Of a stretch of DNA of 64,000 nucleotides, positions 1 to 64,000 are shown piece after piece (the stretch's first letter is position 1; every line of letters begins with the position of its first letter). Origin of the DNA: Candidatus Liptonbacteria bacterium (GTDB lineage: Bacteria; Patescibacteriota; Minisyncoccia; UBA6257; 2-01-FULL-56-20). The notes under the pieces were generated by a model. That model was not told where the DNA came from. It saw only the letters and a program-made list of their open reading frames with translations, and searched no databases. The stretch lies in contig JACQKT010000018.1 of the NCBI GenBank assembly GCA_016204355.1, positions 4,987 through 68,986 on the forward strand. Direction: 5' to 3'. Position numbers and translations under genes: made by a program.

Positions 1-153
1 GACGTGCTCGACTTGCGCGTGCCCCTTATAGTCGGCAGGCATTACAATCAGACCGACAAAGAATCCCGCGAACGCGCGGCGATGGAGAAAATCTTCGCTC
101 GCTACAGGACATGGCAAGAACGCATCAGCAAGGTCGTCGAGAAATTCAGTTAG
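1..153 (+). CDS. 3' end of a gene running off the window start (partial); strand not fully resolved
   Basis: Frame +1 is open from the window edge to TAG at 151-153 and has a GC-rich third position (about 70%), unlike the AT-rich flank. A minus-strand frame (ATG at 195-193) is also open across the same bases. Confidence 0.3.
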   Translation, partial: DVLDLRVPLIVGRHYNQTDKESRERAAMEKIFARYRTWQERISKVVEKFS

Positions 154-430
154 CAGGTTTTCCGCCGGTTGCTCCATGAGCGCCGGCGGATTCATTTTAT
201 AGAACTAAAATATCGGTCCCATAAGTCCGAGGACGACTATCACCGCGAAGATTATGATAAGAACCTTTTTGAGAATATTCACGTTTCAATCTTAACTCAT
301 TTTTTACTTATTGAATAATTCCCGGAAAGAGATTAAATTTAATGAGAATATAGGTGGCGGGCTGTAAGAAAAGCTTGCATCCCGGACGTTCGAATAAAAT
401 GGTTATAAGCAACCATTTTATTCCTCACTA

Positions 431-504
431 CGGGCTGTAGTATACCGGCAGTACGTGCGCTTCGGGTGCGTAAAGACCGGGTTCGATTCCCGGCAGCCCG
501 ACCA
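431..504 (+). tRNA. tRNA-Pro (anticodon CGG)
   Basis: Hand-folded cloverleaf: acceptor CGGGCUG/CAGCCCG, D-stem GUAU/GUAC, anticodon stem UGCGC/GCGUA with loop UUCGGGU, T-arm CCGGG-UUCGAUU-CCCGG, encoded CCA. Confidence 0.65.
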
Positions 505-520
505 AAAAATTTCTTGAAGT

Positions 521-556
521 AAAAAAATCCGCGTGGGCAGTTGTTCCACGCGGGCG
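521..556 (-). terminator. intrinsic terminator downstream of the 586..969 gene
   Basis: Perfect 8-bp hairpin CCGCGTGG-gcagttgtt-CCACGCGG followed on the minus strand by a U7 tract, about 30 nt after the stop codon. Confidence 0.55.
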
Positions 557-585
557 CTTCTTGGAGGGGCGGACGTTTTTCAAAC

Positions 586-969
586 TCATCGCTTTGAGGG
601 ACTCTTGCCCTTTCGACGATGTTTCACTCCTATCTTTTCAAAAACATGCCAATGAGGAGATCCGCCACCTAGGGTGTATGAACTTTTCGTGTCTGCATTA
701 ACGACCGTACCGACGAACCGAAGCTGGCTCAATTTTTCCTTTGTGAGCCTAAGCGTGTCTCCGACGCGCAAAGCTACAAAATGCCTTTTCATTTCCATCT
801 TTCTGGTGTCAGCGAGTGCGAAAAGCGTCAGAATTCCTCCAACCATCTTGCACGAAAGGATCTGCGCTCCGCGATTTATTTTGATTATTGCGCTTCGCTC
901 AATCATCAGAAACTGATATATCTGGTACACGATAACCTCCTTTATGGTAGACGTTAAGGCTTTAGCCAT
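586..969 (-). CDS. hypothetical protein (127 aa)
   Basis: Complete ORF with an intrinsic terminator directly downstream. No family recognised. Confidence 0.4.
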   Translation of the reverse strand: MAKALTSTIKEVIVYQIYQFLMIERSAIIKINRGAQILSCKMVGGILTLFALADTRKMEMKRHFVALRVGDTLRLTKEKLSQLRFVGTVVNADTKSSYTLGGGSPHWHVFEKIGVKHRRKGKSPSKR

Positions 970-1124
970 TCTCTCAAGGTACGGAAACCCTGTGGCGCAA
1001 GCGCCGCAGAGGTATCAAGCATAGCTGTAGCAAGCCTGATTACGAAACTAAATATAATATAATCTGCATTAAAAGCCAGTTAAATCGGCGAGGAAATAAA
1101 TGTTTAAAGTTTAATTATTCAGAC

Positions 1125-1577
1125 CTATTCTTCTAGCTTCTTTTCGATGCTTTCGAGATGTTCGTCAAGATGATTAGTCACATCTTCGAACTTTTTTTCG
1201 AGATCTTTCAGGCGCTGCGTTTCTGTTTTCTCCTCTGATTCGGTTTCTCTCGCAATTTTTTCCACTTTTTCTTCTTCCTTTTCAACGGTAGATAATATTT
1301 GTGAACCGATAAAATCCGTTACAAAAAGTCCGGTCGCAAAAAGCATCACGAACCCGATAAGCGTTGAAACAGCCCCATCCCAAAATTGGTTGTAGTTTAC
1401 GACAAAAGTGCTGTCATGCCCAAAAAAGAAAATGGAAAAGAAATCCGCCATATACCATACTCCACGCCAAAAAAGAACTATACCTATTGCTCCGATTACC
1501 GCGTAAGCTACCGGATATTCCTTTAATTTTGTCCTGACTCCCTTGAAAAATTTTCCTACGGGCGCGAATAGTTTCAT
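1125..1577 (-). CDS. hypothetical membrane protein with acidic coiled-coil C-terminus
   Basis: 150-aa ORF with hydrophobic N-terminal segments, then an E/K-rich helical tail (EKEEEKVEKIARETESEEK...). Confidence 0.5.
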   Translation of the reverse strand: MKLFAPVGKFFKGVRTKLKEYPVAYAVIGAIGIVLFWRGVWYMADFFSIFFFGHDSTFVVNYNQFWDGAVSTLIGFVMLFATGLFVTDFIGSQILSTVEKEEEKVEKIARETESEEKTETQRLKDLEKKFEDVTNHLDEHLESIEKKLEE

Positions 1578-1696
1578 AATTCTAAACGTTAAGTGCTTCG
1601 CGGCGGTTACTGTACATAGTACTTTTCCTTCACCTCATCTTTCCGCCTAGGCAATCCGGGCGGGGCTTGCCAAATTTTATTGGGCAGCAATTTTGC

Positions 1697-3169
1697 CTAC
1701 TTAACAAAATATCTTTTTTTCATACTTTCTTCAATCCCCTCTTCGAATTCGTCTTTTTTGTCCTTGGCTTTTTCGGCAAGCACAGAGAGTTCCTTTTCCT
1801 TCATTTTGCCGAGTTCGCGGACCCTAGATTCCAGATATTCCGCGTCGTTTTTCGCCGGGTCATCAAGAACTTCTTCAAGAAGTACCGAAAGAATATTGCC
1901 GACACGCGGACCGGGTTCGATTCCCAAAATTTTCATTACGCCATCGCCTTTTATTTTCAACATCTTCGGCGAAACGGGGTCCTTTTTCACCTTCTCCATC
2001 ATAAAAAGCAGGTGACGCGTTTTGTAAGGTACGGCCTTGGGCACGCCGGAACCGATTCTGTCCGCCTCTCTCAATTTCAAAAGGTCGGGAATCGTTTCGG
2101 GGCCGACGCGCGCAATGAATCTCCGTACTCCGGCTTCGCTGACCTCGCCGACGTTGTAATAAAACATATGATATCGGACGAGGTGCGCCACTTTTTCTAT
2201 CGTTTCTTTTGAAAAGCGCAGATTTTCCAGGACCGCTACCGTCATTTTGGCGCCAATAACATCGTGCCCATAAAAAGTGGAGCTAGGACCTTCCCCTCTT
2301 TTTGCTTTGGGTTTGCCGAGATCATGAAGAAGCGATGCAAGACGAATCTCAATTGAATAATTTTTTTTAGCGGCATAATCGAGCGATCTAACGTTGTGCT
2401 CGAAAACAGTATAAATATGGTGCTTGTTCTGCGCTACGCCGATTCCCTCGCGGAGTTCCGGCAAAACGTAACGGAGCAAATTCAATTCTTCCAAAAGTAT
2501 TATTCCGCCGGCGGCATTGTCGGATATTATTATCTTTACGAATTCATCGCGTATCCTTTCCTTGGCTATCGTTTCCAAAATGCCGGACAATTTCTCCACG
2601 GCGCGTCTTGTATTGAATTCTACCTGCCATCCCGATTCCGTTGCGAAACGAACCGCCCTCATTAGGCGAAGCGCGTCTTCGTTGAATCTTTCCTCCGGGT
2701 TGCCGACTGTTTTTATAATTCCGTCTTTGACGTCCTTCTGTCCGTCGAAAGGGTCAATTATTTTCTTGCTGGATTCCGACAGGTCCATTGCTATGGCGTT
2801 TACGGTAAAATCGCGGCGGCTTAGGTCTTCTTCGACTGTTTTCGCGAATTTTATTTCGTCGGGATGGCGTTTGTCGGTATATTTCCCCTCTAGTCTGAAA
2901 GTGGTTATTTCCACTATTTTTAATTTTTCGTTTTCCGAATCTGTTTTTACGGCAACAGTGCCGAAATTGTTTTCATAAAGGCTCTCCGGAAAAATATTTT
3001 GTATTTCTTCCGGTTTGGCGTCCGTGGTTATATCCCAGTCTTTCGGTTCTTTCCCTATCAAAATGTCCCTGACGCATCCCCCAACCAAATACGCCTTGAA
3101 GCCCGCCTTTTTCAACTTGGCGCCAACCGCGGATATTTCTTTGGGAATGACTGCTTTCATACTTTCCAT
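1697..3169 (-). CDS. cca: CCA-adding tRNA nucleotidyltransferase (Pol-beta head plus HD domain)
   Basis: GGCVRDILIG...DWDITTD nucleotidyltransferase signature, a downstream HD-domain motif (HDLGKP) and a long charged C-terminal tail. Family call is from established motifs. Confidence 0.8.
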   Translation of the reverse strand: MESMKAVIPKEISAVGAKLKKAGFKAYLVGGCVRDILIGKEPKDWDITTDAKPEEIQNIFPESLYENNFGTVAVKTDSENEKLKIVEITTFRLEGKYTDKRHPDEIKFAKTVEEDLSRRDFTVNAIAMDLSESSKKIIDPFDGQKDVKDGIIKTVGNPEERFNEDALRLMRAVRFATESGWQVEFNTRRAVEKLSGILETIAKERIRDEFVKIIISDNAAGGIILLEELNLLRYVLPELREGIGVAQNKHHIYTVFEHNVRSLDYAAKKNYSIEIRLASLLHDLGKPKAKRGEGPSSTFYGHDVIGAKMTVAVLENLRFSKETIEKVAHLVRYHMFYYNVGEVSEAGVRRFIARVGPETIPDLLKLREADRIGSGVPKAVPYKTRHLLFMMEKVKKDPVSPKMLKIKGDGVMKILGIEPGPRVGNILSVLLEEVLDDPAKNDAEYLESRVRELGKMKEKELSVLAEKAKDKKDEFEEGIEESMKKRYFVK

Positions 3170-3198
3170 TATATATCCTGACGGCTATGTCTGCTTCC

Positions 3199-4332
3199 CT
3201 ACCTGATTTCGGCGCCGAATTGTTTTTTGGTTTCCTCCGTGATTTTTTCCTGCAAAGGCGAAATTTCTTCCGTAAGAAGAGTACGTTCGTTGCTTCTGTA
3301 AACTATTCTGTACGTATAACTTATTTTACCGAGGCCGAATTTCTCCGGATTCTCGTATTTATCGAGTAATGAGACTTCTTCAACCAAATCCCCGCCGATA
3401 TCGCGGATAAGGTCGAAATAATTGTTCGGAACAAAATCCGCGCCAACGATGAAAGAAATATCCCGTGTAATCTGCGGATACTTGGAAACCTCCGCAAATT
3501 TCTGTCCGAGCTTCAATTGTTTAACCACTCTTGGGTCTTTCGACCATAAAATCCGGATGTCAGGCAGCTCCATGGAAGCAATGGCCAAGCGTTCCAAGCC
3601 GAAGCCGAAAGCCCAGCCGTTATAACCGGTCAAACCCAAATTTGCGAGCACGCTTTTTCTCACCAAGCCCGAACCGAGCATTTCTATCCATTGGCCGTTG
3701 ATCTCCGCTTCCATTTCATAACTAGGGTCGGTGTACGGAAAGTTGTGGTCGTAAAAGCGGAATTTGGTACTGCCGAAAATGCTCGTGGCTATTTCCGATA
3801 AGACGTTTTTCAAATCATCTGAAGTAATGATTCTTTTGTCATCGGGGGCGATAAGCCAGCCTCCGAATTGATGAAAGACGTTCATGTGACGTCTGTCGAT
3901 TTCGTCTTTACGATATACCTTGCCGTAGCAAATCGCGCCAAGAGTTTCTTTATTTTCGATTCTTTTTTTAATTTCCGGCTGATTCAGGTAGTAATACCAA
4001 AAAACCGTATCGTGAGTCCTAAGCACGTTTTCGTCATCTACGTAATATGTATCGGACTTGCTGCGTGCGGGATGTCCCGGCGGCATGTTAAAAAGATCGA
4101 ACAGAATTCGCGCGGGAACTATCTCGGGGATTTTTATATCGTCGAATCCTTCGAGGCTTTTTACTTTCTTTGCCCTATCCACTATTTCTTTAAGAGGACT
4201 GCCCTCGGTCCGGGATAAATCGGGCATATCGAGGAATCTTTTTATCCGCGCCGTCTCCGCATCCGTCCGCTTTTCGAGTTCGGCCTTCAAATGTTCTTCC
4301 TCTGGAGAAGCGACAATTATTTCGGAATTCAT
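3199..4332 (-). CDS. pheS: phenylalanine--tRNA ligase alpha subunit
   Basis: Class II aaRS motifs: HPARSKSDTYY (motif 2 region) and GFGLERLAIASMELPDIR (motif 3 region) typical of PheS. Confidence 0.85.
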   Translation of the reverse strand: MNSEIIVASPEEEHLKAELEKRTDAETARIKRFLDMPDLSRTEGSPLKEIVDRAKKVKSLEGFDDIKIPEIVPARILFDLFNMPPGHPARSKSDTYYVDDENVLRTHDTVFWYYYLNQPEIKKRIENKETLGAICYGKVYRKDEIDRRHMNVFHQFGGWLIAPDDKRIITSDDLKNVLSEIATSIFGSTKFRFYDHNFPYTDPSYEMEAEINGQWIEMLGSGLVRKSVLANLGLTGYNGWAFGFGLERLAIASMELPDIRILWSKDPRVVKQLKLGQKFAEVSKYPQITRDISFIVGADFVPNNYFDLIRDIGGDLVEEVSLLDKYENPEKFGLGKISYTYRIVYRSNERTLLTEEISPLQEKITEETKKQFGAEIR

Positions 4333-4424
4333 ATGTATTTATCGTTTCTAATTCAATTAATCGTATAAAAAAAGTGTTTTTTATTCAATATTTCGTTAGG
4401 CGAACATCGTATAAAGCTTTTAAG

Positions 4425-4460
4425 TAAAAAAAAAGGGCAGCGACTGGTGTGCCCTGCCCT
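4425..4460 (-). terminator. intrinsic terminator downstream of the GC-rich gene 4521..5090
   Basis: Hairpin AGGGCAG-cgactggtgtgc-CCTGCCCT followed on the minus strand by U9 (plus-strand A9 at 4425-4433). Confidence 0.5.
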
Positions 4461-4520
4461 AATGTGCCTTTCCGGAACTTTTGATCCCGGGTGGCGCTCG
4501 CTTCTGCCTACTCGCTGTGG

Positions 4521-5090
4521 TCAGGCAGCCTTGCTAGTTGTCCGGCTGGCGGCGCGGGCGGCTTTGCGTGCCGTTCTGCTCAACCTTCCGGAAAACCTGA
4601 CGCAGCGGTGAAAATGTTCCGCCACGCGCTTGATCTCAACTGCGCTTCCTTTTCGTTTTCCGTCACCAACTTTCTCGAGGATTTCTTTTTCGATTCGCTC
4701 GGTGTAAACGAGCGACGCTTGGAGGATTTCCATAAAGTGATCCAGCAAGCACATGGTTCCGCCGTGCATCAGCGTCAAAACAACATTCTGCCACGGTTCG
4801 CTGTTGAAAACCTGACCCGCGTTTATCCAATCTTCGCGAGTGGGGCGTGGTACGCCGCGCTCGCCGTTCAAGATAAACGACTTTTGCGCTTCAAGCAAGC
4901 TCAGCGCCCGCCAAAGATTGTCTTTCGACGTTGATACCATTTGCAGTACTGCTTCAGAATTCAGTTTCGTCCCCTTGAGGATTGTGTCCTCCAGGTCGAC
5001 GCTGGCTCTCCCCAGCATTTCATAGGCCAGTTTTGCCGGCCCGAATGCGACAGCCAGTCCTGCAAAGAAATCGTGGTGGTCCATCTTCAT
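4521..5090 (-). CDS. hypothetical protein (189 aa), compositionally distinct (GC-rich)
   Basis: Complete ORF in a locally GC-rich segment (about 4440-5100) with its own terminator and an Arg/Ala-rich C-terminus. No confident family. Confidence 0.55.
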   Translation of the reverse strand: MKMDHHDFFAGLAVAFGPAKLAYEMLGRASVDLEDTILKGTKLNSEAVLQMVSTSKDNLWRALSLLEAQKSFILNGERGVPRPTREDWINAGQVFNSEPWQNVVLTLMHGGTMCLLDHFMEILQASLVYTERIEKEILEKVGDGKRKGSAVEIKRVAEHFHRCVRFSGRLSRTARKAARAASRTTSKAA

Positions 5091-5353
5091 CTTCTTTCTC
5101 CTGGTTCTGCGTTTTTTCGATTAAAGTTACCGCGAACAAAAGGCTTTCCTTGTCCGCTCAAAAACATTATAACCAAAAGTACATTTAAATCAAATTTCGG
5201 AGCGAGCCGCCCAATAAAATTTTGGGCAAGCCCCGCTCAAAAATTGCTTCCACTTTTTGAGCAGGTGAAGGGAATCCCTATCCGCCGAAACCTTGCCGCA
5301 GGCGGAGAACTCACCTCACTACGCTTGGCCCCACACAAATTTTTGCGAGATTT

Positions 5354-5427
5354 TGGAGCGAGAGACGGGAATCGAACCCGCGTATCTTGCTTGGGAAGCA
5401 AGCGCACTACCATTGTGCTACTCTCGC
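5354..5427 (-). tRNA. tRNA-Gly (anticodon CCC)
   Basis: Reverse complement folds as GCGAGAG-UA-GCAC-AAUGGUA-GUGC-G-CUUGC-UUCCCAA-GCAAG-AUAC-GCGGG-UUCGAUU-CCCGU-CUCUCGC-U-CCA. Confidence 0.8.
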
Positions 5428-5537
5428 AAAAATTATGCGGGATTGCGTTTTTGTAATTAGCTTCGCTCAAACAAAAACGGGAAGAAGGTCGCGTACCGCC
5501 ACTGTACTACACCCGCAAAAGCTTCGAAAATTTTTTA

Positions 5538-6170
5538 TCAATCTTTTATCAGAGGAACGAAACTGAAACCCGGATATTCCTTTTCCTCAAAACTTTTTTC
5601 GGAAACCTTCTCGAAAACAAAAACGCTGTTTTTTATAGGGACAATCATTTTACCGCCTACTTTAAGCTGCTCTTTCCATGCGTCAGGCAATGACTTTCCC
5701 GATGCAGCCGCGATTATCTTATCAAAAGGAGCTTCTCCGGGAAAGCCTTTTGAGCCGTCCGCCAAAATCGCGCGTACGATTCCACTTTCGATAAAGCCGT
5801 ATTTCGAGACGTTAGTTTCGGTCATTTTCCGCAATTCCGGAATTCTCTCGACGGCTACGACTTTTCCCTTTGACGATTTGCCTACTACATAAGCGAGCAG
5901 GCACGTCTGCCAACCCGAGCCGGAACCGATATCCAAGATTTTTTCTCCGGGATGCGGCTGAAGAAGCTCGAGCATAAACGCTACAGTCAAAGGCTGGGAA
6001 ATTGTTTGTCCGAAGCCTATTGGCAAAGGATAATTGCCATAAGCTTCGCCCTTAAGGTCTTCTGGAACGAAATCTTTTCTGTCTATTTTTGTGAATGCGT
6101 CTTTTAGGGCGGGAGTTTTCAAATAACCTTCGTTCAGCAGTCCTTCGACAAGTTTTTCGTTTTCGTTCAT
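5538..6170 (-). CDS. pcm: protein-L-isoaspartate O-methyltransferase
   Basis: GQTISQPLTVAFMLELL and ILDIGSGSGWQT SAM-binding motifs characteristic of PCMT. Confidence 0.75.
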   Translation of the reverse strand: MNENEKLVEGLLNEGYLKTPALKDAFTKIDRKDFVPEDLKGEAYGNYPLPIGFGQTISQPLTVAFMLELLQPHPGEKILDIGSGSGWQTCLLAYVVGKSSKGKVVAVERIPELRKMTETNVSKYGFIESGIVRAILADGSKGFPGEAPFDKIIAAASGKSLPDAWKEQLKVGGKMIVPIKNSVFVFEKVSEKSFEEKEYPGFSFVPLIKD

Positions 6171-6188
6171 ATCGCAAACCGAAATGAA

Positions 6189-6758
6189 TCACCGCACGCC
6201 GACATTTTCTCCGTCCCAGTAAAATCTGCCGGACAGAACAATTACGCTGCTTGATTTCTTAGCCGTTTGAAGCCAGTCGTCTATTTTTTCTCCTTTCAAA
6301 AGGAGGTTTCCGGTAAGAATGTCCCGCTTCGCCTGGGGAACCAGAATATCTTTTTTAAAATCCTCGAGCGTAATCCCATAAAAGGCGCTTATCGCCTTTT
6401 CCGCGTCCGGGAAAGCAATCGCCTGATTCACCTTTTCATCGATCATTTTATTCAGATTGCCGCCAACCTCTTTCCGCACTCCTCCGTCTATCAGCGCATT
6501 TTCTATCAACTGCGACAAAACGGACTGTCCTATTTGGTCCTCTGTTAAAGAAGTTTGGGCAGAAGAACTTGCATTGCCGGCTTTCAACAAATTTTTATAA
6601 TATGTCGAGGCTATTGAATAATCATGCGCAAAACTCTTTGCCGGTATGAAGTGGCCGTTAACGATGGCTACCGGATAGTATCCTGAAGAAACCAGAAAAA
6701 CCGCGGAAGTGCCTATTCCAAAAATAATAAAGAAAGCGATATAGAATCTGTAATTCAT
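6189..6758 (-). CDS. membrane-anchored hypothetical protein (SurA N-domain-like chaperone fold suspected)
   Basis: N-terminal signal-anchor followed by a helical domain. Weak resemblance only. Confidence 0.45.
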   Translation of the reverse strand: MNYRFYIAFFIIFGIGTSAVFLVSSGYYPVAIVNGHFIPAKSFAHDYSIASTYYKNLLKAGNASSSAQTSLTEDQIGQSVLSQLIENALIDGGVRKEVGGNLNKMIDEKVNQAIAFPDAEKAISAFYGITLEDFKKDILVPQAKRDILTGNLLLKGEKIDDWLQTAKKSSSVIVLSGRFYWDGENVGVR

Positions 6759-6879
6759 CCCTTTAGAGACAGGTTGTCTTTAGACAGCTGTATATCAGCG
6801 GCTTGAACCACAACCGATTTCTTTAAGCAGAAATTAAAAGATGTTCTACGAATCGTGGATTGATTGTTTCTAACGGGAT

Positions 6880-7161
6880 TCATTGGTTGGTGGAAGAAGA
6901 TTCGGGCACTATTATTATCATCTTTTCTCCCGGAAGTTTGTAATTAAATCTTGCTCGCAGTTCTTTTTCGAGGTTATTGGGGTTTGTGTAATAGCTGAAA
7001 TTGGCTTCCACCTTGCCGTAATCGCGCCGCGCTTCTTCAAGCTCTTTCTTCACCTGCGCGTAGCGGGTCTCGTTTTCGGTGTTTTTGGCAGAAAAAAAAC
7101 GTATTTGATTCCCGAGAACTATGAGTATGAGAGACAAGAAAATTGTTGCGGCTATTTTCAT
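6880..7161 (-). CDS. septum formation initiator family protein (FtsB/DivIC-like)
   Basis: Single N-terminal TM, coiled coil, and a C-terminal ELRARFNYKLPGEKMIIIV motif matching the FtsB/DivIC LxxxAREQLGMVxPGExV(I/V) signature. Confidence 0.55.
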   Translation of the reverse strand: MKIAATIFLSLILIVLGNQIRFFSAKNTENETRYAQVKKELEEARRDYGKVEANFSYYTNPNNLEKELRARFNYKLPGEKMIIIVPESSSTNQ

Positions 7162-7184
7162 TTACCTTAGAATAATTCAAACCC

Positions 7185-8987
7185 TCATTTTTTCAAAAGG
7201 TCGCGGAAAACTTTTGTCGGTACCACCACTCGCGACATTTCTTTAAGCTTCTTTTTGCCTTCTTTTTGCTTTTTCCAAAGCTTCATCTTCCTTGTTCTGT
7301 CGCCGCCGGTTTTGCCGAAGTTTCCCAAAAGCTTCTTCATCGCCGAGATGGTTTCCCTCGCAATTATACGGCCGCGCACTTTTGCCTGTACCGCCTGCAC
7401 GAATTGTTGTTTCGGTAAAAGTTCTTTCAGGCGTTCGACCGTAGTTCTCGCCTCGGATTCCGCTTCGTCCTTGAAAATTATCCTGGTTAGCGCGGATATC
7501 GGGTCTCCATTTACGAGTATTTCCAGTTTTTCCACCTCGGCAGGCGCTTCTCCCGCAACTTCGTAACTGAAAGATGCAAAACCCGAAGAAGCCGATTTTA
7601 TCTTGTCGTCGAATCCCCGCATAAGTTCTGCAAGGGGCATTCTCGCCGAGATAACGACGTAATTCCCGATGTTTTTTATTTCTATTATTTCGATGTGGAA
7701 CTTTTCGTTGAGCCCCAGAATTTGGTTTACAAATTCTGCCGGAGAAAATATTTCCACATCGATCATCGGCTGCAAAACTTTTTCCGGATTATCGGGAAAA
7801 TCGTTCGGGTCTTTTACAACTCTCGTTTCGCCGCCGCCTCTTACTGTATAGGCAGTCGACGGGAAACTTGCCAAAAACTCCAGCCCGAATTCCCTTTCGA
7901 GACGGCTTGTCGCAATTTCAAAATGCAGCTGGCCGAGAAACCCTACCTTCAACCCCCGCCCTAGAGCTTCGCTTGAATCCGGTTCGAATATCAAAGCCGA
8001 ATCGGTAAGATGCAGTCTCTCGAACGCCCTTTTCAGGTCTTCGAATTTGGTCTGCCCGTCCGGATATAAAGACACGAAAACAACTGGTGTCGGTTCCCTG
8101 TATCCTGGAAGCGACGCCCTTTCGGATTTGCGCGAAAACGGACCTGATTCAAAAATTGTATCCCCTATTTTAACAAGAGAAGGGTCTTTCATGCCCGTGG
8201 CCATGTATCCTATTTCGCCGGCAGAAATCTCTTTTCCGGGTTTAAGCTGAGGAGTGAAATATCCCAATTCTTTTATTTTGCACTTCGACTTCGCCGCAGC
8301 GAGTTCTATTTCGTCGCCTTCTTCGAATTTTCCGTCGAAAATTCTGACGAAAGCTATTATTCCCTTGTGATCGTCGTAAAGCGAGTCGAAAATAAGCGAA
8401 CGCGACGGCGACTCGGCAAAAACGTTTTTTGAGGAAGGCGCCGGGACTTTTTTCACGACCGCTTCGAGGAGCATCGGTACGCCTTCGCCGGTTTTTCCCG
8501 AGATGCGGAAGATTTCATTTTCGGCGACGCCTATCAGTTCCGCTAGAAGCTTTGCGGATTCGTCGGCTCGCGGCGGGTTCAAATCGATTTTGTTTATGGC
8601 TCCGATTATTTTCAAGCCGGCTTTTCTTGCCGCGCGAAAATTGGAAAGGGTCTGGGCTTGTATTCCTTTCGTCGCGTCGACCAAAAGTATCGCGCCCTCC
8701 ACTGCGGCAAGCGCGCGCGAAACCTCGTAAGAAAAATCCGAATGACCCGGCGTGTCTATCAGATTCAAAATGTAACTTTCCCCGTTGAGCGAGTAACTCA
8801 TGCGAACCGGCGCCATTTTTATGGTTATGCCGCGTTCTCTTTCAAGCTCAAGCTGGTCGAGATATTGGGGCTTCATACGTCGGGCTTCAACCGTTCCCGT
8901 CAATTCCAAAAGCCTGTCGGCCAGAGTCGATTTCCCGTGATCGATATGTGCGATTATTACGAAATTCCTTATATCTTCCTGATTCAT
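7185..8987 (-). CDS. lepA: elongation factor 4 (LepA)
   Basis: IRNFVIIAHIDHGKSTLADRL G1 motif and the LepA-specific basic C-terminal tail. Confidence 0.9.
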   Translation of the reverse strand: MNQEDIRNFVIIAHIDHGKSTLADRLLELTGTVEARRMKPQYLDQLELERERGITIKMAPVRMSYSLNGESYILNLIDTPGHSDFSYEVSRALAAVEGAILLVDATKGIQAQTLSNFRAARKAGLKIIGAINKIDLNPPRADESAKLLAELIGVAENEIFRISGKTGEGVPMLLEAVVKKVPAPSSKNVFAESPSRSLIFDSLYDDHKGIIAFVRIFDGKFEEGDEIELAAAKSKCKIKELGYFTPQLKPGKEISAGEIGYMATGMKDPSLVKIGDTIFESGPFSRKSERASLPGYREPTPVVFVSLYPDGQTKFEDLKRAFERLHLTDSALIFEPDSSEALGRGLKVGFLGQLHFEIATSRLEREFGLEFLASFPSTAYTVRGGGETRVVKDPNDFPDNPEKVLQPMIDVEIFSPAEFVNQILGLNEKFHIEIIEIKNIGNYVVISARMPLAELMRGFDDKIKSASSGFASFSYEVAGEAPAEVEKLEILVNGDPISALTRIIFKDEAESEARTTVERLKELLPKQQFVQAVQAKVRGRIIARETISAMKKLLGNFGKTGGDRTRKMKLWKKQKEGKKKLKEMSRVVVPTKVFRDLLKK

Positions 8988-8988
8988 T

Positions 8989-11055
8989 TCAAATTTTTTC
9001 CATGGTTAGTCCGAATGTCATTGTACCCTCGGGGTTATCCGTTTCATATTCGAAAACCGGAGAATTATTCTCTTTCCAGATAAAGCCGACCGGCGCATAT
9101 ATTTCAAGTTTGTAAGTTCCTTCGCTTCCCGATTGTTTTTGGAAAATAAACTCGTATTTTTGGCCGCTCTTCGCCGGAGAAAATAAGTTGACCGAATAAT
9201 TCAGAATTATTCTGCTTGTTTTTCCGGGATCGGTCTTTGTCCAGAATCCGAATACTTTTTTCCCGCTTTCCCTGAATTCATCAACTCCCGGATACAAGAA
9301 ATTTTTCTTCGAGGTGGATTCTATTTCAAAAACCAACGGGTCGGATTTATAACCGTTTTTTGAATAATCGGTTTTAGGAACTATTTTCCTGTCCCATCCT
9401 CCGCCGAAACTTGAAAGAGATGTTGTTCCCGGAACAAAAATTTTCGAATAGGTTTCGTTGGTAAGTCTGTACCACCACGGATCGTTTTTCCCCCCATTGT
9501 GACGTCTTTCTACCTCAAGTTGATTCACGGCTGTCCCGTCCGAATTAAGCTGTGTTTTGAAAAAGACTTTTTGGCCCATCAGAAAATCGCTTTTCCCGCC
9601 GCCAACGTTGGCGTTGACAACAGCGAGATAGTCGCCGTTGAAATCCGCTGGCAAATCCAAAACCTTTCCGGAAATTCCGTAGAAATCGGCGAAATTTTCA
9701 AAGGCCGGGTCTTTGAAATACATCACGATATCTTTATTTCTTATCCATTCATAGAATTTTTCCGTTGCTGCCGAACTGTCTTTCGGCTGCAACGAAACGA
9801 GCCTGGACAAAAACTGCGGAACAAGTTCTATAATGATTTTTTTGGATTTTGTTCCGCCTGCTTGCGCGTTTTGGACTTCCTTTTGTATTTCCTTCAGGAA
9901 ATTGTTTTTGTCGATGATTAAATCCCTGTTTTCCAGTTTAATGGGTCCGGTCAATTCCAATACGTCGCCCAATACTTTCGGTGAAATCGCTATCGCTCCG
10001 TCAAAAGACACCTTTCCGGCGTACATTTTCGATTTTTCCATCAGTTCAATGGCCTTCGACATGGAAAGGCCTGCGTCGAAAAACCAGTTTGAATCGGCTA
10101 TGGTCCAGGCTTTTTCTATCGCCTGCAGGGGCTTGGGAGGAATTATGTTCTCTTCGAGCAATTTGTCCGGGTCATTTATGTCGTGAACCTCGACTGATTT
10201 CACGTTTCCACCCGAAAAAATCACGTCGGCGTAACTTCCTATAAATCCGCCGCTCGGCCTTATCTCCGAAGAATTTTCAAAAAGCACGAGAATATGCTTG
10301 TCCTCTTCCGAAGACAAAAAATTTATGAGGGCGAAAAGAAAATCGTTCATACGCCTGAAATTCAACTGGACCGACAAAGGAGATCCGTATCCGCCCGACA
10401 AAAAGTTGTCTATTCCCAAATCGAGAGAATTGAGTTTGTTGTTGGATTCGTTGATCAGTTCGATGTATTTCTTCGTATTTTCAAGTTTGGATATCAGTTC
10501 TTGCCCGTCTCCGCTTAAAAGAAGCTTCGGCCAGTTTTCGGTGAAATCCTCCAATTCGCGGATCAACCCCATGCCCGCGAGCGAAAAATTCTGGAAGCTC
10601 GAGTAAATCGAGCCGGCATTCTCCCATAATGATTTTGTCTTCACCAAATCCAAAACGCTTAACCGCGAATCTCCCAGATAGCTGTCCGCATTGTCTCCGT
10701 TGGTTTTCAAAAGCAGATGACCTACGTCGCCGCTCGCAAGATTGAAGTAACCTATCAAGTTGTTCCACTTGGCATAAACTCCGGCCCCCCACAAAAGAGC
10801 GACAATAACGAAAACGCCCAAAGAAATGAAAACAAGCTTCTTAATAAATTTTTTTTTGCCGCGCGAAGGTGCGGGAACGGAAAAGCCGTTTTTCGATTCC
10901 GCCTTTTCCGTTCCGAAAAATTGAGGGAATACTCTCTCGTTGAAGTTACCGTCCGAAAAAAGCCGCTTTTTCTGGTAGGCATCATTAATGCCCGGATTTT
11001 TCTGTATGTCAGCGAGGTCGCTGGAAACATTTTTTCTGGGAACTTTCCGCTTCAT
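8989..11055 (-). CDS. large membrane-anchored protein, DUF4012-like
   Basis: N-terminal TM plus a large extracytoplasmic domain. The IRPSGGFIGSYADV motif resembles the DUF4012 core. 688 aa. Confidence 0.55.
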   Translation of the reverse strand: MKRKVPRKNVSSDLADIQKNPGINDAYQKKRLFSDGNFNERVFPQFFGTEKAESKNGFSVPAPSRGKKKFIKKLVFISLGVFVIVALLWGAGVYAKWNNLIGYFNLASGDVGHLLLKTNGDNADSYLGDSRLSVLDLVKTKSLWENAGSIYSSFQNFSLAGMGLIRELEDFTENWPKLLLSGDGQELISKLENTKKYIELINESNNKLNSLDLGIDNFLSGGYGSPLSVQLNFRRMNDFLFALINFLSSEEDKHILVLFENSSEIRPSGGFIGSYADVIFSGGNVKSVEVHDINDPDKLLEENIIPPKPLQAIEKAWTIADSNWFFDAGLSMSKAIELMEKSKMYAGKVSFDGAIAISPKVLGDVLELTGPIKLENRDLIIDKNNFLKEIQKEVQNAQAGGTKSKKIIIELVPQFLSRLVSLQPKDSSAATEKFYEWIRNKDIVMYFKDPAFENFADFYGISGKVLDLPADFNGDYLAVVNANVGGGKSDFLMGQKVFFKTQLNSDGTAVNQLEVERRHNGGKNDPWWYRLTNETYSKIFVPGTTSLSSFGGGWDRKIVPKTDYSKNGYKSDPLVFEIESTSKKNFLYPGVDEFRESGKKVFGFWTKTDPGKTSRIILNYSVNLFSPAKSGQKYEFIFQKQSGSEGTYKLEIYAPVGFIWKENNSPVFEYETDNPEGTMTFGLTMEKI

Positions 11056-11298
11056 TCTCCAAGAATTCTACTCGTCCAAACACGGAAATTCAATTTGTTT
11101 TCAGCGCCCTATTTGAGGAGAAATCTGTCTTGCTCTATTTCGATTTTGATACCGTTCAAATAATTTTTTATTGCCTTTTTTGCCCCTAAATCCATAGCTT
11201 TGGATGGCTCAAACCACGAAAATTCCTTCAGTTCTCTTTCTTCCAAAACGACGTCTTCCGTAAGCGCTTCGCAAACGCAATGGAAGTAAATAAACTTG

Positions 11299-11372
11299 TT
11301 GCGGGGGCGGGACTCGAACCCGCTTCGGGAGCTTATGGGGCTCCCCGGTAAACCTTTCCCAACCCTCCCGCG
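11299..11372 (-). tRNA. tRNA with CAU anticodon, initiator-like acceptor end (tRNA-fMet candidate)
   Basis: Reverse complement ends ...GCGGG-UUCGAGU-CCCGC-CCCCGCA-A, identical to the E. coli tRNA-fMet 3' end. The 5' end CGCGGGA gives a C1.A72 mismatch. Anticodon loop CCCAUAA (C33 unusual). One extra acceptor mismatch, so not a clean fold. Confidence 0.45.
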
Positions 11373-11477
11373 ATTTCGATGCGAGGCTCGCCAAAGGCGG
11401 CCCGCGGTGCCCGAAGATTATATTTCCCGGAGTTTAAATTGTCAAAACCGTTTATTGATGTCAAAATAATTCCTGAA

Positions 11478-11549
11478 GTCAGGGTAGCTCAACGGTGGAG
11501 CAGGGCTTTCATAAGGCCAAGGTTGTGGGTTCGAGTCCCGCCCCTGACA
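11478..11549 (+). tRNA. tRNA-Met or tRNA-Ile2 (anticodon CAU)
   Basis: Acceptor GUCAGGG/CCCUGAC, D-arm GCUC-AACGGUG-GAGC, anticodon loop UUCAUAA, T-arm GUGGG-UUCGAGU-CCCGC. No encoded CCA. Confidence 0.6.
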
Positions 11550-11556
11550 CACTAAC

Positions 11557-12912
11557 ATGAAAATCGCCATTTTGGGCTTCGCAAGAGAAGGACGCTCGGT
11601 CCTTAAATTCCTTCAAAAGGACCGAGAATTCAAAAAATCTGAGATTTGGATTTTGGACAAAAATCCCAATTCGGTATCGGGTATTAACCGGGTGCCCGGG
11701 ATACGAACCGGCAAGAATTATCTAAAAAATCTGCATGTCTTCGATGTTGTTTTTCGCTCGCCCGGAATACCTTATTTGTCGCCGGAAATACAAAAGGCGG
11801 AAAGAAAAGGCACAGAAATATTGAGCGCAACCAAGATATTTTTCGAAAGATGCCCCGGAACTATTATCGGCATCACAGGGACGAAAGGTAAAGGAACCAC
11901 GTCTACGATTCTCTACAAGATGCTTAAAGCCCATTCGACAAGCTCAGGGCAAGCCGGAGGCAGGAAGGTTTTTCTGGCGGGAAATATAGGCAGGCCGGCG
12001 CTGGATATGCTTTCGAAAATCGACAAAAAATCTCTTGTTGTTTTCGAACTCTCGAGCTTCCAGCTTCAAGACATGAAAATGTCCCCGGAGATAGCCGTTG
12101 TTCTGGATATTTTCCCCGACCATCTGGACGCACACAAAAATGTCAGAGAATATTACGCGGCTAAAGCTAATATCACGAAATATCAGAGCAAAAAGGACAG
12201 GGTTTTTTCCTTCAAAAACAACAGCTTGAGCGGGAAAATGGCTGCAAACGGTAAAGGCCTCAAGATTGTCGTGGACGAAAAGAAATTCGGACTTTTTTCT
12301 TCCGGCGACCTGAAAATCGATGGGCCGCATAATTTCAAAAACGCCGTTATGGCTGCGACTGTCGCGAAATCGCTGGGCGTGTCGAATAAAGCCATTGTTA
12401 AAACGATAAGGAATTTCCGCGGGATGGAGCACAGATTGGAATTTGTAAGGAAAATTAAATTGCAAATTCATTCGCATACAATTTCGCGTAATTTGCATTA
12501 TGTTTACTTTTACAACGATTCCGCTTCGACAAATCCGCAGACCGCCGCGGCGGCCATGGAATCTTTTCCGAAAAAAGAAAAAATACTTGTAGCGGGAGGA
12601 CAGGATAAAAATCTGAGTTATGCTCCTCTTAAAAAAGCGATTGAGAAATCCGGAACGAAATTTTTGGTTCTCTTCGGAGAAAACAAAAGCAAAATCGGAA
12701 AATCGGTAAGAGGGTCCGGAGCCGAGATAGCGTTTACGAAAAATCTCGCCGAGGCGATTAAAGAATCGCGTAAACGCGCGGAACACCTGGCGGCCCGAAA
12801 AGATTCTGATGTAGCCGTTCTTTTTTCTCCCGCTTCGACAAGTTTCGATATGTTCGAAAATTACGAGGATCGCGGCGATAAGTTCAAAAAAATCGTAAAA
12901 CAGTTAAAATAA
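11557..12912 (+). CDS. murD: UDP-N-acetylmuramoylalanine--D-glutamate ligase
   Basis: Mur ligase P-loop GITGTKGKGTTS, HRLEFV...NDSASTN block typical of MurD and a MurD N-terminal Rossmann start. Carries a 15-aa in-frame insert (see findings). Confidence 0.8.
   Translation: MKIAILGFAREGRSVLKFLQKDREFKKSEIWILDKNPNSVSGINRVPGIRTGKNYLKNLHVFDVVFRSPGIPYLSPEIQKAERKGTEILSATKIFFERCPGTIIGITGTKGKGTTSTILYKMLKAHSTSSGQAGGRKVFLAGNIGRPALDMLSKIDKKSLVVFELSSFQLQDMKMSPEIAVVLDIFPDHLDAHKNVREYYAAKANITKYQSKKDRVFSFKNNSLSGKMAANGKGLKIVVDEKKFGLFSSGDLKIDGPHNFKNAVMAATVAKSLGVSNKAIVKTIRNFRGMEHRLEFVRKIKLQIHSHTISRNLHYVYFYNDSASTNPQTAAAAMESFPKKEKILVAGGQDKNLSYAPLKKAIEKSGTKFLVLFGENKSKIGKSVRGSGAEIAFTKNLAEAIKESRKRAEHLAARKDSDVAVLFSPASTSFDMFENYEDRGDKFKKIVKQLK
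12457..12502. repeat. 45-nt palindromic GCGAAT-family element lying in-frame inside murD
   Basis: Sequence aaattgcaaattcattcgcatacaatttcgcgtaatttgcattat shares ATTCGCA / TTCGCG / ATTTGCAT words with the intergenic element family. It encodes KLQIHSHTISRNLHY, which is absent from the canonical MurD block. Confidence 0.5.
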
Positions 12913-12916
12913 ACGA

Positions 12917-13210
12917 ATGCTTTCAGAGATAGATAAAAAAACCATAGAATATCTCGCCGAACTCTCCAGGATAAAGCTCGGCGCCGACGAAGAAAATAAA
13001 ATACTTAAGGACTTGAAAAAAATCCTCGTTTATTTCGAGGAGCTGAAATCACTCGATACTTCCGGCATAGAAACCATGAATGGAGGTACCGAGGCTAAAA
13101 ACGAATTCAGGAACGACGATGACAGGACGGATACCGACAAAGGAAATGGCGTTGAGGCGTTCCCCGAAAAAGAAAACGGCTTTTTAAAAGTGCCTCCGGT
13201 GTTCGAATGA
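12917..13210 (+). CDS. gatC: Asp/Glu-tRNA amidotransferase subunit C
   Basis: 97-aa protein with GatC pattern (EYLAELSRIKLGADEE...ILVYFEELKSLDTSGIE), directly upstream of gatA. Confidence 0.8.
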   Translation: MLSEIDKKTIEYLAELSRIKLGADEENKILKDLKKILVYFEELKSLDTSGIETMNGGTEAKNEFRNDDDRTDTDKGNGVEAFPEKENGFLKVPPVFE

Positions 13211-13269
13211 ACATAATGCGAACGATGCGAATTTGTATGCGAATACCACGAATGTATTAGGAAAATCGA
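13211..13269. repeat. half (non-palindromic) GCGAAT-motif element in the gatC-gatA spacer
   Basis: Direct iterations AATGCGAAC, GATGCGAAT, TATGCGAATA, CACGAATG, ATCGAATG fill the gap from the gatC stop to the gatA ATG. Confidence 0.5.
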
Positions 13270-14751
13270 ATGACTCCACTAAAGAATCTCACAATAAAAA
13301 AATTCAATGAGGGCCTCGTAAAAAAGGATTTTTCCGCAGCTGAAATAGCTGACGCTTTTCTCCGGGAAATTTCACGAAAAGACGGCGAAATAGGAGCTTA
13401 TTTGAGCATCAACGAAGAAGGCGCGCTACGGGAAGCGGAAGCTGTAGATGCTTCGTTGGCAAAAGGAGAAAAAATCGGCCCTTTTGCCGGAGTTCCCATC
13501 GCAATAAAGGACAACATTCTTATAAAGGGCCTGCGGGCAACGGCCGCTTCAAAAATTCTCGAAAACTACACGGCAAGTTATGACGCGGGCATAATAAAAA
13601 AGTTAAAAAACGAACGCGCAGTTTTTCTCGGCAAAACGAACATGGACGAATTTGCAATGGGTTCTTCGACGGAAAATTCGGCCTTTAAAATGACAAAAAA
13701 TCCGCATGATAACGAGCGGGTTCCCGGGGGCTCTTCCGGCGGGTCCGCTGCCGCAGTGGCGGCCGATCTTGCCGTAGCGGCATTAGGCTCTGATACCGGC
13801 GGCTCCATTCGCGAACCGGCTGCGTTTTGCGGCGTGGTCGGATTGAAACCTACGTACGGCGCGGTCTCCCGCTCCGGCTTAATCGCTATGGCTTCGAGCC
13901 TGGATCAAATCGGGCCGATAACGAAAACGGTTCAGGATTCGGCTCTTCTTTTCAACGCAATACGCGGACAGGACGCGCTCGATGCCACCAGTACGGAAAT
14001 TCCCGGAAGTGAAAATTATATCAGGGAACTCTTGGATCCAGATCTGAAAAAAATAAAAGATTTGGTAATCGGCATTCCGGGAGAGTACTTCCCCGAAGAA
14101 TTGGATGAAACAACAAAGAAAAGCATAGATGTCACAATAAAAACTGTCCAAAGTCTCGGAGTTAAATTCAAAAAAATCTCATTACCCAACACCAGATACG
14201 CACTATCGTGCTATTACATAATCATGCCGGCGGAGGTAAGTTCCAATTTGGCGCGTTTCGATGGAATAAGGTACGGCAGAAAGACGGAAGGCGTACAGCC
14301 GGCAACAAACCTGAAAGATATTTATTTCAAGACAAGAGGCGAAGGGTTCGGAAATGAAGCGAAAAGAAGAATTATTTTAGGAACTTTTGTCTTGTCGTCG
14401 GGTTACTACGATTCTTACTATAAAAAAGCGCAGCAGGTAAGGAGACTTATAAAAAATGATTTTGAAAACGCGCTCAAAGAAGTAGACGCTATAATGACGC
14501 CGGTGACTCCCGGCCCAGCTTTCAAAATCGGAGAAAAAACAGAAGACCCTTTAACAATGTATCTATCTGACATTTTCACTATACCGGCAAACTTAGCCGG
14601 ACTGCCGGCCGTTTCCATACCTGTCCGCGAAAAAAAGGAGGGCCTGCCGATAGGATTCCAGCTTATCGGCAAAGCATGGCGCGAACCCGATATACTCGGA
14701 CTCGGTTTTTATTACGAAAAAACAACCGCTCCCGAACTTTACGAGAATTAA
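13270..14751 (+). CDS. gatA: glutamyl-tRNA(Gln) amidotransferase subunit A
   Basis: Amidase signature GGSSGGSAAAVAA with GVPIAIKDN. Confidence 0.9.
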   Translation: MTPLKNLTIKKFNEGLVKKDFSAAEIADAFLREISRKDGEIGAYLSINEEGALREAEAVDASLAKGEKIGPFAGVPIAIKDNILIKGLRATAASKILENYTASYDAGIIKKLKNERAVFLGKTNMDEFAMGSSTENSAFKMTKNPHDNERVPGGSSGGSAAAVAADLAVAALGSDTGGSIREPAAFCGVVGLKPTYGAVSRSGLIAMASSLDQIGPITKTVQDSALLFNAIRGQDALDATSTEIPGSENYIRELLDPDLKKIKDLVIGIPGEYFPEELDETTKKSIDVTIKTVQSLGVKFKKISLPNTRYALSCYYIIMPAEVSSNLARFDGIRYGRKTEGVQPATNLKDIYFKTRGEGFGNEAKRRIILGTFVLSSGYYDSYYKKAQQVRRLIKNDFENALKEVDAIMTPVTPGPAFKIGEKTEDPLTMYLSDIFTIPANLAGLPAVSIPVREKKEGLPIGFQLIGKAWREPDILGLGFYYEKTTAPELYEN

Positions 14752-14755
14752 AGGA

Positions 14756-15751
14756 TTATTGCCCGGGAGCCGTACTCGTGGCGCTTTGTGCTACCTGTCC
14801 GTTAACGGTTGTAACAGTAAGCTGATTCGATCCCGGCTGATGCGTTCCTTTGAGTTCAACCGATGAGCCGAGCAGGGGTTTAAGCGCTGCGTCTACTGCG
14901 GCATCTTTGGAATTTTTTACAACGAGAAAAACATTCTTGTCGGTTACCAGAGAATAAAGCGATTTTCCTCCGCCTCCTAGCGTTCCGGAGATGCTGAAAG
15001 CGACCGGTTCCGTTGAACTACCCTCTCCCAAGGCAAAAATGGAGAGCTGGTTGCCGAGATTTTCTATAGTTTTATCTAGTGTTGTAATTTGTTCCGTCAG
15101 GGCGTTTTTTTCTTTCGTAACCGATTCAAGTTGTCCTTCTACCGCCCCCTTGGCGGTCGTCAAGGATTGTATTTCGGAATTTACGCTGCCGCCTTTCACA
15201 TAAAAATGAATATTTCCTCCGAGAAGCACGATTGAAAGAATTCCCAAGGAAAGAATGGCATAAAAATTTTTACCGCCCTTAAAACCGTTTTTTTTCTGCT
15301 GTGAAAGCGAAATTACTTCCGGTTTTGCCCCGGACGGCTTTGCCGGGTCCGTCCCTGTGACGCTTTTGGGCTGGAAAACGCTTTCACCTTTCGGCTGGAA
15401 TATGTCGCTTGTGACAAAAGACACCGGCGATGATTTTGCCGGGGACGGGGAAGGCTGTTCCGCTGTAGGCTTGGCGACTACAATCGGCTCCAGGGGTTTT
15501 GGTTGCTGGGTCGGTTGTTGCTGCTGCACAGGTTGAACCTGAGTCGTCTGAATTGGTTGAACCGGTTGGATCGGTAATGTTGGTTTTAAAGGAGTTCCGT
15601 TTTCCGGCGAAATTTCCGTTTCCGCGATTGCCTGACTTATGTCCACCTCTCTCCATCCTGCAGTAACAAGAGCACTCTTTATGGTGTCCTTCGAAACGCC
15701 GAGTTTTGTCTGCTGGATGATGTAATCTTTAAGTTCTTGATTGGCTGCCAT
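14756..15751 (-). CDS. hypothetical single-pass membrane protein with Pro/Gln-rich linker
   Basis: 331 aa: small N-terminal cytoplasmic domain, PQ-rich low-complexity region, TM segment, then an extracellular coiled-coil/beta region. Confidence 0.5.
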   Translation of the reverse strand: MAANQELKDYIIQQTKLGVSKDTIKSALVTAGWREVDISQAIAETEISPENGTPLKPTLPIQPVQPIQTTQVQPVQQQQPTQQPKPLEPIVVAKPTAEQPSPSPAKSSPVSFVTSDIFQPKGESVFQPKSVTGTDPAKPSGAKPEVISLSQQKKNGFKGGKNFYAILSLGILSIVLLGGNIHFYVKGGSVNSEIQSLTTAKGAVEGQLESVTKEKNALTEQITTLDKTIENLGNQLSIFALGEGSSTEPVAFSISGTLGGGGKSLYSLVTDKNVFLVVKNSKDAAVDAALKPLLGSSVELKGTHQPGSNQLTVTTVNGQVAQSATSTAPGQ

Positions 15752-15838
15752 CGGACTTATTATAGCAAATCCATTTAAAAAGATATGTGGAAAATAATGT
15801 CTCTTTGCCGGCGAAATGATGTCAGGTAGAATGAACGG

Positions 15839-16339
15839 ATGATTTTAGCGACGCATGCCGTGGTTGGAGCCGCCTCAGCTATCGTTTTCCGCGACAATCC
15901 CGCGATTGCATTGACTGTCGCTTTTTTGAGTCATTTCGTTCTCGATGCCATCCCTCATTGGCACTACAGGCTCCTTTCGAGAATAATCGATGCCTCTTTG
16001 CAATTCGGAGAAAAGCTCAATTTTAACGGGGAGTTTTTAAAAGACACCTTCCGCACCGGTATTGATTTCGGGGTCGGATTGGTTATTTCGCTTGCGATTT
16101 CGCAATCTTTTTATCCAGATTACTTCTGGCTGACGGCTTTCGGCGCTTTCGCCGGCGCTTTGCCTGACTTACTGCAAGTGATTTATGAAAGATTTCCGAA
16201 TACACCGCTCTATCATTTCAAAAAATTCCACGAAAACGTTCATGCAAAAACTTCTCTTGACGAACAACCGCTGGTCGGCATTTCCCAGCAGATAATCGTA
16301 TCAATAGCGGCGGCTTTTGTGATGATTTATTTTAGCTGA
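15839..16339 (+). CDS. membrane-bound metal-dependent hydrolase-like protein (YdjM/DUF457-like)
   Basis: Polytopic 166-aa protein with the HFVLDAIPHWH His/Asp motif reminiscent of DUF457. Confidence 0.45.
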   Translation: MILATHAVVGAASAIVFRDNPAIALTVAFLSHFVLDAIPHWHYRLLSRIIDASLQFGEKLNFNGEFLKDTFRTGIDFGVGLVISLAISQSFYPDYFWLTAFGAFAGALPDLLQVIYERFPNTPLYHFKKFHENVHAKTSLDEQPLVGISQQIIVSIAAAFVMIYFS

Positions 16340-16443
16340 TCTGCGTATCGTTCAAATCCAGCCACCCGAAAAGTTAGTCCTTCGACTTCGCTCAGGACAG
16401 CGAAATTCTAAAGCCCGCAAAAGTGGGCTAAGAATTTCAGCTG

Positions 16444-16517
16444 CGCGGGCGGCCGGATTTGAACCGGTGACCTTCCCCGTGACAGGGGGACGTTCTGCCA
16501 GGCTGAACTACGCCCGC
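16444..16517 (-). tRNA. tRNA-Asp (anticodon GUC)
   Basis: Reverse complement folds as GCGGGCG-UA-GUUC-AGCCUGGCA-GAAC-G-UCCCC-CUGUCAC-GGGGA-AGGUC-ACCGG-UUCAAAU-CCGGC-CGCCCGC-G (one A.C at 49-65). Confidence 0.7.
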
Positions 16518-16570
16518 ATGCGTACAACAAATGATATTGTTTTGAAAGCAAAAAATCAAACCTGCTATCG

Positions 16571-18685
16571 CTATTTAATCAACTTTATGAATTCCTCTTC
16601 GGAAATTATTTTTATACCCAGTTTTTGCGCTTTTTCAAGCTTGGAACCCGGTTCGCTGCCTGCCACGACATAAGACGTTTTCTTGCCAACCGATTCCGAA
16701 ACGTCTCCGCCGAGACTAAGGATTTTTTCTTTAGCTTCATCGCGAGGCATCGATTCCAGTCCTCCTGTCAGAACGAACGTTTTACCTTTCAGCCTGCCGC
16801 TTGCCTGCCTTGGGCGCAGCCGGGGAGTTGCTATCATAATCCCGGCCGATTCCAATTTTTCAACAAGATTGATATTTCTACGCTCACGGAACCAACCATA
16901 AATGCTTTGCGAGACTTTCGGACCAATATCTTGGATTTCTTGCAGATTTTCCAAAGACATTTTCTGAAATATTTTGAGGATATCAATCGGCTTCGATATT
17001 CCGCTCTTGATACTCGATATATTCTGTGCGAGCAAATTTGCAGTTTCTTCACCGACATGAAGAATCCCCAATGAATAAATGAATCTGTTCAATAATATTT
17101 TTTTTTTGTTTTCTATTTCACCGATGATATTTTCTGCTGATTTTTCGCCGAAACGTTCAAGCGCCGCTATGTCCCCTTCCTCCAGCTCAAAAATGTCCGC
17201 AGCGTCGGAGATAAGGCCTTCGTCGAGAAATCTATCCATTATCTTGGGGCCTAGACCCCGGATATCGAATGCCGGACGCGAAACGGAATGATAAAGCGCT
17301 TCCCTGTGACGCGCCCCGCATTGCGGGTTCGAACACCGCCACGCGACACCGTCGCGCACGACTTTCGAACCGTCTATCGGGCACTTGTCCGGCATTTTGA
17401 ATTCTCTTTCTTTTCCGGTCCTCATCTCTTCAAGGACCTTTGTAATTTGAGGAATTACGTCTCCCGCGCGGCTGACGACAACAGTATCGCCGACTTTCAA
17501 GCCGAGCCGTTTTATTTCGTCCGCGTTATGAAGTGTCGCGTGCGCGATGGTAACTCCGCCGACCTGAACCGGCCGCATAACGGCCACCGGAGTAAGCACT
17601 CCGGTCCTTCCGACCTGCACCTTTATGTCCTCGACGACCGTCGTGGCTTCTTTGGGAGAAAACTTATAGGCGATCGCGGCGCGCGGAGCTTTCCCGATCA
17701 CTCCCGCAGCATCATGACTTTTGTTATCATCCAAAACCACGACTATCCCGTCTATTTCGTAAGGGAGCCTTTCTCTGTTTTTGTTCCAATAATCGCGGAA
17801 CTCGAATACGTCTTCGACTGTCCGGCAAATTTTGTTGTTAGAATTCACGCGGAATCCCAATTTGTGGAGAATTTCATGTTCTTCGCTGTGTCTTTTTTGC
17901 CCCAATCTGGTTACGATGCCGTATTGAAAAGAATCGAGTTTTCTCTCGGCGGTGATTTTGGGGTCGAGTTGACGGACGGAACCCGCCGCGACATTGCGCG
18001 GATTGGCGTAAAGCTTAAGCCCCATTTTTTTCTGTTCCCGATTTATCGAATCGAATTCTCTCTTGTTCAAAAAAACTTCTCCGCGAACAACCATGCGCTC
18101 TGGTATTTTGAATTTGGAGCCTGGTGCTTTGATTTTGAGCGGTATCGCCTCTATTGTTTTGAGATTTTGCGTGACGTCTTCCCCAATTTCTCCATCCCCG
18201 CGGGTGGAACCTTCCGTTAAAATTCCTTTTTCGTAAACGAGTTCTATTGCAAGGCCGTCTATTTTCAATTCTGCATAAAACGGGCCGCCTATTTTTCTTC
18301 CCAAAAAGTTCGATAATCGTTCGAGCCAGTCATGAGTATCTTCTTCCGAAAAAGCGTCGTTGAACGAAAGCATTCTTTTTTCATGGCGGACTTTTTTGAA
18401 TTGTTTCAGCGGTTCGCCGCCGACACGTTGGGTCGGCGAATCAGGCGTTATAAATTCCGGAAAGAGCTGTTCAAGATCAAACAGCTCTTTCTTAAGGGTG
18501 TCCTCGGCTTCCGGAGAAATTTTTTCTTTGTTCAATACAAGACGGCTATATCTGTACGCATTTATGGTTTTCTTTAGGTGTTCGATTCTTTCTTTGGCCG
18601 ATTTTTTTTTCGTGCTATCCGTCTTCATATGCGATTTGTTACAAGCGCAATTCAAAAACTCTGTATAGCCCCCCGGCTCTTCCAA
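16571..18685 (-). CDS. ligA: NAD-dependent DNA ligase
   Basis: KxDG adenylation motif (LKIDGLAIELVYEKG), OB fold, Zn-finger cysteines, helix-hairpin-helix (HhH) region and a C-terminal BRCT domain. Confidence 0.9.
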   Translation of the reverse strand: MEEPGGYTEFLNCACNKSHMKTDSTKKKSAKERIEHLKKTINAYRYSRLVLNKEKISPEAEDTLKKELFDLEQLFPEFITPDSPTQRVGGEPLKQFKKVRHEKRMLSFNDAFSEEDTHDWLERLSNFLGRKIGGPFYAELKIDGLAIELVYEKGILTEGSTRGDGEIGEDVTQNLKTIEAIPLKIKAPGSKFKIPERMVVRGEVFLNKREFDSINREQKKMGLKLYANPRNVAAGSVRQLDPKITAERKLDSFQYGIVTRLGQKRHSEEHEILHKLGFRVNSNNKICRTVEDVFEFRDYWNKNRERLPYEIDGIVVVLDDNKSHDAAGVIGKAPRAAIAYKFSPKEATTVVEDIKVQVGRTGVLTPVAVMRPVQVGGVTIAHATLHNADEIKRLGLKVGDTVVVSRAGDVIPQITKVLEEMRTGKEREFKMPDKCPIDGSKVVRDGVAWRCSNPQCGARHREALYHSVSRPAFDIRGLGPKIMDRFLDEGLISDAADIFELEEGDIAALERFGEKSAENIIGEIENKKKILLNRFIYSLGILHVGEETANLLAQNISSIKSGISKPIDILKIFQKMSLENLQEIQDIGPKVSQSIYGWFRERRNINLVEKLESAGIMIATPRLRPRQASGRLKGKTFVLTGGLESMPRDEAKEKILSLGGDVSESVGKKTSYVVAGSEPGSKLEKAQKLGIKIISEEEFIKLIK

Positions 18686-19043
18686 AAGACCTTATAATCG
18701 TCGTTGAGGCGCTTCCGCAGCCGCTAAGTTGGTTAAGCGAAGAATCATAGCAACTGACCGTAAAAGATGCGCCGTTTGAAAATACCGGTTGTGCCACAGT
18801 GGATGTCGGATGGATGAATTGATAAAGCCCCCAGTCTACTCCGGCATCGGCCGCGAAAATCGCTTTCGCGGAATCGGCGGAGTTCGACGACATTTTTATC
18901 TGGTAAATTATCAAAAGGCTTGCGATAGCGGTAGCTCCGAGCATTATCGCGCCCAGCGTCAAAACGCTGAGCAGCATAACCTGCCCTTTCTTGAAGGAAT
19001 TTTTCAATCTGCCGAATTGTGGCGGAAAAGTCAAATTCCTCAT
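18639..19043 (-). CDS. small membrane protein, possibly divergent pseudopilin
   Basis: 134 aa with one N-terminal hydrophobic helix after a Gly (KKGQVMLLSVLTLGAIM). Lacks the canonical Glu5. Overlaps the ligA start by about 45 nt. Confidence 0.35.
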   Translation of the reverse strand: MRNLTFPPQFGRLKNSFKKGQVMLLSVLTLGAIMLGATAIASLLIIYQIKMSSNSADSAKAIFAADAGVDWGLYQFIHPTSTVAQPVFSNGASFTVSCYDSSLNQLSGCGSASTTIIRSFGRAGGLYRVFELRL

Positions 19044-19046
19044 ATT

Positions 19047-19604
19047 TTATGTCCCTATGATTCTCGAACTTACTGTTGTTTGAAGATTTACTTTATAACT
19101 CGACGCGGACTGATCTTTAGGTCCCCCGCTTATAAGAATGGTCACCCGCGGGGGGCGGTGATCGTTGTCCCGATTGCCTGAAATTATGAACGACAGATAA
19201 CTTATCGAAACTTTGCTGCTCGTTATTGTCTGTCCGGACCCGCAACCCAAGCCGCTATTGCGGACGATGGCCGCATTTTGAAGGCAATATGTCACGTCAT
19301 TCCCGTAAGCGTCGACGAACGAAATCGTGTTTTGAGAAGAACACGACGTATTCCCCGTGCATATATCTTTTGCGGTTCTTATCTCTCTCGTGATCTGTTC
19401 TATTATCGTGCTCAGATTGTCATTAACGTATGTAAAAGACGATGCCTGGCGCTCGGTTTTTAATGCCCTTACAAAACCGCCGGTAACTATGAGCATTGCG
19501 ATCGAAAAAACTCCCAGCGCGACCATTACTTCAATCAGAGTAAATCCCCCCCATAGTTCCATGCATGGAATAAATCTTCGTTGTTTTTTGAAATCTCTTT
19601 TCAT
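19047..19604 (-). CDS. type IV pilin-like protein (prepilin-type N-terminal cleavage/methylation domain)
   Basis: GFTLIEVMVALGVFSIAMLI class III signal-peptide motif. Confidence 0.7.
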   Translation of the reverse strand: MKRDFKKQRRFIPCMELWGGFTLIEVMVALGVFSIAMLIVTGGFVRALKTERQASSFTYVNDNLSTIIEQITREIRTAKDICTGNTSCSSQNTISFVDAYGNDVTYCLQNAAIVRNSGLGCGSGQTITSSKVSISYLSFIISGNRDNDHRPPRVTILISGGPKDQSASSYKVNLQTTVSSRIIGT

Positions 19605-19608
19605 TTTC

Positions 19609-20142
19609 TTAATTTCTCCAATTCATGAAATGATCTTCCAAATTGACCTGGAAGCTTCCTCCGCCGAGCCCGGTCCATGAAACTATAGAATTGATTTTTA
19701 TCTCGTTCTGTCCGACAGGAGTCACCCTGATAATCCGCATGAAGGGTGTCTGTCCAGAACCGCCGTAGCGGTAAACATGTCTATTAGAATCATATGCCAA
19801 AAATCTGTTTCGATTTTCCCTTAAAGAATTGCTGTCATACTCGACCTCGTAATCGCCGGCCGCAAACCCGTCGTTCCAGGCGTCCCTTCGAAGAGCGTTT
19901 TCATCAAATATGTTCTTGGCAACCTCGATTCCTTCCGTTGCAAGGTACGTGGCCGTATAGCTGTCGGTGGAAGATCTGTTAAGGCTCAGCGAACGTCCGA
20001 GCAGAGAAAGCACTGCCATAAATCCGACCACCAAAAAAGAAATTGCCACGAGTGCCTCGATAATAGATTGCCCTCCTTCGGAAAAAAAGCGCTTTTTCTC
20101 TCTTTTCGAACGAACAAAAAAACTTTTTGTCGGAATTAACAT
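19609..20142 (-). CDS. pilin-like/pseudopilin protein
   Basis: GQSIIEALVAISFLVVGFMAV N-terminal motif with Glu at +5. Confidence 0.6.
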   Translation of the reverse strand: MLIPTKSFFVRSKREKKRFFSEGGQSIIEALVAISFLVVGFMAVLSLLGRSLSLNRSSTDSYTATYLATEGIEVAKNIFDENALRRDAWNDGFAAGDYEVEYDSNSLRENRNRFLAYDSNRHVYRYGGSGQTPFMRIIRVTPVGQNEIKINSIVSWTGLGGGSFQVNLEDHFMNWRN

Positions 20143-20196
20143 GGTCGAAATTATTATAATCCCGAAGAGCTTTTAAAAAAATGCCGGATAAAAATG

Positions 20197-20811
20197 TTAA
20201 AAATCTATAAGCCCCGCAGAATTAATGTTTATTGAAGCCGACAGAGAACTATCCAGTGTTCTCAGCGAAACGGCTGCCGAGCCGTTCCTTATAATGCTCC
20301 CTCCGGAACCGACCAACGTCAGGGGTTGGGGCGGGATAAAAAGAACGTCGTCTAGTCGTTGCCCTGACGAAATGACGGTTGTAAATGAAACATTGTTGTC
20401 CAATTTAAAAGTTGAAATTATGTTTTCCGAGGCAGGATTTATGGAACTTATTCCCTGGCAGTCTGTTACTCCCGCCTTGCTGTAGCTGAAAATAGAATAA
20501 CTCATTTCGGAATAGCCTATATGAACGCCGTAACCGCAAATGTTCGAGGCCGAGGAACCGACATAAGAGCCTAACGCAAGCGATTTCGCCCTGAATATGG
20601 ATTGTATAAGTTTTGTCTGTTCGGCATAAAAAGCGATTTGCTGGCGGCTGGTATGGTTGTAAGAAATCAAAATTGACGAGAAAAGCGCGGTAATGGCCAT
20701 AACCACCAAAAGTTCGATGATTGTGTAACCTTCACTGCCGCACTTCTTAATTCTTTTCATTATGCGTGTGTAGTTTAATTTTATCACCTTGTCGCCATTA
20801 AAACCACGCAT
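20197..20811 (-). CDS. pilin-like/pseudopilin protein
   Basis: GYTIIELLVVMAITALFSSIL prepilin N-terminus. Confidence 0.65.
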   Translation of the reverse strand: MRGFNGDKVIKLNYTRIMKRIKKCGSEGYTIIELLVVMAITALFSSILISYNHTSRQQIAFYAEQTKLIQSIFRAKSLALGSYVGSSASNICGYGVHIGYSEMSYSIFSYSKAGVTDCQGISSINPASENIISTFKLDNNVSFTTVISSGQRLDDVLFIPPQPLTLVGSGGSIIRNGSAAVSLRTLDSSLSASININSAGLIDF

Positions 20812-20888
20812 TCGGACGTTTTACTTCAAAACCTGTCCTGTTTTCTATCCTGACCAATAGCGATATTTTGCCGACCGTTGCGGAATTT

Positions 20889-21743
20889 TTATTGCGACGG
20901 TAAAAAACTCAAGTAAAAATCGATGATTTCGTAACCGAAGAAAAAAACCGCGGCAGCAGAAAGCGCAATAAAAGGCCCGAAGGCAATTTGGCTTTTGAGT
21001 TTTTCCTTTTTAAGCGCTATCGCAATAATCCCGAAAATCGAACCGGTGATGAATGCGAGCATCATTACAAGAAGAATATCTGGCCAGCCGAAAATAAAAC
21101 CAATCGCCGCTACGAGTTTCAGGTCGCCGCCGCCCATGCCGCGGCCTTTTGTGACCGCTATCAAAAAAGCGAAGAAAATGGCGGCTACGGCAGCCGCAGC
21201 AATATGATTTATCCATACATTGGAGCGCAAACCCAGAAAAGAACCGTAATGCCCGAGAAAAGATCCTGTTAGCGCATCGAGCGGCTGGATTGCGGTTATA
21301 AGAAATCCCAAAAAAACAAGGGTTATACTCAGCTCATCGGGAATTATCTTCAGGCGAAAATCTATCAAAAGAACGAGAAGGAGTATCGAAAAAATGGCTA
21401 TCCATATGGCCGATAATAAATAAAAATTCTGATTGGTAAAGTAATAATACGAATACTCTATTTTCCTCGCGATAAAAACGAAAAGCAGCCCGCTCGTCAA
21501 TTCCGTAAATAAGTAATGCCATCCGATCCAGCGCCCGCACGAAAGGCATCTGCCTCTTTGAAAGAGGAAACTCAATACCGGAATCAGTTCGAACCAGCGC
21601 AGCTTCTTTCCGCATGTTTCGCATCGCGATCGTCCTCCGACGATGCTTTTGTCCAAAATAAAAACACCTTCCCTGTAACGGTCTCCGATCACGCCCAAAA
21701 AGCTGCCTATCCCAGCGCCCAAAAAAAATAGAAGCAAATTCAT
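20889..21743 (-). CDS. pilD: prepilin peptidase (A24 family)
   Basis: N-terminal CxxC...CxxC zinc motif followed by a polytopic A24 peptidase body with conserved Asp regions. Confidence 0.8.
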   Translation of the reverse strand: MNLLLFFLGAGIGSFLGVIGDRYREGVFILDKSIVGGRSRCETCGKKLRWFELIPVLSFLFQRGRCLSCGRWIGWHYLFTELTSGLLFVFIARKIEYSYYYFTNQNFYLLSAIWIAIFSILLLVLLIDFRLKIIPDELSITLVFLGFLITAIQPLDALTGSFLGHYGSFLGLRSNVWINHIAAAAVAAIFFAFLIAVTKGRGMGGGDLKLVAAIGFIFGWPDILLVMMLAFITGSIFGIIAIALKKEKLKSQIAFGPFIALSAAAVFFFGYEIIDFYLSFLPSQ

Positions 21744-21801
21744 GTTTGATCAAAATTCGGACAATACAACAAAAGCCCGGATGTTACCGGGCTGGAGTCT
21801 A

Positions 21802-22266
21802 TCAGAATTTTATGCAGTAATTGGCACCCGTACAGGTAACTCCGTACTCACTTGTTTTGTAGCTGTTTTGAAGCGCGGGGTTGTTCTGATCCTCAAGTGT
21901 TGCTCCTATCACATAACTGGTTCCGTTGCCGTCAGTTCCGTAGTAATACGTCGCTCCGCCGCTGAGATCATTTGGAATTTGACTGACTCCGATATTGCTG
22001 CCCGTAAGCGCAGCTTGCACTCCACTCCAGGTGTTTACCGAGGCACGGGCGCCACAGGGGTAAGTTGCCTGCGCGGTTCCCGGGTAATATCCGCATTTCG
22101 AATAATAAAGTTCAAGGGCGTTCTGACTTTGCCGGAGATCCGATATTCTTCTCGCGTCTCTTCCCTGACGCTGGGCGGGACCGAAACCTATCAGCACTAT
22201 GCTCGCCAAAACGGCTATTATCGCAACCACTATCAAAATTTCTATAAGCGTAAAACCTTTTTTCAT
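21802..22266 (-). CDS. pilA: major type IV pilin
   Basis: MKKGFTLIEILIVVAIIAVLASIV canonical prepilin leader and N-terminal helix, 154 aa. Confidence 0.8.
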   Translation of the reverse strand: MKKGFTLIEILIVVAIIAVLASIVLIGFGPAQRQGRDARRISDLRQSQNALELYYSKCGYYPGTAQATYPCGARASVNTWSGVQAALTGSNIGVSQIPNDLSGGATYYYGTDGNGTSYVIGATLEDQNNPALQNSYKTSEYGVTCTGANYCIKF

Positions 22267-22316
22267 AGCTTTATTTTAACATATTGATATCCGACCCATA
22301 TGTGGATAACGCGAAT

Positions 22317-23543
22317 TTAGTGAATTGTCCCGACAAGCTGGTAAAGCGGCAGAAGAACCGAAGCAAAAAGTATCCCTATCACGATTCCTATCCCTATAAT
22401 CAAGACCGGCTGTATCAACTCGACTATGTTACCTATGGCCGCATCTGCTTCCCGGCCGTAGAATGCCGATATGCGCGAAAAAGTTGACTCCAGCTGCCCC
22501 GCTTCTTCTCCCACGGCGATCATTTGCGTAACAAGCGACGGAAAATATTGTGGATATTTTGAAGCGGATGCCGAAATCGTTTGCCCCTGGCGCACGTCTT
22601 CGGCAATTTGATGCATTATTTCGCGATAAACGACATTGTCGGCCGTTTCGCCGATTATCTCCATAGATTGGACGACTGGCACGCCTCCTTTCAAAAGCAT
22701 GGATGCCGAATTCGATATACGGGTGATCGTCAACGGGAGATAAATTTTATTCAATATCGGGAGAGAAATCTTGAATTCGTCCTTAACGGCTTTTCCTTCC
22801 GGGGTCCGAAAATAATCGACGATCATCAGGGCGATTCCGAAAAGCGCAAAAAGGATAACTGGCCACCACTGATTGAGAAACGCGCTTACCGCCACTATTA
22901 TCAATGTGAACAGAGGAAGTTCAACGCCCGCTTCCGAGAATATCGGCCCGACTTGTGGAACGACGAATGTCGCCAATATGAACGAAACGACGAAAAATAG
23001 AATTATCAAAATGGCCGGATAAATAAGCGCGGACTGCGCTTTCTGCTCGAGAGAATATTCGCGTTCAAGATAGTCGGCCAAAAATCCCATGACATTTTCA
23101 AGATTGCCCGTTAATTCGGCTGACCTGACCATGCTCGTAAAAAATCCAGAAAAGATTTCCGGCTGCCTTTCCAGCGCCTGCGAAAACGACAAGCCGGCAT
23201 CGATGTTTTCGGAAATTTGGAGCACTGCCTCTTTTAGCATCGGGCTGGTCGTCTGTTTATGCAAAGTTTTCAGGCTTATATTAAGAGGAACGCGCGCTTC
23301 AAGAAGTATGGCGAGTTGGCGAGTGAATATGACAAAATCCTTTTTGTGCAGGCGATTAGAAAAATAATCGCTCAATTTTTCATACCATCTGGATTTCTCC
23401 GCTTCCTCCAGGCTGAGAATGAAAAGGTTGTGTTCCGCCAAAATGCTAGTCGCCGCTTCTTTGCTTGCGGCTTCAACCACTCCGATTTGGTTTTCTCCTT
23501 CTTTAGTTTTAGCCTGATATTTGAATTTCATATGCTTACGCAC
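22317..23543 (-). CDS. pilC: type IV pilus platform protein (GspF/PilC family)
   Basis: Two T2SS-F repeats with three TM segments, 408 aa. GTG start. Confidence 0.85.
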   Translation of the reverse strand: MRKHMKFKYQAKTKEGENQIGVVEAASKEAATSILAEHNLFILSLEEAEKSRWYEKLSDYFSNRLHKKDFVIFTRQLAILLEARVPLNISLKTLHKQTTSPMLKEAVLQISENIDAGLSFSQALERQPEIFSGFFTSMVRSAELTGNLENVMGFLADYLEREYSLEQKAQSALIYPAILIILFFVVSFILATFVVPQVGPIFSEAGVELPLFTLIIVAVSAFLNQWWPVILFALFGIALMIVDYFRTPEGKAVKDEFKISLPILNKIYLPLTITRISNSASMLLKGGVPVVQSMEIIGETADNVVYREIMHQIAEDVRQGQTISASASKYPQYFPSLVTQMIAVGEEAGQLESTFSRISAFYGREADAAIGNIVELIQPVLIIGIGIVIGILFASVLLPLYQLVGTIH

Positions 23544-23646
23544 ATAATGCGAATGACACTAATTTTGTGCGAATGTTGCAAATACCGCGAATGCATTTCT
23601 TGGTTTTTTGCATTATTCGCATACATTCGTAGGTTGGCATTATGTC
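23537..23646. repeat. palindromic GCGAAT-family element spanning the pilT-stop to pilC-start gap
   Basis: AATGCGAATG, GTGCGAATG, CCGCGAATG direct iterations followed by inverted CATTATTCGCAT, CATTCGTAG, GCATTATG. Ends resemble CATAATGC inverted. Confidence 0.55.
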
Positions 23647-24723
23647 TCACTGCATCCTCTCCAAAAGAATTCTCAATTCCGCAGGATTCGGCGAATAAAG
23701 CTCGGCATTTTCGAGCGATACTTCTTTGTTTTTTACTAACCCGGCCAGCGAGCGGTTCAACGTAACCATTCCTTCCTGCAGGCTTGTCTCTATGACCAAA
23801 TCTATCTGATATATCTTTTTTTCGCGTATAAGATTCCGTATTGCCGGATTGACGATCATTACTTCAAGAACAGGAACGCGTCCGCCGGAAAGACGCGGAA
23901 GAAGTCTTTCGGAAACTATCGCAACGAGAGTCGAAGCGAGCTGGGAGATCACCTGCCCCTGCTGTTCCGAAGCGAAAGAATCTATTATTCTGTCGACGGT
24001 TTGAGAAGCGGAATTCGTGTGGAGCGTCGAGAAAACAAGATGCCCGGTTTCTGCCGCCGTCATTGCGGTGGAGATGGAAACGGAATCGCGCATTTCCCCT
24101 ATCATGATAACGTCGGGGTCCTGGCGGAGCACCGTTCTGAGACCGGCGTGGAAACTTGGTGTATCGCTGCCGACTTCTCTTTGTGAAACTATGCACCTGT
24201 CCTGAACGAAAATATATTCTATGGGGTCTTCAATTGTTACGATGTGATCGGTTCTGTCGTGGTTTATTTCATCGAGCATCGCCGCGAGCGTCGTCGATTT
24301 TCCGTGTCCCGCTGGCCCGACAACAAGAATGAATCCCTGGGATAATTTGGTGAAGTCATGCAATATCGGCAAAAGTCCAAGTTCTTCTATTGTTCTTATC
24401 CTTGAAGGTATGAGACGGAGCGACGCAGCCATATATCCGCGTTGGAAGTAAACGTTGACCCTGAACCTCGCTTTATCTTCGAAATTGTAAGCGAAATCGA
24501 GTTGGCGCTTTTCCAAAAAAGTTTTTTTCTGTTCCGGAGTAAGCAGGGTCGAAATAAGCTGGTCGATTGTTTCCGGCGTCAGCTGCGGTTCTTTTTGTAT
24601 CGGAATCAAAACTCCGTCGACTCTCAGCGTGGGCCTGCGCCCGACCGACATATGCAAATCCGAAGCGTTCTGCCGCGCCGCGGTCAGCATGATTTCTTTC
24701 ATTTGTTCCTGCGGAGTTGCCAT
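23647..24723 (-). CDS. pilT: twitching motility (retraction) ATPase
   Basis: 358 aa with Walker A GPAGHGKSTTLAAM and PilT-type Asp/His boxes. Confidence 0.85.
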   Translation of the reverse strand: MATPQEQMKEIMLTAARQNASDLHMSVGRRPTLRVDGVLIPIQKEPQLTPETIDQLISTLLTPEQKKTFLEKRQLDFAYNFEDKARFRVNVYFQRGYMAASLRLIPSRIRTIEELGLLPILHDFTKLSQGFILVVGPAGHGKSTTLAAMLDEINHDRTDHIVTIEDPIEYIFVQDRCIVSQREVGSDTPSFHAGLRTVLRQDPDVIMIGEMRDSVSISTAMTAAETGHLVFSTLHTNSASQTVDRIIDSFASEQQGQVISQLASTLVAIVSERLLPRLSGGRVPVLEVMIVNPAIRNLIREKKIYQIDLVIETSLQEGMVTLNRSLAGLVKNKEVSLENAELYSPNPAELRILLERMQ

Positions 24724-24800
24724 GTTCTTATTAAATTTATGATTTAAGAATTAGGATTTAAGAAATTAACTTAATGACATCATGATTCTTATCCAGTATA

Positions 24801-26528
24801 TCACGATTCCTGTGTTTCCCCAATAACTTCTTCGATGCTTATCAATCCCGAAAGCGCTTTTAAAATCCCATCCTGGCGCAAAGTTGCCATCCCTTGACGC
24901 CTCGCTTCACCGTAAATCCTTTGCGCAGTCGGTCCGGAGTTTACTATGCCCTCGAGTTCTTTAGACATCTTCAAAATCTCGAATATCGCTATTCTTCCGA
25001 CTATTCCTCTCCCTTGGCATTTGGCACAGCCCTGACTTTTATATATTTTGTATGGTTCGGAATAATCCGCTCCCATTTTCGGAGGCAGGCCGGAAAGTTC
25101 CTTCTTTATTATTTTTTGGATTTCCGCAGGGGCAGTTTCTGGTTTCTCGCAATCCTGGCAAAGTTTCCCGACCAGACGCTGGGATACCATAAGATTCAGA
25201 GCGGAAGGGAGCAGAAAGGGTTCCACTTTCATGTCGATGAGGCGCGGTATCACTCCCACCGCGTCATTTGTGTGGAGCGTAGAAAGAACTATGTGTCCGG
25301 TAAGAGCGGCATGAACGGCCAAGCCGGCTGTTTCGTTGTCTCTTATTTCTCCGACCATTATGATGTCGGGGTCCTGGCGCAAAATTTCGCGCAATCCCGA
25401 GGCGAAATCATAACCTATCTCCGGCCGCACCTGAGACTGATTCAGCCCCGGAATAAAATACTCGACGGGGTCCTCGAGGCTGAGTATATTGACGTTTTCT
25501 TTGTTCAGACCTTGTAGGAGCGCGTAAAGCGTGGTTGTTTTTCCGGACCCGGTCGGCCCTGTGAGCAATATCATCCCGAACGGCTTCAATAAAGCTTCTT
25601 TAACAATCTCAAGATTATTTCCTTCAAGCCCGAGCTGATCGAAGCTTTTAAGGCCGACTGAGGGATCCAGAACGCGTATGGCAACTTTTTCCCCCATCGG
25701 GGTCGGGAAAGTGGAAACCCTGAAGTCTATTTCCCTGTCGAATACCCGGGTTCTGAAACGCCCGTCCTGCGGCACTCTTGTTTCGTCGATTTTAAGGTTG
25801 GACATGACCTTAACGCGCGAAACAACGGCCTGCGAAAGTTCCGCCGGCAGACTTATTTCTTCTTTAAGGCGTCCGTCTATTCTGAACCTCACCCTCAAAT
25901 AATTTTCCAAGGGTTCTATATGAACGTCCGAAGCTCCTCTTTGAACCGCCTCGCTGAAAGTTTTCGCGACTATTTTTATTATCGGCGCATCATCGGAATT
26001 GCTTGAAACGGCTTCATCCAATCTTACCAGCGGCCTGCCGGCAGATTCGCTTTTCAGATTCAGAGAACGCACCGCAGCCTCGACTTCGCTCTTGTATGGA
26101 GAATACTTTTTAAGGACATTCTGCCAATCAGAATAGGAAATTAGATATACTCCCAGGTTCAGCCGGAGCCTGCGAGCTATGAACTTTAAAGCTTCCTGGG
26201 CTTTCGGGTCGTCTGGGTGAATCATTCCGACGACCAAAAGATTGTCGTTCTTGGAAATCGGCACGGCTCCGTAAGTTCTTACGGTCTCTTCGGGAATGGT
26301 TCCCAAAACGTTTTCATCCAACTTGGAAACGTCTACTTTTTGATACGGTATTTTGAGGATTTCGCTTTTTATATTCGCTACAGCCGTATCATCAAGAAGC
26401 CGCTGCGAATAAATAAGGTCTTCGACAGAACGCCCGGAAAGAAGCGACTCCCTTTTGAGCTTATTGGATGTTTCTTCGTTTATCAGCCCCTGTTTTTGGA
26501 TTTCTCCCAAAAGTTGTTCTGTAGTCAT
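24801..26528 (-). CDS. pilB: type IV pilus assembly ATPase (GspE/PilB family)
   Basis: N-terminal GSPII domains, Walker A GPTGSGKTTTLYA and a C-terminal tetracysteine motif (CQDCEKPE...CAKCQGRG). Confidence 0.85.
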   Translation of the reverse strand: MTTEQLLGEIQKQGLINEETSNKLKRESLLSGRSVEDLIYSQRLLDDTAVANIKSEILKIPYQKVDVSKLDENVLGTIPEETVRTYGAVPISKNDNLLVVGMIHPDDPKAQEALKFIARRLRLNLGVYLISYSDWQNVLKKYSPYKSEVEAAVRSLNLKSESAGRPLVRLDEAVSSNSDDAPIIKIVAKTFSEAVQRGASDVHIEPLENYLRVRFRIDGRLKEEISLPAELSQAVVSRVKVMSNLKIDETRVPQDGRFRTRVFDREIDFRVSTFPTPMGEKVAIRVLDPSVGLKSFDQLGLEGNNLEIVKEALLKPFGMILLTGPTGSGKTTTLYALLQGLNKENVNILSLEDPVEYFIPGLNQSQVRPEIGYDFASGLREILRQDPDIIMVGEIRDNETAGLAVHAALTGHIVLSTLHTNDAVGVIPRLIDMKVEPFLLPSALNLMVSQRLVGKLCQDCEKPETAPAEIQKIIKKELSGLPPKMGADYSEPYKIYKSQGCAKCQGRGIVGRIAIFEILKMSKELEGIVNSGPTAQRIYGEARRQGMATLRQDGILKALSGLISIEEVIGETQES

Positions 26529-26616
26529 GCCAATTTTTGGTGTGGGTTTGGTTTTGGGCGCCTGTCTTTTTTATTTCTGCTTTAACCGGCGTCCACACCT
26601 AAACCCAAAATCAAAT

Positions 26617-26907
26617 TTAGAATCCCAGAAACGGATTCGTCCTGCCAATATTCTTCGGCTCCGGAGCATCAATGTATTTTTCCAAAGATTGGAATACGGA
26701 ATCGTTGATGAGCTTGTCCGAGTTTATGCTTATTTTCGCCAGTTCCTGGATATTGTTCAAAGAAGGCGATGCCGTAAATTCAACTAGTTCCGGCTTTTTG
26801 AAAAAAATATAATAAACGCTTGTCGTAATTATGCCCAGCGTGATTATCCAGATCAAAAGGCTCGCCAATATACCGCTATCTCTTTTTTCTTCGATTATTA
26901 TTGCCAT
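26617..26907 (-). CDS. small T4P-associated membrane protein (C-terminal GRTNPF motif)
   Basis: 96 aa, one TM, ends in ...IGRTNPFLGF, resembling C-termini of small pilus-assembly components. Position within the pil operon. Confidence 0.4.
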   Translation of the reverse strand: MAIIIEEKRDSGILASLLIWIITLGIITTSVYYIFFKKPELVEFTASPSLNNIQELAKISINSDKLINDSVFQSLEKYIDAPEPKNIGRTNPFLGF

Positions 26908-26909
26908 GT

Positions 26910-27521
26910 TTATTGCGTCTGATAATAGGTTGTGACCGTTAAATTGTACAGGTAAACATCTTGGTTTGATTTTCCTGTAGGCTGAAGATCTATTCTTTTG
27001 ACATCGAATATCCTGACATTTGTTTCGAGATTTTTCATGAAAGATTTAAAATCGCCGTAAGAGCCGGCCATTTTTACCTGTAAATCGATAGATGCGAACG
27101 GCTTTGCCGTCGTTTGGCTGGAAAGATTACCGCCGCCGGTGGATGATATCTGGTTCACCGGCGCATTTACGGTGATGCCCTGCAATAAAAGCTTATTTAC
27201 CTGTATGAGACCGCTTATCTGCGAAAAAGCTCCGGCGAGATCGGGAGAAACGGGAAGAATGGATGAAACAAGATTTTGCAATTCCCCTTCTCCTTTGTAT
27301 GAATTTATCAGGCCCTGAACCTGCGTGATAGCGGCCTTTTGCCCGTCGACGAATTCCTGCCTGCCTATCATTTCCGCCTTGATGTGCTGATTTTCGTCGT
27401 TGGCAGGCAATATCAGATTGAAATAAATAACCATCGCGGATGCGAAAAGAATGAATGACACTATGAGACTCAAGAATCTTTTTGCGGTTTGCTTCATTTT
27501 AAAATTATTGTTGGGAGACAA
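26910..27521 (-). CDS. pilO: PilO-like pilus assembly protein
   Basis: N-terminal TM plus coiled coil plus periplasmic domain. Follows the pilN-like gene with a 4-codon overlap. Confidence 0.45.
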   Translation of the reverse strand: MSPNNNFKMKQTAKRFLSLIVSFILFASAMVIYFNLILPANDENQHIKAEMIGRQEFVDGQKAAITQVQGLINSYKGEGELQNLVSSILPVSPDLAGAFSQISGLIQVNKLLLQGITVNAPVNQISSTGGGNLSSQTTAKPFASIDLQVKMAGSYGDFKSFMKNLETNVRIFDVKRIDLQPTGKSNQDVYLYNLTVTTYYQTQ

Positions 27522-28068
27522 TTTTATTAAGCGTACCCTCTCTCAATGTTAGGGTAACATCGAATTCCCATAAATTGCCGCTCGAAATCGTAAAACTGTT
27601 TATTGCCACTTTTTCTATAAGCGGATCATTTTGAAAAACTGAGAGCTGGGCCGCGAAATCATCCGCCGTTCTTGAAAACCCCCTGAGACTGATTTCGTTC
27701 GTTAAAGACAAAAGAACGAATTTCGAGTAATAAACGCTGGCTTCGGTGTTCTTTTCGAGCCAATCAAAAACCTGCGACGAAATAATATGTTCCGAAAGAA
27801 TATTCTGAAGATTGGCTATTTGTGAGTAAAACGAAATAAGTTTTTGCTGATCCTCAGGCGGAACCTGCTGAGCAAAAGTTTGAATTTGCTTGTCCAAGTC
27901 CGCAACCCGGCTTTCAAGATAAGGTTCATACCCATAAATAAGCCCGACATAAACGGCGACGCTCAGAAAAAAAACTGTTCCACTGAACATCATTAGCCGC
28001 CCCGACCACCCCGAGGTTTGAACTCTTTTTTCGCTGAGCCTATCGACTAATTGTTCAGGAAGCGCCAT
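27505..28068 (-). CDS. pilN: PilN-like pilus assembly protein
   Basis: Short cytoplasmic N-terminus, single TM, periplasmic coiled coil. Immediately downstream of pilM, as in canonical pilMNO. Confidence 0.45.
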   Translation of the reverse strand: MALPEQLVDRLSEKRVQTSGWSGRLMMFSGTVFFLSVAVYVGLIYGYEPYLESRVADLDKQIQTFAQQVPPEDQQKLISFYSQIANLQNILSEHIISSQVFDWLEKNTEASVYYSKFVLLSLTNEISLRGFSRTADDFAAQLSVFQNDPLIEKVAINSFTISSGNLWEFDVTLTLREGTLNKIVSQQ

Positions 28069-28108
28069 TTTGATTTTTAAAAGACTGGGCCCTTGATAAT
28101 CGGCGTCT

Positions 28109-29215
28109 TTATGTAAATTCTCTCAGAGCGAGCCCCAAAGATACGCTCAAAAAAGAATTCAATTCTTTGGCGAGCGGCTCTACTGCCGCGGGGTACTCGA
28201 ATTTGGAAAGAGGAGCCGCCTTTACCGTCGGTATTCCGAGACTGGATTCGAAATATTTCTCCAATCCAGCCAAATTCGCGCCGCCGCCACTAACCACTGC
28301 GCGTTCTATCTTTTTCGAATTCGGAACTTGGCTTTTGTAATTCGCTTCCACCCTCTTTACCTCACTAATTATAGCATCCAAAAAAGGCATCATTATTGTG
28401 GATAACTCGTAATTCGGTCCCGTTCCTCCTACGCCTCTCTCTCTTTTAAGCTCTTCGGCGCGAAGCGGATTTATATTGAGGCCCGAAGAGACTGCCTGGG
28501 TTATCGAAGCACCCCCGAAATCGCTCTGACCGGAAAAACGTATTGTTCCACCTTCTGTTATGACTATCGCCGTGGAACGGCTTCCGATGTCTATTATAAA
28601 AGTAGGCGTTGGGTCGTTTCCGACAAGCGCCCTGAGCAAACTCAGGCTTTCTATTTCGAGAGCAGCCAAACGAAGTCCGGCCTCGCTGAAAATGCGCTGA
28701 TATTTTTTTACCTGTTCTTGAGGAACGGATATCAAAAGAATCTGCTGAAGAAGAAATCCTTTTTCGTCGCGGTACTCGCCGACTTTCATCCAATCTATGA
28801 CAACTTCGGGAACTGGCATCGGTATGTACTGTTTGATGCCGAAAGAAATCGCTTTCTCGAGATCTTTTTTCGACATCTCGGGAAAAGTCAAAATGGTGGT
28901 AAAAGCAGAAAATACCGGAAGAGAAGCAAGTGCTTCCGTCGTCATCGGCTTCATTTGCTCGACGGCAACCTTCAAAAGTCTCGCAACTTCGTTTTCGAAA
29001 AGTTTGAGGCTGCTTGTCTGAATGGCGGTATTGGCGCGGAGCAAGGACCCCTTGTCTTCCAATATGCAATAATTCATGAGTTGCGGAAGGTTTTCTCCCT
29101 GGCCAACTTCGGCTATTTTTATCGAAGTCGTTCCTATATCCACGCCGAGGTAAACGGGGGCTATTTTTTGTTTTATCGAACCGAGCAAATTTATGGATTT
29201 GAAGATGTCGTCCAT
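28109..29215 (-). CDS. pilM: type IV pilus assembly protein PilM (actin-like ATPase fold)
   Basis: VYLGVDIGTTSIKIAEV phosphate-1 motif of the FtsA/PilM family, 368 aa. Confidence 0.75.
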   Translation of the reverse strand: MDDIFKSINLLGSIKQKIAPVYLGVDIGTTSIKIAEVGQGENLPQLMNYCILEDKGSLLRANTAIQTSSLKLFENEVARLLKVAVEQMKPMTTEALASLPVFSAFTTILTFPEMSKKDLEKAISFGIKQYIPMPVPEVVIDWMKVGEYRDEKGFLLQQILLISVPQEQVKKYQRIFSEAGLRLAALEIESLSLLRALVGNDPTPTFIIDIGSRSTAIVITEGGTIRFSGQSDFGGASITQAVSSGLNINPLRAEELKRERGVGGTGPNYELSTIMMPFLDAIISEVKRVEANYKSQVPNSKKIERAVVSGGGANLAGLEKYFESSLGIPTVKAAPLSKFEYPAAVEPLAKELNSFLSVSLGLALREFT

Positions 29216-29259
29216 CGTTATTAACAGTTATTATTATAGCATGAGTTTAAACGCCGAAT

Positions 29260-30021
29260 GTGCGGCGCGCGACTCCGCCGACAATAAAGAAATTAAATTT
29301 TAGTTCGCTTTCTATGAAAAAAATCCTGAGTTCATTTTTCGATTCCGTAATGGATATCTTGTTTCCGTCTCTTTGTCTTGATTGCGGCGAAAGTATAGTT
29401 TCCGACGAAATGCTCTGCGCCCGGTGTTTTGAAAACATTTACATAAACCGCTCTCTTTTTTGCGGAAAATGCGGCGCACGGCTTCCAAGTCTAAAAAAAA
29501 TTTGCCATTTGGATTTTCCATATATTCTCGGAGCTGCCGCCTCTTACAAGGACGAACTGCCGCGGCTTTTGGTTCATGAACTAAAATTTAAATTTGTCAG
29601 AAATGCGGCACGGCCGCTCGCGGAAATTTTGGCGATTTACGCAAGAAATGCGGGGCTTACCGAAGATGATTGGCTTGTTGTTCCCGTTCCACTCGGGCCA
29701 AAGCGCTTTCGTCGCCGCGGATACAATCAGTCGGAAATCATCGCAAAAATCTTCGCCGAGACACTTTCTATAAAAATTGAAAATGACGGTTTTGTTCGTT
29801 CGAAGGAAACGAAGCCGCAAAGCGAAATGAGAGACTTCGAATCGCGCGTGGAAAATACGAAAGAATGTTTTTCCGTTGTTTCGCCGGAAAAATTTGCGGG
29901 GAAAAACATAATTCTTATCGATGACGTTTCGACTTCCGGGATAACATTTTTCGAGGCGGCAACTTCCTTGAAAAAATCGGGGGCGAAAAAGATAGTGGCG
30001 TTGGCCTCGGTGAAAGGATGA
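29260..30021 (+). CDS. comF: competence protein ComF (phosphoribosyltransferase-like)
   Basis: N-terminal double CxxC zinc finger plus C-terminal PRTase fold (IILIDDVSTSGITF). Probable true start at MKKILSS. Confidence 0.75.
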   Translation: MRRATPPTIKKLNFSSLSMKKILSSFFDSVMDILFPSLCLDCGESIVSDEMLCARCFENIYINRSLFCGKCGARLPSLKKICHLDFPYILGAAASYKDELPRLLVHELKFKFVRNAARPLAEILAIYARNAGLTEDDWLVVPVPLGPKRFRRRGYNQSEIIAKIFAETLSIKIENDGFVRSKETKPQSEMRDFESRVENTKECFSVVSPEKFAGKNIILIDDVSTSGITFFEAATSLKKSGAKKIVALASVKG

Positions 30022-30067
30022 GGCAGGTTCTGTGGCAAAAACTACCCGGCGGTGTTAACATTTTCTA

Positions 30068-30538
30068 ATGGAACGTTTCAGTATAGAATGGCAGGCTCCC
30101 GAATTCGAATACAGGGAAAAAGATGTTTCCTGGTACTGGCTCAGCGCGATGATAGCCGCCATTCTGTTAAGCGCTTCCATTTGGCAAAAAAACTTTCTTT
30201 TCACTATTTTCATAATCGTCGCCGAAATCCTGGTCCTTGTATGGGCGGGCAGAAAACCGAGAACACTTTTATTCAAAATAGACGAGAAGGGGCTTACCAT
30301 AAACAGGAATAAGTTTTATCCTTATTCCCAGATGGAGGCTTTTTCCATAAGAGAGGGCGCATCGAATGAATGGGCCGAGGCAGTATTCAAATTCAGAAAG
30401 GGCGCGCGGCATCTGATTAAAGCGCTGATTCCCGCAAAAAGAGCCGCCGAAATAGAAAAAGCACTGGCGCCGGTTCTGGATAAGAAAGACTTTGAAGAGG
30501 GGCTGATCGATTCCATGGAAAGATTCCTTGGATTCTAG
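30068..30538 (+). CDS. membrane protein with bacterial PH-like domain (bPH_2-like)
   Basis: Two TM helices followed by a small beta-rich soluble domain. Weak family resemblance. Confidence 0.4.
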   Translation: MERFSIEWQAPEFEYREKDVSWYWLSAMIAAILLSASIWQKNFLFTIFIIVAEILVLVWAGRKPRTLLFKIDEKGLTINRNKFYPYSQMEAFSIREGASNEWAEAVFKFRKGARHLIKALIPAKRAAEIEKALAPVLDKKDFEEGLIDSMERFLGF

Positions 30539-30588
30539 ACTATGGAATGGATATCGTGTCGTTCGGTTTAACAAAAAAATAAACGCAT

Positions 30589-30660
30589 GCCCTCGTCGTT
30601 CAACGGATAGGACGCGAGATTGCGGATCTCGTAATAGAGGTTCGATTCCTCTCGAGGGCA
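30589..30660 (+). tRNA. tRNA-Arg (anticodon GCG)
   Basis: GCCCUCG-UC-GUUC-AACGGAUA-GGAC-G-CGAGA-UUGCGGA-UCUCG-UAAU-AGAGG-UUCGAUU-CCUCU-CGAGGGC-A. No encoded CCA. Confidence 0.7.
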
Positions 30661-30669
30661 CAAAATAAA

Positions 30670-30927
30670 ATGAGATTTGTTTTTCTCCTGCTGATAATCT
30701 TTATAGCGTTGACGGGTTTGTTTTTTTATTTCTCGAACAACTTCGACCAAATTGCGGATTTGGATTACTTTATAAAAACCTCCGTTCAAAAAAAACAAAT
30801 TGAACAGGCGCAGCAAACGACTGGCACGACGACAACTCCTGCAAAAATGGCAGTGCCCGAGGGATTTAATGGCCCGACCGGGGAACCTCACATAATAGGG
30901 CCGCAGGGAGGGCCGCCGAACTATTAG
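30670..30927 (+). CDS. small secreted/membrane-anchored hypothetical protein
   Basis: 85 aa with a hydrophobic N-terminus and a Thr/Pro/Gly-rich tail. Confidence 0.4.
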   Translation: MRFVFLLLIIFIALTGLFFYFSNNFDQIADLDYFIKTSVQKKQIEQAQQTTGTTTTPAKMAVPEGFNGPTGEPHIIGPQGGPPNY

Positions 30928-31040
30928 TAAATTTCAGGTGTCACGTATCAAGTGTCATTAGTTATTTGACGCTGGTGTTATCGTTGCCTGTATTTGAACT
31001 CTTGACACCCGACACATGATACTTGAAACTTTACGCGCAG

Positions 31041-31114
31041 GCGGGTGTAGCACAGTGGCAGTGCGTCTGGTTGCCAATCAGAATACGAGGGTTCGATTCC
31101 CTTCACCCGCTCCA
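31041..31114 (+). tRNA. tRNA-Gly (anticodon GCC)
   Basis: GCGGGUG-UA-GCAC-AGUGGCA-GUGC-G-UCUGG-UUGCCAA-UCAGA-AUAC-GAGGG-UUCGAUU-CCCUU-CACCCGC-U-CCA, with encoded CCA. Confidence 0.85.
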
Positions 31115-31207
31115 GAATTAAACTCAAGTCCTTCTTTATTTAAGAAGTGCGCGGTTTTTATAAGTACTTTGACTAATTTCATTTCCGTTTTAGTATAATA
31201 TCCTAAT

Positions 31208-31807
31208 ATGGCCATAAGTAACCGGCCGCTTTTTATATCGTTTCCTATGTTAGATGGCGAAGCAAAATTAGTTGAAAGCGCCGTCAGGGGTAAGGCCTCG
31301 GCTTTTGGCCTTCTTTATGACCATTATCAGCCGAAAATATATCGGTTCATATTGATAAAGATAGGCCGGCGTGAGGATGCCGAGGACCTTACTCATCAGG
31401 TATTTCTTAACGCCTGGCAGAGTATTTCCAATTACAAAGACCTTGGATTCCCCTTTTCGAGCTGGCTTTACCGGATAGCGAGAAACCAGGTAATCGACAA
31501 ATACCGGACAAAAAAGCGGGAAATCGACATTGAAAAAGTAGAGGCGGAATATTTTTCAGACTTGGGCCTTAACGAAGAAAGCATCGAGGGGAAAATCCGC
31601 ATTGAACTGGTAATGGAAGCGGTAAAGACTCTCAAGCAGGATTATCAGGACGTCTTGATAATGAGATTCGTCGAAGATCTTTCGATAAAAGAAGTTGCCG
31701 CTACAATAGAAAAAACGGAGGGGGCGGTAAAACTCATGCAGCACCGCGCGGTAAAGGAATTAAAAAAAATCCTCGAAAAAAAACATGGAACCAATCGAAC
31801 TTCTTAA
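31208..31807 (+). CDS. ECF-family RNA polymerase sigma factor
   Basis: Sigma-70 region 2 (FLNAWQSISNY...FSSWLYRIARNQVIDKYR) and region 4 HTH (LIMRFVEDLSIKEVAATIEKTEGAVKLMQHRAVKEL). Confidence 0.8.
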   Translation: MAISNRPLFISFPMLDGEAKLVESAVRGKASAFGLLYDHYQPKIYRFILIKIGRREDAEDLTHQVFLNAWQSISNYKDLGFPFSSWLYRIARNQVIDKYRTKKREIDIEKVEAEYFSDLGLNEESIEGKIRIELVMEAVKTLKQDYQDVLIMRFVEDLSIKEVAATIEKTEGAVKLMQHRAVKELKKILEKKHGTNRTS

Positions 31808-32273
31808 AAAATTTAAAAATCTGGAACCGGACCCGGACTATACAAAGAGATCCAGAAATCTTATTTTGAGCAACGGCAGGTGGGCCGGCTTTCCTGTATC
31901 CATGAAAGAAATAACTATGGGAATTTTCAAATCCGGCTGGTCAATAGCCCTGACGGCGGCAATGCTTCTTTTGGCTGTGGGAAGTTTTTCTGCATTGAAA
32001 ATATTTTCACCGGTAAGAAATTCTGTTGTCGACATTACCGGCCTCAAGGCGGAGGCTGAAGCGATAGACGCGCAGATAGAACTGGGCAACGTAGTCTATA
32101 CCTCAGCCCTCGGCATTGAGAACAAAACAAGCACAACGAGTATTGCGTCACCAAAAGCCACCGTGAAAATTTCCCCCCCGGCAAAAACCGAAAATATAGG
32201 CCAAGAAAGCGGGGAAGAAGGCACTTCCACAGAGCCGACCATCGATTCGGTACTGGACGCGCTTTCCCAATAA
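31785..32273 (+). CDS. putative membrane-anchored anti-sigma factor
   Basis: Overlaps the sigma gene by 23 nt. Short cytoplasmic N-terminus, one TM, extracytoplasmic tail. Call is by context only. Confidence 0.4.
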   Translation: MEPIELLKKFKNLEPDPDYTKRSRNLILSNGRWAGFPVSMKEITMGIFKSGWSIALTAAMLLLAVGSFSALKIFSPVRNSVVDITGLKAEAEAIDAQIELGNVVYTSALGIENKTSTTSIASPKATVKISPPAKTENIGQESGEEGTSTEPTIDSVLDALSQ

Positions 32274-32277
32274 AACT

Positions 32278-33042
32278 ATGCGAAAAGGCACAATATTGAC
32301 CGGCGCCTTTCTTGTTTCGGCGCTTACGGTAACAATTTTTAACCAGGCGCGCGCGCAAACGAACTGCGATTTCAAAAACAACCTTGAGAAACTTTCGGTT
32401 GCAGAAGAAGCCTCGAAAATCGACGACGGCGCCGAGAATATAAAAAACGAGCTGTCGATAAGAAAAGAACTGCTTAATCAGGCGCTTGATTGTTCGATAA
32501 GCGATGCCCTGAGCCTCCAATCCGAAGTAAAATCAACTCAGGTAGGCTATTCTGACCTCAAAAATTATCAGGCAAGACTTGTATCCAAAATCGACGAAAT
32601 AATCGGATACTATCATAATCAAAAAGAAGTTGTTAAAGATCTCGGCATAGAAGGAAGCAAAATTTTTTCCGCGAATCTGAGAACATGGAGAGATTCCAAC
32701 TACGCTCCGATAGAAGAACTGGGCAAAAATTTCCCTATCTTTGCACGCAACCAGGACTTTCTTCAGACTGCGCAGAACAGGCTGTATCAAATAAGCTTGA
32801 CATTAAGGGCGCTTGAATTGGACGGTGATCAGGAAATAGGAAACCTCGTAAATCAGGCAAGAAGGCAAATCTACTCGGCTAATGAAGATAACGGTTACGC
32901 GGCGGACATTTATAAAAGGCTGTCGTGGCCGAACAATGTATCCGGCCTTGTTCTTTCAACACTCCAGCATTTGAAAGACGCCTATCAAAGCTTTTTTGAA
33001 ATCGGGAGCGAGGCCCAAAAAATAATATCCGAATCTAAGTAA
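32278..33042 (+). CDS. secreted hypothetical protein
   Basis: Signal peptide (…TIFNQARAQ) and a helical body, co-oriented with the sigma/anti-sigma pair. Confidence 0.5.
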   Translation: MRKGTILTGAFLVSALTVTIFNQARAQTNCDFKNNLEKLSVAEEASKIDDGAENIKNELSIRKELLNQALDCSISDALSLQSEVKSTQVGYSDLKNYQARLVSKIDEIIGYYHNQKEVVKDLGIEGSKIFSANLRTWRDSNYAPIEELGKNFPIFARNQDFLQTAQNRLYQISLTLRALELDGDQEIGNLVNQARRQIYSANEDNGYAADIYKRLSWPNNVSGLVLSTLQHLKDAYQSFFEIGSEAQKIISESK

Positions 33043-33052
33043 ATCAAGAAAC

Positions 33053-33081
33053 CAAGAGCCGCTTTTAAAAGCGGCTCTTGG
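33053..33081. terminator. bidirectional intrinsic terminator between convergent genes
   Basis: Perfect 11-bp stem CCAAGAGCCGC-ttttaaaa-GCGGCTCTTGG flanked by AAA/TTT, between the 32278..33042 (+) stop and the hup (-) stop. Confidence 0.6.
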
Positions 33082-33128
33082 TTTCTGCGGTACTTTTCCC
33101 TTTGCAAGCCTTCTGCCCGCAAAATTCT

Positions 33129-33404
33129 CTACTTAACGGCTTCCTTGAGAACTTTGCCGGCGCGAAATTTCGGCTTGGTTGAAGCCGCAATCTGTATCGT
33201 TTCGCCGGTTTTCGGGTTTCGACCCTGGCGGGCCGCCCTTTTGGCAACGCGGAAAGTTCCGAAACCGGTTATGGCAACGTCTTCGCCGCGCCCCATTGTT
33301 TTCACGATCGTGTCGAAAACAGCTTCGACTGCGCGGTGCGCGGCGGCTTTTGTTTCAAAACCGCCCGCTTTCATCACTGCCTCGACTAATCCGTCTTTGG
33401 TCAT
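33129..33404 (-). CDS. hup: DNA-binding protein HU
   Basis: 91 aa with the HU/IHF signature (GFGTFRVAKRAARQGRNPKTGE). Confidence 0.9.
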   Translation of the reverse strand: MTKDGLVEAVMKAGGFETKAAAHRAVEAVFDTIVKTMGRGEDVAITGFGTFRVAKRAARQGRNPKTGETIQIAASTKPKFRAGKVLKEAVK

Positions 33405-33584
33405 GAATTAATTTTTGGAAATGTAACCGACCTTTTTACCCTCCCAAATTTTGCCCCGCAAAACTTGGTTGGGTTAAATCTCTGATTGCTGTAAAGTATA
33501 GCAAAATCGGGCTGAAACGCCAATGTGTGCATAGATATAAAGGTTTGGGCGTGGAAGTCTGTCAACTGGCGCCCAAATTTAAAC

Positions 33585-35852
33585 CTAAAACCCTATGCCG
33601 AGCTGCCTTAAAATCGGCTCGAGTTGGGCGTATGAAGGACTGTCTTTTATATTCAGCTTCTTGACGGCTTCTACGAGGTACTCGCGGGCATCATCGAACT
33701 GCCGCGCGTAGAAGTAAGCCACGCCAAGTTTTATCTCTGTCTCCAAATCGGAATGTTCCGACATGTTCCATGCCGTTTTATAAAGTTCGATCGCCTCGGA
33801 AAGATGTCCGGAATCGGCGAAATAACCCGCAATGGTTCTCGGCTCATAAAAATTTTTCCATTCACGGCCCATTTTGATGGCTGTTTTTATTTCTGCGTAG
33901 CCGGTAGCGGGGTCGCCTGTTGCGAAAGCAAGGAGTCCGTAATAAAAATGCGCGTCGGGCACGCCGGGATTATCATCCAAAACCTGCTTCAGTATCGATA
34001 AAGCTCCCGTATAATCACCTTCTATGGTTTTTGTTTTGGCGAGGTAAAAATATGTTTCCTGCCTTTTCGGGCTTATTTCAAGAGCGACTTTCGCTTCGTC
34101 CTCGGCTTTTTTCGTATACGTTTCGGGGTCGATGCTCGCGACCTCGTTGTAAAGATTTACCAAGGCGTAGTGGTTGAATGCGTCAGCGGGATGTTCGTTG
34201 CGAACTTCTTCCATCGCTTTTATCGCCTTAAGCGCATCCTCGTCGGAAACCGTCCCCGGGTAGTTGAAATACTGACTGGCAACCGCTATCGCGTAATCGC
34301 GTTTGAAATTCCAGGAATAAGGGCTCCATGTTGCCGCCGCTTTTTCGAAATCGCCGAGACCGCGGAAGATATCCTGATGCAAAAAATTTTGAAAGCCATT
34401 ATATAGATGATTCGAGGCTTTTAAAGAATTGATGTTTACAAAATAAACGGGGACGAATGCGGCGACAAGGCATACGCCCGCCACAGCCGGCGAAATTTTC
34501 GTCGGTACGGCGTTTTTCTGCGAAATGTTTCTTATCGCCGCTATATCGCCGGATTTTTCTCTGAAAGCGCCGTTGGTCGCCCCCAGAAATAGAAACATCA
34601 TCAAAAGCGGGCCGATTGTTTCAAAAAAGAAGAGTTGACTTACGGCGTATGACGCAAGCATCGCCATGAAAACCGACCGCCAAATCCGATCGCCTTGTCT
34701 GAATGACTCATAGACTGCGGCCGCGAAAAAACCGATAAAAGCGATGAAAAGGATTATTCCGCCGGCGTTTGCGTACTCGAGAAAAAGATTGTGCGGCTTG
34801 TCGAAATTGGTTTCTCTGTAGGAAGATGCGAGCGCCTTCGGGTCGTAATGGCGGTCGTATATCACTATGAAATTCCCCGGCCCCCATCCGAGAATCGGCT
34901 TTTCAAGAAATCCCTCCCAACCGGCCTTGAGCGCCGAAAGACGCGGCGTCAGCGAACTGTCTCCCGAGAGCGACAAAGAACTGAAACGTGAAATCCCGGG
35001 AATTTTGCTCCAAAAAGGATTTTCTTTTGTTACGAAGAATAAAGCCGCAGACAGCACGATAGCTATCATTAAAACAATGTAAACTTTGCGGTTTCCCAAA
35101 AACCCCCGTATCTCTTCAAGTGGTTTTATCGAAAAGATAAACAAAAGCGTCATGATACCGGCCGCAAGTCCCAATATGTCCCCCCTTGTTTGGGCAAAAA
35201 ATACCGCGACCAGAGCATTAAGCGTTCCTGCCGCGCCCGTGAAAAAAAGTTTGATGCGCGCGTTTTTATTTTCTTGGAGCTGGCGTAGAAAAAGATAAAT
35301 CGCGAGGAAAACATGGAGAACAAGATACCCTGCCATGAATGTCGGGTTGCCGAATGTCGCGCCGGGCCTGTCTCCCGGATTTTCTATGAGAAGAAGATTG
35401 GGAACATAAAGCTGCGCGTAGGCTATAAAACCGATGAATATTGAAACGGCAAGGGAACTGTAAAAAATTTTTCGCCATGGCAACTCGTTGAAAAGCGAGG
35501 AAACAATCAGTCCGAATACCGCGAAATGAAGCATTGCAAAAAACCCTATTCCGCGCTCATAGGTCGACCAAAGGCTTCTCCAAAGATCTATGCCGGCAAA
35601 AGAAGTAAGCAGATAAATTCCAAAAAAAACAGCTCCTGCGGAAATCAAAGGGGTGAATTTCGGGCGATAGCGCGGAAAAGAAATCGCAAGCGCAAGCCAC
35701 AAGAAAAAAGCTATTTCAACGAATATCTGAAAAAAAAGCGTTTTGGTGAGCGTGTAAGGATATACGCTGGGGTTGAAATAAAAAAGCGGCGTGCCTATTA
35801 CAATTATAAAAATCAAACCGATAATTGTTTTCAAAAGATTCTTTTCGCTCAT
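33585..35852 (-). CDS. O-antigen ligase-like polytopic membrane protein with C-terminal TPR repeats
   Basis: About 12 TM helices (Wzy_C-like core) followed by a soluble region of about 300 aa with repeated TPR-like helices. Confidence 0.55.
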   Translation of the reverse strand: MSEKNLLKTIIGLIFIIVIGTPLFYFNPSVYPYTLTKTLFFQIFVEIAFFLWLALAISFPRYRPKFTPLISAGAVFFGIYLLTSFAGIDLWRSLWSTYERGIGFFAMLHFAVFGLIVSSLFNELPWRKIFYSSLAVSIFIGFIAYAQLYVPNLLLIENPGDRPGATFGNPTFMAGYLVLHVFLAIYLFLRQLQENKNARIKLFFTGAAGTLNALVAVFFAQTRGDILGLAAGIMTLLFIFSIKPLEEIRGFLGNRKVYIVLMIAIVLSAALFFVTKENPFWSKIPGISRFSSLSLSGDSSLTPRLSALKAGWEGFLEKPILGWGPGNFIVIYDRHYDPKALASSYRETNFDKPHNLFLEYANAGGIILFIAFIGFFAAAVYESFRQGDRIWRSVFMAMLASYAVSQLFFFETIGPLLMMFLFLGATNGAFREKSGDIAAIRNISQKNAVPTKISPAVAGVCLVAAFVPVYFVNINSLKASNHLYNGFQNFLHQDIFRGLGDFEKAAATWSPYSWNFKRDYAIAVASQYFNYPGTVSDEDALKAIKAMEEVRNEHPADAFNHYALVNLYNEVASIDPETYTKKAEDEAKVALEISPKRQETYFYLAKTKTIEGDYTGALSILKQVLDDNPGVPDAHFYYGLLAFATGDPATGYAEIKTAIKMGREWKNFYEPRTIAGYFADSGHLSEAIELYKTAWNMSEHSDLETEIKLGVAYFYARQFDDAREYLVEAVKKLNIKDSPSYAQLEPILRQLGIGF

Positions 35853-35929
35853 AGATAAACGCTGGCGTGGGTTTAGTTATAGTCGCCGGTGAACTTGCTG
35901 GTGTGGAGAAATATTAACAGACCGGCGGC

Positions 35930-35969
35930 CAAAACCAAACCAAAACCCCCCTAACGAAAGTTAGAGGGG
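35930..35969 (-). terminator. intrinsic terminator downstream of the 1131-aa surface protein gene
   Basis: GNRA-capped hairpin CCCCCTAAC-gaaa-GTTAGAGGGG followed on the minus strand by GGUUUUGGUUUGGUUUU. Confidence 0.4.
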
Positions 35970-36042
35970 TCTCAGGTTTCCGGTTCAGACGGCTACCAAA
36001 CCGCCAACCGGGCTCAACTCGATCGCTAGATCAGAATCAGCT

Positions 36043-39000
36043 TTAGGAGCCGGCAGCGTACGAAACGGAGTTGACGGTTATCGGTATCGTGGTCGCCGGA
36101 ACGTTAAGTCCGGTTACACCTCCCGAAACCGCATCTGTCCATATCACGTTGCCTGCAGCGCTAATTGTAGCCGACAAGGTCTGCGACACACCGTTTTGCG
36201 CGGCACCCATGACTCCAGTCTGCGAAGAGTTAATTCGGAGAGTGAAGCTCTTGCTGGAACCGGCGCTGATAGTGTAGTTGTTGAGGTCGAACGACAAACT
36301 GGTCGTCGTGGAAGCCACAGCGTAGTACGAGCGGCCGTTAGCCGAGTCATACAGAGTGACATAACACGTTGTACAAGTGGCGACACTGCTGTTGCCAGTG
36401 CTCGTAGCGTTGAAGAAGTTTGTCGTCGAAGGACCGGAACCGCTGAAGGTAACCGTTATCGATTGGAGCTTCAGAGCGCCGGCGGAATCGGCCGCGAAGT
36501 TCAGGAGACCGATGTCATCGGTCGCCGATTTCGCGCGTCCGGTTGTAACACCGTTGGCAGTGCCAGTAAGCGTGAGTTTTGTTCTCAAGAGTGTCTGGGC
36601 ATTGCCGTTCGGAGACGAAGTAGCGACTGTTGCAGTCGCATTCGACGTCTGGCCGAGCACGGTCACGAGCTCAGCGGCTGTGTCGTTGCTCGGATCACCC
36701 GAGGTGTCGAACTTGAAGGTGTGCGCTTCGTTGTCTATCGCACCGCTCGAGCTGAACGAAGCAACGTCGCCCTTAAGCGTAAGGACAACCGAGTTGGACT
36801 TCGTTATGGTCACTGGGCTCGCAAAGTGGAACGTGTAGGTGTACGTGGTAGACGTACCGTTCACGCCTGCAGAACCGGCGCATCCCAACTGGCTGGCGCC
36901 ATTGTAGAGACAGAGGTTCTGGAAGCCCGTGGAGGTCGAGGTCGCGCTGACCGAGTCGGTCAAGCGCAGGTCGGTTACCTTCACGTCGTCGGCGTTCGAT
37001 GTCTCGGTGACGAGGAACGCGGCGAGGTTGTTGCCGGTTGAACCCATAACGATCTGGTTTGCGGACGGGTTGGAAGAATCGGCCGAAATCGTGATCGCTG
37101 GCTGGCCGGCGATGGCCACGTTCTGACCCGCGGTCGAGGTGCAGGTGACGGACGTGTACGAGGTCGCGCCGCTGCCTGTGCAGCTGCTGAGAGTCGTAGC
37201 TGTCGTCAGAGTACCTGACGCGTTCGAAAGAAGGTCGGCGTAAACGTCAACATACGTCGTGCCGCCGGAAGGAACCGTAAACGGTGCGCCGGAGAACGCG
37301 AATGTGCCGTTGGCACTCAGCGAAGCTTGCGTGCTGCCGAACTGCGTGCTTCCGACCATTACTTTCAGGTTTTGCATCGAGGCGCCGAAGAGAACCTGGA
37401 CCGAAACGTTCGATATCGACACTCCTTCAGCCGATGAGGCCGTCAGGGCGTACGAACCGATTTTCCGGTTGGTCGAATTTGCTGCGTAAGTCGGAGCTCC
37501 GAAAGCCGTGTTCTTGGCCGTGGTTAGCTGACTCGTCGCCAAAGTGAGGGCGGCTCCTGTCGCCGAACCGCTGTTCGCGGTCTGGCTCGAAGTCAAACCC
37601 TGCAAGTTGTTGTTGGTGGACGCTACCAAGCTGGCCGTTACGGTGCTGAAGTCGGCACCCGATTGTACGTCGCCTCTCAAAGACAAGACTCTGGTCGTGT
37701 TGGCCGGAATCGTGTAGTTGATCGGCGAGCTCGAGTTGCCGAAACACTTCGTAGCGGTTGTTGTGGCCGCGGATTCGGTTCCGTCAGTACACGACAAGGT
37801 TGTTGTCAGAGAGCTGATGGTGGAACCGACCTGACCGCCTGCATCATCGTCCAAGTGGACATTCTTGATGTAGCTGTCAAGCGTGTTTCCAGTGCCGCCA
37901 GTGAAAGCGAGCTGGAAGCTCAAGAACTTGACTTTGACCGGTTCGCCTGCCGCGTAGAAATCGAACTTGGCAAGTGTTACTCCGCTCTGACCCTTGGCAA
38001 TGTTGCCGGTCGGGGTGCTGGAGTCCTGAGTAACGGTTATGCTGCCCTGTTTGATGCTCACCTGCGTGCCGACGTTCGAACCTGCGGTTACAGGCGTGTT
38101 GTATTGCGAGTCAACCGCGTAAACGTCGTAGGCGTTCAAAATCTCAAATTGGAAGTTGAACGAAGGCGAACCCATCACGTCGGCGTAAACTTGAACGTTG
38201 TTCGCGCCGGTGTTGACGGTTGCAGGCGAAGCCGACAAATCGAAGTAGGCCGAGCCGTCGGATGCGACCGCGGCGAGCGTTTGTCCTACTTGCGTGCCGT
38301 TAACCATAAGTTTCACGTTCCTGATGTCGGCTTTGTTGGCCGAACCGATAACGGTGAACTTTATGTTCTTCAAGTACGTCTTGCTGTTGGCTCCCGTGAA
38401 AGTGAAAGCTCCCACAAGGTTGTTCTGGGTGCCTGCCGTCACTGAGGTTCCGATAGAAGACGAAGCAACTGTTATGCTCGCGATGGACGGGTTTGAAACC
38501 GTGGTCATCGTGAACGTGTTTCCGTTAACCGGGACTCCCGTTTCCGTTATGGAATTTCCGGAAGCGTCCATTGAAGAAACGCTGTCCGCTGAAGCCACCT
38601 GGAAGGAAACCGTGTTTCCGGCGTTGACGCTCGAAGAGATGTCAACCTGCAGCCAGAGCTCTCTTGTCTGTCCGGCGGCAACGTTAAGGCCTAAGCCCGA
38701 GAACGTGAGAACGCCGTTAGAGAGAGACTGGTATTGCGCGATTACTTTGCCTCCTTCGACAAGGTAAGCGCCGGTAATGTTGTTGTCAGCAACGACTCCG
38801 ACTTTCGTGAATTTAAGATCCGAAACGGTGACGCCGCTGGCTGTTCCAGCCGTAAGGTTTACGGCCAAAATCGAATTTCTTGCCGACCCGGCAATCAGAG
38901 AACCTGCAGCCGGATTGTTGGCAGAAAGCGAAACTTTAAGGCCCGAAGCCGGAGCAGGAACCGTTGTTCCTCCGCCAGTCGTACCTCCCGTGGTTCCGCC

Positions 39001-39438
39001 CATTGAGGCAATCTTGGCCCTTGTTATGGGACCGAAGTACCCCACAGCCGGTGAAACGCCGTTTGCAGCCTGCCATTTGGCAACCGCGGCCTGTGTCAGC
39101 GAACCAAAGTATGTAGTCTCATTGCCCGGCGAACCTGCGCCGCTCGCGGCAACTTGCGCGCCGTTGGCGTTGAGAAACTGCTGAAGAGCCCTTACGTCAT
39201 CTCCTGTCGAACCCACTGTGAGGCTGCGGGTGAAGTTGTATGAAGTAGTGACACCTCCTTGTGCTGAATTAAGCTGGGCCTGTAATTGCTGTATCTGCGC
39301 GAGCAGTGCGGCAATTTGAGCCTGTAAATCGGCGACCGACTGAGCCTGGGCAACTGGAACCAAGAGAAGCGCTCCTGACATCCACACACTGGTGGTGAGA
39401 GTAAGCGCCGCTGATGTTATTTTTTTGCTTGTGCTCAT
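36043..39438 (-). CDS. giant Ser/Thr/Gly/Ala-rich secreted surface protein with N-terminal peptidoglycan-binding domain
   Basis: Signal peptide, a QAQ coiled coil, a PG_binding_1-like block (GSTGDDVRALQQFLNANGA...VAKWQAANGV) and then about 950 aa of low-complexity T/S/G/A-rich predicted beta-repeats. Locally GC-rich. Confidence 0.7.
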   Translation of the reverse strand: MSTSKKITSAALTLTTSVWMSGALLLVPVAQAQSVADLQAQIAALLAQIQQLQAQLNSAQGGVTTSYNFTRSLTVGSTGDDVRALQQFLNANGAQVAASGAGSPGNETTYFGSLTQAAVAKWQAANGVSPAVGYFGPITRAKIASMGGTTGGTTGGGTTVPAPASGLKVSLSANNPAAGSLIAGSARNSILAVNLTAGTASGVTVSDLKFTKVGVVADNNITGAYLVEGGKVIAQYQSLSNGVLTFSGLGLNVAAGQTRELWLQVDISSSVNAGNTVSFQVASADSVSSMDASGNSITETGVPVNGNTFTMTTVSNPSIASITVASSSIGTSVTAGTQNNLVGAFTFTGANSKTYLKNIKFTVIGSANKADIRNVKLMVNGTQVGQTLAAVASDGSAYFDLSASPATVNTGANNVQVYADVMGSPSFNFQFEILNAYDVYAVDSQYNTPVTAGSNVGTQVSIKQGSITVTQDSSTPTGNIAKGQSGVTLAKFDFYAAGEPVKVKFLSFQLAFTGGTGNTLDSYIKNVHLDDDAGGQVGSTISSLTTTLSCTDGTESAATTTATKCFGNSSSPINYTIPANTTRVLSLRGDVQSGADFSTVTASLVASTNNNLQGLTSSQTANSGSATGAALTLATSQLTTAKNTAFGAPTYAANSTNRKIGSYALTASSAEGVSISNVSVQVLFGASMQNLKVMVGSTQFGSTQASLSANGTFAFSGAPFTVPSGGTTYVDVYADLLSNASGTLTTATTLSSCTGSGATSYTSVTCTSTAGQNVAIAGQPAITISADSSNPSANQIVMGSTGNNLAAFLVTETSNADDVKVTDLRLTDSVSATSTSTGFQNLCLYNGASQLGCAGSAGVNGTSTTYTYTFHFASPVTITKSNSVVLTLKGDVASFSSSGAIDNEAHTFKFDTSGDPSNDTAAELVTVLGQTSNATATVATSSPNGNAQTLLRTKLTLTGTANGVTTGRAKSATDDIGLLNFAADSAGALKLQSITVTFSGSGPSTTNFFNATSTGNSSVATCTTCYVTLYDSANGRSYYAVASTTTSLSFDLNNYTISAGSSKSFTLRINSSQTGVMGAAQNGVSQTLSATISAAGNVIWTDAVSGGVTGLNVPATTIPITVNSVSYAAGS

Positions 39439-39458
39439 TTGGTAATTTTTTTTCGACT

Positions 39459-39731
39459 TTATCCTCCCAACTTTTTGGACTTCAAGTAGCGTTTTAGGAC
39501 TCGATTAAGGTAATTTTTGCCCCAGCCGGTTTTAAGAAATTTTTCCCTGGCAAATGCGTCTTGTTGATTAAGAAAAATTTCTGAGTAAATTAGCTTGAGT
39601 GGTATCCTATTTTTTGTTGAGTAAACGCCGCCTGAATTATGCAATCTCAACCTCTTGGTTAAATTATTTGTGCACCCAACATAGTTATGCCCACCAGCCC
39701 CGCTTTTCAAAACGTAAACGAAGTGCGGCAC
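39459..39731 (-). CDS. GIY-YIG nuclease domain protein (90 aa)
   Basis: HFVYVLKSGAGGHNYVGCTNNLTKRLRLHNSGG matches the GIY-...-YVG core. GTG start. Confidence 0.8.
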   Translation of the reverse strand: MPHFVYVLKSGAGGHNYVGCTNNLTKRLRLHNSGGVYSTKNRIPLKLIYSEIFLNQQDAFAREKFLKTGWGKNYLNRVLKRYLKSKKLGG

Positions 39732-39753
39732 GGGTCCAAAAAGTTGGGAGGAT
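39461..39753. repeat. perfect 20-bp inverted repeats bracketing the GIY-YIG ORF
   Basis: ATCCTCCCAACTTTTTGGAC at 39461-39480 (overlapping the last codons and stop) and its exact reverse complement GTCCAAAAAGTTGGGAGGAT at 39734-39753 (3 nt upstream of the GTG start). Confidence 0.6.
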
Positions 39754-39789
39754 TAATTTTAATTTTTTCGTTTATCGACCTAGTTTATA

Positions 39790-40227
39790 GGACGTCGACC
39801 TTTTCTTAATTTATTTTTTTCTGGACCCCATCATTGCTTTTATATCGACCGTCGTCTTCTAGTGAGGTTAGAGACGGAGATTTTAAAAGCCGATGGTTTG
39901 GTATCTAAAAAAATGAAAAACTCGCTTTTGGAGCGAGGCATCATCTGCGCAATGACTTAAAACTTAGGCAATGATTTCAAGGAATCATTGTCATTAGCCA
40001 CAGCACCCCTGCCGATGCAGGGTTGATTCAGCCTCACTCTGAATCAGTGCGTCCCTTTTACGGGAGCGCTGTTTTTATCGTTTTTATACTATACTACAAA
40101 GCCGAAAAGGCGAGTTGTGGATAACTCCGATGCTCGATAAACGAAACCGGAGTCCAACTCCCATCGGACTTGCCTTCCTGTTTTCAGCATATATTACAAC
40201 GGTAACAGCCAAAAAAGGGTTACTTGG
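39790..40227 (-). other. gene-free structured segment, candidate ncRNA or long 3' UTR (unclassified)
   Basis: About 440 bp with no ORF of 60 aa or more in a dense genome. Several 6-8-bp hairpins. A minus-strand intrinsic terminator lies at about 39907-39937. Confidence 0.25.
39907..39937 (-). terminator. intrinsic terminator inside the gene-free segment
   Basis: CTCGCT-tttgg-AGCGAG hairpin followed on the minus strand by UUUUUCAUUUUUUU. Confidence 0.45.
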
Positions 40228-40965
40228 CTAAAAGCTGTTTATGGGCGCTGACGGGGCAGGCAACTCTATTATTCCGCTTTCTTTGGCGGTGAGACGGTAA
40301 ATGCTGTTTTTGCGACTTCCTACTCTTTCAACGGTTCCCTTCAAAATGAGTGACTCGAGATCATAGCGGAGAGTTCTGTCGCTGACTTCGGTAAATACCG
40401 ACTGCAGCTCGTTCAAGCGGCAGTTTTCCATTTCTCTAAGCTTTTCCACTATAGCCAGTTGTCTTGATTCGGATTTATCGGAAATTTTATCGGAAAAAGA
40501 CTTATCGGAAATTTCCGATACAGTTTTTTGGTCAATTTCCGATAAATCTGCCGTTTTCGGAGATGTATTGGCAATCTGCTTCTTATTCGGCAATCCCGAT
40601 TTTGAAAAAACTTTTCCGAGATTCAAATCCGGTAAAATACCCTTTTTCGGCACTGCGCGTATAGCAAGCGTTACATTTTCCGATTCTCTCATCAGAACTT
40701 CCCTGTTTATCGGATTCAGGATACCGCCGTCAACCATGAGCCCGACGAGGCTTATTATCGAACTCGATATAATTCCCGTTCTTTCGTAATCGGAAGTCAA
40801 AACGGAATCGAGCAGAAAAAATGCCTTGCTTTCAAGCAGTCCGGCGATTTCTTTACTTTTTGCCGATGAAGCTATGCTCAATGTGGCATAGGCAAATTCG
40901 TAAGTTTTTTTGTAAAGAAAGTCTTCCTGTATGCTCTTTGTCATCCGAAACATTATTAACGGCAA
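40228..40965 (-). CDS. hypothetical protein with C-terminal winged-helix (DeoR-like) DNA-binding domain
   Basis: C-terminus LAIVEKLREMENCRLNELQSVFTEVSDRTLRYDLESL resembles a DeoR-type HTH. Helical N-terminal domain. Internal low-complexity (I/F)SDKS repeats. Confidence 0.45.
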   Translation of the reverse strand: MPLIMFRMTKSIQEDFLYKKTYEFAYATLSIASSAKSKEIAGLLESKAFFLLDSVLTSDYERTGIISSSIISLVGLMVDGGILNPINREVLMRESENVTLAIRAVPKKGILPDLNLGKVFSKSGLPNKKQIANTSPKTADLSEIDQKTVSEISDKSFSDKISDKSESRQLAIVEKLREMENCRLNELQSVFTEVSDRTLRYDLESLILKGTVERVGSRKNSIYRLTAKESGIIELPAPSAPINSF

Positions 40966-41084
40966 CGATGCCCGGTGTCAACTCCGCCCTGTCCCCCGTT
41001 ATTTATGTTTGTTATTGGAAACAAAAAACCGTCCTTGGTCGTTTATCGGAAAACCGACCTCTTTTTAAATAATTTGTAACGGAA

Positions 41085-41915
41085 CTAATGACCAAACTTT
41101 TTCAGTATTTTTTCGGCATTTCTGAATTTTTCCAGGGTTCCGCAGTCAAAACGTTTGCCTTTAAGCTCCCACCCATAAATTTTTTTCCCTGTAATAAGCT
41201 CTATCTGAAGGGCGACATTTATAGGAATCGAATCGGGAGCGGCGTTTGGCAACGATTCCGCTACTTTTATGAGATTACGGAGAACGGTCGGCATCAAAAC
41301 GTATCCCCCGACTATTATAAGGTTCGAAGGGGCGGATTTTACCGAAGGTTTTTCCACTACGCCGGCGACCTCATAAACTTTGCCTTCTACTCCCTTTATT
41401 TTTAATGAACCTCTGAGCTTTACAACCCCGAAACGGCTGACTTGATTTCTTGGAATTCGTTCAAGGAGAATTGCCGACGAATTGCGCTTCTCGAATATTT
41501 TCATAAGGGAAGAAAGAGGAGATGTTTCCGAAACTATAACATCATCGCAAAAACGAACGGCGAACGGCTCGTTTTTCAAAATGTCGGAAGCCGAAATGAG
41601 GGCATGGCCGTTTCCTGCAGGAATTTCCTGAAAACGTATGCGGAAACGGAGAGAGGGAAATTTTTTCCTGGCTTCCTTCATGTATTTCTCGAAATAATGT
41701 TCTATTTTTGGATTTATTATCAAAATGACTTCTTTTATCCCCGATTCGATGGCTTCTTCCAGGACATATTCAATCAACGGCTTCCCATTGACCCTGAGAA
41801 GATTTTTGGGGGTTTTTCTGGTAAGAGGCATCAACCTTTTGCCAAGGCCTGCTAGGGGCAACACGAGCTTCGTTATTTTTTTCATTTGCTTCTTATTTTC
41901 CGACATTTTACGCAC
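41085..41915 (-). CDS. sugar-1-phosphate nucleotidyltransferase (GalU-like UTP--glucose-1-phosphate uridylyltransferase)
   Basis: LPLAGLGKRLMPLTRKTPKNLLRVNGKPLIEY matches the AGLGTR...P.TK..PKE.L....KP.IQY signature. Confidence 0.65.
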   Translation of the reverse strand: MRKMSENKKQMKKITKLVLPLAGLGKRLMPLTRKTPKNLLRVNGKPLIEYVLEEAIESGIKEVILIINPKIEHYFEKYMKEARKKFPSLRFRIRFQEIPAGNGHALISASDILKNEPFAVRFCDDVIVSETSPLSSLMKIFEKRNSSAILLERIPRNQVSRFGVVKLRGSLKIKGVEGKVYEVAGVVEKPSVKSAPSNLIIVGGYVLMPTVLRNLIKVAESLPNAAPDSIPINVALQIELITGKKIYGWELKGKRFDCGTLEKFRNAEKILKKFGH

Positions 41916-41969
41916 AATTACATTAAAACTTGGTTAATTATAGCTTCGCCGCCAGCCTGCTTCCAGCAA

Positions 41970-42674
41970 TCACAATCCCCAATTCGCGGACGCGAGCATC
42001 ACCGCGGTCACCGTGAAAAATATCGAAAAATCTCCTAGCATCTTTCTCTTATTCAAAGTCCCGTTGAGATGCTCCAGAAAAATGTCGGTCAAAATTACCG
42101 AAGACAAGAACAAAAGAGCTGTCTGATAGAAATAATTAAGCGGAAGGAAAAGCGCAATTATGAAGGCCTGCCATATGAGAAAAGCCCCCAAACCCGCCAT
42201 TAAATTTATTTTACGCCTGTCGCGCTCGACGCAATAATCGCAGAGTTCCCTAAACAGAAAGAAAAACGACAACGCTACGGCGGGCGAAACGATGGAAATA
42301 AACCATTTCTGCCAATTTTCGAAATGAGAGAAAGCTCCGAAAAAAATCACGAAAAGAAGGAGAAAAACCATCATCTGGTGGTTTTCATAACGGTTTACGA
42401 AAATAAGATTTTTTATGCCGAGAATCAAAAAGAAAAGTATGCCGAGAAAAACCGCAAACCAAAAACCCTGCGGAATGTAAAGCGATGCCGCCAGCGTGAG
42501 AACAAACGGGACCAAAAGTTTAAACGGCTGGAAAAACGGCGTGAAATAAAAATACAGGCCTACTAAAAAAACCGCCCAGAATGGCAGTAAAAGCCAGCTT
42601 GCGCCGAATGCGCAGGCTTTAAGTATTAAAGACCAGGGAGTCCGATTTAAAGTTGACTTTAACTTTTCCTCCAT
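41970..42674 (-). CDS. polytopic membrane protein, hypothetical
   Basis: 234 aa, about 7 hydrophobic helices. ORF start overlaps the clpB 3' end, so the real start is probably internal. Confidence 0.45.
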   Translation of the reverse strand: MEEKLKSTLNRTPWSLILKACAFGASWLLLPFWAVFLVGLYFYFTPFFQPFKLLVPFVLTLAASLYIPQGFWFAVFLGILFFLILGIKNLIFVNRYENHQMMVFLLLFVIFFGAFSHFENWQKWFISIVSPAVALSFFFLFRELCDYCVERDRRKINLMAGLGAFLIWQAFIIALFLPLNYFYQTALLFLSSVILTDIFLEHLNGTLNKRKMLGDFSIFFTVTAVMLASANWGL

Positions 42675-45273
42675 CTTTAAGTTCGCCGCGGATTATTTTG
42701 TCCGCAAGCGTGTCCAAAATCAGTTTCTGAATCAGTCTTTTCAGCGGTCTGGCGCCGAATTCCGGGTCGAATCCCTGTGCCGCAAGGTACTTCTTTGCGG
42801 CAGGATCAATCGTTATTTTTATCTTCTTTTCTTCAAGCCTCTTTCCTATCTGGGCAAGTTGTATGTCGACTATCTTTTCTATGTTCTCAGGGCGGAGCGG
42901 GTTGAAAATTATTATTTCGTCGATCCGGTTCAAAAATTCCGGGCGGAAACTATCGCGAAGCGCATTTTTTATTTTCCCGCGATAATTCTGTTCGTCTTCT
43001 TCCTTGCTGCTTTCATCGGAAGAACTGAATCCGAGCCCAGAAATAGCCCGTATGTACTGGCTGCCGACATTGGATGTCATTATTATTATCGAATTTTTGA
43101 AGTTGACGAACTTGCCCTTGCTGTCGGTGAGCCGCCCATTGTCGAGTATCTGGAGCAAAAGATTGAAAACCTCCGGATGGGCTTTTTCTATCTCGTCGAA
43201 AAGTATCAGGCTGTAGGGTCGATGCCTGATAATTTCCGTCAGCTGCCCGCCCTCTTCGTGTCCGACGTACCCAGGCGGCGAACCTATAAGCCGGCTTATA
43301 GAATGCCGCTCCATGTATTCGGACATATCTATTCTCACCAGGGCTTTTTCGTCGTTGAACATGAACTCCGCGAGAGCGCGCGCGAGTTCCGTTTTACCGA
43401 CTCCGGTCGGTCCCAAAAACATGAACGAGCCGAGAGGGCGGTTTATGTCGGAAAGGCCGGCACGGGCCCGTCTCAAGGCGCTTGCAACCGACTGTATCGC
43501 CTCGTCCTGCCCTACAACTCTATCGTGAAGTTCTTCCTCTATTTTGACCAGTTTTTCGCTTTCGGTTTCGAGCATTCTGTAAAGAGGTATGCCTGTCCAG
43601 GAGGAAACGACTGCGGCGACATCTTCCTTGTCGACCGCTTCCTTCAAAAATTGCCTGTCGCTTTCGGTGTTTTTCGAGCCCCGCCTTGTTTTCATGCCGA
43701 CAAAATTTTTCTTTTCGAAAGCCTCGAAATCCTTTTGCGCCTGAGGCAATTCTCCGTAAGTTATCTGGGCGAGGCGCTCGAGATTTCCTTCCCTTTCGGC
43801 GATTTCGGCTTCACGTTTCAGATTTTCAACTTTTTGGCGCAGCTGGTGAAGGGTTTCGAATTTTATTTTTTCCGCGTGCCATTTCGAAGAAAGTTCATCA
43901 TTCTCTTCTTTGTATTTTTTGAGTTCCGAATTTATTTTCTTAAGCCGCTCGGAATTTTTTGCGCTTCCCTCTTTCGAAAGCGCCTGTTTTTCGACTTCGA
44001 GTTTCGTTATTTCCCTGCGAACACGGTCTATCTCGGTCGGCAGGCTCTCGGTCTCGAGACGCCTTGCGGAAGCGGCTTCGTCGATCAGGTCCACCGCTTT
44101 GTCAGGAAGAAATCTGTCGGTTATGTATCTTGCAGAAAGCTGGACTGCGGCCGTAATCGCCTCGTCGCTTATCCGGAGTCCGTGATGTATCTCATATTTT
44201 TCCTTGAGCCCGCGTAGTATCGAAACGCTGTCTTCCAGGCTCGGTTCTTCGACGATTATCGGCTGAAGCCTTCTCTCGAGCGCCGGGTCTTTTTCTATAT
44301 AGCGTTGGTATTCGCGGATTGTCGTGGCGCCGATGCAATGCAATTCTCCTCTTGCCAGCGCCGGTTTCAGAAGATTTGAAGCATCCACGGCTCCTTCGGC
44401 GGCTCCGGCTCCGACTATAGTGTGGATTTCGTCTATAAAAAGTATAAGCTGGCCGCTGGCGTTTTTTATTTCCTTTATAAAGGCCTTGAGCCTGTCTTCG
44501 AACTCGCCCCGGAATTTCGTTCCGGCTATGAGCGCTCCGAGATCAAGCATTGTTATCTGTTTGTCTTTAAGCGGCTCGGGAACTTCGCCTGCCACAATTT
44601 TTTGTGCCAATCCTTCGACAATCGCCGTTTTCCCTACACCCGGCTCGCCTATAAGAACCGGATTGTTTTTGGTACGCCTGCTCAAAACCTGTATAACGCG
44701 CCTTAATTCCGATTCCCGCCCTATAACGGGGTCCAGCTGCCCGGATTTGGCCTTTTCCGTCAGATTTATCGCGTATTTTTCGAGAACCTGGAACTTGCTT
44801 TCCGGCGTTTCGTCTGTAACTCTGACCGAGCCGCGAAGCTGGGCGAGAACGCGTATCATCGATTCGCGTTTTATTCCGAAGCGGCCGAGAATTTGCTGCG
44901 CCAAAGAATCGACGTCGAGAATTGCCAACAAAAGATGTTCGCACGAAATAAATTCGTCTTTTTGCTGGGATGCGATTTTTGCCGCCTGGTCGAGCACTCG
45001 CATCAATTCCTGAGAAAGATAAAGTTGTCCGACATTGGAACCGCTTACCATTTTCGGCAGGCGGTTCATTTCGGCTTCGAGCTCCCGATGAAGCTTTTCG
45101 AGATTTACTCCCGAACGCAGCAGCATCGGCTGAACGAGCGACTGTTGGTCCTCCAGCAAACTTTCCAGAAGATGCATCGCTTTCAGTTCGCCGTGGCTTT
45201 TTTGCGCCGCAAGCTCCTGCGCATTCTGAAGCGCTTCCTGGGCCTTAATTGTAAAACGGTGAAAATTCGGCAT
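42619..45273 (-). CDS. clpB: ATP-dependent chaperone ClpB
   Basis: Clp N-domain repeats, two AAA+ modules (GEPGVGKTAIVEGLA; GPTGVGKTELARALA) separated by a long coiled-coil M-domain. Confidence 0.9.
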   Translation of the reverse strand: MPNFHRFTIKAQEALQNAQELAAQKSHGELKAMHLLESLLEDQQSLVQPMLLRSGVNLEKLHRELEAEMNRLPKMVSGSNVGQLYLSQELMRVLDQAAKIASQQKDEFISCEHLLLAILDVDSLAQQILGRFGIKRESMIRVLAQLRGSVRVTDETPESKFQVLEKYAINLTEKAKSGQLDPVIGRESELRRVIQVLSRRTKNNPVLIGEPGVGKTAIVEGLAQKIVAGEVPEPLKDKQITMLDLGALIAGTKFRGEFEDRLKAFIKEIKNASGQLILFIDEIHTIVGAGAAEGAVDASNLLKPALARGELHCIGATTIREYQRYIEKDPALERRLQPIIVEEPSLEDSVSILRGLKEKYEIHHGLRISDEAITAAVQLSARYITDRFLPDKAVDLIDEAASARRLETESLPTEIDRVRREITKLEVEKQALSKEGSAKNSERLKKINSELKKYKEENDELSSKWHAEKIKFETLHQLRQKVENLKREAEIAEREGNLERLAQITYGELPQAQKDFEAFEKKNFVGMKTRRGSKNTESDRQFLKEAVDKEDVAAVVSSWTGIPLYRMLETESEKLVKIEEELHDRVVGQDEAIQSVASALRRARAGLSDINRPLGSFMFLGPTGVGKTELARALAEFMFNDEKALVRIDMSEYMERHSISRLIGSPPGYVGHEEGGQLTEIIRHRPYSLILFDEIEKAHPEVFNLLLQILDNGRLTDSKGKFVNFKNSIIIMTSNVGSQYIRAISGLGFSSSDESSKEEDEQNYRGKIKNALRDSFRPEFLNRIDEIIIFNPLRPENIEKIVDIQLAQIGKRLEEKKIKITIDPAAKKYLAAQGFDPEFGARPLKRLIQKLILDTLADKIIRGELKDGGKVKVNFKSDSLVFNT

Positions 45274-45282
45274 AAGTTTACG

Positions 45283-45384
45283 AAGTACGAATAATTACGA
45301 AAATACGAATTTTGCGGCGCTAATAACTTTGTTGAAGTTATTCGTATTTTCGTACTTGATTAGCAATTTCGTAAATGTACGGTA
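45283..45384. repeat. palindromic TACGAAT-family element upstream of clpB
   Basis: TACGAAAATACGAAT (45296-45310) is the reverse complement of ATTCGTATTTTCGTA (45340-45354). Inner hairpin AATAACTT-tgttg-AAGTTATT. Shares ATTCGTATTTTCGTAC and TTCGTAAATG with the 47612 element. Confidence 0.55.
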
Positions 45385-45648
45385 TCACGAATTCGGGCGT
45401 TTTTCAAGGGTCGCATTCACGGTCATTTCATTTTCGTCGCGCAATATTTTAATTGTAATCGTTTCTCCCACTCTCAGGTCCGAGATAGCGCTCCCGAGCG
45501 GATTGTAGGGTTGAGCGTTGCTTTGGCTTTGCGCTTCCTGCGAAGAAGTGGCGCTTTTTCCGGTAAAAGGAGAAATGAAATCATTCCAGAGGTCGTTAAA
45601 AAAGTTTGCGTTGGCAAGCGGCGCCGAGAGAACGGGCGCCATGATCAT
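45385..45648 (-). CDS. PDZ-domain fragment (possible remnant of an HtrA-type protease gene)
   Basis: 87-aa ORF whose C-terminal 35 aa (ISDLRVGETITIKILRDENEMTVNATLEKRP) look like the end of a PDZ domain. No protease domain upstream. Confidence 0.3.
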   Translation of the reverse strand: MIMAPVLSAPLANANFFNDLWNDFISPFTGKSATSSQEAQSQSNAQPYNPLGSAISDLRVGETITIKILRDENEMTVNATLEKRPNS

Positions 45649-45699
45649 TCCCGCAAAAATTCCCGCCGCAAGAACTAAAATCGTTTTTTGTCGAAATCA

Positions 45700-47055
45700 T
45701 TATTTTCCATGCGAGGGTATGAGTAATTTTTTAGTTATTTTTAAAGCGCTGTCAATATCCTTTTTGGAAGTCGGCCTGCCAAAAGTGAAACGAATGCTCC
45801 GGCGGGCGCGTTTCTCGGAAAAACCCATCTCTTTTATCACATAAGAGGGTCCCGAAGACCGCGCGGAGCACGCAGATCCTGCCGAAGCCGCGAGACCTGC
45901 CAAATCGAAACTCGTCAACAAATCCTGCGCTTCATAATCCGGAAAATGAACATTCAAAAAATTCGGGAGGGTTTTCCTCGCGCTGCCGTTGCGCTCCGCT
46001 CTCGGATATATTTTTTTCAATTCCTTCCAAAAATAATCTCGCAGTGCCGATGTTCTTTTGCTTTCCGAAACGCGCAGACGGGGAACAATCTCCGCGGCTT
46101 TTGCGAATCCGACGATCAAAGGAATGTTTTCGGTGCCGGACCGGATCCCGAATTCCTGGCCGCCCCCCATTATAATTGGGTTTAAGATGTAGGAATTATG
46201 ATTCATGAGCCCCCTGTTTCTTAATAAATCTTTTTTCTTAAATCCTAATTCGCGCGCATAAAGGGCTCCGGCGCCTTTCGGACCGTAAATTTTGTGAGCG
46301 GATAAAGTCATAAGATCGACTCCCAGCCTGCCTACATCGCAATCGAAAAATTGGAACGCTTGAACGGCATCTGTATGAAAGAGGGGGTAGAAGCTGGAAT
46401 TTGTTTCGGCTTTCCGCTTTTTGAAATCATTAATTATTTTTTTTATTTCGAAAAGCGGCTGTATCGTGCCGATTTCGTTGTTGGCGTACATGACCGACAC
46501 CAAAACTGTCCGCTCATTCAGCGATTCTTCGAGTTTTTTCAAATCGACCAGTCCCTCCTCCGATACCGGAATGAAAGTTACTTCAACTCCGTCTTTTTCC
46601 AGCTCGTGCGCAGTTTCAAGAACCGATTCATGCTCGATAGACGAAACGATGACGCGAAGCGGAAATCGCTTTTTGAAGAAGCTCTCGGAGGTGCGCCGGG
46701 TTTGGTCTCCAAAGGAGCCGGCGCGCCGAGAGCGCAGGTGGGTGCTAGTCGTCGGAGTGAGCAAACCGCCGGTTCCCAAAAAAGCGATTTCCGCCGCTTT
46801 CACCGCTCCCCGCAACGCAAGGTTGTTAGCTTCCGTAGCCGAGCCGGTAAAAACGACTTCACGGAATCCCGCGCCTATCGTTTTTGAAATAGCTTCGCGC
46901 GATTCGTCGAGTGCCCTTATCGCTTCCTGACCGAAATAATGCAGCGAGCCGGCGTTGCCGTATTTTTCGGCAAAGTACGGACGCATCGCTTTTTCCGCTT
47001 CCGGCGCAACCGGAGTAGAAGCGGCGTAATCAAAATAGAGTCTGGCTCTTGGCAT
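45700..47055 (-). CDS. cysteine desulfurase (class V aminotransferase; IscS/NifS-like)
   Basis: SAHKIYGPKGAGALY PLP-lysine motif, SSIEHESVLET and ATEANNLAL blocks. Carries an in-frame insert of about 44 aa between the latter two (see findings). Confidence 0.8.
   Translation of the reverse strand: MPRARLYFDYAASTPVAPEAEKAMRPYFAEKYGNAGSLHYFGQEAIRALDESREAISKTIGAGFREVVFTGSATEANNLALRGAVKAAEIAFLGTGGLLTPTTSTHLRSRRAGSFGDQTRRTSESFFKKRFPLRVIVSSIEHESVLETAHELEKDGVEVTFIPVSEEGLVDLKKLEESLNERTVLVSVMYANNEIGTIQPLFEIKKIINDFKKRKAETNSSFYPLFHTDAVQAFQFFDCDVGRLGVDLMTLSAHKIYGPKGAGALYARELGFKKKDLLRNRGLMNHNSYILNPIIMGGGQEFGIRSGTENIPLIVGFAKAAEIVPRLRVSESKRTSALRDYFWKELKKIYPRAERNGSARKTLPNFLNVHFPDYEAQDLLTSFDLAGLAASAGSACSARSSGPSYVIKEMGFSEKRARRSIRFTFGRPTSKKDIDSALKITKKLLIPSHGK
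46659..46793. repeat. GC-rich palindromic insertion inside the cysteine desulfurase ORF
   Basis: Terminal inverted repeats GCGGAAATCGCTTTTTG / CAAAAAAGCGATTTCCGC enclose about 100 nt holding nested palindromes (GCTCTCGG..CCGAGAGC, GCGCCGG..CCGGCGC, GGTTTG..CAAACC). Confidence 0.5.
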
Positions 47056-47605
47056 CGCTAAAAGTCAAAATTACCGATTCTCCGTTCATGGAGTCGGGAA
47101 TGATGAGCTCGTTTTTAATTCTATACAAATCGTATAAATCTTTCGTGAGTTTTACGTCCTGAAGACAATACTTCTTAAGTTCTTCTATCTCGCCGTTTTT
47201 ATAAAGAGTTATCGCTTCGTATCCTTTCCTTTCTTTGCCGATGCCGAGATTCGCGCGCGAAAGTTTGTCGAGGCTTATTTTTTTGCCGAATTTTATCTCT
47301 ATTTCCTCAAGAAGATCTATTCTTTCCTTTTTCCGAAGTTCCGGCTTTATTCCAGGCAATCTGCCGAAATGCGAGTCCAGGACCGGTATGTCATATGTAT
47401 TGATGCTGAAGCCGACGAGGCGCAATGCCGAATCGAAAAGTTTTGCCGCTTCCTCCAGTTCGTTTTCACCGAAAGAAAAATATTTGTTTTTCGAATAGGA
47501 ATAAGCACAGACCATCGAAATCTCGAGCGCATTGAAATTGTTCCAGCCAACCCCGGGGTCGGTGAAAAAATTTTTTGTTTCTATATCGAAAACAAGGGTG
47601 TCCAT
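47030..47605 (-). CDS. RNase H-like 3'-5' exonuclease (YprB/PolB-exo-like)
   Basis: N-terminal VFDIETKN Exo I motif with downstream conserved acidic residues. Confidence 0.5.
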   Translation of the reverse strand: MDTLVFDIETKNFFTDPGVGWNNFNALEISMVCAYSYSKNKYFSFGENELEEAAKLFDSALRLVGFSINTYDIPVLDSHFGRLPGIKPELRKKERIDLLEEIEIKFGKKISLDKLSRANLGIGKERKGYEAITLYKNGEIEELKKYCLQDVKLTKDLYDLYRIKNELIIPDSMNGESVILTFSDAKSQTLF

Positions 47606-47681
47606 GGAAATTTTACGAAATTACTAATTTTTACGAATATACGAATTCGTATTTTCGTACTCATTCGTAACTTCGTAAATG
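47606..47681. repeat. palindromic TACGAAT-family element
   Basis: TTACGAATATACGAATTCGTATTTTCGTAC near-perfect palindrome centred on CGAATTCG, followed by TTCGTAACTTCGTAAATG. Confidence 0.55.
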
Positions 47682-48179
47682 CTAAACGTGCCTGTCGGCT
47701 ACGTTGGAAGCGGCATAACTGACCGGTTTTGTTACCGGTTCGAAATCGTGAGCGCGTATCATGCCGACGACTTCCTGTATCATCGCTTTCGTCGGTCCGT
47801 TTTCGCCGACATCAGCGTGTATCTCGAAATCCCATTCGGGCATTTCACGCCCTTCGGCGTCGGAAAGCCTTTTCAATTCGGTAAGAATTTCCTTTCCGAG
47901 GTCTATTGATATCAGAACTTCGCGTATTATCCTGTCGCGGAGCGTATGGAATTTTCCGAGCTGAGCGCGGCGCCAAAAATATCTTCCTCCGTTTCCTACC
48001 CGATGAACCACCGCGGCAGTGACGAAATCGGCCCTGCCGTCGGCAAGCCTTTCGGAATCCGTTCCTATCATTATTTTGTATTTGCGTTTCGGCTGTTCCT
48101 TCATAAAGCGGATTATCTCCTCCGCGACCCTATGAACGGTTAGCTTGATTCCGAAAGAACTGTTGAAAAATTCGGGCAT
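47682..48179 (-). CDS. DUF458/YkuK-like protein (predicted RNase H-like fold)
   Basis: 165 aa with the KIMIGTDSE motif typical of YkuK-family proteins. Confidence 0.45.
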   Translation of the reverse strand: MPEFFNSSFGIKLTVHRVAEEIIRFMKEQPKRKYKIMIGTDSERLADGRADFVTAAVVHRVGNGGRYFWRRAQLGKFHTLRDRIIREVLISIDLGKEILTELKRLSDAEGREMPEWDFEIHADVGENGPTKAMIQEVVGMIRAHDFEPVTKPVSYAASNVADRHV

Positions 48180-48253
48180 TGTTTCATTACTCTACGCTTA
48201 ACAAAGGTTCTGTGTCAACAGAATACCGGCTGTTCGCCCTCTTGAATTGTTTA

Positions 48254-48286
48254 GCGCCCGTCGGGGTTACCCGCGGGCGCTTTTTT
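48254..48286 (+). terminator. orphan plus-strand intrinsic terminator between two minus-strand genes
   Basis: GCGCCCGTCGGGG-tta-CCCGCGGGCGC hairpin followed by T6 on the plus strand only. Confidence 0.4.
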
Positions 48287-48298
48287 CTGGTTCGATTT

Positions 48299-48664
48299 TC
48301 ATGAGGCTTCCTTTCTTGCGAGGGTTATCGATACGCTCAGGCTTTCGATAAGCTGTCTGAGTTGTCCGGAGGGCAGTTCTCTTCCTTCCGTTGAAGTAAC
48401 TGACCCTTCGAGAGCCTCGACGAACTGCTCAAGTTCTCGAAGAACCGATTCTCCTTCCCGAATCACATCATCGGCTTCTTTTCCCGACAGCGTTCCGCAG
48501 AAAATCGAATCTATTTTGGGCAGCAATCTTTCCGCCCTTTCTGCCGGTGTTTCAATATTTCCTATCGCCATCAGCATAAAATCACCTCCTTTCTCTGATG
48601 GTATTGCGTTTACTAAATTGGCAAAATGCCACTTAAAAATAGCAGGAAAATTAACCGCAATCAA
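48299..48664 (-). CDS. hypothetical small protein
   Basis: 121-aa ORF with acidic helical composition. No family recognised. Confidence 0.4.
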   Translation of the reverse strand: MIAVNFPAIFKWHFANLVNAIPSEKGGDFMLMAIGNIETPAERAERLLPKIDSIFCGTLSGKEADDVIREGESVLRELEQFVEALEGSVTSTEGRELPSGQLRQLIESLSVSITLARKEAS

Positions 48665-48666
48665 TA

Positions 48667-49461
48667 TTAATTTAAAAGAAAGCGTATGAATTTTGCCGTT
48701 TCACTCGGGCCAGAAACCTGAAAACACTCCACTCCGGTTTTTTTGGCGGCGTAGTCGTTGCCGCCCGGATAAAGCGCGTCTCCGACAAAAATCATTTTTT
48801 TGACGGGAGTGCGGAGATTTTTTTCTATCTGCCTCACCCCGTACGCCTTGTCTATTCCTTTTTTCGTTATATCGATGGACGTATAACCGGCGGAATGGAC
48901 CTCGAGGTCCGGGAGTTTTTTCTGAAGCATTTTCGCCATTTTCAGTTTCAACGCGGTGTTTTTCTTTTTCCATTCATTTTTAAGGCGCACCCCTTCTCTT
49001 TCTCCAAGCATAGCAACGACTTCCTGGCCCAAAGCCGAGAAAGTTATTTGCGTGCCGCGATCCTCGATAACTTTTCCGTAAGTTTTTTCCGGATGAACAT
49101 AGTTCGCTTCTCTGAAAACTTCCGCGAATGCCTTTTTTATCCTCGCGCGGTCTCTTTTGGAAAGCTCGTGTCTGTAAACTTTTTTCCAGCCGTTTTTATA
49201 GCGATAGAAAGCGGTCGACGTTGTCGGAAAAAGGAAGAGGTTTTTCAAAAGTTCTTTGGGGCATCTGAAGCGCGCGATGAATTGTTTTTTGAAAAGTTCA
49301 TATTTCCCTCCGCCGATTATCGCAACACGTTTTTTCTTGAGCAGCTTGACTAGCAGTGCTGACATCTCCGGCTTCAGATAACTCTTGCTTTCCGTGAGTG
49401 TTCCGTCGAGGTCAAAAACGACGAGTTCCTTCGTTTTATATTTTTCTTTAAGCGATTTCAT
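48667..49461 (-). CDS. HAD-family hydrolase of the eukaryotic-type phosphomannomutase (PMM) subfamily
   Basis: VVFDLDGTLTESKSYLKPEMSALLVKLLKKKRVAIIGGGKYEL parallels the PMM motif LFDVDGTLT...IGVVGGSD. C-terminal HSAGYTSIDITKKGIDK parallels SIGGQISFDVFPxGWDK. Confidence 0.6.
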   Translation of the reverse strand: MKSLKEKYKTKELVVFDLDGTLTESKSYLKPEMSALLVKLLKKKRVAIIGGGKYELFKKQFIARFRCPKELLKNLFLFPTTSTAFYRYKNGWKKVYRHELSKRDRARIKKAFAEVFREANYVHPEKTYGKVIEDRGTQITFSALGQEVVAMLGEREGVRLKNEWKKKNTALKLKMAKMLQKKLPDLEVHSAGYTSIDITKKGIDKAYGVRQIEKNLRTPVKKMIFVGDALYPGGNDYAAKKTGVECFQVSGPSETAKFIRFLLN

Positions 49462-49638
49462 TTGAAGCTTACAATATCACAATTTTACTATGAATCAATT
49501 TGAACTTTGCCTGCTGAAACTTTTGGCAAAAAATTGGACTCCGCCGCCCTGCGGGAGTAGCATACTGCCCAAGCGGCTTCGGCCGTCAGCACTATTGAAA
49601 AATCCATAGAACCTCACTCTCGCTCAAGGAGAATCGCG

Positions 49639-51294
49639 ATGTTAGACACATTCAAGAAGGCAACGGCCGAAGCCATGCAGGCGATTGAAGAAGAAATGCG
49701 CGTCCGCCGCACAAAGGAGGTCTTTCTCCTTTTCGCGATGGGCAGCCAATACGACCACCTGATTTTCCAGGCGCTCAGCAAGCTTGGCGTTTATTGTCTT
49801 GTTGCCGACCCTGCGTCGGTTACGGCTAAAGACGTTGAAAAGCTTGGACCGAAGGGCATTATCGTTTCCGGCGGACCTACGTCCGTGGAAACGGAACCGC
49901 CTCCGTTCGATTCGAAAATCTTCGACCTTGAAATTCCCGTCTTCGGAATATGCCTCGGTTTTCAGATGTGGGCAAAACACATCGGCGTCCGCGTGAGCGG
50001 CGGCAGCGAATTCGGCAGACACGACATGCGCGTCGTGAATGCAGAAAACTTGTTCGCCGGCTGCGACCCCGTTATGACCGTTCTCCAAAGCCACGGTGAG
50101 CGGGTCGAGTTCAACGATATGATGACAACGCTCGGCGCGACAGACGGCATCTTGGCAGCTGCGTGGTATCAAAACCTTTGGGGCGTTCAGTTCCACCCCG
50201 AGGTTACCGACACTCCGCAAGGGCTTAAGGTTTTCGAGAACTTTTGCTTCAAGATTTGCGGCGCGAAGGACCGTTTTCCCGCCCGCGACGTCGCGAAGCA
50301 GAAAGTCGAGAAACTGCGGGAGCAAACAAAGGATAAGGCAGTATTACTTCTCCTGTCCGGCGGATCGGACTCCTCTACGGTCGCCTACCTGCTGAAAGAA
50401 GCACTACGAGGAGAACAACGGGTACGTGGCGTTTACATCAAGGGCATTGATCGCCCTGAGGATGAAGCGTTCGTTCAGAAACATTTCGGCAACCAGGACT
50501 GGATCGATCTTGTGATCGTCGATGCCACAGACCGCTTCCTCGAAGCATTTTCGGGGCCGAAGACAACGCTTCAACGCCTTTGGTGGTGGCTAACCCGCAA
50601 AAAGCCGCCGACAACGATGAAAGAAAAGCGGCTCGCAATGCGCGGAGTTTACAAGGCGATCGCCGAAGAAGAAGCGAAAAGATACAGCGCCGAAATTCGG
50701 ATGCCTGTAGAGATAGCTCAGGGGACGCTTTACACCGATATCTCCGAAAGCGGCGGCGGACATTCAAGCGGCGCGCGGAAAGCGGTAATCAAGATACATC
50801 ACAATGTAAAACTTGGGCTCCGTTTTCCCGAACTGACTCCGCTCGACGACTGCGTCAAAGACGGCGGCCGGAACATCGGCAGAGAAATCGGCGTTCCCGA
50901 AGAACTGCTTGTCCGACATCCGTTCCCCGGAGTCGGGCTCGCGGTGCGCATCGAAGGGCGGGTAACCCGAGAAAAACTCGCGATGGCTAGGCAAATTGAC
51001 GGGATTTACATCGACGAACTCCGTCGCGCAAATCTCTACGATTCGGTCTGGCAAGCGGGCGCCGTCGTTACCTCATCAATGCACACTTATACCAAGGGTG
51101 ACGACGCGGGAATCGGTCCGGCAATCGCAATTTGGGCCGTCTGGAGCGAGAACGGGTTTACCGCAAAAGCAGCGGCTCTTCCGTTAGACTTCAGGATTCG
51201 GCTTTCGCGGCGCATCGGCAACGAAGTGCCTGGCGTTGGCGCGGTTGTGGAACGCATCTCCGGCAAACCTTTCTCAACCATCGAGTGGGGGTAA
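49639..51294 (+). CDS. guaA: GMP synthase (glutamine-hydrolysing)
   Basis: Class-I glutamine amidotransferase (GATase) Cys box (GICLGFQMW), PP-loop SGGSDSS and the canonical GuaA C-terminus ...TIEWG. About 58% GC, the highest in the window. Confidence 0.8.
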   Translation: MLDTFKKATAEAMQAIEEEMRVRRTKEVFLLFAMGSQYDHLIFQALSKLGVYCLVADPASVTAKDVEKLGPKGIIVSGGPTSVETEPPPFDSKIFDLEIPVFGICLGFQMWAKHIGVRVSGGSEFGRHDMRVVNAENLFAGCDPVMTVLQSHGERVEFNDMMTTLGATDGILAAAWYQNLWGVQFHPEVTDTPQGLKVFENFCFKICGAKDRFPARDVAKQKVEKLREQTKDKAVLLLLSGGSDSSTVAYLLKEALRGEQRVRGVYIKGIDRPEDEAFVQKHFGNQDWIDLVIVDATDRFLEAFSGPKTTLQRLWWWLTRKKPPTTMKEKRLAMRGVYKAIAEEEAKRYSAEIRMPVEIAQGTLYTDISESGGGHSSGARKAVIKIHHNVKLGLRFPELTPLDDCVKDGGRNIGREIGVPEELLVRHPFPGVGLAVRIEGRVTREKLAMARQIDGIYIDELRRANLYDSVWQAGAVVTSSMHTYTKGDDAGIGPAIAIWAVWSENGFTAKAAALPLDFRIRLSRRIGNEVPGVGAVVERISGKPFSTIEWG

Positions 51295-51311
51295 GTCGGG
51301 CAAGGTCAAGG

Positions 51312-51350
51312 GGTCAGCCATCTTCTTCATTTGGCTGACCTCCTTTTTTT
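51312..51350 (+). terminator. intrinsic terminator downstream of guaA
   Basis: GGTCAGCCA-tcttcttcat-TGGCTGACC 9-bp stem followed by TCCTTTTTTT. Confidence 0.6.
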
Positions 51351-51411
51351 ATAAAGACTTCAACTGCATGGGATTTTGAAATATACTTGGGATGTATAAA
51401 TCAATATCGAA

Positions 51412-53520
51412 ATGGCGAGGAATAACGACTCCAAAAATGGCAGGAGCGGAAACGGACAGCGGGAAAAAGAACATCGTCTCCGTCCTGAAACAAAGCGAAG
51501 CATATGGGCCATAGCTTTCATTGGTCTCGCCACTATTTTTTTTCTTGCGGGCTTTCATAAAGCAGGGCTGGGCGGCGAGTTTTTGTTCGAAATTTTTCAG
51601 ACGCTTCTGGGTTACGGTTACTTCGCACTGCCGACGATACTTTTGATAGTTGCCGGAGTTTTTTTGACATCCGAGGGGCGCTTCGTCGGAATGACGCTTT
51701 TCGGCGGATTCCTTATGATACTTTCTTCCCTTGGCCTGATAGATATCGCTCAGGCGGGGAACGGCGGCTGGCTGGGCGTTGTTCTAGGCTCCCTTAAAAT
51801 ACCCTTCGGCGGCCTCGCGGCGGCGATAATAGATTCGATAGTTTTTGTTGCGGCAATTCTCGTAACGCTTAACGTTCCGCTGAAAATAAAGTTGCCAAAA
51901 AGAAAAGAAAAAGAATATCCCCTTACGAAAAGCGAGGAAAAAAATGTAGCCGAAGCCGAAGAGGAAGAAAGCGAAAAAGAAGACAAAGACGAAGAAGAGC
52001 CTGCTGCCGTAAAAGTTGCCGAAACCAAAACTCCGATTTTCGCGAAAATAAAAAGAACCGCGCGGCCTGTTTTCCAGAATTATGTCCCGCCGCCGCTCGA
52101 CCTTTTGAAATCTTCCACCGAAAAACCGACGACCGGCGACCTGCGCGCGAACGCGAACATTATAAAGAGAACTCTCGACAGCTTCGGAATTCCCGTCGAA
52201 ATGGGCGAGATAAACATAGGACCGAAAGTTACCCGATACACATTGAAGCCGGCGGAGGGCGTGAAACTTTCAAGAATTATGGCGCTCGGGCAGGACCTCG
52301 CGCTTGCTCTCGCGGCGCATCCGATAAGAATAGAAGCGCCGATACCTGGAAAATCGCTCGTCGGAATCGAAGTGCCGAACAAAGCGGCGGCGCTCGTCCG
52401 GCTCGGAAGCCTCATGGCCTACCAGGAATTCAATTCTTCCGGCTTGCTCGGTTTCACGCTCGGAAGAGACGTAACCGGCGAGCCGATATTCGCCGACCTC
52501 GAACGGATGCCCCACCTTCTGATAGCGGGTTCGACCGGCAGCGGAAAATCGATAATGATCCAGTCGCTCATAATCTCGCTTCTTTACAAAAATTCCCCGG
52601 CCACGCTGAAGCTCATAATGCTGGACCCGAAGCGCGTGGAACTTTCGGGATATGAAGGAATCCCCCATCTCGTAAGCCCGGTGATAGTCGAAAACAAAAA
52701 ATCGCTCAACGTTTTCCGCTGGGCGATAAAGGAAATGGAACAGAGATACGAGATTCTCCAGAAATCGGGCAACCGCGATATCAAGAGCTACAACTCGAAA
52801 ATCGTCGGCGAAACAGGCGGCGAAAACCAAAACCAGCCCGACGTTCTCCCTTATATAGTGATAATCGTCGACGAACTCGCCGACCTGATGACTTCCTACG
52901 GGCGCGAAGTGGAAGGTTCCGTCGTCCGTCTCGCGCAGATGGCGAGGGCAACAGGCATACATTTAGTTCTTTCGACCCAGAGACCGTCTGTCGAAATAAT
53001 CACAGGGCTAATCAAGGCGAATATTACGAGCCGCATCGCGCTTCAGGTTGCGAGCCAGGTCGATTCGCGCACGATAATCGACACGTCGGGCGCCGAAAAA
53101 TTGCTCGGCGCGGGAGATTTGCTTTTTGTTTCATCCGAACTTTCGAAACCGAAAAGAATTCAGGGAGCATACATAACCGAAGAAGAAATAAAGAAGGTCG
53201 CGGACTTTATAAGAGACAACAATGCCGCCCCCGAAGAGGAAATCCAGTTCTCCGCCGAAAACGGAAATGGCAACGGCGGAGCGATGTCGATTTTCGACGA
53301 ATCGCTTGAAGAAGACTTGGACGAAATGTACGATGAGGCCGTGGAGGTTGTCCGCCAGGCGCAAAAAGCTTCCGCCTCCCTTTTGCAGCGACGCCTCAAA
53401 GTCGGCTATGCCCGCGCCGCCCGTCTCCTCGATCTTATGGAAGAAAAAGGAATAATCGGCCCGGGAGACGGAGCGAAGCCGAGGGATGTTTATTTGAGTA
53501 AGGATACTTTTCAGGAATAA
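51412..53520 (+). CDS. ftsK: DNA translocase FtsK/SpoIIIE
   Basis: N-terminal TM helices, acidic linker, motor domain with Walker A GSTGSGKS and a C-terminal gamma winged-helix (QRRLKVGYARAARLLDLMEEKGIIG). Confidence 0.9.
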   Translation: MARNNDSKNGRSGNGQREKEHRLRPETKRSIWAIAFIGLATIFFLAGFHKAGLGGEFLFEIFQTLLGYGYFALPTILLIVAGVFLTSEGRFVGMTLFGGFLMILSSLGLIDIAQAGNGGWLGVVLGSLKIPFGGLAAAIIDSIVFVAAILVTLNVPLKIKLPKRKEKEYPLTKSEEKNVAEAEEEESEKEDKDEEEPAAVKVAETKTPIFAKIKRTARPVFQNYVPPPLDLLKSSTEKPTTGDLRANANIIKRTLDSFGIPVEMGEINIGPKVTRYTLKPAEGVKLSRIMALGQDLALALAAHPIRIEAPIPGKSLVGIEVPNKAAALVRLGSLMAYQEFNSSGLLGFTLGRDVTGEPIFADLERMPHLLIAGSTGSGKSIMIQSLIISLLYKNSPATLKLIMLDPKRVELSGYEGIPHLVSPVIVENKKSLNVFRWAIKEMEQRYEILQKSGNRDIKSYNSKIVGETGGENQNQPDVLPYIVIIVDELADLMTSYGREVEGSVVRLAQMARATGIHLVLSTQRPSVEIITGLIKANITSRIALQVASQVDSRTIIDTSGAEKLLGAGDLLFVSSELSKPKRIQGAYITEEEIKKVADFIRDNNAAPEEEIQFSAENGNGNGGAMSIFDESLEEDLDEMYDEAVEVVRQAQKASASLLQRRLKVGYARAARLLDLMEEKGIIGPGDGAKPRDVYLSKDTFQE

Positions 53521-53524
53521 AAGA

Positions 53525-54193
53525 ATGGACTACTCCGAATTTTCAACTTTTTTGAATGAGCGGATGCGTGAACGCGGATTCAACATACGGCGTCTGTCGG
53601 AACTTACTGGTGTTTCTCTGCAGCATCTTGAAGCGATTTTTTCCGGCAATTACGACCGCCTGCCGCCGGCACCTTATTTAAAAGGATACATTTCGCGGCT
53701 TGGTGATGTTCTGGATTTCGATTCCGACGAAGCATGGGAACACATTAAAAAATTCGCCAATCCCAAGAGTTCAGGAAAGGCGGACGAACTGCCGAAGAAC
53801 AGGTTTTCGCAAAAACCTATAGGCGGATATCTGGTGGCCGGAGCGGTCGCCTTGGTTCTTCTTATATATCTCGGTTTCAGGTTTTATACGATATCGGGAA
53901 CGCCCGTGATAACGGTAACTTACCCAACCGAGGACATGACGGTGGTTTACGGAAATTACATCAATATAACCGGTAAGGTATCGAACAGCGACGAACTTAG
54001 AATCGGCAACGAACAGATAGAGGTTCAGCCGAACGGAGAATGGCAGAAAACCGTTATGCTTTCGCCGGAAATGAACAATATAGAAATAACTGCAAAAAAA
54101 TTTCTGGGCAAGGAAACTAAAGTAGCTCTCCGCGTCTTTTACCAACAACCCGCGGCACAGCCGACAAGCACTCAGCAAAACGGCGGTTTTTAA
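53525..54193 (+). CDS. HTH-XRE membrane protein (RodZ-like)
   Basis: N-terminal helix-turn-helix (LSELTGVSLQHLEAIFSG), central TM, extracytoplasmic beta domain. Confidence 0.5.
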   Translation: MDYSEFSTFLNERMRERGFNIRRLSELTGVSLQHLEAIFSGNYDRLPPAPYLKGYISRLGDVLDFDSDEAWEHIKKFANPKSSGKADELPKNRFSQKPIGGYLVAGAVALVLLIYLGFRFYTISGTPVITVTYPTEDMTVVYGNYINITGKVSNSDELRIGNEQIEVQPNGEWQKTVMLSPEMNNIEITAKKFLGKETKVALRVFYQQPAAQPTSTQQNGGF

Positions 54194-54222
54194 TTTGCCG
54201 GAGATAAAGTAGAATTAACCCG

Positions 54223-55284
54223 ATGTCGCCAAAAAAACAAAAAGAAGAAAGCAAAGTGGTTCGACCCATTCAACAAGCTCAGGGCAAGCAAAACTCACCG
54301 CAGGAAACCAAAAATCAGCTCGATGAGCTGATGACTTCCCTTCAGGAGAAGTTCGGCGAAGGCGCGATAATGAAGCTCGGCGAAGTAAGGCATGTCGACG
54401 TGTCCGTGATTCCGACCGGTTCTTTTTCACTTGACCTCGCGCTTGGAGTCGGCGGATTGCCGCGGGGACGCGTAATCGAAATTTTCGGGCCCGAAGGCAG
54501 CGGGAAAACGACGCTCGCCCTTAACGTCGTCGCCCAGGCGCAAAAACAGGGCGGCAAAGCGGCATACATAGACGCCGAACACGCCCTCGACCCGGAATAC
54601 GCTGCGCGCCTCGGAGTGAAAATAAACGACCTTTTGATATCCCAGCCGGACAATGGAGAAGAAGCGTTGAATATTCTCGAGAGTTTGGTGCGCTCGGAAG
54701 CGATTTCCGTGGTAGTCGTCGATTCGGTGGCGGCACTTACGCCGAAAGCCGAAATCGAGGGAGAAATGGGAGACCAGCACATCGGCAGGCAGGCGAGAAT
54801 GATGTCGCAGGCGCTCCGCAAGCTCACGGCGCTCTCGGCGAGGTCTCAAACGATGATAATTTTTATAAACCAGATAAGGATGAAAATCGGCATTATGTTC
54901 GGAAATCCGGAAACGACTCCCGGCGGGCTTGCTCTTAAGTTCGCTTCTTCCGTTCGGCTTGATGTCCGGAGAATCGCGCAGGTTAAAAAAGGAGAAGACG
55001 TCGTCGGCAGCCGTGTCAAAGTTAAAGTTGTAAAAAACAAAGTCGCTCCGCCGTTCAGACTCGCGGAATTCGACATTATGTACGGCAAAGGAATTTCATA
55101 CGAAGCCGATGTTTTGAACGCCGGGCTCAAATACGGAGCACTCACTAAATCCGGCGCTTCCTATTCGTTCGAAGGAGAAAAAATCGCAGTCGGAATGGAA
55201 AAAGCCTGCGAAAAACTCGCCGAAGACAAAAAACTTTTGAACGCGATTAAAGCCAAGGTTAAAACGCTGGCAGCGGAGAAGTAG
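54223..55284 (+). CDS. recA: recombinase RecA
   Basis: [17 protein letters not shown] Walker [16 protein letters not shown]1/L2 loop regions. 353 aa. Confidence 0.95.
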
Positions 55285-55314
55285 GTTTTATTTATAAGTA
55301 CGTCATATAAAAAT

Positions 55315-55536
55315 ATGAAAATTCTTAGGGCTCTCACAATTTTAGGAGATATTGGAATTGTCATTTTCTTAGTCAATGCCTTAATTGATGAATCTAACTC
55401 CGGTTATAGCACCGCAGGAAGTATGTTTATAATTGTTGTGGTTTTCCTTTTAATAATACCTAACCTCTATTTTGTTATTTTTGGAAAAGAGGGGGGGAAA
55501 CTGGATTGGGCTTTTTCTTCAGCGGAAAGCACTTGA
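55315..55536 (+). CDS. small two-TM membrane peptide (73 aa)
   Basis: Two hydrophobic helices. Lies in an AT-rich (about 35% GC) islet. Confidence 0.35.
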   Translation: MKILRALTILGDIGIVIFLVNALIDESNSGYSTAGSMFIIVVVFLLIIPNLYFVIFGKEGGKLDWAFSSAEST

Positions 55537-55621
55537 AGAAAAAAAGAGGATTAGGGATTTGTAGGTTTAGAATCGCGCTCAAAAAGCTGGGAAGGTTTTT
55601 GTCAAAATGATATTCTAATTG

Positions 55622-55630
55622 TGGTATATT
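55622..55630 (+). promoter_or_regulatory. extended -10 promoter element (TGgTATATT)
   Basis: TG-n-TATATT extended -10 with TTGTCA 20 nt upstream. A GAGGAAAAA Shine-Dalgarno follows 8 nt before the ATG at 55661. Confidence 0.35.
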
Positions 55631-55660
55631 GGCCGCCAACAACTGAGTGAGGAAAAACAG

Positions 55661-55900
55661 ATGGATGCGATAATCGCTACCGAAATCGCAGGAAAACTGC
55701 TGAAGCTTTTCAGAAAACATCAGGGTGTCCGCGGAAACACCGGTTGCATGGGTGAAGCTTGCCAGTGCGATGCTTGTCAGGCAGACATGGCAATGGCGGT
55801 GCGGGACATCGTCGAGGAAGGGAAATTTTTCATCGTTAGGAAAGAAGACGTGACCGCGGCACTTGAAAAACTCACGCACCAGGGAATTTTCCAGAACTAA
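55661..55900 (+). CDS. small Cys-rich hypothetical protein (79 aa from the ATG with a good RBS)
   Basis: Contains CMGEACQCDACQ. The track ORF (55619..) starts at TTG inside the predicted promoter, so the ATG at 55661 is the preferred start. Confidence 0.4.
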   Translation: MDAIIATEIAGKLLKLFRKHQGVRGNTGCMGEACQCDACQADMAMAVRDIVEEGKFFIVRKEDVTAALEKLTHQGIFQN

Positions 55901-55977
55901 GATCGGAACACCCTACAGCCCTGCCGGACAGCAAACCAGCCCAGGAATGTTCTCCCCTGGGCTGAACTTTATAAAAT

Positions 55978-56331
55978 TTATTGCGGATTGAGCAGCGGGA
56001 AAATCAGATAATATCCGGCAAAGAAGAAAGCTATCAATAATATCGCGATAAAAGAATAGACAACTGCTGGTTTGGAAAAGAGCGATTCTTTGCGGGGCTT
56101 TTCCGAAAAATCGCTTGCAGGAGCTTTACTTACTGCCGGAATCGCGGTGGCCGCAGGCTTGTTTTCTTTTTCCCTTTCTTCCGCACTTTTGAAAGAAAAT
56201 TTTATTGTTTGCGCTTTCGGAAGAAATCCTCCGCTTTCGGCGACGGATGCGATGTCCGAAGCCATAGTCCTTACGGTTATTTCTGCCGGCGGCGGCGGGA
56301 TATTAGGATTTTGATTTTGCCCCGGTTCCAT
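55978..56331 (-). CDS. hypothetical tail-anchored membrane protein
   Basis: Pro-rich N-terminus, single C-terminal TM (YSFIAILLIAFFFAGYYLIF). Confidence 0.4.
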   Translation of the reverse strand: MEPGQNQNPNIPPPPAEITVRTMASDIASVAESGGFLPKAQTIKFSFKSAEEREKENKPAATAIPAVSKAPASDFSEKPRKESLFSKPAVVYSFIAILLIAFFFAGYYLIFPLLNPQ

Positions 56332-56394
56332 CTCGTTACCGAGATTATAGCAGGTAGCCGGATTTCACAAAACTGCGGTTGGCTTGCCGCAAAC

Positions 56395-58488
56395 TTATTG
56401 AAGTTGTTTCAACGACAATCCGATGTGCCCGTCGGCATCCACGCGGATGATTTTTGCGCGCACGAAATCGCCTACCTTCACCACTTCGTTGACGGTTTTT
56501 ACGAATCCGTTTTTGAGTTCGGAGACATGAATCATTCCGTCGCGCCCGCCGCCCAAATCGACGATAGCACCGAAGTCGAGAATCTTAATAACACTCCCTT
56601 CGATTATCTCTCCAACTTTGTATTCGCGGGTAAGCGCCTTTATTTCCTCGAGCGCCGCGTTCGCCTTTTCGATGTCCGTTCCCGATATGAAAACCCTTCC
56701 GTCTTCTTCGATGTCGATGCTCCCGAGTCCATATTTTTCGATAAGCCCGTTTATCACTTTCCCTCCTGAACCGATGACTGCCCCGATTTTATCCGGATTT
56801 ATCTGAAGCTGTATTATCGTCGGCGCGTAAACCGAAAGTTTTTCCCGCGGAGCCGCAAGTATTCCGGCCATAAAATCGAGTATGCCGAGCCTCGCTTCTT
56901 TCGCCTGCGCCAAAGTTTTTTCTATCATTTCGTAAGTAAGGCCTTCGACTTTCACGTCGAGCTGGACCGCCGTAACGCCGTCCTTTGTTCCTGCAACCTT
57001 GAAATCCATTCCTCCGTAAAAATCTTCGGGGCCCTGTATGTCCGTAAGGATTTTATATTTTCCGTCTCCGCTCACGACAATTCCCATCGCGATTCCCGCA
57101 GCCGGTTTTTCCAAAGGCACGCCGGCATCCATAAGCGAAAGAGTCGATGCGCAAACCGTCGCCATCGAAGAAGAGCCGTTCGAAGAAAGCGTCTCGGCGA
57201 CAACGCGAATGGTATACGGAAATTGCTCTTGCGGCGGAATCAGCGGACGGAGAGCTTTTTCGGCGAGCGCGCCGTGCCCTATCTCGCGCCGTCCCGGTCC
57301 GCGGAAAGTGCCTGTTTCGCCGACGGAATACGGCGGAAAATTATAGTGCAGCATGAACCGCCTTTTGCCGGTTATCTCCATCGTTTCGATGAATTGTTCC
57401 GCGCCCGGCGCGGCGAGTGTCGTTACCGCGAGAGTCTGCGTGTTTCCGCGGATGAAAATCCCCGAGCCGTGCGTTCTTTCGAAAAGGCCTACTTCTCCGT
57501 TGAGATTCCTGACCTGGTTCAGCTTCCTGCCATCGGGGCGTTTCTCCTGCTCCAAAATATTTTTTTGAACGATGGAATTGACAGCGTCTTCCCAGACGAA
57601 ATTCGCCGAGCGCTCATCGAATTTTTCGTTTTCTGAAAGATTCGCAATGTATTCGGCGCGCAGTTTCGACATCGCTTCGTTGTATTCGAGCTTGTTCGGC
57701 TTGTATATCGCGCCTTCAAGTTTGCCTTCCAAAAATTTTTCAGCCGCCGTTTTCAATTCCGCGTCCACTTCGAAAAGTTTCAAATCGGTTTTCTTTTTCC
57801 CGTTTTCCTTTATTATCTTTTCCTGAAAACTCACAAGCTTGTCTATTTCTTTCTGGGCGATGGCGCACGCTTCCAAAATATCTTTTTCGTCGGCCTCTTT
57901 CCCGCCGAGCTCTATCATGCTGATTTTTCCTTTCGGTCCGGCGGCGAATATTTCAAAAACGCAATCGGATTGCCTGATTTGCGAAGATGTCGGATTGATT
58001 ACGAGTTGGTCTCCTATCTTGCCGACACGAACGCCGGAAGCCGGCCCGTTCCAGAGAATATCGGATATGCCGATCGCCATCGATGCCGCCGCAAGCCCGA
58101 CGAAATCCGGGTCGTTTTCTTCGTCGAACGCGAGAACTGTCGCCACAACCTGCATTTCGCGCCTGATGCGTTCGTCAAAAAGCGGCCTGATGACGCGGTC
58201 GACGAGGCGCGCCGAAAGTATCGCGTCTTCTGACGGCCTGCCTTCGCGCCTTACGTAGCGGCTGCCTATAACTTTCCCGGCGGCATAAAATCTTTCCTCA
58301 TAATCCACCTTCAACGGCACGTAATCGAAGTTCCCCTCCGATGCGCCCATCACGGCCGTTACCAAAACAACCGTCTCGCCGTATTTGGCCAAAACCGCTC
58401 CGTTCGCCTGTTCGGCGAGCGAAGATATTTCTATAGTCAATGTTTTCCCGCCGACTTCAGTTGTATATTGTTTTCTTTGTATGGCCAT
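56395..58488 (-). CDS. pnp: polyribonucleotide nucleotidyltransferase (PNPase)
   Basis: Two RNase PH-like domains with C-terminal KH and S1 domains. 697 aa. Confidence 0.9.
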   Translation of the reverse strand: MAIQRKQYTTEVGGKTLTIEISSLAEQANGAVLAKYGETVVLVTAVMGASEGNFDYVPLKVDYEERFYAAGKVIGSRYVRREGRPSEDAILSARLVDRVIRPLFDERIRREMQVVATVLAFDEENDPDFVGLAAASMAIGISDILWNGPASGVRVGKIGDQLVINPTSSQIRQSDCVFEIFAAGPKGKISMIELGGKEADEKDILEACAIAQKEIDKLVSFQEKIIKENGKKKTDLKLFEVDAELKTAAEKFLEGKLEGAIYKPNKLEYNEAMSKLRAEYIANLSENEKFDERSANFVWEDAVNSIVQKNILEQEKRPDGRKLNQVRNLNGEVGLFERTHGSGIFIRGNTQTLAVTTLAAPGAEQFIETMEITGKRRFMLHYNFPPYSVGETGTFRGPGRREIGHGALAEKALRPLIPPQEQFPYTIRVVAETLSSNGSSSMATVCASTLSLMDAGVPLEKPAAGIAMGIVVSGDGKYKILTDIQGPEDFYGGMDFKVAGTKDGVTAVQLDVKVEGLTYEMIEKTLAQAKEARLGILDFMAGILAAPREKLSVYAPTIIQLQINPDKIGAVIGSGGKVINGLIEKYGLGSIDIEEDGRVFISGTDIEKANAALEEIKALTREYKVGEIIEGSVIKILDFGAIVDLGGGRDGMIHVSELKNGFVKTVNEVVKVGDFVRAKIIRVDADGHIGLSLKQLQ

Positions 58489-58562
58489 TTGATATGATTT
58501 ACGATTTATGATTCGAGATTTATGTTTTAAAAATTTTTGCGGAACGATTCATAAATCTTAAA

Positions 58563-59075
58563 TCACTTTCGCAAAATTATCCTCGGTATGTCTTCAATAT
58601 TGACAAATCTGTCGGCCGCTTCCTGTATTTTCCCCGAAGCGCTGCGACGAAAAGCGGCCACTTCCACCAGCCGGCCCACTCCCCATTTCAGATAATCTAC
58701 GAGGGGGCAAAAATCTCCGTCTCCGGTAACAAGTATCACCGAGTCGAGAAACGGCGCCATTCTTATTGCGTCAACCGCCATGCCGACATCCCAATCCGCT
58801 TTTTTCGTGCCGTCCGGATAAATTTGCAAATCTTTCGAGCGCAATTCGAGCCCTTCTTTCTCAAGCGCTTCGAAAAAAGCGGCTTCTCCTATCGCCGTTT
58901 CGCTTTTCACGACGTAAGCGACGGCTCTTATCAGCTGCCGTCCGGCAACAAGATTTTTTATGAGTTCCTTATAATTGACGCGCCCGTGATAAAGATTCTT
59001 GGCCGAATGGTAAAGATTCTGGACGTCGATGAAGATACCGACCCTTTGGTCGGCGTGGATGCTGTTTCCTTTCAT
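58563..59075 (-). CDS. NYN-domain (LabA-like, PIN-fold) predicted ribonuclease
   Basis: IFIDVQNLY...DWDVGMAVDAI...ILVTGDGDF NYN/LabA signature with conserved acidic residues. Confidence 0.65.
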   Translation of the reverse strand: MKGNSIHADQRVGIFIDVQNLYHSAKNLYHGRVNYKELIKNLVAGRQLIRAVAYVVKSETAIGEAAFFEALEKEGLELRSKDLQIYPDGTKKADWDVGMAVDAIRMAPFLDSVILVTGDGDFCPLVDYLKWGVGRLVEVAAFRRSASGKIQEAADRFVNIEDIPRIILRK

Positions 59076-59082
59076 TATTTGT

Positions 59083-59349
59083 TTATTTATTCAGTCCCAG
59101 CTTCTTGACGAGCTTCTGGTGCACCGACGGGTGCCTCTCTTTAAGATAGTTCAAAAACTTGCGGCGCTGGCTGACCATTTTCAAAAGCCCTCTTCTCGAG
59201 TGCTGGTCTTTGGGGTTCTTTTTGAGATGACCGGAAAGCTCGTCTATTCTCCGCGAAAGCACGGCCACCTGAACCTCGGCCGAGCCGGTGTCTTTTTCAT
59301 GTTTCTGCGTATCTTTTATTATTTTTGATTTTACCCGTTTGGTTAACAT
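59083..59349 (-). CDS. rpsO: 30S ribosomal protein S15
   Basis: GSAEVQVAVLSRRIDELSGHLKKNPKDQHSRRGLLKMVSQRRKFLNYL matches the S15 signature. Confidence 0.9.
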   Translation of the reverse strand: MLTKRVKSKIIKDTQKHEKDTGSAEVQVAVLSRRIDELSGHLKKNPKDQHSRRGLLKMVSQRRKFLNYLKERHPSVHQKLVKKLGLNK

Positions 59350-59576
59350 TGCCCAATTATAAAAGGTATTGACGAATAATGCAAATTTTTCCGTTTTTTC
59401 CGTTTGAAATTAAGCCGTTTTTGCGGTAAAATTAGGCACACATGCCAGGTAGTGAAAATTCGATTACTCCCAGGCATGCCGCCGTGATGCATCGCAGCGG
59501 CAGGAACTACTGTTAGCTAAATTATTGCGAAAATTTGTCGTTTAATATTAACTAAATCGAATTTCTACTACCTGGT

Positions 59577-60137
59577 ATGGTAATAAACTATTTCGGAGAC
59601 GGATGCTTCCGGCTGCAAAGCGGCGATATTTCCCTCCTGGTGGACCCTAATAACAATCGCCTCAAGGCAGACATTGTTCTAAAAACGATAATGGCCCCGA
59701 ATGCGGAGATGGCCGAAACGAACGAAATCTCGTTTCCCGGAGAATACGAATTCAAGGATATACATATACAAGGATGGCCGGTCGACAAGGAATCGACGGA
59801 AAAGTTTTTGAAAACGGTCTATCTGGTCAAATGGGAGAATCTCGGTTTTGTTTTTCTTGGACATCTTTCAAACGGCCTTGAGCCGGAAATTGCCGAAGAA
59901 TTCAGCGAACAGGATGTCATTTTTGTCCCTGTCGGAGACCATTTTCTCTCCGAAGAAAACGCCGCGAAGCTCGCGAAAAAGCTTGAGCCCGCCGTCATCA
60001 TACCGGGATTCCTGAAAAAACACGACTCGTTCGCAAAGGCGCTCGGGCAAAAACCGGAAATACAGGAAAAGTTCGTTTTCAAGAAAAAAGACCTGGAAAA
60101 CCTGAAGAATAAACCTATCATTTTGAAAAGTGCGTGA
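59577..60137 (+). CDS. MBL-fold metal-dependent hydrolase-like protein
   Basis: 186 aa with a beta-lactamase-like beta-sandwich pattern (LVDPNNNR...). Weak. Confidence 0.45.
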   Translation: MVINYFGDGCFRLQSGDISLLVDPNNNRLKADIVLKTIMAPNAEMAETNEISFPGEYEFKDIHIQGWPVDKESTEKFLKTVYLVKWENLGFVFLGHLSNGLEPEIAEEFSEQDVIFVPVGDHFLSEENAAKLAKKLEPAVIIPGFLKKHDSFAKALGQKPEIQEKFVFKKKDLENLKNKPIILKSA

Positions 60138-60239
60138 CATAATGCAAATCTACGAATGTATGCTAATGATGCAAATATTACGAATACAATGGAAATAAAA
60201 ATTTGCGGTATTCGCATAAATTAGCGTATTAGCATTACC
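60138..60239. repeat. palindromic GCGAAT/TACGAAT-family element (contains direct-repeat copy A)
   Basis: AATGCAAAT, TACGAATG, ATGCTAATG, ATGCAAAT, TACGAATA followed by inverted TATTCGCAT, TATTAGCAT. The 46-bp segment 60170-60215 is repeated exactly at 60559-60604. Confidence 0.55.
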
Positions 60240-60551
60240 TTGTGGGCATTAGCGAACATGTACGATTTCATAAAAAAATTGCGCGAGGGCGACGACGCCA
60301 CTAAAAGGAAATGGCTCGTTCTTTTTTCGAGCATAGCCATGATACTGGTCGTCTTTGTCTGGATAAAATATTTCAATACCCTGGTGACGTCGGTTGGCGT
60401 TCCTCAGCAGCAGGAAAATGTTTCCGAAAAATTTACTTTTTTGCAAACGCTTGAATCCGGATTGGCTACGATCGGCAACGGAATCGCAGGACTTGCCGGT
60501 TCTCTATTCGAGACGATAAGCCAGCCGAAAAGTTATCTGATACAGCCATGA
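60240..60551 (+). CDS. small single-TM membrane protein (probable start at ATG 60258)
   Basis: MYDFIKKL..., one TM helix (WLVLFSSIAMILVVFVWI). Flanked by the 46-bp direct repeats. Confidence 0.4.
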   Translation: MWALANMYDFIKKLREGDDATKRKWLVLFSSIAMILVVFVWIKYFNTLVTSVGVPQQQENVSEKFTFLQTLESGLATIGNGIAGLAGSLFETISQPKSYLIQP

Positions 60552-60671
60552 AATATAATGCAAATATTACGAATACAATGGAAATAAAAATTTGCGGTAT
60601 TCGCGGCATTCCTGCCTACCGGCAGGCAGGCGTATAAAAATTCGCGTCGTTAGCATTATGTTTTACACACC
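60552..60671. repeat. GCGAAT/TACGAAT-family element (direct-repeat copy B) with hairpin, upstream of gyrA
   Basis: Exact 46-bp copy of 60170-60215, then CCTGCC-tacc-GGCAGG hairpin and TTCGCG / TAGCATTATG words ending 10 nt before the gyrA ATG. Confidence 0.55.
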
Positions 60672-63113
60672 ATGAGCAACATAGAAAAAAGGGAAATAAC
60701 AAAAGAGCTTCAGGAATCGTATCTCAATTACGCGATGTCCGTCATAGTCAGCCGCGCCCTTCCCGACGTACGCGACGGAATGAAACCGGTTCAGCGGCGC
60801 ATTTTGTGGGCAATGTGGGATAGCGGACTGACCCATCTCGCCAAGACCAGGAAATCGGCGAACGTGGTTGGCGAAACAATGGCTCGCTATCACCCTCACG
60901 GCGATACTTCAATCTATGACGCGCTGGCGCGAATGGTGCAGGACTGGTCACTGCGCTATCCGCTTGTCACAGGTCAGGGAAACTTCGGTTCGATAGATGG
61001 CGACTCGCCTGCGGCCATGCGTTACACGGAAGCCAAGCTTTCCAAAATAAGTGAGGAACTGCTCGTCGACATAGAAAAGGAAACTGTCGACTGGCAGGAT
61101 AACTACGACGGTACGCGCCAGGAGCCGAAAGTCCTTCCCGCGAAACTCCCGAACCTTCTTCTTAACGGAACGGTTGGGATTGCCGTGGGAATGGCGACGA
61201 ACATTCCTCCGCACAATCTCAACGAAGTCGCCGACGCCATTCTTCATTTTGCGGAAAATCCCGATGCCGACACCGACGACCTCCTTAAATTCGTAAAAGG
61301 CCCCGATTTCCCAACAGGAGGCGTTATCTTCGACAAAAAAGCCATTCGCGAAGCCTATTCTTCCGGAAAAGGCCCCATTCTGGCGCGCGCGAAAGCCGAC
61401 ATACAGGAAAGAAAAAGCAGGCAATTCGATATCATAATCACCGAAATTCCGTACCAGGTGAACAAATCGGAACTGATAAAACACATGGCGGAGCTGGTGC
61501 AGAACAAAAAGATAGAAGGGATAAGGGACATCCGCGACGAATCGGACCGTGAAGGATTGCGCATCGTCGTCGAGCTTAAATCGGACGCGAACCCGCAGAA
61601 AATTCTGAACCAGCTTTATCAATACACCGACCTTCAGAAATATTTTCATATGAATATGATTGCACTCGTCGACGGAATACAGCCTCAGCTTTTGACGCTG
61701 AAGGATGTGATTGCCGAACATCTCGAATACAGAAAAAAAATCGTACGGTGCCGGACCGAATTCGACCTCAAAAAAGCCAAGGAGCGTGCGCATATTCTTG
61801 AAGGACTGCACAAGGCTCTCGGAGTGATAGACAAAATAATCGCGGCGATAAAAAAATCTAAAGACAGGAATGACGCGCATCAGAATCTCGTAAAGCAATT
61901 CAAATTGAGCGACATCCAGGCGAACGCGATACTCGAAATGCGTCTCCAAACCCTGGCCGCGCTCGAAAGAAAAAAAATAGAAGACGAATTGAAAGAGAAG
62001 CTCGCGCTGATAAAAGATCTGGAGACGATACTCAAAAGCCCGGCGAAAATACTGGGCATAATAAAAACGGAAGTAAAAGAGTTGAAGGGAAAATACGGCG
62101 ACGACAGAAAAACTTCCGTTGTAGACGGCGGCGTGAAAACTTTCAGCGAAGAAGACCTGGTTCCAGAAGAAGAAGCGGTTATAACACTGTCGTCGGGAGG
62201 ATACATAAAACGCCTTCCCCCCGATTCGTTCAAGGCGCAGAAGCGCGGCGGGAAAGGGTTGATAGGGTCGGAAGTGAGCGAAGAAGATTTCATAACGCAA
62301 TTTTTCGCAGCAGGAACCCACGACAACATACTTTTCTTCACCGACCGCGGCAGGGTTTTCCAGACGAAGGTTTACGAAATTCCGGCAGCGAGCAGGGTTT
62401 CCAAGGGCAGGGCGATACATAACTTTCTCGAACTGCCGTCGGATGAAAACGTCAGCGCAGTTGTGAACTACAGCGAAAAGAAAGAGCCCTCCGAAGGCAA
62501 GTATCTGATAATGGTCACCAAAAGCGGCGTCATCAAAAAAACGCCGCTTGAGGATTTCAAAAATATACGCCGGACCGGCATCATCGCGATTAAACTCTCC
62601 GCCCAGGGCGGAAAAAAAGGAGACAGCCTCAAATGGGCGCGTCTATCAAGCGGCTCCGACCAGATAATCCTGGGAACCAAAAACGGCCAGGCGATAAGAT
62701 TCAAGGAAACGCAGGCTAGGCCGATGTCGAGAACGGCGAGCGGAATCAGGGCGATAAAACTGAAGAAGAACGACGAAGTCGCCGGGTTTGATATAATAAA
62801 AAGCGAAACGAAAGAAGCGAAAGTTCTCGCGGTGATGGCGAACGGCTTCGGGAAACAAACCCCTCTGAAGGAGTATAAAATCCAGAACAGGGGCGGCTCC
62901 GGGATAAAGATAGCGAATATCACCCCGAAAACCGGCTCGTTGATCGCGACCCAGCTTATCACCGAACAAACCGAAATTCTCGCACTTTCGGAAAAAGGAC
63001 AGGTTATAAGAACGGGTTTGTCTGGAGTAAGGACCACGGGGCGTTCCGCGCAGGGAGTCCGTATAATGAATCTCAAGCAGGGAGACAAGCTTGCCGGAAT
63101 AGTTTTAATATAA
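60672..63113 (+). CDS. gyrA: DNA gyrase subunit A
   Basis: YAMSVIVSRALPDVRDGMKPVQRRIL and HPHGDTSIYDALARM (GyrA signature including the quinolone-resistance-determining region (QRDR)), six C-terminal beta-pinwheel blades. 813 aa. Confidence 0.95.
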   Translation: MSNIEKREITKELQESYLNYAMSVIVSRALPDVRDGMKPVQRRILWAMWDSGLTHLAKTRKSANVVGETMARYHPHGDTSIYDALARMVQDWSLRYPLVTGQGNFGSIDGDSPAAMRYTEAKLSKISEELLVDIEKETVDWQDNYDGTRQEPKVLPAKLPNLLLNGTVGIAVGMATNIPPHNLNEVADAILHFAENPDADTDDLLKFVKGPDFPTGGVIFDKKAIREAYSSGKGPILARAKADIQERKSRQFDIIITEIPYQVNKSELIKHMAELVQNKKIEGIRDIRDESDREGLRIVVELKSDANPQKILNQLYQYTDLQKYFHMNMIALVDGIQPQLLTLKDVIAEHLEYRKKIVRCRTEFDLKKAKERAHILEGLHKALGVIDKIIAAIKKSKDRNDAHQNLVKQFKLSDIQANAILEMRLQTLAALERKKIEDELKEKLALIKDLETILKSPAKILGIIKTEVKELKGKYGDDRKTSVVDGGVKTFSEEDLVPEEEAVITLSSGGYIKRLPPDSFKAQKRGGKGLIGSEVSEEDFITQFFAAGTHDNILFFTDRGRVFQTKVYEIPAASRVSKGRAIHNFLELPSDENVSAVVNYSEKKEPSEGKYLIMVTKSGVIKKTPLEDFKNIRRTGIIAIKLSAQGGKKGDSLKWARLSSGSDQIILGTKNGQAIRFKETQARPMSRTASGIRAIKLKKNDEVAGFDIIKSETKEAKVLAVMANGFGKQTPLKEYKIQNRGGSGIKIANITPKTGSLIATQLITEQTEILALSEKGQVIRTGLSGVRTTGRSAQGVRIMNLKQGDKLAGIVLI

Positions 63114-63210
63114 TGCGAATGATGCCAATTTTATCGCGAATGACACGAAAATATTTTAGACTGTTTTTCGCATAATTCGCGTCTTATTTCGCATCATTCG
63201 CATTATATTA
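63106..63210. repeat. about 105-bp palindromic GCGAAT-family element exactly filling the gyrA-stop to next-ATG gap
   Basis: TAATATAATGCGAATGATGC (63106-63125, containing the gyrA TAA) and its perfect reverse complement GCATCATTCGCATTATATTA (63191-63210, abutting the ATG at 63211). Interior has CGCGAAT / ATTCGCG. Confidence 0.6.
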
Positions 63211-64000
63211 ATGAACCTATCTTCAAAGCAGACAGTTATCATAGGAACGACAATAGCCGTTCTTTTGCTTATCGCAGTATTGGTTCTCTTCAATCTTCGC
63301 CCCAGCGAAACTGCGGGAGTGCAGCTCGTGATGTGGGGCTTTGAAAAAGAAACTGTCATAAAGCCCATCATAAGCGCGTACAGACAATCGCATCCGAACG
63401 TAAACGTAACTTATAAGGAGGTAAGTAAAAATAATTATGAAACTACGCTCCTGAACGCGCTTGCGTCGGGACAGGGGCCGGATATTTTTCCGGTTCATAA
63501 CAGAAGTCTGATAAAAAACGCCAACGTTCTTTATCCTGCGCCGCCTTCGCAGTTCAACACGAGCCAGCTTGAAAATCTTTTCCCCGCCGAAGTCGCGCAG
63601 GATTTCGTTTTGACATCCGGCGGCAATACCCAAACCCGTCAGGTGTACGCGTTGCCTACTTATTTCGATACTCTTTCTTTGATTTACAACAAAGAATTGT
63701 TTGACCAGGCGGGAATCGCGAATCCCCCGTCGACATGGGAACAGTTTCAGTCCGATATTCCCAAATTGCGGATAATTTCCGTAAGTGGACAAATAACGAG
63801 AGCGGGCGCCGCTCTGGGAGGTTCGCAAAAAACGGTGACAAACGCGGTTGATATTTTGAACGCGATAATGCTTCAAAACGGGGTCGCAATGACGACCGGA
63901 AATTACGCGTCGTTCGCTTCCGAAAAGGGAATCGGCGCTTTTAACTTTTACCTTCGTTTCGCGGATTCCGGTTCCACCTATTACACATGGAACGAAACCC
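63211..64000 (+). CDS. extracellular solute-binding protein (ABC transporter substrate-binding, family 1-like), 3' partial
   Basis: ATG at 63211 with an open frame to the window end (hand-translated, no stops). N-terminal signal-anchor, then an SBP-like sequence (…GQGPDIFPVHN…YALPTYFDTLSLIYNKELF…). Not in the ORF track because it has no stop. Confidence 0.55.
   Translation, partial: MNLSSKQTVIIGTTIAVLLLIAVLVLFNLRPSETAGVQLVMWGFEKETVIKPIISAYRQSHPNVNVTYKEVSKNNYETTLLNALASGQGPDIFPVHNRSLIKNANVLYPAPPSQFNTSQLENLFPAEVAQDFVLTSGGNTQTRQVYALPTYFDTLSLIYNKELFDQAGIANPPSTWEQFQSDIPKLRIISVSGQITRAGAALGGSQKTVTNAVDILNAIMLQNGVAMTTGNYASFASEKGIGAFNFYLRFADSGSTYYTWNET

Follow-up and report, generated by a model that had tools for sequence, protein, structure and literature searches.

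A cysteine desulfurase gene with two in-frame inserts

The window analysed here, a 64-kb stretch of Candidatus Liptonbacteria DNA, carries on its reverse strand a gene (Table 1) whose 451-aa product matches the Pfam family PF00266 (Aminotran_5; E = 2e-62) as well as cysteine desulfurases in the PDB (E = 1e-77), keeps the catalytic Lys255 and Cys396 that are invariant in an alignment of 81 sequences, and is 100% identical to a database protein (P0001) deposited from a Candidatus Liptonbacteria MAG. PDB homologues align on either side of an insert and leave query residues ~89-133 without a counterpart. Between the ATEANNLAL and SSIEHESV blocks the host protein has 56 residues, about 45 of them extra and in frame, and the reading frame is open throughout, which bears out the extra in-frame residues that the original prediction, made from the letters of the window, had noticed there.

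Length variation of this kind is characteristic of the relatives. The best 120 homologues are all from CPR/Patescibacteria (50-61% identity) and measure 386-510 aa, as against ~367-375 aa for homologues from outside the CPR, and their extra length is confined to four loops, at query residues ~86-133 (site 1), 217-220, 271-287 (site 3) and 361. The loops are filled by a variety of low-complexity peptides whose families reappear from one loop to another, and in the DNA these peptides correspond to hairpins (for example in L003, fold z = -5.5). A peptide of the query type (..GTGRSSAPAAEAAL..SR..GDQA.R.SETFR.K..) occupies site 1 in more than ten homologues. In an AlphaFold model of the host protein (mean pLDDT 83.5, with the 81-sequence alignment as input), insert residues 97-127 are predicted as coil with pLDDT below 50, flanked by a helix (residues 73-92) and a strand (134-138); the insert peptide thus models as a disordered loop.

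The same gene holds a second, unrelated in-frame insert at site 3, an AT-rich hairpin, now decayed, whose type is FRIQNLEFR..NPKSYILNP. The PDB alignment lacks it, and P0002, P0004 and P0070 have homologous inserts at this position. Its fold is not significant (z = -0.25), and its peptide is likewise modelled as disordered by AlphaFold (pLDDT < 50).

Table 1. Features of the cysteine desulfurase locus, in window coordinates; arm sequences are given in mRNA sense.
Feature	Position	Strand	Remarks
Cysteine desulfurase gene (NifS/IscS-like, Aminotran_5)	45700..47055	-	From the ORF list; 451 aa
Second in-frame insert, same gene, unrelated	46195..46245	-	Residues ~271-287, KKKDLLRNRGLMNHNSY
Whole family-A element, Y-shaped palindromic repeat	46651..46800	-	Outer stem and two-hairpin core; residues ~86-135 (KAAEIAFLGTGGLLTPTTSTHLRSRRAGSFGDQTRRTSESFFKKRFPLR)
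Outer stem, 5' arm	46779..46794	-	GCGGAAATCGCTTTTT; perfect 16-bp inverted repeat; locus-specific
Outer stem, 3' arm	46659..46674	-	AAAAAGCGATTTCCGC; pairs with 46779-46794
Inter-arm segment with conserved core	46675..46778	-	66% GC; ~104 nt here, ~115 nt in the family
Core hairpin 1	46737..46772	-	Decayed in the window copy
Core hairpin 2	46681..46733	-	Intact; GCTCTCGG/CCGAGAGC, GCGCCGG/CCGGCGC, apical CTCC/GGAG hairpin, 3' bulge GACCAAAC

Structure and composition of the insert

The arms and dyads from which a palindromic insertion had originally been proposed all lie where they were placed: GCGGAAATCGCTTTTTG at 46659-46675 and CAAAAAAGCGATTTCCGC at 46777-46794, GCTCTCGG at 46681-46688 and CCGAGAGC at 46726-46733, GCGCCGG at 46693-46699 and CCGGCGC at 46718-46724, and GGTTTG at 46699-46704 and CAAACC at 46762-46767. 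Their reading needs some revision. The inverted repeat is present, but its complementary run is perfect for 16 bp (46659-46674 with 46779-46794), and the 17 bp first counted require a 1-nt bulge. The first two dyads are true helices of the consensus structure of the family described below, whereas GGTTTG overlaps GTTTGGTC (46700-46707), the reverse complement of a conserved unpaired bulge, GACCAAGC (GACCAAAC in the window copy), so that the GGTTTG/CAAACC dyad falls outside the conserved structure. The segment between the arms bears the family motifs GGAACCGG, CTCTCGG, GGAGACCAAaC and CTCCGAGAG, as seen in the alignment and its per-column conservation, and hairpin 1, where other copies keep it intact, has by consensus an 11-13 bp stem closed by a CTCCAGCGG loop.

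The element is also richer in GC than its surroundings, as predicted: 61.0% at 46659-46794, compared with 48.0% in the remaining gene and 47.1% in the window, over the whole of which just 1.8% of 136-nt windows (sd 6.4) reach the GC of the element. Folded as RNA, positions 46650-46800 of the reverse strand give -68.9 kcal/mol (z = -4.9), a stability matched by none of 200 shuffles.

A dispersed family of Y-shaped palindromes

The insert has relatives at the same site in other genomes. DNA from eight homologues folds into one shared Y shape, a long outer stem with two inner hairpins (-70 to -103 kcal/mol), in which the stem sequences vary from copy to copy while the unpaired motifs are kept, namely GGAACCGG, the CTCCAGCGG loop, the GACCAAGC bulge and CTCCGAGACATTCC. 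A covariance model, R1, built from the nine orthologous site-1 copies (the window copy and those of the eight homologue loci), scores the window copy at 122 bits (E = 2.5e-26) and seven of the other eight at 139-163 bits. An nhmmer profile of 77 copies from other sources, from which the window copy was excluded, finds 46661-46798 on the reverse strand (E = 3e-17) as its sole match in the window. Copies are 126-163 nt long (median 156), and what is conserved is the inner, GC-rich two-hairpin core of ~115 nt. The site-1 copies called family B score 70 bits and form a diverged subfamily of this element.

R1 with filters off, a fold scan and the list of inverted repeats revealed no second family-A copy in the 64 kb. 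The fold scan and inverted-repeat list do show other hairpins in the window that do not belong to family A, at 16350-16465, 33047-33086, 39458-39756 and 63105-63211. The second of these, which lies 4 nt beyond a stop codon, is a perfect 40-bp palindrome that lacks the core and is centred on TTTT|AAAA.

Beyond the window, R1 recovers upwards of 90 other copies from the genomes of CPR bacteria and from metagenomes; a scan of metagenome contigs with one exact core pattern gave at least 120 loci, which hold 88 R1 matches (54 + 34). In-frame copies lie in at least ten identified protein families, and in cysteine desulfurase itself at two sites. Pfam confirms as hosts ParB, PCRF/RF-1 (RF2), DprA, FolD, a PMT_2 glycosyltransferase and TsaD; a class I/II aminotransferase and a GT2-like membrane protein were assigned by inspection, and an exhaustive HMM search with a profile of the peptide adds MnmA (three clusters with the element at the same site, Pfam-confirmed) and a family of small membrane proteins. 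Extra copies occur in the homologue loci L039 (two), L009, L049, L179 and L180: in L039 one occupies site 2 of a different cysteine desulfurase and the other lies within tsaD, in frame, on that contig, and those of L009 and L049 are intergenic. Several contigs hold two copies, and two lie within one gene (L180; P0087). About two thirds of the copies among the matches listed are intergenic, and many of them begin a few bases past the stop codon of the upstream gene. Gene calls skew the sample toward in-frame copies.

Orientation is mixed. At site 1 itself the flanks of L051 and L049 are collinear, and their interiors are 76% identical only as reverse complements; ParB, too, hosts the element in both orientations (L080 and L092). 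The expectation that the insert is a dispersed palindromic repeat, tolerated in a loop of a PLP enzyme, is upheld by these homologous copies in other protein families and intergenic DNA. The searches also had their blanks. The core pattern gave four chance matches in viral contigs, none of them R1-positive, and so no sign of carriage by phages; a whole-protein scan of 46 genome-contig loci found the element at site 1 in none, and extra copies in L009 and L039; and a 48-column profile of the insert peptide, run against a word-indexed database of 5.8 billion proteins, returned 801 candidates without a real match, a search that missed the source proteins too.

Locus-specific stems and the case for a classical MITE

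The part of the element that first drew attention, its outer inverted repeat, is also the part that is least conserved. Copies at different loci have cores that are 80-94% identical and outer stems at random-level identity, as the pairs L115/L118 (core 0.94, outer stem 0.53), the two L078 copies (0.86 and 0.29) and L081/L106 (0.84 and 0.08) illustrate, and across 68 non-redundant copies the outer-stem columns contain no conserved base. Nor, among 21 copies with perfect stems of at least 10 bp, was any flanked by direct repeats of at least 3 bp, the mark that target-site duplication would leave; 2-bp matches flank three of the 21, with 1.3 expected.

These observations weigh on the best surviving of the rival explanations, which sees in the element a classical MITE, derived by deletion from an insertion sequence (IS) and moved in trans by a transposase that binds its terminal inverted repeats and duplicates the target site. 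A small, non-coding, palindromic element, present more than once on several contigs and bearing at the edge of its core a short, semi-conserved TTTTC../..GAAAA pairing, is much what such a derivative should look like. However, because the stem columns are unconserved and target-site duplication was not seen, the inverted repeats, 17 bp as first described, are locus-specific, and the element fails the textbook definition of a MITE. We regard this explanation as improbable; of the miniature inverted-repeat element originally proposed, the dispersed palindromic repeat survives, and the repeats as conserved ends do not.

Where the stems come from is a separate matter. Those of L072, L102 and L093, all intergenic copies, resemble intrinsic terminators; the copy in L084 is nested inside a palindrome of the ATTCGCAA type; and the four hot-spot loops hold simple hairpins in other cysteine desulfurase homologues. 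Three origins may be considered, namely insertion of the core into the loop of a pre-existing hairpin, inverted duplication of the target flank, and gene conversion of cores combined with hairpin-templated repair of stems.

A probable palindrome of DNA rather than RNA

Pairing is well kept across the family. RNAalifold predicts 50 pairs for the nine site-1 copies, 36 of them with compensatory changes. Among 51 copies, pairing holds in 90.4% of cells, compared with 40-48% when partners are slid, and double-sided changes affect 49 of the 50 pairs while one-sided (wobble) changes account for only about 2% of cells. In the orientation of the model, the G.T combinations of the 68 non-redundant copies (1.8-2.7%) are not commoner than A.C (2.3-6.0%), whereas on the opposite strand G.T in the outer stem is about twice as frequent as A.C (71 vs 32). 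In Rfam 15 no family overlaps the element (positions 45000-48000, E <= 10) or matches any of seven other copies (E <= 1).

An independent small RNA gene, in effect a mobile non-coding RNA whose overlap with the coding sequence is incidental, would suit the conserved loops and bulge, the covarying stems and the G.T excess on the opposite strand, but it is hard to reconcile with a wobble fraction of at most 6%, with the blank in Rfam or with the many copies that are decayed or internally deleted while their host genes are intact, and we hold it to be very unlikely. Slightly less likely again is a cis-acting mRNA structure selected for its effect on expression of the host gene, through pausing, stability or regulation. 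The fold is indeed very stable, the site-1 copies covary strongly and their unpaired motifs are conserved; yet the same core lies in unrelated genes and in intergenic DNA, in both orientations and even inverted at site 1, in sense orientation its wobble pairs are few and do not outnumber A.C mismatches, and Rfam offers no relative. Pairing that is almost exclusively Watson-Crick, together with an orientation that is mixed with respect to host genes, suggests that the palindrome matters, or is maintained, as DNA. The pairing pattern points to a DNA-level palindrome rather than to a selected mRNA structure, and the RNA-level structured insert that the original prediction had allowed for is accordingly disfavoured.

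Two unlikely rivals: origin in place and loss from the message

A further explanation dispenses with mobility and derives the segment from a run of surface-loop codons, expanded at the locus by template switching or hairpin expansion. Template switching does yield Watson-Crick-only covariation and perfect locus-specific stems, and remnants of internal deletion mark the locus as unstable in replication. The shorter site-1 alleles of P0094, P0097, P0058 and P0064 retain pieces of the core and, from their sequences, look like internal deletions. A neighbour-joining tree of the 120 homologues interleaves element-bearing proteins with empty and remnant alleles, in a topology that is shallow and in which some subfamily-B copies are mislabelled. 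The search for an allele that had never been filled yielded a single candidate, L155, set against the copy in L159, and since L155 still holds core bases along with an AAAG microhomology it is a deletion remnant, not an empty site. What an origin in place cannot give is cores that are 80-94% identical at unrelated loci, in ten or more protein families and in intergenic DNA. For the core it is refuted by the dispersed copies, which makes it scarcely credible as an account of the element, though template switching may have a role in making or keeping the stems.

We give equally little credence to an untranslated segment, removed like an intron from the mRNA or bypassed by the ribosome, which would suit a GC-rich, stably folding palindrome within a coding gene of a moderately AT-rich (47% GC) genome, but no ribozyme or intron in Rfam matches it, all genic copies found are stop-free in the host frame and preserve it (frame-breaking copies would count as intergenic), and copies average 2.5 open frames of six as against 1.1 in shuffles, a constraint for which neither excision nor bypass would call. 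The excess of open frames fits survival of stop-free copies.

Several other structured elements were considered and set aside: attC sites, retron msr/msd, small ribozymes and tRNA-like SINEs were rejected on the absence of their defining motifs and of Rfam/ARAGORN matches, and on the wrong genomic context.

A probably tolerated in-frame insertion

In our judgement the segment belongs, with high probability, to a dispersed family of palindromic DNA repeats of Y shape in CPR/Patescibacteria, and is tolerated in frame in the manner of the Rickettsia palindromic elements (RPEs). A copy of what may be selfish or neutral DNA would have inserted itself where a loop of the cysteine desulfurase permits it, and selection would filter copies to harmless sites and frames, as has been proposed for RPEs. 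From the open frame and the integrity of the gene, that is, the lack of a stop codon and the frame that is kept, we infer that the insert is translated with its host gene; it would then be transcribed and translated into a disordered surface loop rich in Ser, Thr, Arg and Gly that the enzyme tolerates. The palindrome itself would act or persist at the DNA level, either as a hairpin or cruciform that serves movement or as a symmetry sustained by hairpin-templated repair.

How the core comes to lie within stems that differ at every locus is a question on which we lean, tentatively, toward one answer: the core may insert into the tips of pre-existing hairpins, such as terminators or palindromes that had settled in frame earlier. 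Insertion of this kind would account at once for the locus-specific stems and for the recurrent hot spots, and it is favoured by the terminator-like stems, the nested copy in L084, the core-less palindrome at 33047-33086 and the hairpins at the hot-spot loops. A broader and more doubtful proposal is that the core is structure-directed mobile DNA, spreading by hairpin-tip insertion or by inverted duplication of flanks, and that together with the simpler hairpins of the same loops it is a main generator of the lineage-specific insertions by which CPR proteins are lengthened; if the core is so directed, the perfect locus-specific stems and the absence of target-site duplication both follow. The nine site-1 copies, for their part, may descend from one old insertion, in which case their well-kept pairing would need selection or concerted evolution, which a pure junk model does not predict.

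Comparison with known palindromic elements

The closest parallel is with the elements RPE-1 to RPE-10 of Rickettsia (Ogata et al., 2000), dispersed palindromes of ~150 bp found in frame in unrelated metabolic genes, whose encoded peptide is placed where the protein tolerates an insertion (PMC10969869). The CPR element is likewise ~150 bp, palindromic and dispersed, with about a fifth to a third of its copies in frame in housekeeping genes and the others intergenic, and Rickettsia, too, is a host-dependent organism of reduced genome. There are differences as well. The likeness is drawn from these features, and the two occur in different groups, the Patescibacteria and the Alphaproteobacteria. 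The CPR element joins a conserved two-hairpin core to locus-specific outer stems and keeps its pairing in most copies, whereas RPEs are conserved over their whole length and are mostly decaying. It also strikes the same loops repeatedly, and in both orientations at one site. By analogy, then, the CPR element appears to work like an RPE; since its host belongs to Candidatus Liptonbacteria, it is unlikely to have descended from them.

Bacterial MITEs (ERIC, Correia/NEMIS, RUP, BOX, Nezha) are small, non-autonomous, hairpin-forming and multi-copy, and are sometimes fused in frame to ORFs (PMC10969869). The CPR element shares their small size, hairpins, multiplicity and association in frame with ORFs; what sets MITEs apart by definition is target-site duplication together with terminal inverted repeats that are conserved, neither of which was seen in the copies examined. 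The terminal inverted repeats of MITEs are, moreover, shared with those of a parent IS.

The extragenic palindromes known as REP, BIME and REPIN resemble the CPR element in conserving structure and in being situated after genes. REPs are by definition extragenic, come in units of 20-40 bp and are associated with RAYT transposases, whereas many CPR copies are intragenic and in frame. A precedent for the entry of mobile DNA into the loop of a palindrome is provided by IS1397 and ISKpn1, insertion sequences that target REP/BIME/REPIN hairpins, and loop insertion of this sort would leave locus-specific stems. GC-rich palindromic mobile inserts are also familiar from AT-richer genomes as the GC clusters and "byp" elements of yeast mitochondria, which occur inside protein-coding genes as well; byps are 27-55 nt long and are skipped by the ribosome. 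Lang and co-workers are said to have described, in 2014, such bypassing of GC-rich palindromic "byp" elements in the mitochondria of Magnusiomyces. The CPR elements, in contrast, are ~150 nt long, stop-free and frame-preserving, and judging by their frames they are apparently translated. In the literature searched, we found nothing that links palindromic elements of this kind to CPR/Patescibacteria, which is absence of evidence only.

Significance for the biology of CPR bacteria

The CPR/Patescibacteria make up a very large share of bacterial diversity, and their tiny genomes encode proteins that often have unexplained insertions. A concrete source for some of these is offered by palindromic repeats lodged, without loss of frame, where loops of essential enzymes tolerate them, which extends a phenomenon so far treated as a speciality of Rickettsia to an unrelated lineage of host-dependent, genome-reduced bacteria. 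Such a repeat inflates the apparent divergence of proteins and can break homology searches and domain calls, and the covariance model stands ready for masking and tracking the inserts of CPR genomes. What is most interesting is that the stems are locus-specific and that hot spots recur. Standard models of transposition do not explain locus-specific stems around a conserved core, and the mechanism of insertion is thereby a defined and testable question.

Palindromes in the window, and the family-A copies

In the A6 alignment of 68 non-redundant copies of family A, the Y-shaped palindromic repeat of CPR bacteria, mismatches in the locus-specific outer stem are biased: on the strand opposite to that of the covariance model R1, G.T mismatches exceed A.C ones by about 2:1 (71 vs 32), and the inner helices carry no such bias (45 vs 35). 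A mutation bias specific to one strand, or a weak RNA-level tolerance on that opposite strand, could account for the outer-stem excess. Copies also occur in head-to-head pairs of opposite orientation at three loci from other contigs (L088, 9854-10174; L155, 7634-7998; L159, 9880-10191), spaced by about 5-50 nt, and neither copy of a pair shares its long outer stem with the other; one copy intact in L159 survives as a deletion remnant in L155.

The window holds further palindromes and hairpins. One perfect palindrome, which begins 4 nt past the stop codon of ORF 32278-33042 and scores 22 bits with R1, from the stem alone, looks like the outer stem of a family-A element that lacks its core; it may thus be either a terminator or a hairpin that serves as a target. 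The ACGAAT/ATTCGT unit of three intergenic palindromes, when translated, gives the TNKRIRKF-type peptides found in frame in homologues from other genomes. A long-spaced inverted repeat lies directly upstream of a gene for a 1131-aa Ser/Thr/Ala-rich surface protein (36043-39438, minus), and a stable hairpin is located between the end of ORF 15839-16339 and tRNA-Asp (16443-16517, minus), whose end it overlaps.

Palindromes, hairpins and the second desulfurase insert in the window
Feature	Position	Strand	Details
AT-rich intergenic palindromes	45293-45357, 47612-47679, 63105-63211		ACGAAT/ATTCGT units
Inverted repeat, 23 nt	39458-39480 / 39734-39756		96% complementary; arms 253 nt apart
Stable hairpin	16350-16465		DNA fold z = -3.7
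Perfect palindrome, 40 bp	33047-33086		20-nt arms, no spacer; centre TTTT|AAAA
Second in-frame insert KKKDLLRNRGLMNHNSY	46195-46245	minus	Cysteine desulfurase residues ~271-287

Insertion hot spots in cysteine desulfurases

The second insert in the window's cysteine desulfurase has no counterpart in PDB homologues and is homologous to AT-rich hairpin inserts in the same loop of three CPR homologues (P0002, P0004, P0070); its own hairpin has decayed in this genome (fold z = -0.25). Among the CPR cysteine desulfurases (P0002-P0120), insertions recur in four loops (query residues ~86-133, 217-220, 271-287 and 361), and different loops share the same low-complexity peptide families, such as STNNES.TNKRIRKF.TNSLFAD, NNELRIKNN..IIHNSSF, QETRDKRQ..SMSHVSC and FRIQNLEFR..NPKSYILNP. 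This recurrence of peptide families at different loops implies several putative mobile hairpin families besides family A. A class I/II aminotransferase on another contig (L139, ~7100-7700) combines a family-A insert with a second, unrelated one of TRINTNRNTDKHECISVNP type in one protein, and multi-family invasion is therefore not peculiar to cysteine desulfurase.
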